Assembly: GCF_963921235.1 (NCBI RefSeq)
Contig: NC_086097.1
Coordinates: 71,302,001 to 71,366,000, forward strand
Direction of reading: 5' to 3'
DNA: 64,000 nt
Source of the DNA: Mobula hypostoma
Lineage: Eukaryota
Positions 1 to 64,000 of the stretch are shown one piece after another. The stretch's first letter is position 1. Every line of letters begins with the position of its first letter. Under the pieces are notes generated by a model. That model searched no databases, was not told the DNA's origin, and saw only the letters and a program-made list of their open reading frames with translations. Position numbers and translations under genes: made by a program.

Positions 1-225
1 CTGCCTGTGCCACACGACAGTGAGGATAGGAATAGAATGAGATGGAGGATAAATGCATGGCTGCAGGACTGGAGCAGGGGGCAGGGATTCAGATTTTTGG
101 ATCAATGCGACTTCTTCTGGAGTAGGTGTGACCTATACAAAAAGGATGAGTTGCACTTGAATTCAAGGGGAACCAATATCCTGGCGGGGTGGTTTGCTAA
201 TGCTATTGGGGAGGGTTTAAACTAG
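1..225 (+). pseudogene. CR1 ORF1 C-terminus (SGNH esterase-like domain)
   Basis: NAWLQDWSRGQGFRFLD...LYKKDELHLNSRGTNILAG matches the DxxH block of CR1 ORF1 esterases and lies directly upstream of ORF2. Confidence 0.85.
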
Positions 226-3174
226 ATTTGCAGGAGGTTGGGAACCGAAGTGAAGAGGCAGAGTATGGGGAGACAGCTTGTAAGGAGTTTGTGAGGAAGG
301 ATAGGCTGACAATAGAGCAAAGATGCACTCAGCTCAATGGTTTGAGATATGTCTATTTTAATGCAAGGAGTATCATAAACAAGGCAGATGAACTTAGAGC
401 GTGGATCAATACGGGCATTGTGACAATGTGGCCATTACAGACACTTGGATGTCTCAGACCAGGAATGGCTGCTGAGTTTGCCAGGCTTTAGATGTTTCAA
501 GAAGAACAGAGAGGGATGCAAATGAGGTGGGAGTGTGGCATTGCTAATTAGGGATAGTATCACAGCTGCAGAAAAGGAGGAAGTCAGGGAGGGATTATCT
601 ACTGAGTCAGTGTGGGTGGAAGTCAGAAACAGGAAAGGGGCAATAACTCTACTGTTTTTTTTATAGACCACCCACTCCAGTAGTAACAGGGATATCGAGG
701 AGCAGATAGGGAGGCAGATTCTGTAACAGTGCAATAATACTACGGTTGTTGTGATGGGAGATTTTAACTTTCCTAATATTGATTGGCATCTCCTTAGCAC
801 AAGGGGTTTAGATGAGGTAGAGTTTGTTAGGTGTGTTGAGGAAGGTTTCCTGACTCAATATGTAAATCAGCCAACTGGAGCCTGTACTTGTTCTGGTATT
901 GGGAAATGAACCTGGTCAGGTTCGTTTCCGAGGTAGTGACCACAACTCTAGCTCCTTCATCATAGCGCTGGAGAGGGATAGGAGCAGACAATTTGGGAAA
1001 ACATTTAATTGGGATGGGGGAAATACGATGCTATCAGGCAGGAGCTTCTGAGCATAAAATGGGAGAAGGTGTTCTCAGTGAAATGCTCGGCAGAAATGTG
1101 GCAAATGCTTAGGGAACATGTAAATGGAGTTCTGAATACGTATGTTCTATTGAGGCAGGGAAAGGATGGTAGAGTTAAAGAAAATCTAGTTAAGGAGAAA
1201 AGGAAAGCTTATGAAAGGTTCAAGAAACTAGGTACTGTTAGAGCTCTAGAAAATTACAAGGTTGCTAGGAAGGAGTTTAAGAATGGAATTAGGAGAGCCA
1301 GAAGGGGCCATGAGAAGGTCTTGGTGAGCAGCATCAAGGAAAACTCCAAGGCATTCTACAAGTATGTGAAGAGCAAGAAGATGAGCTGTGTGAGAATAGA
1401 ACCAATCAGGTGTGATAGTGGAAACGTGTGCATGGAGCCGGAGGAGGTAGTGGAGGTACTTAATGAGTACTTTGCTTCAGTATTCATCAGGGAAAAAAGA
1501 CCTTGGCAATTGTGGGGCTGACTTACAGTGGACTGAAACACTTAAGCATATAGACATTAAGAAAGTGGATGTGCTGGAGATTTGAAAGGCATTAAGTTAG
1601 ATAAATCACTGGGACTGGATGAGCTATACCCCAGGCTACTGTGGAAAGTGAGGGAGGAGATTGCTGAGCCTCTTGCGATAATCTTTGCCTCGTCAGTAGG
1701 GTCGGGAGTAATACCAGAGGATTGGAGGGTTGCAAATTTTGTTCCCTTGTTCAAGATTGGGAGTAGAGATAACTCAGGAAATTATAGGTCAGTGAATCTG
1801 ACTTCAGAGGTGGAAACGTTGTTGGAGAAGATCCTGAGAGGCAGGATTTATGAACATTTGGAGAGACATAATCTGATTAGGGATAGTCAGTATGGTTTTG
1901 TCAAGGACAGGTTGTGCTTTTACGAGCCTGACTGTATTCTTTGAAGATGTAGCAAAACACGTTGATGAAGGTCAAGCAGTGGATGTAGTGTACATGGATT
2001 TCAATAAGGCTTTTGGTAAGGTTCTCCATGCAAGGTTCCCTCAGAAAGTAAGGAGGCATGGGATTCAAGGGCCTTGCTTTGTGGATCCAGAATTGGCTTG
2101 CCCACAGAAGGCAAAGGTTGGTTGTAGATGGTTCGTATTCTGTGTGGAGGTCAGTGACCAGTGGTGTTCTGCAGGGATCTGTTCTGGGACTCCCCTCCTT
2201 GTGATTTTTATAAATGACCTGGATGAAGTAGAAGGGTGGGTTAGTAAGTTTGCTGATGACACAAAAGTTGGGGGTGTTATGGATAGTCTGGAGGATTAGC
2301 AGAGGTTACAATGGGACATTGGTAGGATGCAGAACTGGGCTGAGAAGATGCAGATGGACTTTAAACCAGATAATTGTGAAGTGGTTCATTTTGTTAGGTC
2401 CAATTTGAAGACAGAATATAATATAAATGGTTAGACTCTTGGCAGTGTGGAAGATCTGAGAGATCTTGGGGTCCATGTGCATAGGACCCTCAAAGCTGCT
2501 GCACAGGTTGACAGTGTTGTTAAGAAGATGTATGGTGTGTTGGCATTTATCAAGCATGGGACTGAGTTCAAGGGCCGTGAGGTAATGTTACAGCTACTGT
2601 ATATAAGACCTTGGTCAGACCCCACTTGGAGTACTGTGTTCAGTTTTGGTCACATCACCACAGGAAGGATGTGGATACTATAGAGAGAGTGCAGAGTAGA
2701 TTTATAAGGACGTTATCTGGATTGGAGAGCATGCCTTATGAGAATAGGTTGAGCATACTTGGCCTTTTCTCCTTGGAGCGACAGAGGATGAGAGGTGACC
2801 CAATAGAGGTGAATAAGATGATGAGGGACATTGATCATGTGGATAGCCAGAGGTGTTTTTCCCAGGGATGAAATGGCTAACATGAGGGGGCATAGTTTGA
2901 AGGTGTTTGAAAATAGGTACCGAAGGGATGTCAGGGGTTAAATTTTTCACACAGAGAGTGGTGGGCGCGTGGAATGCACTGCCGGCGATGGTGGAAGCAG
3001 ATACAATAGGGTCTTTTAAGAGCCTCTTAAATAGGTACATGGAGCTTAGTAAAATAGAGAGTTATGCGCTAGGGAAATCCTAGGCAGTCTCTAGAGTAGG
3101 TTACATGGTCAACACAACATTGTGGGCCGAAGGGCCTGTAATGTGCTGTAAATTTCTATGTTCTATGTTCTATG
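1..3174 (+). mobile_element. CR1 LINE, decayed, cut by the window start (end of ORF1, ORF2, 3' UTR)
   Basis: Fragmented ORF2: APE endonuclease (VYFNARSIINKADEL; GDFNFP near 757-775) and RT (DVVYMDFNKAF, SKFADDTK, VRPHLEYCVQFWS). CR1 3' motif gggccgaagggcctgt and (TTCTATG)3 tail at 3154-3174. Confidence 0.95.
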
Positions 3175-4077
3175 AAACAACAACCAACGTAAAAGTGTGG
3201 TTTCCAGATGTAGTTTCTTTAGTGGCTTAATACCACAAAAAGATTTTTACAGAACAATCTGACAAACCTCTTTGTTTACTGTTAACACGAGTGATCAATA
3301 AAGGAATGGATAAAGGTTGTTCCAACACACATAAACAGTCACATTATCAAACAAAGACAGATTTGAATTATATGGTACTTCTCATGAGTTCATTGCTTTT
3401 CAAAGCATTCTAGAACCAATAAATACTTTATGAAATGTACTTTGCTAAAATTTTTCATGGCAGCTAATTTGTGCACTGCAAGCCCTCACAGACCTCCGCA
3501 TGATATTGACTCCATCCATAAGACAGAGTCATCATTTTAATATCTGTATCTGGTGCGAAGAGGTAGCTATGAAAATAATGGGTCCCCTTGGAGACTAAAA
3601 GGGTAACCTATATGTGGTGAAAGGTGATGTAGGTGAAGTCCTAAATAAATACTTCTCACCTGTATTTATCAAAGAGAAGGACACGGAAGATAATGAGACC
3701 AGGGAGGAGTACATGGATAAACTGAAGAGATAAATGTCATTTATCTCAGGTTGTAATGGAAAGGAAGGGAGGACACAGGTGAGGCTTGACAGAGATATTT
3801 CCATCTTTGTAGCCACAGGTGAGGTGCCAGAAGAGTGGAGAATATCTAATGTTTCATCTTTATTTAAGAAGGGCAGCAGTGATGTCTGGTAACTACATGC
3901 CATTGAGCATTACATTAGTGTTAGTGATAATACTGTAGAAAGTCCTGAAGGATTTTATGTTTTGAATTTATTTAAATCTTATATCCATCCCACAATGCGA
4001 GGGAGTAAAAATCTTTGCATTAAGGCTCCGTCGCAATGTACAGACACCTGCATTTCTAAGTCTAATGGCTTGTAAAT

Positions 4078-4270
4078 AATCATTCCACAGTCAAAGTCAG
4101 TTAGATCACATTTTTTCCCCATTCTGACTTTTGATTTAATTGGCAACTGAACCTCTTGACCACGTCTGCATGCGTTTATGCATTGAGTTGCTGCCACACG
4201 ATTGGCCGATTAGATATTTGCATTAACTAGCAGGCCTGCAAGGTACCTAATAAAGTGGCCATACTGAGTG
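4078..4270. mobile_element. Tc1/mariner terminal remnant
   Basis: Ends in ggtacctaataaagtggccatactgagtg, like the fish Tc1 TIR (GTACCTAATAAAGTGGCCACTGAGTG). Related TIR remnants at ~15443-15471 and ~48439-48468. Confidence 0.65.
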
Positions 4271-4558
4271 AACTGGACATGAGTGTAGGAGGTATGATCA
4301 GTAAATTTGCAGACTATACGATAGTTGATGTGGATATTGAGGAAGACTATCACAGGACATACTGGAGATCAAATGGGAAGTTGTGAGAAGCATTGGCCGA
4401 TAGAATTCAAACACAATAAGAATTAGGTGGTGCATTTTTGGAGCCAACAGAGAATGGGACATTACAGTTAATTGCTAAATGCTAAAGAAAGATGATGAAC
4501 CGAGAAACCTTAAAGCCCAAGTCCGTGGTTCCTAGAAAGTGTTAACATAGGTATGTAA

Positions 4559-5039
4559 CTCCACACAAAATGGAGGAACTCAGCAGGCCAGGCAGTGTCT
4601 ATGGAAAAGAGTGCAGTCGACGCTTTGGGCTGAGACCCTTCAGCAGGACTGGAGAAAAAAGATGAAAAGTTAATTTAAAAGCTGGGGGGAGGGGAGAGAG
4701 AAACACAAGGTGATGGGTGAAACTTGAAGGTGGGATTGGGGGGCGATGAAGTAAAGAGCTTAGAAGTTGAATGGTGAAAGAGGTGCAGGGCTGGAGAAGG
4801 GGGAGTCTGATAGGAGAGGACAAAAGGCCATAGAAGAAAGAAAAGGGGGAAGAGCACCAGAGGGAGGTGATGGGCAGGCAAGGAGATAAAGTGAGAGAGG
4901 GAAAAGGGGATGGGAAATGGTGAAGTGGGTGAGGGTGGACATTACTCTTTTCCATAGACGCTGCCTGGCCCGCTGAGTTCCTGCAGCGTTTTGTGTGTGT
5001 TGCTTGGATTTCCAGCATCCGCAGATTTCCTCTTGTTTG
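4559..5039. mobile_element. Penelope-derived non-autonomous inverted-repeat insert with degenerate hammerhead
   Basis: 4559-4612 is inverted relative to ~4945-5005. Degenerate hammerhead on the - strand at 4614-4651 (CTGCTGA...AAAG). 16-bp TSD taacataggtatgtaa (4543-4558) / taacatagatacgtaa (5040-5055). Confidence 0.85.
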
Positions 5040-5602
5040 TAACATAGATACGTAAGCAGGAAAAGAGAGCATATGGGATCTTTGCCTTCATAGGCCAGGC
5101 GTTGAATACAAAAGTAGGGACATTCTGCTGCACCTTTAACAAACACTGGCCAGGCCATAGTTGCAGTAGCATGCATGGTTCTCATTGTCACACTATTGTT
5201 AGGATGTAGTTGTGCTGGAGAGTGTGCAGCAGTGATTTGCTAACATTTTCCCTGGACTGAGGACCTTTTTATTGGGGAAAAAAGGTTGTACATTCTCAGC
5301 TTGTTTCCCCTGTAGGGAAGAAGGCTAAGTATTGACCTGACAGAGGCCTATAAAATTATGAACGACGTAGACAGGTAGATTGTCTGAATCTTTTTCACCA
5401 TTGTAGGATTATCAAAAACAAGAGGGCCTAGCTTTATGGTGAGAGTGAAGAGTGTTAAAGAGGAATTAAAGGTTCCGGTGATGTCATCGTTCAGAATGGC
5501 AGCTTAAATCAATAGCTCCTCTGGAAAAACGCATATTTTGCCCCATTAATCCATCAAATATAAGATCTTTTGAAAATATTTGAATTGATAAAGGGGGCAA
5601 GA

Positions 5603-6617
5603 ATGGTGAAAAAGAATGGAGATAAAAAAAAATTCACTGTGGAGCCTATGGAAGAGAGAGGTGCAACGAGTGGCTCTCCTGCACGTGCACGTGCGCGTGG
5701 CATTGAGGCTGACGCTGGGCCTCGTGCAGGTGAAGCAGCAAATATGATAAGGATTCTGGAATAAATAAGGGAAGTCCAAAAAGATATAAAACAGCAACTC
5801 AATGATATAAAGTCAGAGCTCGCCAACGTCAATCAGAAAATAGCCTTGGAAGAGACTCGAATTGAGAAGGTGGAATATCGCATGCAAATCATGGAACAGA
5901 TACTAAGTAAGATGATAAAAATATTAAATCTACAGGAAAGTAAATTGCTTGACCAGGAGGGAAGATTGCAACAGAAAAATGTCAGGATTTATAATGTTCC
6001 TGAAGGAGCGGAGGGATTGTCGATGATAGACTTTGTAGACAAGCTGCTGCAGGAAGCGCTGGAGATGCCCCCAACTATGGAGATTGAAATTGAGAAGGTG
6101 CATCGTTCACTCGTCCCACAGCCCTCCAGTGACAGAGAAAGTAAACCGTGCTCAATAGTACTTAGATTCCTTCGATTCAAGAGCAAGGCGGAGATTCTAC
6201 GAAGGGCCTGGGGTAAGAAGAGGTTATTTTGGAATGGGAAGTTAATATACTTCGATCATGATTACCCCTCGGTGGTCCTACAGAAATGGAAGGAATATTT
6301 CGAAGTGAAACAAATATTAGAGGAAGAAAAGATTAAATTCCAAACCCCGTACCCTGCTAAACTGAGGGTATCTTACCAAGAAGGGATGCAACTGCACCAG
6401 ACGGTAGAGGAGGTGACTACGGACGTGAACAACAGAGGACTGTCCATTAGTGTGGTCAAACCAAGGGAAAGTCTGGCTGAGCAGATATCCCAATCTGCTT
6501 GGGAAATAGTAAGAGAACCTAGAAAGCAGAGGACGGGAGCAGGACAAGAGAAGGTTATTAGGGAGAGACTGTGAGTTCTCCGAGGACAGCCCTCACCTCC
6601 TCCAGAAGAGCCATAAG
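5603..6617 (+). pseudogene. L1 ORF1 (coiled coil, RRM, CTD) with in-frame stops at 5762 and 6572
   Basis: Track ORFs 5570-5764 and 5846-6574 share a frame. Motifs QKNVRIYNVPEGAE, EIEKVHR, IYFDHDY and PYPAKLRV are typical of L1 ORF1p. Confidence 0.9.
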
Positions 6618-7071
6618 GTTTGGCTAACTTTAAAAGTGCTGATAAACTAAATGGAGGCAAAAATAGATGGTGATATACCTATCTCGAGAAATACGTATTA
6701 TAATGTGGATTTTATATTTCTCAATTTTTAAAAATTCATTTATTCATTCCTTCTTCCCCACCTAAATGAGAATATGTACATGAGAGGAATACACAGGGAA
6801 ATCATTTCTGTGTAATGGACAGATTTTTATTTTACTTACTTTTATAGGTACAGCAACGGGGGCCCTCAACTCACAGGTAGGAGGGGCTATCCCCCACGGC
6901 TAGACTTTTCTTCTAGCTCAACCCAGGGTCATCTAGAGACCCCAGCCCTGGAATCACACCTTCGCTACCTTTTTTTTATTATTCGCATTTCTTGGCTCTT
7001 ATTTGTTCAGGGAATAGATCAATTAAGTTATATTCTGCAAATTTCAATGATATACTAGCAGATAAATATAC

Positions 7072-10000
7072 ATGGATAAGGACAAAGTAAAATTCATTTC
7101 TTTTAATGTCAATGGGCTGTTGAATTCAGTCAAGTGCAGTAAAATTCTATCAAAATTGAAAAAAGAACAAGCCCATGTAGTATATTTACAGGAAACTCAC
7201 TTAAGTGATAATGAGCATGGAAAATTAAAGAGAGTGGGCTTCACTAAGTCGTTATTCTCCTCATATAAATCAGGACATAGAAGAGGAATTGCTATTCTCA
7301 TCTCAAGCAAGCTAAATTTTGAAAAAGTATTCAAAATGGGAGATAAGGAGGGCAGATATATTCTGGTAAGGGGGAATATAGATGGAAATCCAGTTACTTT
7401 ATTAAACATATATGCACCCCCAGGAAGTGATATTAGTTTCTTCCAGAAAATTACTAATATTATGGTAACGGAAACAGAAGATCTCTTGATATGTGGGGGA
7501 GACTTAAATTTACAATTACAACCAAAGTTAGACTCTTCCAATAGAAAAACTTATGAAACAAAGTCCTTACATAAGAAAGTTAACACTCTTTTTGAGGCTG
7601 TTGGTCTAATTGATATATGGAGGGACCTTTTTCCCAACAGAAGGAATTACATTCATTATTCTGCCCCCAATTCCGTATATACAAGAATAGACTATTTCAT
7701 AACATTTGGAAAAGATAGAGCCAAATAATCACCTGAGGAATTGGGACAATAGATGTAAGTGACCATGCACCTATATATTTATCTGTTGATTTTGACCTAC
7801 AACCAAAGAATACTACTTGGAAACTAAATTCAAGTCTACTCAATGATCCCTATTTTAAGGAACAAATTAAAAAAGAAATCGGTCTTTGCTTAGAATTCAA
7901 TGATAATGAAGAGGTTTCACCTCCCATTCTATAGGATACTCTGAAGGCTGTCTTAAGAGGGAAAATTATAGCGATATAGAAAAAAATAAGGAATAAAACA
8001 TTAGAGGAATTACAAAATAAGCTGAAGGAACTAGAAAAAAACACAAATTGAGTTTGGCACAGGATACACTAGAGGAAATTTAAAAAAATTAGGAATGAAA
8101 TTAATAGTTTGGCTACACAAGAAATTAGAAAAAATTAATGTTTCTAAAGTAAAGGCACTATGAAAGTGAATCTAAATCTATGAAAATACTAGCCTGGAAA
8201 CTGAAAAAAAAGATGGCGGAAAGTACAATTCATAGAGTAAGGGATCCAAGAACAAAAGTGATATAAAATAAACTAAGTGAAATTCAAGAAGCTTTTGAAA
8301 TGTTTTACAAAACTCTATATTCCGAAGTTCCGGGGGAAGCATAACCCAAACTGACACCTTTCTGAATTCTTTAGAGTTACTCACTTTAAGCAAAGAGCAA
8401 AATAGAACGATGACTGCTGGCATAACTGAAGCTGGTCTAAAAACTGCAATTAGTAGACTTAAATTAAGCAAGTCACCAAGATCAGATGGATATACAGCAG
8501 AGTGGTACAAAGAGTTTAGAAGTGAATTAATTCCTGTTTTACCCCCACACTGAACTGAGCCCTAAGGAAGGCGCAAATGCCACCCAGCTGGAAGGAGGCG
8601 ATAATCTCAGCTGTACTGAAAGAAGGCAAGGATAAAATGGAATGTGGGTCATTTAGACCAATATCTGTTCTTAATGTGGATTATAGAATATTTACCTTCA
8701 TCATGGCCAAATGATTAGAAGAGTTTCTACCCACACTGATACATAATGATCAGACAGGTTTTATACGACAACGCCAAACACAAGACAATATACGAAGGAC
8801 ACTTAACATTATGGATCATATAAAAAAAATGAAATTGAAGCAATAGTGATAAGCGTGGACGCTGAAAAGGCATTTGATTTGGTTAATTGGAATTTTCTTT
8901 ACAGAGTTTTACATAGATTTGGTCTACATGACACAATTATTAAAACTATACAGGCACTATATGGCAATCCTACTGCCAGGATTAAAATCAATGGATATTT
9001 ATCTAATAGTTTTACCCTAGAAAGGGACACAAGACAAGGTTGTGCATGGTCACCGTACTCTTTGCATTATATCTGGAACCATTAGCTCAGTACATCAGAC
9101 AAAATGAAGATATCAGGGGAATTACTATTAAAGGGACAGAGCATAAGTTGGCCTGTTACGCGGATGACATTTTGATTTATCTCGGGCAACCAATATACTC
9201 TTTACCTAAATTGATGCAATCCTTTGAACAAAATGACCAATTATCAAGATACAAGATCAACATAGGTAAAACCCAACTACTTTTATATAGCTATAGCCCA
9301 CCAAGAGAAATTGAAAGTAGATATCCTTGGGCATAGCAAACAGAGTCCATCAAATATCAATTATCAGCCTATATATAAAAAAATTAAGGAAGATATAACA
9401 AGATGTAACCTAATTCCTTTTCTTGGTCTTAGTTGAAGGATTGAATCTATTAAAATGAATGTACTGCCCAGACTACTATATCTCTTTCAGACCTTACCAG
9501 TAGGGATTAACCAAAATCAATTCAATGAATAGAACAACATGCTATCAAGATATATATGGCAAGGTAAAAGGCCTAGGGTTCATCTCAAAACTTTGCAATT
9601 AGCCAAGGAAAAGGGGGGATGGGGCCTACCTTCTCTTAGAGATTATTACTTTGCAACACAATTGAGAGCTGTGATATGCTGGTATGCTGGTGCAACTCAT
9701 CATGTGATGCACAATGGAAAAACATTGAGGAGAGGATATTTTCCATCCCCATACAGGCAATTTTGGCTGATAACAACCTACAAAGTTACATAAATAATAT
9801 TGACAACCTGTGGATGAAATGGACTCTTAAAATATGGAAGACTATTATAAAAGAATATAAACTAGAGAGAGACATTGCAGTTCTTAAATGGTGTGCATAA
9901 GACACGGATTTTACGTTGAATAAACTGGATGCTAGATTTAAGGACTGGACAGCTAAAGGAACAACAGCTATTCGCAATATAATGAAAGAAGGAACACTGT

Positions 10001-10830
10001 TCAGTTTTGAAATGCTCAAAGAGAAACACTTATTAGAAAAACAAGACTTTTACTGGTATTTACAGATGCGACAGTATGTTAATAGGACGGTTAAAAATGT
10101 AATCAAGGCAAGTACATGTCTGATAGAGCTACTTAGAAAAGCATATAATTCAGACAACGGTAGTAGAATAATTTCAAGCGTGTATAAGGGTTTGTCAAAA
10201 CACATTCGACTTTATACATTAAAACAAAATGGGAGAAGGAAGGAGGGATAATAATATCTGAGGAAGACTGGACAATAATATGGAGGTATCAATGGAAGTG
10301 TACCAGTTCACAGAAATGGAGGGAGTTCAGGTGGAAAAACTTGATAAGATATTTTCTTACACCCTCTCAGAAATCCCATTATGATAGTACCCCCCCACTT
10401 GATGGAGAAATGGCGGAAATCAAAATGCAAACCATTATCATATTTTCTGGGAATGCCCTGTTATCAAAGACTATTGGAGTGGGATACATAATGCCCTACA
10501 AGACATCTTTAAATGTGAAATACCCATAGAGAGTAAGACCATATATTTTGGGTATATACCTCAAGAATGGTTGAAAAGAGATAAATATTTAATGAATGTA
10601 CTGCTGATGGCTGGTAAAAAGGCCCTTACCAGGAAATGGTTATCACAGGAGAGCCCAACTTTAAATGTATGGATGGAAATTACAATGGAAATTTACAAAA
10701 TGGAGAAGATAGCAGCATCTGTTAATCATAAGTTGGAACAGTTTTATTTATACTGGAAAATATGGTTGAACTACATAACACCTCATAGGCCTGATTTTAT
10801 TCTCACAAGTCAATGGATATGTTGTAAAGA
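7072..10830 (+). pseudogene. L1 ORF2 (APE endonuclease, RT, Cys-rich C-terminus) with many stops and frameshifts
   Basis: [46 protein letters not shown] at 9157-9168; GGWGLPSL; decayed HIFWECP near 10440. Confidence 0.93.
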
Positions 10831-11229
10831 AAAATCACTCCCTACTCTGTACATAGTTTTCTTCTTTCAATTGTTCTTTCTTTCCTCTCCTTTCTATAAG
10901 TGTATACCTCAGATAAATATTATGTGGAGATTTGTGACAAATATGATTATATGATATATATGTACAGTATCTGAAATACATCTTATGAAAATGTTTGTTT
11001 GATGATAAAATACAATAAAAAATAAATTACAAAGAAAATTAAAGAGGAATTAAGGGGAAAATGGTTATGGCTCATATCTCTAATGCACTGCCAGAGTAGG
11101 TGGTGGAATTAGATACAGAATTAGTTTAAAAGGCACTTAGACGGACACTTAAATAGGTAAACATAGAGGGATATAGGCCTAATGTGGGAAAATAGGGCAA
11201 GAATTTGGGGGAAAAAGGTTGACATAGAT

Positions 11230-12424
11230 CAGCGGTCCCCAATGACCGGGCCGCAAAGCATGTGCTACTGGGCCATGAGGAAACAATATGATTTGGCGAT
11301 ATGAGTCAACTGCATCTTTCCTCATTCCCTGTCACGCCCACTGTTGGAACTTGAACGTATGCGCAGTCATTACCCGCGCGTCATCCGTGTCAGGGCGGGA
11401 AGAAGCTCAACTCCTCGAGCTGGCAAATGACAACGAGCTGAAAAGTATGTTTGACATAACATCTCTGCCGGCATTCTGGGTCAAAGTCAAGGCTAAATAC
11501 CCTGAGATAGCCACGAAAGCACTGAAAACGTTGCTTCCATTTCCAACATTTTTCTGCGAAGTGGGGTTTTCTGCTATGAATACAACGAAAACGAAATTGC
11601 GGAATAGACTGGACATAAGCAACCCCCTTCGAGTATTGCTGTCTCCCATCACCCCTCAATAGGACTGTGTTGTTGCAGGAAAACAAGCCCAGGGTTCCCA
11701 CTGATTCAGCGATATTGAGGAATTGCAATGATTTTATATGTCATACGGGGAAAATATCTGCTGTGTGTTTAATATCCAAACGTTACTTAAAATGTTATGA
11801 TGCTATTGACTTACTTGTATAACCATATAACAATTACAGCACGGAAACAGGCCATCTTTGCCCTTCTAGTCCATGCCGAACACTACTCTCACCTAGTCCC
11901 ACCGACCTGCACTCAGCCCATAACACTCCATTCCTTTCCTGTCGATATACCTATCCAATTTTTCTTTTAGTGATAATATCGATCCTGCCTCTACCACTTC
12001 TACTGGAAGTTCGTTCAACACTTACTTCAAGCTCCCCTGATAATTGACTTATCACTATATTCCTGCGAGGAAAATATGCGTAGTGTGTTTAATATTAAAT
12101 TCATTAGATAAACCCTTTTAGAAATGAAATTGAGTGTATTAGCCATTTATCACCTATATTCCGGTCGTGATTAACACTTCCCTCCACCTCCCCCCCGGAC
12201 AGAATCGCCAAAAATGATATGCAGGGAGAAAAAAATCGGCAGGTACACACATGCGCACTGGCGCCCACGTAAGGCTTCATGGTCATTGTAGTCTTTTTGG
12301 GTATACACAACGTATTTGACTGCTACTCTTGTCCGTTGGCAACCCTACTCATCCACACCCCACCCCACCCCCCCCCACCCCCCGGTCGGCCGGTCCGCAG
12401 TGCAAAAAAGGTTGGGGACCCCTG
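11230..12424 (+). mobile_element. hAT (Charlie/Buster-type) internally deleted DNA transposon
   Basis: TIRs cagcggtccccaa / ttggggacccctg (12 of 13 match). Perfect 8-bp TSD ACATAGAT (11222-11229, 12425-12432). hAT C-terminal dimerisation remnant FWVKVKAKYPEIATKALKTLLPFPT..CEVGFS..KTKLRNRL at ~11400-11660. Confidence 0.93.
11817..12019 (-). mobile_element. 5'-truncated CR1 3' end inserted in the hAT element
   Basis: The reverse strand reads ...ggcctgtttccgtgctgtaattgttatatggtt (CR1 tail). 8-bp direct repeat ACTTACTT at 11809-11816 and 12020-12027. Confidence 0.8.
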
Positions 12425-14175
12425 ACATAGATGAGCTGGGCTGAAGGGTCTGTTTCTAAGCTGGACAACTCTATAATTCTCTGTACTTAAAGATTCTTCT
12501 TTTATGCTACACAATAGAAAAATCTTGCAGAATTTAAAAATAATAATATTTCTTGTCTCTTTTCTCTTTTACTCTAATTCCAGTTATTCTTTACTGCCAT
12601 TTCTATTTCTGTACCTACCTGTTAAGATGTTGTTCACTCAATCTAATCTATCTGTTATTTGAGCTCTTTCTCCATTTTCCTCTCAATGCGTTCATTGCAT
12701 GTTAAAGAGGCTAGAAAAATAGTCACTCTTTTATTCAATATTATGCAATTTAGACCTAATTTTCCCTCCAATCAGAAAGGTGGATGACAATTTCATTTTC
12801 TGTCTCTCTGGGAGTTCAACCAAGCACTTCTGGGACACTCAGCTTTGTGCAGCTGGCATGGCTTCTATGCCAATACATTTAGGAAGATATCATCTGCTCT
12901 GTAAAGTGTCTTCTGGAGTATTATGGGGGAAACTAGACTTAATTGTCTCAGTAATGGCCATCGTTGGTCACTCCCAGAAGAACCATGTTTGAAGATATAA
13001 TGCAACTTGAGACCGTCCAACACTGCAACGATTCTCCTTGCTGACACTGATCACAACAATCACCAAGATCCAGGCCTTGATTCCCATTGTGGATTTGATG
13101 CTTCTCTGATGTCCTGGTTCAAATTTATGATTCTCCCAACACTACAAATCCTGGTCTTTTCCAAATCTCCAAGACCCTTCCATTTCTCCAAGACTCCTCC
13201 AATTCTACAAATCACCCAAACTCCTGATCCATCCAAGAATTCCCAGTTTGCCCTGACCCCAGGTTCCAAACCTCCTAGAGCCACCACACATCCTGAACAC
13301 ATTCCCTTGTCCTTCCTAAAGAATTTCTTCATGTGCCCAGCCACAGATCTTCTTCTGTGAACTCACCTATAGGTCCTAATCACTATACTGCATCTGCTAG
13401 ACCATCATACTTCAACTGCCAAACTCTATCCCCAAGCCTGACTTTGGTCTGAGTACCACATCTTCAATTATTGTGCAAGAACTTTGGAGTGGGGTGTCAT
13501 GATCAACATGACTGTTAATGGCTCCAGTGTTATCAATGGGCAAAGCCAATTTCTTGATCAATTTAAAGGCTTTAAAGTGCACAATCATATTTAAATGGCT
13601 ATATTGCAAAATGCTTCACATATGCAAAACTTCAGTTTCTCAAGGAACCTTGAAACGTAAATGAATTTATAAGAGTGAGTACAGCACTTATGTATAAATT
13701 GATTTAATTCCTAATTGAATTAAATTCACAAGTACCTTGTTATTGCAGAGTAGATAAAAATGACTTACTGAAATATTCTCATGTATACCTCATAGTTTTG
13801 AATTTCAAGAAAGGAAATTTGAAATTATGATGTTTAATTGATAGCTTTTTTATATGATTGGCAAACGTGCCTGTTCCACACCTTCCCCATATTTATTAGA
13901 TCTTCTTCACAGGATTAAGTTAATTTAGTTCTGTTTATTGCAGTGAGTTGCAGCTGACTAAAGATACAGATTTATTGCTGTTATAGCTTTTATACAAGGC
14001 AAATTTTGCAAAAATTTATTAATCAGAAGCTGCATGCTACACTTGCACAATAAAACGGCCTTACATCAATCTGAGGTGCCAAAATACAATTCCAATCGTA
14101 TTTGTATTATCTATTTCTGACTGTTTTTATTTTTAGGTACTACTCTCTAATGGATAAATGCTTATCCATACAATA

Positions 14176-16740
14176 AACACAAAATGCTAGAGGATCTTGG
14201 CAAATCAGGCAGCATCTATGGAGGGGAATAAACAGATAAGTCGGGCCAAGACCCTTTATCAGGACAGGAAAGGAATGGAGCAGAAGCCAGAATAAGAAGG
14301 TGAGGAAGAGGGATGGGGTACAAGCTGACAGGCGATAGGTGAGACTGGTGAAGGGGAATGAAGTAAGAAGCTGGAAGGCAATAGGTAGAAGAGATAAAGG
14401 GCTAAAGGAGAAGGAATCTGGTAGGAGAGGACAGTGGCCAATGGAAGGAAGGGAAGGAGGAAGGGCACCAGAGGGAGATCATAGACAGGTGAGGAGAAGA
14501 GGAATAAGAGGGGAACCAGAATGGTAAAAAGAGAGAAATGCGGGAGGGGGGGATGGAGAGAAGAGAAGTTACTGGAAATTAGAATATCAGGTGATGCGCC
14601 TCCAACTTGATTATGGCCTCATCACGACAGTAGACGGTGGGCCATGGAAACCTAGACCTCTATACCTCCGTCTTCAACTGGATCCTTGACTTTCTCATCA
14701 GGAGACCACAGTGAGTGTGGATTGCATGCTTAGCCTACTGATCAACTCTCTCTACATCCATGACTGTGAGGCTAGGCAAAGCTTAAGTGCCATCTATCAA
14801 TTTGCCAATGGCACAATTGTTGTTGGTGAAATCTCAGATGGTAACAAGAAGGTGTACAGGAGTGAGATAGATCAGCTGGTTGAGTTGTCTTGTAACAACA
14901 ACCTTGTCTCAACATCAGTAAGACCAAGGAATTGACTGTGGACTTCAGGAAGGGTAAATTGAGGGATCAGCACAGTGGAATGAGTGTCAACATCTCTGAA
15001 AACTATTCCGGGCCGAACATACTGATGTAATTGCAAAGAAGGCACATCAGTTGCTATATTTCATTTCACCAAAGACTAGCAAATTTCTACAGAGGTATTA
15101 TGGAGATCTGGTATGGAGGGATCACTGCCTGGATCGGAAAAAGGTTGGAAACTCAGCCAGCTCCATCATGGGCACTATCCTTCCCAGTATCGAGGACATC
15201 TCCAAAAGGTGATGCTCAAAAATGCGGCATCCGTCATTAAGGACCCCCATCACCCAGAACATGCCCTCTTCTCATTACTACTATCAGGAGGATGTACAGG
15301 TGCCCGAAGACACACACTCAATGTTTCAGGAACAGCTTCTTCCCCACCTCATTAGATTTTTGAATGGACAATAAGCCAATGAATCCATGAATCCTAACTG
15401 ATAATTCTTTTGTGCAGTGGATGCTTTTTTGTTTTCATGTACAGTATACCCAATAAAGTGGCCACTGAGTGCATGCGTGAATGTAGGAGGTATCATCAGT
15501 TAGTTTATACGTATGTATAATATATAATATATTTATTTACACACCCACATGCTCACACACATACAGCATATATATACTTACTGTTATTGTCTTTTTGTGG
15601 AATTATGGTGAGATGTTCAATTTCATTTATTGTTACATTTTAGATTGGGTTATACAGTTGTTCGTTTGTATGTTTGTGGGTCACCTTGACTGTAATTGGG
15701 ATGGGTAATAGTCACCACCCCCGTCTGTATGTGGGTTGGTTCTCATGGAATGAAGTTGCTCTGTCTGCTATTGTGCTTGTCACAGTCAAACTAACAGTTG
15801 AGATAAATGAGCTCTTCTCATTTGTCATCGTGGACCGAATGCTCACCCCTATATATATATAAAAAATAAAAACTTTAATGTACTGCTGCCACCAAACAAT
15901 AAATGTCACAGCATATGTTGGCAATATTTAGCCTCTTCCTGATTCTGATTCTGATGTTGAAATGGGAATGGGAAGTCAAATTGAAATGGGTGGCAACAGG
16001 GAGATCATGAGTTTTCAATGGATGGAGCAAAGCTGCTTGACAAAGCAGTCCCTCAGTCTACGCCGGGTCTCAGCGAAGTAGAGGAGGCCACACTGGGAGC
16101 ATCAGATACAATAGATATCCCTGACAGATTGGCAGGGGAGGTGTTGCCTTACCTGGAAGGGGGGTTTGGGGCCCTCAGCGGTGGTGAGGGTGGTGCAGGA
16201 GCAGGAGATGCATTGGCAGGAGTGCCAGGAGGGATGAGTGGATTGAGGAATCACATAGAGAACCATCCCTATGGAAAGCGGAGATGGGGGTAGGGGAGGG
16301 AAAGATGTGCTTAGCGGTCGGACGCTCAGATGGTCATAGTTACAGAGAATGATGCTCTGGATATGTTAAGGGAACCCTATCTCTATTATGGCGGTAGGAG
16401 GCTGGGGTGAGGACAGGTGTATGGGAAATCAAGGAGATGCGGATGAGTGAAGTATTGATGATGCCCCCTTGTTCTTTGAAAAATGATGAAATCCGATACG
16501 TTCTAGAACAGAAAGCCTCATCCTGAGAACAGATGTAGCAGAGACCAGGTACTGAGAAAAAGGAGTAGCACTTTGACAGGTGTCAGATTGGGTAGAGGTA
16601 TAGTCAAGATAACCTTGAGAGTCAGTAGGTCTGTATAAGATATTAGTAGAAATCTAGAGTTAGAGGAATTGAGAAAAGGGGAAGAGGTGTCAAGAGATGG
16701 ATCAAGTTATTTTGAGGGCAGTGTGGAAGCTGGAGGCAGT
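14176..16740 (-). mobile_element. Decayed Penelope-like element (GIY-YIG region and 3' terminal repeat), interrupted at ~14650-15955
   Basis: The - strand at ~16063-16119 translates DIYCI*CSQCGLLYFAETR (GIY-YIG motif). 14176-14270 is the terminal repeat shared with the hammerhead inserts (decayed core near 14240-14270). Confidence 0.8.
14650..15955 (+). mobile_element. Rex1/Babar-type LINE fragment with secondary inserts
   Basis: NWILDFL, IYQFANGTIVVGEISDG, IKDPHHPEHALFSLL; ends in (GATTCT)n at ~15941-15955. Confidence 0.8.
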
Positions 16741-17263
16741 CTCCAACATCAGGTTCTGTTTTTGCTGATTTTACAAAATTTAAACTAAAAATGTTTTTTT
16801 AGCTGCTGAGTCCACTGAAGCCAATGTTTTATACATCTTAAAATCCACTTCAATTGTCTTAAATATAAATCGAAAAACCCAGAAAGTTGGACAGCATTTA
16901 TGAAGAGAAAAGTAGAGTTAACTTTTCAGGTAAATAATTTTCTGTTAATTCAGTTTTTCTTCAAATTTCAAAGTAAATTTATTATCAAAGTATGTATGTA
17001 TATGTTACTATATAGCACCCTGAGATTCATTTTCTTACAGGCATTTACAGGACAAAAAGACAGAGGTTAATGAAAAATGATATATGACATACACCAATCT
17101 GCAAAGGTGACAAGCTATACAAATAAAAATATTAATGCTGTTATCCAAGCTGTTATCCAGCTCAGTGCTTCTCATTGTTCTCCTTCCTGGCACTTATTCC
17201 TGCAACTCACATCAAAGTTGCTGGTGAACGCAGCAGGCGAGGCAGCATCTCTAGGAAGAGGCG

Positions 17264-17301
17264 CAGTCGACGTTTCAGGCCGAGACCCTTCGTCAGGACT
17301 A
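17264..17301 (-). ncRNA. Minimal type I hammerhead ribozyme motif
   Basis: The - strand reads UAGUC-CUGACGA-A-GGGU-CUCG-GCCU-GAAA-C-GUC-GACUG: complete core, stem I UAGUC/GACUG, stem II GGGU/GCCU, palindromic ACGU stem III, GUC cleavage triplet. Confidence 0.85.
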
Positions 17302-17926
17302 ACTGAAGGAAGAGTGAGTAAGAGATTTGAAAGTGGGAGGGGGAGGGGGAGATCCAAAATGATAGGAGAAGACAGGAGGGGGAGGGATGGAGCCAAGAGC
17401 TGGACAGGTGATTGACAAAAGGGATATGAGAGGATCATGGGACAGGAGGTCCGGGGAGAAAGAAAAGGGGGGGGGAACCCAGAGGATGGGCAAGGGGTAT
17501 ATTCAGAGGGACAGAGGGAGAAAAAGGAGAGTGAGAAAAAAAATGTGTGTATAAAAATATACACCTTATATTCCGTCTGGGTAGCCTCCAACCTGATGGC
17601 ATGAACATCGACTTCTCTAACTTCCGCTAAAGCCCCACCTCCCCCTCGTACCCCATCCGTTATTTATTTTTATACACACATTCTTTCTCTCACTCTCCTT
17701 TTTCTCCCTCTGTCCCTCTGACTATACCCCTTGCCCATCCTCTGAGTTCCCCCCCCAACCCTTGTCTTTCTCCCCGGACCTCCCGTCCCATGATCCTCTC
17801 ATATCCCTTTTGCCAAGCACCTGTCCAGCTCTTGGCTTCATCCCTCCCCCTCCTGTCTTCTCCTATCACTTTGTATCTCCCCCTCCCCCTCCCACTTTCA
17901 AATCCCTTACTCACTCTTCCTGCAGT

Positions 17927-17964
17927 TAGTCCTGACGAAGGGTCTCAGCCTGAAACGTCGACTG
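17927..17964 (+). ncRNA. Minimal type I hammerhead ribozyme motif
   Basis: TAGTC CTGACGA A GGGT CTCA GCCT GAAA C GTC GACTG; predicted cleavage after 17959. Confidence 0.85.
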
Positions 17965-20879
17965 TACCTCTTCCCAGAGATGCTGCCTGGCCTGCTGCGT
18001 TCACCAGCAACTTTGATGTATGTTGCTTGAATTTCCAGCATCTGCAGAATTCCTGTTGTTTACTTATTCCTGCAGCTTTTTTGCTTACTATTGAACTTAT
18101 TTGAAGTCATCTCATTGCTAAAATGCCTGAAAAAGAATTTTTGAGGAACATGTCAATAATCTGAGTCCATTTTAATGACCTTAATATTTAAAGTTTCATT
18201 GTTTTGCAGGCTGTCAAGTAAGACCTGACAGAGAAGGATCAAGGAGAGACTTTGTGCTGATGTCTGACAATACTATGCCCTTGCACGAACTCAGGGAAAA
18301 ACCAGGCTTATCTGCTGTTACTCTTTAACTTTGCAATAAACATTTCTTTAACAGGCCACAGTAAGTGACTTCTCATTCTGATTTGAAACTCTGCACTTCA
18401 ACACATCTGCTCCATCAGCATGAAAAGCAAATAAGTATGTACTGTATCAGGCTCTATTCCAGTCAATGAATATTTTATAACTGAAAAGTGTATAAGCTGG
18501 ATATGATGCAAAATTAACTATCACTTGCTGAAGCAAAGTTTATAGAACTTTCTGTGACTTGCCATTTCATTTCAAAGTAGTTTGCCCTGTTTCTGTGAGA
18601 ATCAAATATGGAACTGATTTAGAAGACATCTGTGGTGCAATCTTTTGTTGTTTCGTTCAACACTCAAAACAAAAGCACTGATCAGTGTTCATTCTTACCT
18701 GCTGAATTCCTTTCCTCTTTGCTTTGTTTTCCAACTGAATAATTTAGCCTTTTTCTAACTAAAGTTTCTTAAGAAAAAACTCAGGTAAGGATGTGCTGCT
18801 AAGTGTCAATAGACCAATATCATCCAGTGTTCATTTGTCTGTACGTGTTTGGAACAATATTTGTTCATTGTGTGTAGATTAAAGCATAGTGACACTAAAT
18901 ACTCTCCACAAACTTGATTCACATATGGGAAATAAGTACCTATTCAGTGGCTCTTTCATTTGTGTAGGCTCTCAAATAACCAAATTAGATATGATTTTGA
19001 TGAAACACATGCTGATGAAAGTAAAACTCCCATAACATAAGGTTGTTTTTGGACGAGGTGTAGTATTAAATTTCAAATCGTTAGTTAGTGTTTGTTATAC
19101 CTCTAAGCTGACAGCCGAGGTGAAGAAACACTTTTGTTTAAAATTGAGCGGAATTGAATGTTATATGGAACAAATTGATTGCTTAGACTTAATTTCCCCT
19201 TTTTTGAAAAATCGCTCAATACTCTGTTCCTTGCAGATTTTGGTGAAGTTTGACCAAAAAGGAGAATTATGAGTGACAGCAGTTTGGATGCATACAATTT
19301 CATATATAGGCTTCAGTTTGCGGAGACATTGGAGCATCAGCTGATCATGATGCACCTGTAATCATGCTCCTTTAACATTTATGATGAAACAAAATTGCAA
19401 TTTATCTGCAATACATGATGATAAACCTCAACAAGTCAACTGTGGAGTTTATAATATTTGAGCAGCATGGTTAACAACCAGGAAAACGAAGATTATTGTG
19501 AAGTACATTATAGTAAAAACAAAGACAATGCTATTTACTTAAATTTTAGATAAGTAAACTTAATATGAAAATGCACTAATTGGTAAGAAAGGGTAATACA
19601 TCTCAAAGCTTATTGCTTGTAAATGATACTAAAGCATGCAATAACATATACATTATGACATCTCTTATGAAGTGCTGCATGTGGGGACTGGAACTACAAA
19701 ACGTAAAGCAATATAACTTGTGGAAATGCAATTTTTCAGCTTGTTGATTTAAATTTTATGGTATCATACTATAGTTTTTGTGCTTCTTACAAATCCTGTT
19801 AATTTGCCAAACATGTCTCTCATCTTGCATTGCATCATGACAGATTTCTATAGCCTGTCTTTTAATAAGTAATACCTTCCTTGCTAATTTACGTCAAATC
19901 ATTTCAAAGTAAAAGCAGCTGCAGCAAAGAGAAAATAGTGAAGGTGTTAACTAAAAGTTCAGCAAAGAGATGAATTTAAAAGAGGCTTTTAAAGGCGATA
20001 TAGGAAACCAAGCTCGAGAGCATTGGTTAGCAAAATGGCTACTGGCTTAATTCATTTTCAACAACTGACAAAAATGCCTTCTGACCTGCTGAGTTTTTCT
20101 AGAGTCTGCCCCGTCAAGGTTCCACTATCTGATATTGTTCTGATTGCAATGCACAATTCTTTATTATCAGTGAGAAGGAAAGCAGGGAATTACAAAAGAC
20201 TAAATTCAGAATAAAAGATTTCCAGAGAAAGTGATTATAGGCCTGGAACAGGCTAGACCGATGAATAACTTGAAGATAATAATGTTGGTCTCCCATGTGT
20301 AGGATGCAATGATGGGCCTGTAACAAATTTGCCCTGTTGGGGAAAAGTGTGAATGAGAAGTTTATGAAGAGTTGAGGATATACATGTAGGACCAACAGAA
20401 GAGCATTGGAGCAATTACAGTTAAGGAATTACACGCAGGTTAAGATGAGTGAAGGAAAATAATATTGTGAGATTGGAAGGAGAAAGTATGAAAGATAAAG
20501 TGATAATGGGATTAGAAGATCAGTTTGATTTCAAACAAGGCACAGAAGTGAGAAGACTAAGAGTAACACTATTAGCGGAAAATAAGCCACTTGACACTAC
20601 TCAGTGTGCTCACTTTATCATTCAGGCTAACATTTTTGTTAAAAGTACCAAATGTAGGAAATATTGCCTAAATGGAAACTAACAAACCATAAGAAAACTT
20701 GAGAACCAGAAACAGAATCACATTTATCATTACAATATGAGTTGTCATCAAATTTGATGCCTTGGAAAAGCTGTACTGTGCACACATAAAATTACTATGA
20801 TGGCACCAAGATGTATTCTCTGTGGAGATTGTGGCTGAGACTCGATTGTTCATTAAGTTCGTAGGAATGGTTTTGGGGA

Positions 20880-21543
20880 CAGAGCGGAGTAAGCGGACAC
20901 ATTAGAGTTTAGAGACAAAGAAGTGGAGAATTTAGAGAGCAGGCCTCCACACTGTGCTCTGCGTTCAACAGCCAGCGATGATGACTAGTGATACAGGACA
21001 TGCCAATATAGGTCTCTGCTCCAGCATTGTGGACATTGGATAAAGGATATTCATGGATATCAGGTTGTCCCAGATCAGTGAATGTTGTTGTGAGCAAGAA
21101 CCATAAGGACTGGTCAGTTAGTGTGCTTGGAGTTGGAGACTGGAGATCGGGCTCCTGCCATCGGCTAGTCCAGGTGTGGATATCAAAGATTGAAGTCCGT
21201 AGGTGGATTGGAAGTCCAGAACTCATAGAATGATGGCTGGAGACTGGAGACTGGAGGCCTGGAGGCCCAGAGGTCCGTTCTGGAGTTGGAAGACTGTCTG
21301 TATGTGTGGTTGATAGGGAGGGTGGGAGAGAAGAAATGGGCTTGTTTTGTTGTTTGTCTTGTTCCGTTTTGTTGTGTTTTGTGTTGTTCTGCCTGCATTG
21401 TCAGCCTGCTATGTTAGCATCGGAATGTATTGTGACATTTCTGGGCTGTCTCCAGCGTATCATTAGGTATGTTGGCTGTTAACACAAACAACGCATTTCA
21501 CTGTATGCTTTGACGTACTTGTAATAAATCTGAATCTGAATCT
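20880..21543 (+). repeat. Non-coding interspersed repeat (SINE or LINE 3' UTR-like) ending in aataaa(TCTGAA)n
   Basis: A homologous copy lies on the opposite strand at ~47800-48200 (shared block translating HTxRQSSNxRT; ttaacaaccaacac/ttaacagccaacat). The left boundary is approximate. Confidence 0.6.
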
Positions 21544-21544
21544 T

Positions 21545-21830
21545 ACTATAAATTACAAAATAAATAAATAATGCAAAGAAAAATGAGTAGTGAGGCAGTG
21601 TTCATGGATTCATGGACCATTCAAAAAGCTGATGACAGAGGAGAAGAAGCAGTTCCTGAATGATTGAATGTAGGTCATCAGGCTCTTGTACCTCTTCCTT
21701 GATGGTAGAAACAAAAAGAAGGCGTATCCTATATGGTGAGGCCCTTAATGATGGATGCCATTTTGTTAAGCATTGCCTCTTGAGATGTTCTTGATGGTGG
21801 GGAGGATTATGACCGTGACAGATGTGGCTG
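21545..21830 (-). mobile_element. Rex1/Babar-type LINE 3' fragment
   Basis: The reverse strand matches the C-terminal region of the element at 26520-26720 (FRNSFFPSAI-like). Confidence 0.7.
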
Positions 21831-21939
21831 AACCTGAAATCCTCTTGCAATTCTATGTATTGGAATGTTCATACCATACCCCAACTTCCGGGGCACCTAG
21901 AGGCAACTCGAGTAGTAACAGTACTCTCAATGGATATGA

Positions 21940-24900
21940 TTAAATATTCTTGTTTCAGCCTGATACAGCAAAAAAACACAGCTCCTTCCGAAGTCAGTAC
22001 AGTCACCAAAGATGTCTTAATCAATTTAAACAAACTATCGCTGCTTAAAACTGATGGAAACAACTCAGATTGTGGACGGAAGCACCCATGGAGGAAGCGT
22101 GGCTGTAGATTAGGGTTACAAGTGCGTTTAAGGAAACGGGTTTTTAAACTCCCAATACCGACTATCTTGCTGGCAAACGTGCAGTCTCTGGTGAATAAAA
22201 TCGATGATCTCAGAGCTGGGAAAAAAAGGGACATTAGGACCGTGTGCGTCCATTGTTTCATGGAATCCTGGTTAACCACTTCCGTACCGAACGCAGCGAT
22301 TCAGATGGATGGGTTTACTATACACAGTCAGGGTAGATCTATAGAGTCTCTCAAAAGCAGAGGTGGAGGAGTATGCCTCATGATCAACTCTTCTAAGTCC
22401 TTAAATATATCAGTGCTGTCCCAATTCTGCTCACCAGACCTGCAATATCTAGCAGTTAAGTGCCGTCCTTTTTACGTACCATGGGAGTTCTCCAGGGGTC
22501 ATTTTTGTAGCAGTATACATTCCACGTCAGGCCAAAGTCAATCAGGCTTCAGATGATCTGAGCAATGGGATCAACATGCATGAAACAGCGCATCCTAACA
22601 CCTCCACCATTGTATTGGGAAATTTTAACTAGGCCAGCCTGAAAAAAATCACTAAGCAATATGCTGATGTAAATCTAGTCAAGAAGAAAAAAAGAGCTTA
22701 CAAAAGGTTCGAAGAACTAGGTAATGATAGAGATGTAGAAGATTATAAAGCTAGCAAGAAGGAGCTTAAGAAAGAAATTAGGAGAGCCAGAAGGAGCTAT
22801 GAGAAGGCCTCGGTGGACAAGATTAAGGAAAACCCCAAGGCATTCTACAAGTATGTAAAGAGCAAGAGGATAAGACCTGAGAGAATAGGACCAATCAAGT
22901 GTGACAGTGGAAAAATGTGTATGGAAACAGAGGAGATAGCAGAGGTACTTAATGAGTACTTTGCTTCAGTATTCACTACAGAAAAGGATCTTGGCAATTG
23001 TAGGGATGACTTACAGCAGACTGAAAAGCTTGAGCATGTAGATATTAAGAAAGAAGATGTGCTGGAGCTCTTGGAAAGCATCAAGTTGGATAAGTCACTA
23101 GGACCAGATGAGATATAGCTCAAGCTACTGTGGGAGGCAAGGGAGGAGATTGCTGAGCCTCTGGCGATGATCTTTGCACCATCAATGGGGACGGGAGAGG
23201 TTCCGGAGGATTGGAAGTTTACGGATGTTGTTCCATTATTCAAGAAAGGGAGTAGAGATAACCCAGGAAATCACAGACCAGTGAGTCTTACTTCAGTGGT
23301 TGGCAAGCTGATGGAGAAGATCCTGAGAGGCAGGACTTATGAATATTTGGAGAGGCATAATATGATTAGGAATAGTCAGCATGACTTTGTGAGAGGCAGG
23401 TCGTGCCTTACAAGACTGACTGAATTTTTTGAGGATGTGACTAAACACATTGATGAAGGTAGAGTGGTAGATGTAGTGTATATGGATTTCAGCAAGGTAT
23501 TTGACAAGGTGCCCTATGCAAGTAAGGAAGCATGGGATCCAAAGGGATATTGCTTTGTGGATCTAGAACTGGCTTCCCACAGAAGGCAAAGAGTGGTTGT
23601 AGATGGGTCATATTCTATATGGAGCTTGGTCACCAGTGGTGTGCCTCAGGGATCTGTTCTGGGACGTCTACTCTTCTTGATTTTTATAAATGACCTGGAT
23701 GAGGAAGTAGAGAGATGGGTTAGTAAATTTTCTGATGACACAAAGGTTGAAGGTGTTGTGGATAGTGTGGAGAGCTGTTAGAGGTTACAGCGGGACATCG
23801 ATAAGATGCAAAACTGGGCTGAGAAGTGGCAGATGGAGTTCAACCCAGATAAGTGTGAGGTGGTTCATTTTGGTAGGTCAAATATGATTGCAGAATATAG
23901 TATTAATGGTAAGACTTTTGGCAGTGTGGAGGATCAGAGGGATCTTGGGCCTGTGTCCATAGGACACTCAAAGCTGCTGCATGGGTTTACTCTGTGGTTA
24001 AGAAGGCATACGGTGCATTGGCCTTCATCAATCGTGGGATTGAGTTTAGGAGAGGAGGGGTGATGTTGCAGCTATATAGGACCCTGGTCAGACCCCACTT
24101 GGAGTACTGTGCTCAGTTCTGGTCGCCTCACTCTAGGAAGGATGTGAAAACTATAGAAAGGGTGCAGAGGAGATTTACAAGGATGTTGCCTGGATTGGGG
24201 AGCATGCCTTATGAGAATAGGTTGTGTGAACTCAGCTTTTTTTCCTTGGAGCGATGGAGGATGAGAGGTGACCTGATAAAGGTGTATAAGATGATGAGAG
24301 GCATTGATCATGTGGATAGTCAGAGGCTTCTTCCCAGGGCTGGAGTGGCTAGCATGAGAGGGCACAGTTTTAAGGTGCTTGGAAGTAGGTACAGAGGAGA
24401 TGTCAGGGGCAAGTTTTTACACAGAGAGTGATGAGTGACTGGAATGGGCTGCTGGTGACAGTGGTGGAGGTGGATACAATAGGGTCTTTTAAGAGACTCC
24501 TGGATAGGTACATGGAACTCAGAAAAATAGGCTATGGAGAACCCTAGGTAATTTCTAAGGTAAGGACATGTTTGGCACATCTTTGTGGGCCGAAAGGCCT
24601 GTATTGTGCTGTAGGTTTTCTATGTTTCTAATTACCATCAACAGATCACTTACAATACCAGAGGAAACAACACACTGGACCTTTGCTACACCACCATCAA
24701 GAATGACTACTGTGCTATTCCACACCCTCACTTCGGGAAGTCTGATGACCTGGCTGTATTTCTACTCCCTGAGTATAGGCAGAGACTGAAGACTGCAGCA
24801 CCAGTAGTGAGGGCCAGGAATGTATGGGCAAGGGAATCACAGGAGCGCCTACAGGACTGCTTTGAATCGGTAGACTGGACTGTATTCAGGGATTCATCTT

Positions 24901-53610: not shown

Positions 53611-56074
53611 TTTGCTATTCTCTGTTCATTTCAAAATTCACTGAATTTTGGAAGTTGATGATCAGAACATTAATTAACAACATTGTCACTACTTTCAAAA
53701 GTTCGGAATGTAGATCATCAAGTCCTTGGGATTTTCAGCTTTCACGGTCATTAACTTCTCCAGTAGTAGTTTTTTTTGTAATCTACTCTAATTTCTTTTA
53801 CTTGATCACTTGCATCGAATACTAGATTCACTAGTTGCTTCTTTTGTGCCTTCATTTTCCTACTTCCCTTTTTAAATTCCTCCATCTTAGTCTGTAACAA
53901 CCCACATTTACTTTCACCGGTCTTCTTCATTCTGGTTATCTATTGAACCTCTTGCAGTTTTTTTTTCTGCTAGTTTATTCTCATAATCCATTTTCCCTAT
54001 CCTTCATAGATCTCTTGGTCATCCTTTGTTGAATTCTAACGTGTACAAACCTCAAACCTGTTACTTTTGTATGATATCTTTGTCTTGGACTTAACACCAG
54101 CTAACTTTTGTTATCTACAGATGAATCATTTTTCCTATGGTCTTTGTTGAAAATCATGTATTGTTTTCCAAATGCCACCCATTGCCTGTCCATTCTCATA
54201 TCCTTTGGTTGAGTTGCCAGTCTACCCCAGCCAACTTATACCTAAACCCTTCATAGTGTCCTTTGTTTAGTTTGAATCAGATTGATCTGCATGACTTTTA
54301 TTTTAATGTGAAATTCTATCTTATTCTGGTCATTCAGCAGAGGAACTGGCAAAGGTGAGATTTTAATTAGAGCATATGGACAGGAAAGGTTTACTGAATG
54401 CAGACAAATGAAACCAGTTCAGGAAGGCACTTTGGATGGCATGGATGAATTAGACCAAAGGGCCTGTGTCTGTGATGTATAATTCTGTAACTCTAGGACC
54501 TCTCTCCAACTAGTTTATTAATTATTAATCACAATTTTCTTATTACACAGCTTGAGGTTTAAAACAGCCTGTTCTCTCACCAGTTACTCAATTACTGGTC
54601 TACAAATCCATATCACATACTTTACAGACTTCATTCCCTACATTGTTGGACGTAATTTAATTCACCCCAGTCTATATGGAAATTGAAGTCCCTTAAGATT
54701 ACCATACCCTCTGCCCGTACATCTCATTTCTCTACTTAAAACCGTACCTTTTTTACTGCTATTACTCAGAGGCCTATGAACAACTCCCATTACTAATTTA
54801 TTCCCTCTGCTGCTTCATGGCTCCATTCAAACTGATCCTAATTCTACACCACAATCTGCCAAGCAAGCAGTCTTTCTACTACCTAGCATCATCCATCATT
54901 AGCATTGCTGTACCATCTCCTTGTCCTTTTTACCTATCCTGCATAAATGTGGAATGCCCTCCAAGATTTAGTCCCCGGCTCTGGTTACCCTGCAGCCAAA
55001 TAGTTTACAGCTATTTACCACTATTTGTATTGTTAACTTGTCTACCATTTTGCAGATGCAGCAGATCAGTATAAATGTTGCCTTTAAAAACGTCCTTCAC
55101 AAATGTTCCATGCTCTAAGGCTATTTTCTGCTATCATTCATTGTTTCCAGTACTTGTTCCTCATTTGTTTCTTCAAACTGTGGTTTATCATCAGTTTTAT
55201 TTTGCATGTTACATAGTGATTTTTCACTATATAAACAGCCACCGGTGATTTGATTGGAAGTTTTAGGGACTGAAATTGGTGGTGGTTGAGGTTGGTGAAG
55301 CAGGTAGGAAGTGACAAGGAGAAGGAAGAAGAGGGCCCTACATAGGATGGAATATCCACCGGGGATAATAAAGGACCACTTCATCAGCATTAAAGGAGGA
55401 ATCATTCAGATGATTATTGTATGTGGTATCCTAACTTCATATGCAAAGCTGACTAAAATTTTGGTGAACATGGAGGAATATTGATTTATCAGTTGAGGGA
55501 AAACAACAAGCAGCATCAGGAAAGTGCACCTTTGCCTGCATTTGTTTTGGTTGCTTGAGACTTTAGTGGGGTTGAAGTCAATGTAGAAGGGTCTCAAGCC
55601 CAGCTCTTTTCACCAGTAAAGCATTAAGTTGCCTCCTCAAGTGAGTCTGTATTGACATCAAAATTGTGATGGATGAATCTGCCAATGTTGGTTGTAAGGA
55701 TGATCGCTGTTGCTTGATTAATCTGTGGGACAGTTTCATTAATCCACCAATATTCATAGCAAGGATTTTGCAAGGTCAAATGTTCACTTGAAGGTGACTG
55801 CATGCCAGCATTAGGTTGATGCTTGATGGTCTCCATTTAGTTTCATTCTTATTGCATTTCAATGGAATTATTTTCATACAATTGACTTGTTTGATAATTT
55901 ATTTCAAAGAAGAGTTAAGAGTCAACTACAATATTTAGAATTACTAATGCATGTGTTTATAGTACTCACAAAAAAACTTCTATTTTAGCTTGGTTACATT
56001 ATTTGATTGCATTTACTTGGTTACATTCTTGGTTTTAAATAGTTGGTGGTGCTTTAACTTGGCAGTATTACCTT

Positions 56075-56790
56075 GGGGCAGCATGGTAGTGTCACACTGA
56101 AATACTTGTAAAGACCAACTGCAGAAGTATTGAGGCCATGATCACCCAGTGCCAGCTGCAGTGGCTGGGGCACATGATAAGGATGCCCCCATGTCGGCTA
56201 CACCGCAGAGTGTTATACGGCCAGCTACATCATGGTCGACACTCAGCTGGAAGGCCGAAGAAGTGCTATAAGGATCAGATGAGGAATGCTTTAAGGAAGT
56301 GCAAGATTAGACCCGACGACCTGGGGGATGTTGCTGCTGACTGTACCTCTTGGCAACAGCTGTGTAGGGACAGGGTTCATATTCTGGAGATGGAAAAAAC
56401 AACCAGAAGACAGCAGAAGAAAGCCAGGAGATATGCAGCCATGGTTGCCACCGCTACCACATATACATGTCCCACCTGCAATAGAGCTTGTGGGTCCAGG
56501 ATAGGACTGTATAGTCATCAAAGATCTCACCGTTAAAGGAGTGGACATCATCATCGGATTTTGATGGATGACTGAAGAAGAAGAAGAGTGGTTGTGTAAT
56601 GCTAACATGGGTTCATTTCCCGCTGCTGTCTGTAAGGAGCTTATACGCTCTCCCTGTAACCCTGGAGGGGTTTTTCCTCCCAGTGTTTCGTTTTCATCCC
56701 ATATTCCAAAGACATACAGGTTAGTAGATGTGACTGGGCAGTATGTGCTCATTGGCCCAGAAGGGCCTGTTACTCTGCTGTGTCCCTAAA
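56075..56790 (+). mobile_element. tRNA-derived SINE interrupted in its A box by an RTE fragment
   Basis: Rejoins as ggggcagcatggtagtgt|agtggtt (A box). B-box-like ggttcatttccc near 56610, central atcccatattccaaagacatacaggttag, CR1-type tail gaagggcctgttactctgctgt. Confidence 0.75.
56093..56586 (+). mobile_element. RTE-clade LINE 3' fragment with C2H2 zinc finger and (GAA)n tail
   Basis: QLQWLGHMIRM...VLYGQL...GRPKKCYKD...YTCPTCNRACGSRIGLYSHQRSH*; tail gaagaagaagaag. Confidence 0.9.
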
Positions 56791-57861
56791 CAAACAAAAA
56801 GGACCATTAACTATTTGAACTAAAATAAAATCAAAATAACCATAAACAATAACATTCAACATTTTTGTAACTTACCAATTAATGAATTAATTAATACACA
56901 GTTCTTTTGTCCCTAATTATTGCTCTTGGAGCCCTTTTAATTGGTTCACGGTACAGCAGAAATATGCCTGCTTTGAACAGAATGGCAATAGAAACGGGTT
57001 TTATCAAACAAACAGAAGAGATTTTAGAGCACTACAGAGATAGCAACTTAAGTCTTGCCTCAAGAAATTGGCTTCATAGACTGTCAAAGTTGCAAATTTG
57101 TATGGTCACAGAATTAAATCTTTTTCGACATCCACTACACCTGAAGGGATAGTCTATGAATCAATGCCACTGACTGACATGGAGGCTCCAGGACATTTAC
57201 GTTCTCTGCCATTTCATTAATCAATGAGTGACTTTGTTCTAACACCACTTATGGAAGATATTAACTGCAGAACCAATGTCTTTCCCACTTAGGTAAATGT
57301 CTCTGTAGCCTCCAGGTAGATATTTAACCAACTATGACCAGTTTTGAAGCACAATATCTGTGGACTAATATATAATAAAAGGCTTCAAGTTTCATGGAAG
57401 GTGTATTCCATAATTGATTTTATGTATTTTCCAGAATCACATGGTAAGTTCAGAGGGACGGATTTTTTGGTCAAAATCATTTTGTGTAACAGAAACTTAC
57501 GTATGCGTATTTCTATTGCTTCATCCATCCAAGGTACTTCATGGAGGTCCAATTAAATGGCTTCTGCCACCAAAGATATGATATTTGCAAAGGTGACCAT
57601 AAGGTTGTTTGAGGTGGGTGTTAAAAATGAAAGAGAGTTAGAGAGGTGGGCAGCTTTAGAAAATTTCAGACCTTATCAACTGAAAATATGTTCTGCAGTG
57701 TTCAAAATCTTTAGTAGCTAAAACTACATTGATTTTTACCCAAAATATGAAAAAAACACTATACAAGTACAGGGATTCAGATTACATTTAATGAAGAATA
57801 AGCTCTTCTTTAACTGAAACAGTTTTAAATTAAATTTTATTAAATTATTTGGAATGAAAAT

Positions 57862-59175
57862 AGACCAGAAGACCAGAAAACAGAAATAGACTATTTGGTC
57901 CATCAAGTCTGTTCTGCTATTCAATCATGGCTTGTTTATTTCCATCTAACCCCCATTCTCCTGACTTCCCCCTGTAACCTTTAACACCCATGCTAACCAA
58001 GAACCTATCAACCTCCATTTAAATATACTCAATGACTTAGATATTTAAATATACCCAATGACTTCCACAGATTCACCACTCGCTGGCGAAAGAATTTTTT
58101 TCCTCATCTCTGTTCTAAATGAAGAACCTTCTATTCTGAGGCTGTGCCCTCTGCTCCAAGATTATCCGACTTCTGGAAATATCCTCCCCACATCCACTTT
58201 ATCTAGGCCTTCCAATATTCAATATGTTTCAATTGAATCTCCCCTTATTCTTCTAAGACCCAGGAAATACAAGTCCAGAGCCATTAAACACTCCTTGTGC
58301 ATAAACCCTTTCATTCCCCAAATCATTCCGGTGGACCTCCTCTGGACACTCGTCAAAGCCAGTACATCCTTCCTTTGCTAGGGGGGCCCAATTCAAATGC
58401 AGTCTAACCAATTCCTTATTATACCTCAGCAATTATATTCTAAGTCTCTCAAATTAATGAATACTAACATTGAATTTGTTTTACTTATCACCCATGCAAT
58501 CTGCTAGTTAACGTTCAGAAATTCCTCCACTAAGACTCCCGTGCCACTTTGCACCTCTGATTTCTAAATTTTCTCCCTCTTTAGAAAACAGTCCACGCTC
58601 TTATTCCTTCTAACAAAGTGCATGACCATACACATCCCTACACTGTATTTCATCTGCCCCCTCTTTGCTCATTCGCCTAATCTGTCCAAGTCCTTCTGCA
58701 GATTCCTTTCTTCCTCAGCACTAGCTGTCCCTCCTCCTATCTCTGTATCATCTATATACTTGTTCACAAAACTATCAACAGTGTTATCTCAAACAACAGG
58801 AATTCTGCAGATGCTGGAAATTCAAGCAACATACATCAAAGTTGCTGGTGAACGCAGCAGGCCAAGCAGCATCTATAGGAAGAGGCGCAGTCATTAGCAC
58901 ATAACACGAGAAGTAGTGGACCCAGCACAACATCTGTGGAACACTGCAAGTCACTGACAGCCAACAAGAAAAGCCCCCCCTTTATTTCTGTTCCTTGCTT
59001 TCTGCCAGTCAGCCAATCATCTCTCTATGTTAGTATTTCTCCTATAATACCATAGGTTTTTATTCATGTGTGGCACCTTTTCAAAAGTCTTCTGAAAATC
59101 GAAATAAACATCCATTGATTCTCCTTTGTCTGTCCTGCCTGTTATTTCCTCAAAGAATTCCAACGGGTTAATCAG
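57862..59175 (-). mobile_element. Decayed CR1 LINE with a Penelope insert at 58791-58892
   Basis: - strand INPLEFFEEIT...MDVYFDFQKTFEKVPH; CR1 3' UTR at 57862-57960. Confidence 0.85.
58791..58892 (-). mobile_element. ~100-bp Penelope-derived insert equal to the hammerhead 3' cleavage product
   Basis: Nearly identical to 53471-53572; similarity stops at ...gcgcagtc. Confidence 0.88.
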
Positions 59176-60205
59176 AATGAAGTGCAAAATTCTGGATATA
59201 TTGGACTCTGAACTCATGAGCAAGACAAATGTAGCCACAGCTGTAATCAATAAAAATGATAAAGCAATGAATGAAAATTTTAAAAATGCTCCAATCATTC
59301 ACAGTATTGTTGCGATTGATCCATCTGACTTTCTAGTCAATGGTGACTCCTGGAGTGTTGACCTTGGGAGATATGTCATTGAAAATTTGAATGGAGGAAA
59401 ATATGCCTACACAATCTTTTAATTGGGAAGGTCATTGCTGAGAAACAAGCTGCACTTATATTAATAGCTACTTATAGTCCCATCCTTGGATGTTGTCCAT
59501 ATCTTTTGCTTCACTATCTTGGAATTGTCAATGGAGCTGAACAATCTGTAAACAATTTGACTGAGGTTTTAAAAGGATCATTACTCAAAGTAATTCAAAT
59601 TCAAGATTTGAAGATTTGATGAAGTTAAACAAATTTTTGCAGGAATTTACTAAATCGTATACTGAAAGAAAAACAGAATAAGTGATATAACTTCTATTTC
59701 CAAAAGTTGGATAAATTCATATCTTGGCTATAGGACTAGTTTCCAGAATCCCAAACAAATGACAAATTCAGAGGCAAAAACATGAAATCAACACCAGCCA
59801 AAAAAAAACACAGCAATTAAAATCCATTAAACAAATACTTTTGGAATTGAAATGTAGTCTTGATAATGGCTTCAGTTACCATGGAACCACTGGTTTGGTG
59901 TAAGAGCCTTTTTGGTCCAACTGCCCTTAATGGAAAGAAATCTGCATTTCTTTCCCATTGCAACCCCTATGCAACTCTAAGTTGGCTTCTAACTACCTTT
60001 TCAAATAACACAGGGATTCAAAGGATGATGGAGTTTGAATTATAAATGTTATCCACAACTGATAAGTCAAAATAAAAGCATATAAGAGATTTGTTCCAAT
60101 GGCACTTAGATTAAATGCCAGCATTTATAATGTGCTGAATGTCAAGAGCAGGTATTATGAAGAAATGGACTGCCAAATCCAACTAGTGATGTTTCATAGA
60201 CATCA

Positions 60206-60405
60206 AAAGCAACACATACAAAATGCTGGAGGAACTCAGCAGACCAAGCAGCATCTGTGGAAAAGAGTAAACAGTCAACGTTTTGGGCTGAGACCATTCA
60301 TTGAGACGCTTTTCCATAGATGCTGTCTGGCCTGCTGAGTTTCTCCAGCATTTTGGGTGCGTTGCTTTGGATTTCCAGCGTCTGTGGATGTTCTCATGTT
60401 TGTGA
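60206..60405. mobile_element. Penelope-derived inverted-repeat insert with degenerate hammerhead
   Basis: 60206-60265 is inverted against ~60309-60370; decayed core on the - strand at 60272-60307. Confidence 0.8.
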
Positions 60406-61261
60406 CTCTATCATTGGCAACAGTTTTGTTCCTTATTCTCCATATTCTAAAGCTTTAGGGAAATAATACAATTGCTTAGTTTTAGTTCTCTAATTTTTAA
60501 CAGTAAGATGTTATTATTCGGCCAGTACTAGATGCTGGACAGGTAGCTCAAGTAACTGATGTGCACATGGGGCAAGGCAATATATCAGATTTTCTAATAA
60601 TACCAAAGTAGGGCTGTGGTAAAAAGAATAAAGGAAATAAATGTGGCATGCTATGAGAGGGAGCAGCATATGATCAACTTATATTAAAACAGATCATGGT
60701 TAAGTAAGATAATTTAGGAACTGATTAGGTGTTAGATATTTCTTAAGCAACAAAGAAGTGAAAGAACAGTCTGACGCTGCAGGTACCACATCAGTAAAGT
60801 GTACTGTATGCGGCAAATGATATACAAACAGCAAATATATATTTTGTTTTAATTGCCAGTGAACTTTGAAAGAAAGCAAGCAGCATTGACTCATCTACTT
60901 GATATATTGGTTAATCTGAGTTGTGAAAGATTGGCCATGCCATTATAGATAAATTTCCAGAATTTTACAGTAATCAGCATGATACCAGGAGTAAGGAATT
61001 TTAATGGTAGAACTTGAAGAATGCTAGGCTAGTGTCCCCTCAAACACTGAAGTTGAAGCTTAGGGAAGGTGGTATAAGGGTTGGTATTGATTAGAGTTAT
61101 TCAAAACTTCTGGCAGAACTTAACAGAGTAACTAGTTGAAGACAATTACCGTTGATTGATAAAAGGAGGCTCAAGTTAATAGTTGCTACGGCTAAGTGCA
61201 ATATTTTGAACATAATACAGGTAAAGAACAAAATAAAAAAAAACGAGCTAGAGGCATTTCA

Positions 61262-61750
61262 AGAAGTTCAAAGATCAAAGTAAACTTACAATCGAAGTAT
61301 GTATATATTACCATATGTACTGCTTTGGGATTCGTTCTCTTGCAGGCATTTACAAGGAAAAACCAAAATACGGGATATAACGTATGAGAAATTATACATA
61401 ACAACTGACAAGTAACCAATGTGCAAATAAAAAATAATACTGAGAACTTGAGTTGTAAAGGGTACCTGAAAATGACTCTGTAGGTTATAGAATCGTTTTG
61501 GAAAACTGGTGAATAAAGTTATCTCATGAGTGATGGTTGTAGAGTAACAACTGAACCTGGTGGTGTAGGAACTAAGGCTTCTGTACCTTCTGCCTGATGG
61601 TAGCTGTGGGAATAGGGCAGGGCAAGGATGGTCGAGGTCTTTGATACTGGATGCTGCTTTCTTGTGGCAGTGCTGCTTGTAAATATATTCTGTGGTGGAA
61701 AGGGCTTTGACTGTGTTAGTTTGAGCTATACCTACCAATTTCTGCAGCCT
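61262..61750 (-). mobile_element. Rex1/Babar-type LINE 3' fragment
   Basis: KKAASSIKDLDHPCPALFPQLPSGRRYRSL plus 3' UTR. Confidence 0.8.
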
Positions 61751-61977
61751 TTTCTGTTCCTGGCCATTACTGTTTCAATATTGATAAACATGGTGTTTTC
61801 AAAGAGGAAGATGAGTATTTTCTATGTTAAACAAATCTGAGTTTCTAGTAACACAGCCTCACTTTGTAGTAAATACATGTTTGTAATATATGAAATTAAT
61901 TCCCACAAAATGTTTCCATCATTAATGCTGTTTATCTAGTGGTCCACCAGATACTTCTCATTTTAAAAATTGATATG

Positions 61978-62792
61978 CAGTGGATTCTGGTTAATTCGGG
62001 CATTTCGGGACCAGTACATTTTGGCCCAGTTAAGTAGCTGCCCCAGTTAGCCAGAATTTCATTGAAATAGTTAAAAAGGTATAAAAAAGACAAACTATGT
62101 AACAAATTATGTATTTAAATAAAATGCAGAATAAATTAGAACACTACCAATTCCAATACAGTATTATAAAACTGTGTACTATTTCCTAATAACTATCAAC
62201 AGAGGAATTCATCCAGTCCATGCTGCCGTGTTCTTTTGTTGGCTGTAAATGAACAAATCAATGCAGGCACCTTCATGCAATATCTCCAATGAATGAATCC
62301 TCCAAATCTTCATTTTCATTGGAGCTTTCAAGATGATTGTCATTGCCTTCGAATTCTTCGTAGTTTCTAACTTCCTGAAGTAGTGAAATCATTTCATTTT
62401 CATTCCCAGCCATTTCTGGCATCTCCAAGTGTCAATGCTTGAAGCCAAACCGCAGTGTGCAAAACTGTTCTCAATTATTTTACTGCTTACTCCTCACAAA
62501 ATGTTAGCGACAAGAATCATAACCTTTTGAACAGAAACAGATGCAAATAGTATGATTTAAAAACTGTACTCTCTAAGCATGGTGTAATGTCTAATGGCCA
62601 TAAAAGTGCACACAGCCCAAGCTTGTTAGAAACTGTTCAACAACAGTCTCCTGTCCCAATAAAGTGACATAGTGTCCCAAATAATCGAAGGGAATCCCAG
62701 TTATTTTCTTGATTCATTTTTATCCTTTAAGAGTTGTCCCAAATAAAAGGCAGCCCCAATCAACCCACAGCCCAATTAACACAAATCCACTC
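61978..62792 (-). mobile_element. Tigger/pogo-derived non-autonomous DNA transposon
   Basis: Imperfect TIRs cagtggattctggttaatt / aattaacacaaatccactc with subterminal cccaattaa-like repeats. The - strand remnant VSSKIIENSFAHCG (~62450-62492) resembles the pogo W..V...TI.NCF..CG motif. Confidence 0.7.
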
Positions 62793-63769
62793 TTTTAAAA
62801 ACAAAATAAGTGATACAATTGCGAATAACATTATATTGCAAATTGGTTCTCATGTGCAATCTTAATAGTTGCAAGGTCAAAACCTTAAGACGCTTCACTG
62901 ATTCAATTATTTGCAATCATGATATGTGGAGAAATTCCAAGATCAACAATATTTTTTCCAGCAGCTCTCCTTTCTTCAGCTACTTTTCAATTTTGTTTAA
63001 TGCACCTATTCGTAACAGTAGCTTTTGTCCATTTTACAGATCTATCATTATATCTAATGTATGGGTAAGTCTGTATGCAAAGGACAAGGACCCTTGTAAG
63101 AAACCGGACCACATTAATCAGAAAAAAAACACTGCACAACATTCACATGGTCAGTACCAGACTCTGTTCCCAGTTCTGTCACAGGAATTGATAATCTGGT
63201 GGACAGATTCAAGGATATTCTTGAAGTGACTTTGAAAATGAGCAATACCCCTACTCACTCATAGAAACTGCTCGTTCATGACTACAGAAAGTGGTGAAAG
63301 AGCATTCGAATTCAGGAGATGAAGTTGTGAATCCTCACTGTAGGGTTTCACAACTTCATCAGGGATCTCATCTGTTAAAGAGGTTTTGCTGTCTTAGCAT
63401 TTGCAATATGGCCTTTTACGTCCTGTTGTCCGTCAGGGGTGGCAGCAAGGTGAGATCAGAAACTTTCCTGGGGGTTGAGGCCTGGGACACTGCAACATAT
63501 TCTGTCTCCCACATGCCCTAAACTGTCCTTTGATTTATTTGTCACTTACTGCACTAAATGGTAGTGTCATGTAGGTAATTATACACTGGCATTACTTTGG
63601 GATATGAGAGGAGATCTTGATAGAAATCCACAAGGAAGACATGCAAATTCCACACAGATAGAACCCAAGATTGGAACTGAAGTTGGTTCATTGTTGTTAC
63701 ATGTCCTGAGATGGAACGAAAAGCTTTTGTTTACATACCTTCCTGACAGGTTATTCCATACTAAATACA

Positions 63770-64000
63770 TCATGGGTGTCATTATACACCAGTCATTGAA
63801 AGTGGGCATGCAGATACAGCAGGCGGTGAAAAAGGCAAATGGTATGCTGGCATTTATAGCGAGAGGATTCGAGTACAGGAGCAGGGAGGTACTACTGCAG
63901 TTGTACAAGGCCTTGGTGAGACCACACCTGGAGTATTGTGTGCAGTTTTGGTCCCCTAATCTGAGGAAAGACATCCTTGCCATAGAGGGAGTACAAAGAA
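63770..64000 (+). mobile_element. CR1 ORF2 fragment running off the window
   Basis: QAVKKANGMLAFIARGFEYRSREVLLQLYKALVRPHLEYCVQFWSP, uninterrupted. Confidence 0.9.

What the first reader, a model, noticed from the sequence alone, without database searches (positions are those of the whole stretch)
58791..58892. Insert whose 5' end coincides with the predicted hammerhead cleavage site
Seen: this - strand copy begins GACTGCGCCTC..., exactly the sequence 3' of the GUC triplet in the intact copies, and runs to the common terminus. Inference: it is a retrocopy of a self-cleaved RNA, i.e. fossil evidence that the ribozyme worked in vivo and set the template's 5' end. Caveats: the last two bases (tc) could belong to the host CR1 (microhomology), no clear TSD is visible, and it is a single copy.
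Basis: partly seen in the sequence, partly recalled or inferred. Interest (0 to 1): 0.7.

Follow-up and report, generated by a model that had tools for sequence, protein, structure and literature searches.

The report
Short Penelope retrocopy near ribozyme cut
A 102-base scrap of a Penelope-type jumping gene does begin where the element's tiny self-cutting RNA should cut, but other copies most often begin 32 bases earlier, so this one copy is an ordinary truncated insertion that neither proves nor excludes cutting in the living animal.

Summary
58791-58892 (minus strand) is a young copy of the 3' end of a Penelope-like element (1 difference in 102 from a sibling), sitting in an old CR1-type LINE. 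It starts at the base after the GUC of a minimal hammerhead. But its first two bases (GA) and last three (TTT) also fit the host, and it has no target-site duplication, unlike two siblings (12-13 nt). The population test was partly possible: in contigs of two runs, the strongest internal 5' loose-end peak shown lies 32 nt upstream of the cut, at the ribozyme's first base (236 and 304 contigs, part from another subfamily). The cut was not among the top six rows per run (under 184 and 173; mean about 10), so a minor peak is not excluded. One of about 11 arms in the window starts at the cut; microhomology-guided truncation hits it about 1 time in 7. Best reading: chance truncation (0.55) over cleaved template (0.38). 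Side result: the -32 site may be a capped transcription start (extra G in 2 of 2 joints with letters shown). Known class; modest interest.

The parts
58791..58892 (-). The insert: last 102 nt of a Penelope-like element (from predicted cut +1 to the common 3' terminus, including the ~30-nt tail)
   Evidence: 1 difference in 102 to 53471-53572
58891..58892 (-). GA shared by element (+1,+2) and host LINE: 5' microhomology, junction ambiguous over +1..+3
   Evidence: empty-site alignment to paralog 44580-44871
58790..58793 (-). TTT(G) shared by element 3' end and host: 3' microhomology; no target-site duplication
   Evidence: element continues with G in many copies per loose-end consensus behind 18061
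58500..59200 (-). Host: decayed CR1-type LINE reverse-transcriptase region interrupted by the insert
53471..53605 (-). Closest sibling: 135-nt copy that starts at -33/-32 (first base of the ribozyme), with 13-nt target-site duplication and 5-nt filler; carries the whole minimal hammerhead (53605-53568), cut between 53573 and 53572
17558..18061 (+). Long direct arm of a head-to-head insertion: ORF end (17556-17630), pyrimidine-rich spacer, hammerhead (17927-17964, cut 17959|17960), 3' terminus; used as reference
17928..17928 (+). Position -32 (A of AGTCC): population 5' junction hotspot, candidate transcription start
   Evidence: loose ends 236 (X1) and 304 (X2); joints with an extra G; fits YYANWYY (recalled consensus), but so do 10 sites in 500 nt
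17196..17559 (-). Inverted arm of the same insertion: 5' end at -295, lacks the last ~29 nt (tail); whole unit framed by a 12-13-nt duplication
4562..5040 (.). Older-subfamily head-to-head insertion; direct arm starts about +7 to +10 at a short microhomology
   Evidence: offset read by eye
60202..60403 (.). Older-subfamily fold-back; arms start about -23 and +9 to +12
   Evidence: offsets read by eye
47508..47660 (.). Decayed fold-back; arms start about -10 and -12
   Evidence: offsets read by eye
14164..14640 (-). Decayed long copy of the older subfamily; its sequence upstream of the ribozyme matches the loose-end consensus at 17928
   Evidence: 27 of 30 letters

Best explanation
The insert is an ordinary, strongly 5'-truncated retrocopy of a high-copy Penelope-like element (PLE) of what looks like a cartilaginous-fish genome (organism from my recall and earlier AI notes). 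Steps: (1) the element's protein nicked an AT-rich spot in an old LINE (inferred from PLE biochemistry, PMC11167929); (2) reverse transcription began at the element's usual internal 3' terminus, pairing TTT(G) with the target (terminus shown; pairing inferred); (3) after about 100 nt the cDNA was joined to the other host end through a 2-nt GA match, without a duplication (microhomology and missing TSD shown; mechanism inferred; precedent in PMC3846280). The GA happens to be the first two bases after the hammerhead cut. The template was most likely an uncut RNA; the family's preferred short 5' end is the ribozyme's first base (-32), probably a capped transcription start (hotspot shown; cap inferred from 2 extra Gs).
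For: Junction ambiguity and no TSD, while siblings have 12-13-nt TSDs. 7 GA/TGA partners in 105 nt, so about 1 in 7 under microhomology-guided truncation. 1 of about 11 arms in the window starts at +1..+3; others at -402, -295, -33, -23, about -12, -10, +7, +9 and two far upstream; cut not in the top six loose-end rows of either run, while 17928 (-32) has 236 and 304 contigs with flank agreement 0.42 and 0.39, like the true 3' terminus (0.42, 0.43) and unlike the subfamily or reference-edge rows (0.61-0.69); 0 of 25 distinct joints shown land at 17958-17972, 5 at 17928/9 (3 after dropping one likely subfamily indel and one with a microhomology). Depth ratio across the cut 0.94 and 0.97, across -32 3.6 and 2.5. 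The source ribozyme is weak on paper: G10.1-U11.1 in all three young copies, active dimer -11.5 against -30.3 kcal/mol for the best dimer fold. In the anole PLE, ribozyme mutants insert normally in vitro and no RNA-seq reads begin or end at the cut (PMC11167929).
Against: The match is exact: the next upstream bases of element (GTC) and host (AAT) differ, so the junction interval begins precisely at +1. One search showed 12 of 1202 loose-end rows and warned that some were not counted; the bound at the cut (<184, <173) is 15-19 times the mean per place (about 10-11) and not clearly below my estimate of true junctions at -32 (128-145 and 189-207). Depth ratios are confounded by older subfamilies that join at 17928 and leave at 17965. 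Joint counts of 3:0 to 5:0 are small. The anole ribozyme does cut when the protein is present. An unchecked AI note reports a second locus in this genome that starts exactly at the cut and has a TSD (e1-7790562).
Confidence: 0.55

Rival explanations
1. One reading: the template was the 3' product of hammerhead self-cleavage (5'-OH at GACUG). Reverse transcription, started internally 102 nt downstream, ran off the cut end, and the GA match merely helped second-strand joining. Such inserts would be a minor run-off class beside the capped 134-nt class.
For: Exact start at +1. Same layout as the anole PLE, where RT starts about 85-92 nt downstream of the cut (my subtraction) and the ribozyme cuts with protein help. 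Precedent in other retroelements: R2/HDV (abstract start, PMC3774820) and Perere-3/twister with TSDs next to the cut (PMC8501958). The -32 peak suggests that RT does run to RNA ends in this family. Second locus in AI note e1-7790562 (not checked).
Against: No row at the cut among the top loose ends, 0 of 25 joints shown, no depth step; no TSD to fix the junction; about 1 in 7 chance under microhomology; non-canonical G-U at 10.1-11.1 and unfavoured dimer fold; two hits in 209 scanned windows of a very high-copy family are expected by chance (inference).
Confidence: 0.38
2. A longer, TSD-flanked insertion was later shortened by a microhomology-mediated deletion (or repair) that removed the upstream duplication and the ribozyme.
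For: Siblings have TSDs and this copy has none; GA microhomology at the join; such deletions are reported for PLE copies (PMC3846280).
Against: The host reads through with no loss or gain beyond one base against its paralog, so the deletion would have had to start exactly at the edge of the duplication; the copy is young (1 difference in 102).
Confidence: 0.07

Closest known systems
5'-truncated insertions of endonuclease-bearing Penelope-like elements (PMC8557442 passages; PMC3846280 passages; anole Poseidon PAc, PMC11167929 parts 1-2 of 4)
   Same: Strong 5' truncation, head-to-head arms, optional ~30-nt tail, TSDs in most copies, a TSD-less copy joined by microhomology (Pen2_Av), hammerhead about 90-100 nt upstream of the RT start.
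   Different: Here a sharp 5' hotspot sits at the ribozyme's first base; none of the passages I read describes one. The RT/endonuclease ORF of this family was not seen beyond 24 residues.
Minimal type-I hammerheads of metazoan PLEs (Cervera and de la Pena 2014, PMC4209133 parts 1-2 of 4)
   Same: CUGANGA and GAAA boxes, short helix I, extra base between 9 and 10.1, palindromic loop-less helix III that needs a dimer.
   Different: G10.1-U11.1 instead of the conserved G-C in the three young window copies; helix II of 4 pairs with two wobbles; the insert itself holds only the 3' strand of helix I.
Retroelements whose 5' end is set by a ribozyme: R2/HDV-like (PMC3774820, listing and start of abstract) and Perere-3/twister variant (PMC8501958, passages)
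   Same: Copy begins at the first base after the predicted cut.
   Different: There the cut defines the standard full-length 5' end, with TSDs adjacent; here it is 1 of about 11 arms, has no TSD, and is not the top population peak.

Membership tests
Penelope-like element | ORF with RT and GIY-YIG endonuclease | tested here: inconclusive
   Only 24 residues of ORF end in the window; Pfam 0 families; too short for the homolog search. Likeness to a PLE C-terminus is recalled.
Penelope-like element | Hammerhead motif in the terminal (pLTR) region | tested here: met
   Descriptor scan: 5 hits in 64 kb, 4 in this family; Rfam gathering scan found 0.
Penelope-like element | Head-to-head inverted, 5'-truncated arms | tested here: met
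   17196-18061, 4562-5040, 60202-60403, 47508-47660; not in the insert itself.
Penelope-like element | Optional 30-40-nt tail at one end | tested here: met
   Inverted arms stop 29 and 33 nt short of the terminus that direct arms reach.
Penelope-like element | Target-site duplication | tested here: inconclusive
   13 nt and 12-13 nt in two siblings, none in the insert; TSD-less copies are reported.
Minimal PLE hammerhead | CUGANGA, GAAA, NUH, helix I of 4-5 pairs, extra base after A9, palindromic 15.2-16.2 | tested here: met
   Three young copies, 5 helix-I pairs.
Minimal PLE hammerhead | G10.1-C11.1 pair | tested here: not met
   U11.1 in 3 of 3 young window copies; C in 37% and 31% of contig depth.
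Minimal PLE hammerhead | Self-cleavage as a dimer | not testable with these tools
   Computed active dimer -11.5 against best dimer fold -30.3 kcal/mol; says nothing on protein-assisted cleavage.
Retroelement with ribozyme-defined 5' end (R2, Perere-3 type) | 5' junctions of copies pile up at the cut as the main class | tested here: not met
   Cut absent from top six loose-end rows in 2 of 2 informative runs; peak at -32. Reference-based and truncated output.
Retroelement with ribozyme-defined 5' end (R2, Perere-3 type) | A smaller but significant excess at the cut | tested here: inconclusive
   Bound <184 and <173 against a mean of about 10-11.
Retroelement with ribozyme-defined 5' end (R2, Perere-3 type) | TSD directly next to the cut | tested here: not met
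   No TSD in this copy.
Non-LTR retrozyme | Tandem head-to-tail units each with a hammerhead | tested here: not met
   No two same-strand adjacent hammerheads among the 5 descriptor hits in the window; definition from bioRxiv 10.64898/2026.07.22.740005.

The most novel reading that the evidence does not exclude
This PLE's transcript starts, capped, at the first base of its hammerhead, 32 nt before the cut, and reverse transcription starts internally only 102 nt after the cut. Short genomic copies would then be run-off products of two RNA states: 134-nt copies (capped, uncut, often with an extra G) and 102-nt copies (cut, no G), with tail-less versions about 30-40 nt shorter. Their ratio across many thousands of copies would be a fossil read-out of how often a minimal PLE hammerhead cuts in the germ line, which is an open question.
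Probability: 0.33. Interest if true: 0.62.

Novelty: new member of a known kind. Interest (0 to 1): 0.3.

Why it matters
The role of PLE hammerheads in vivo is stated as unclear (PMC8557442 passage; PMC4209133), and the one biochemical study found cutting dispensable in vitro and no reads at the cut (PMC11167929). A real excess of genomic 5' ends at the cut would be direct evidence that cut RNA is used as template, and this very high-copy family makes the count easy on an assembly. The single copy does not supply that evidence. The -32 hotspot, if it is a capped start, would place the ribozyme at the very 5' end of the RNA, where cutting would remove the cap.

Tried and rejected
Whole genome: not held, so no genome-wide junction count. 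Rfam at gathering threshold: 0 matches. Monomer folds of 4 ribozyme copies: z -0.8, -0.5, +0.8, -1.6, uninformative. Exact-pattern scans for more copies: 2 loci in metagenome contigs, 1 in genome contigs, 0 in viral contigs; L001 and L002 are the same prokaryote-like coding sequence with a 35-nt chance likeness, L003 matches over 24 nt only. Raw-read runs X21 and X22: 0 reads laid, no test. No RNA holder on record was listed; no RNA run was laid. Protein proof of PLE identity: peptide too short for the homolog search, no Pfam hit. Splicing as the cause of the -32 peak (the AG follows a pyrimidine tract, and in D. virilis an intron ends at helix I): in the five joints into 17928/9 the reference letters after the upstream side do not begin with GT and the AG is kept, so not supported, but splicing from unknown upstream exons was not tested. 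Joint 17853>17928 was dropped as a likely subfamily length difference and 17625>17928 discounted for a TTCC match. The initiator match alone was judged weak (10 sites in 500 nt). Look-up of earlier findings by sequence and by words returned nothing. Lunse et al. (PMC5785218) and the Terminon paper (PMC5850863) are not held and may bear on prior reports; figure S2 of PMC11167929 (genomic and RNA-seq ends) could not be seen (one search found no text hits in 3 files).

Full report
Observation. The minus strand from 58892 to 58791 is a 102-nt piece that matches 53572-53471 with 1 difference and 17960-18061 with 5. In those longer copies it follows ...GAAACGTC and runs to a shared 3' terminus ...TGTTGTTT. 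A descriptor scan gave 5 hits in the window, 4 of them in this repeat family, each with a 5-pair helix I. The young copies read TAGTC CTGACGA AGGGTCTC(G/A)GCCT GAAA C GTC | GACTG: a minimal type-I hammerhead as defined in PMC4209133 (parts 1-2 of 4 read), with the cut after GUC. So the insert does begin at cut +1. Rfam found nothing at gathering score.

What the element is. The long copy carries an ORF end (24 residues, stop at 17628-17630), a pyrimidine-rich spacer, the ribozyme and the terminus. Four loci are head-to-head arms, two inverted arms stop 29 and 33 nt short of the terminus, and two young siblings have duplications of 13 and 12-13 nt. These are the published marks of endonuclease-bearing Penelope-like elements (PMC8557442 and PMC3846280, passages). 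The RT/GIY-YIG protein was not demonstrated; that the peptide looks like a PLE C-terminus, and that the host is a ray or shark, rests on my recall and on earlier AI notes. In the anole element PAc the cut lies 26 nt into the ORF and RT starts internally at 111-118, so about 85-92 nt downstream (PMC11167929, parts 1-2 of 4); here it is 102 nt.

The junctions of this copy. The host is a decayed LINE RT region with one paralog spanning the site in the window (44580-44871; its frame hits RVT_1). Of 20 ways to split the junctions, the best gives GA and TTT to the host (score 321 against 310 for neither). So the host read AATGA-TTTG, the element shares GA at its 5' end and TTT(G) at its 3' end, the 5' junction is +1, +2 or +3, and there is no duplication. 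A TSD-less PLE copy joined by microhomology is already described (Pen2_Av). The host end has 7 GA/TGA partners in the first 105 nt of the element, one at +1: about 1 in 7 if truncation follows microhomology.

Other copies in the window. About 11 arms could be placed (offsets of old copies read by eye): -402, -295, -33, -23, about -12, about -10, +1, about +7, about +9, and two that reach the ORF end. One of 11 is at the cut. The chance that 1 of the 7 short arms covers +1 is 0.18-0.35.

Population test. No genome was held and collection scans gave only chance hits. I laid four runs on 17562-18110 (cut at 17959|17960). Two raw-read runs laid nothing. Two contig runs of two organisms laid 136,160 and 149,871 contigs, 5,842 and 6,799 of them partly. 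The tool showed 12 of 1,202 loose-end rows and warned that some were not counted. Positive control: the 3' terminus 18061 gave 249 and 309 contigs with mixed flanks (agreement 0.42, 0.43). Rows at 17563-17568, 17624 and 17965 have one shared continuation (agreement 0.61-0.69): the reference edge and other subfamilies. The remaining row is 17928, 32 nt before the cut: 236 and 304 contigs, agreement 0.42 and 0.39. Its consensus matches the older subfamily at 14255-14310 in 27 of 30 letters, so part of the peak is subfamily difference; a rough mixture estimate leaves 128-145 and 189-207 contigs with unrelated flanks, against a mean of about 10-11 per place and side. The window's own 53605 copy starts there too, with a TSD. 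No row lies at 17958-17964, so each such place has fewer than 184 (X1) and 173 (X2). Of 25 distinct joints shown (tables 5 and 5c; 118 and 160 rows not shown), 5 enter at 17928/9 and none at 17958-17972; I dropped one as a likely subfamily indel and discounted one with a TTCC match, leaving 3:0. Depth at single positions changes 0.94- and 0.97-fold across the cut and 3.6- and 2.5-fold across -32, but subfamilies enter at 17928 and leave at 17965, so this is weak. Conclusion: the cut is not the leading internal 5' end among the rows shown; a minor peak of up to 15-19 times the mean is not excluded.

The -32 site. Both joints into 17928 whose in-between letters were listed carry one G that neither side of the reference supplies. 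Untemplated 5' G is attributed to copying of the cap in L1 and SVA (PMC3287187 passages). The site fits the initiator consensus (recalled), but so do 10 sites in 500 nt. PLE promoters are internal, with an initiator (PMC2377424 passages). I therefore infer, on thin evidence, a capped start at the ribozyme's first base. The alternative that the AG is a splice acceptor (as for the D. virilis intron that ends at helix I) found no support in the five joints but is not excluded.

Could the ribozyme cut? All three young copies have G10.1-U11.1 instead of the conserved G-C; C makes up 37% and 31% of contig depth. The active dimer costs much against the best dimer fold (-11.5 against -30.3 kcal/mol). 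The anole ribozyme cuts only with its protein, its mutants insert normally in vitro, and no RNA-seq read began or ended at the cut. Cutting is thus possible but not needed.

Weighing. If even a few percent of short inserts come from cut RNA, an exact +1 start is good evidence for this copy; if none do, it is a 1-in-7 to 1-in-35 accident picked out from thousands of arms seen across 209 windows (inference; window count). Earlier AI notes, which I could not check, are split: one more locus starts at the cut with a TSD (e1-7790562), while two others put near-cut starts down to microhomology or chance (e1-7809460, e1-7808107). I give 0.55 to chance truncation of an uncut template, 0.38 to a cleaved template, 0.07 to later deletion.

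Known and new. 5' ends set by ribozymes are known for R2 (listing and start of abstract) and Perere-3 (passages). For PLEs I found no report of genomic 5' ends piling up at the cut or at the ribozyme's first base in searches (the last gave 0 papers) and the passages read, including a review (PMC6765202), PMC7229834 and a 2026 preprint (parts 1-2 of 5). Two relevant papers are not held and figure S2 of PMC11167929 was not visible, so prior report cannot be ruled out. Verdict: real observation, known class, interpretation unproven; the lasting value is a cheap, decisive count on an assembly and the unexpected -32 hotspot.

Noticed in passing
window 17928 and 53604-53605: Population 5' junction hotspot at the first base of the ribozyme (-32), with an extra G in 2 of 2 joints whose letters were shown; candidate capped transcription start.
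   Followed up: partly
window 18030-18031: 3 of 25 distinct joints shown enter at the start of the ~30-nt tail, suggesting template jumps or pauses at the second initiation site.
   Followed up: no
window 17951 (and 53581, 17279): The young subfamily appears to spread with U at ribozyme position 11.1 (C in only 31-37% of depth), a departure from the conserved G-C pair.
   Followed up: partly
window 53606-53623: The 5' junction of the 135-nt copy has a 5-nt filler that repeats the start of the target duplication, as if the cDNA end briefly copied the target before joining.
   Followed up: no
window 17854-17927: The young subfamily seems to have about 74 nt more than the older one just upstream of the ribozyme (joint 17853>17928 in both runs; sequence likeness).
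   Followed up: partly
window 4940, 60309: Direct arms of two old fold-backs start 7-12 nt downstream of the cut at short microhomologies; could be trimmed run-off products or chance.
   Followed up: partly
window 5765-10954: Long LINE-1-like remnant: ORF1-like frame at 5765-6574 (recalled likeness), endonuclease frame 7066-7728 (Pfam Exo_endo_phos), C-terminal frame at 10403-10954.
   Followed up: no
window 1182-3165, 22671-24630, 44171-45331, 24615-26413, 34291-34899, 56090-56536: Dense decayed LINE fragments of several kinds (CR1-, Rex/L2- and RTE-like by recall); no host exon was recognised among frames of 130 aa or more.
   Followed up: no
L001 591-623, L002 601-633: A prokaryote-like coding sequence shares 33 of 35 letters with the element's tail region; judged chance.
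   Followed up: yes
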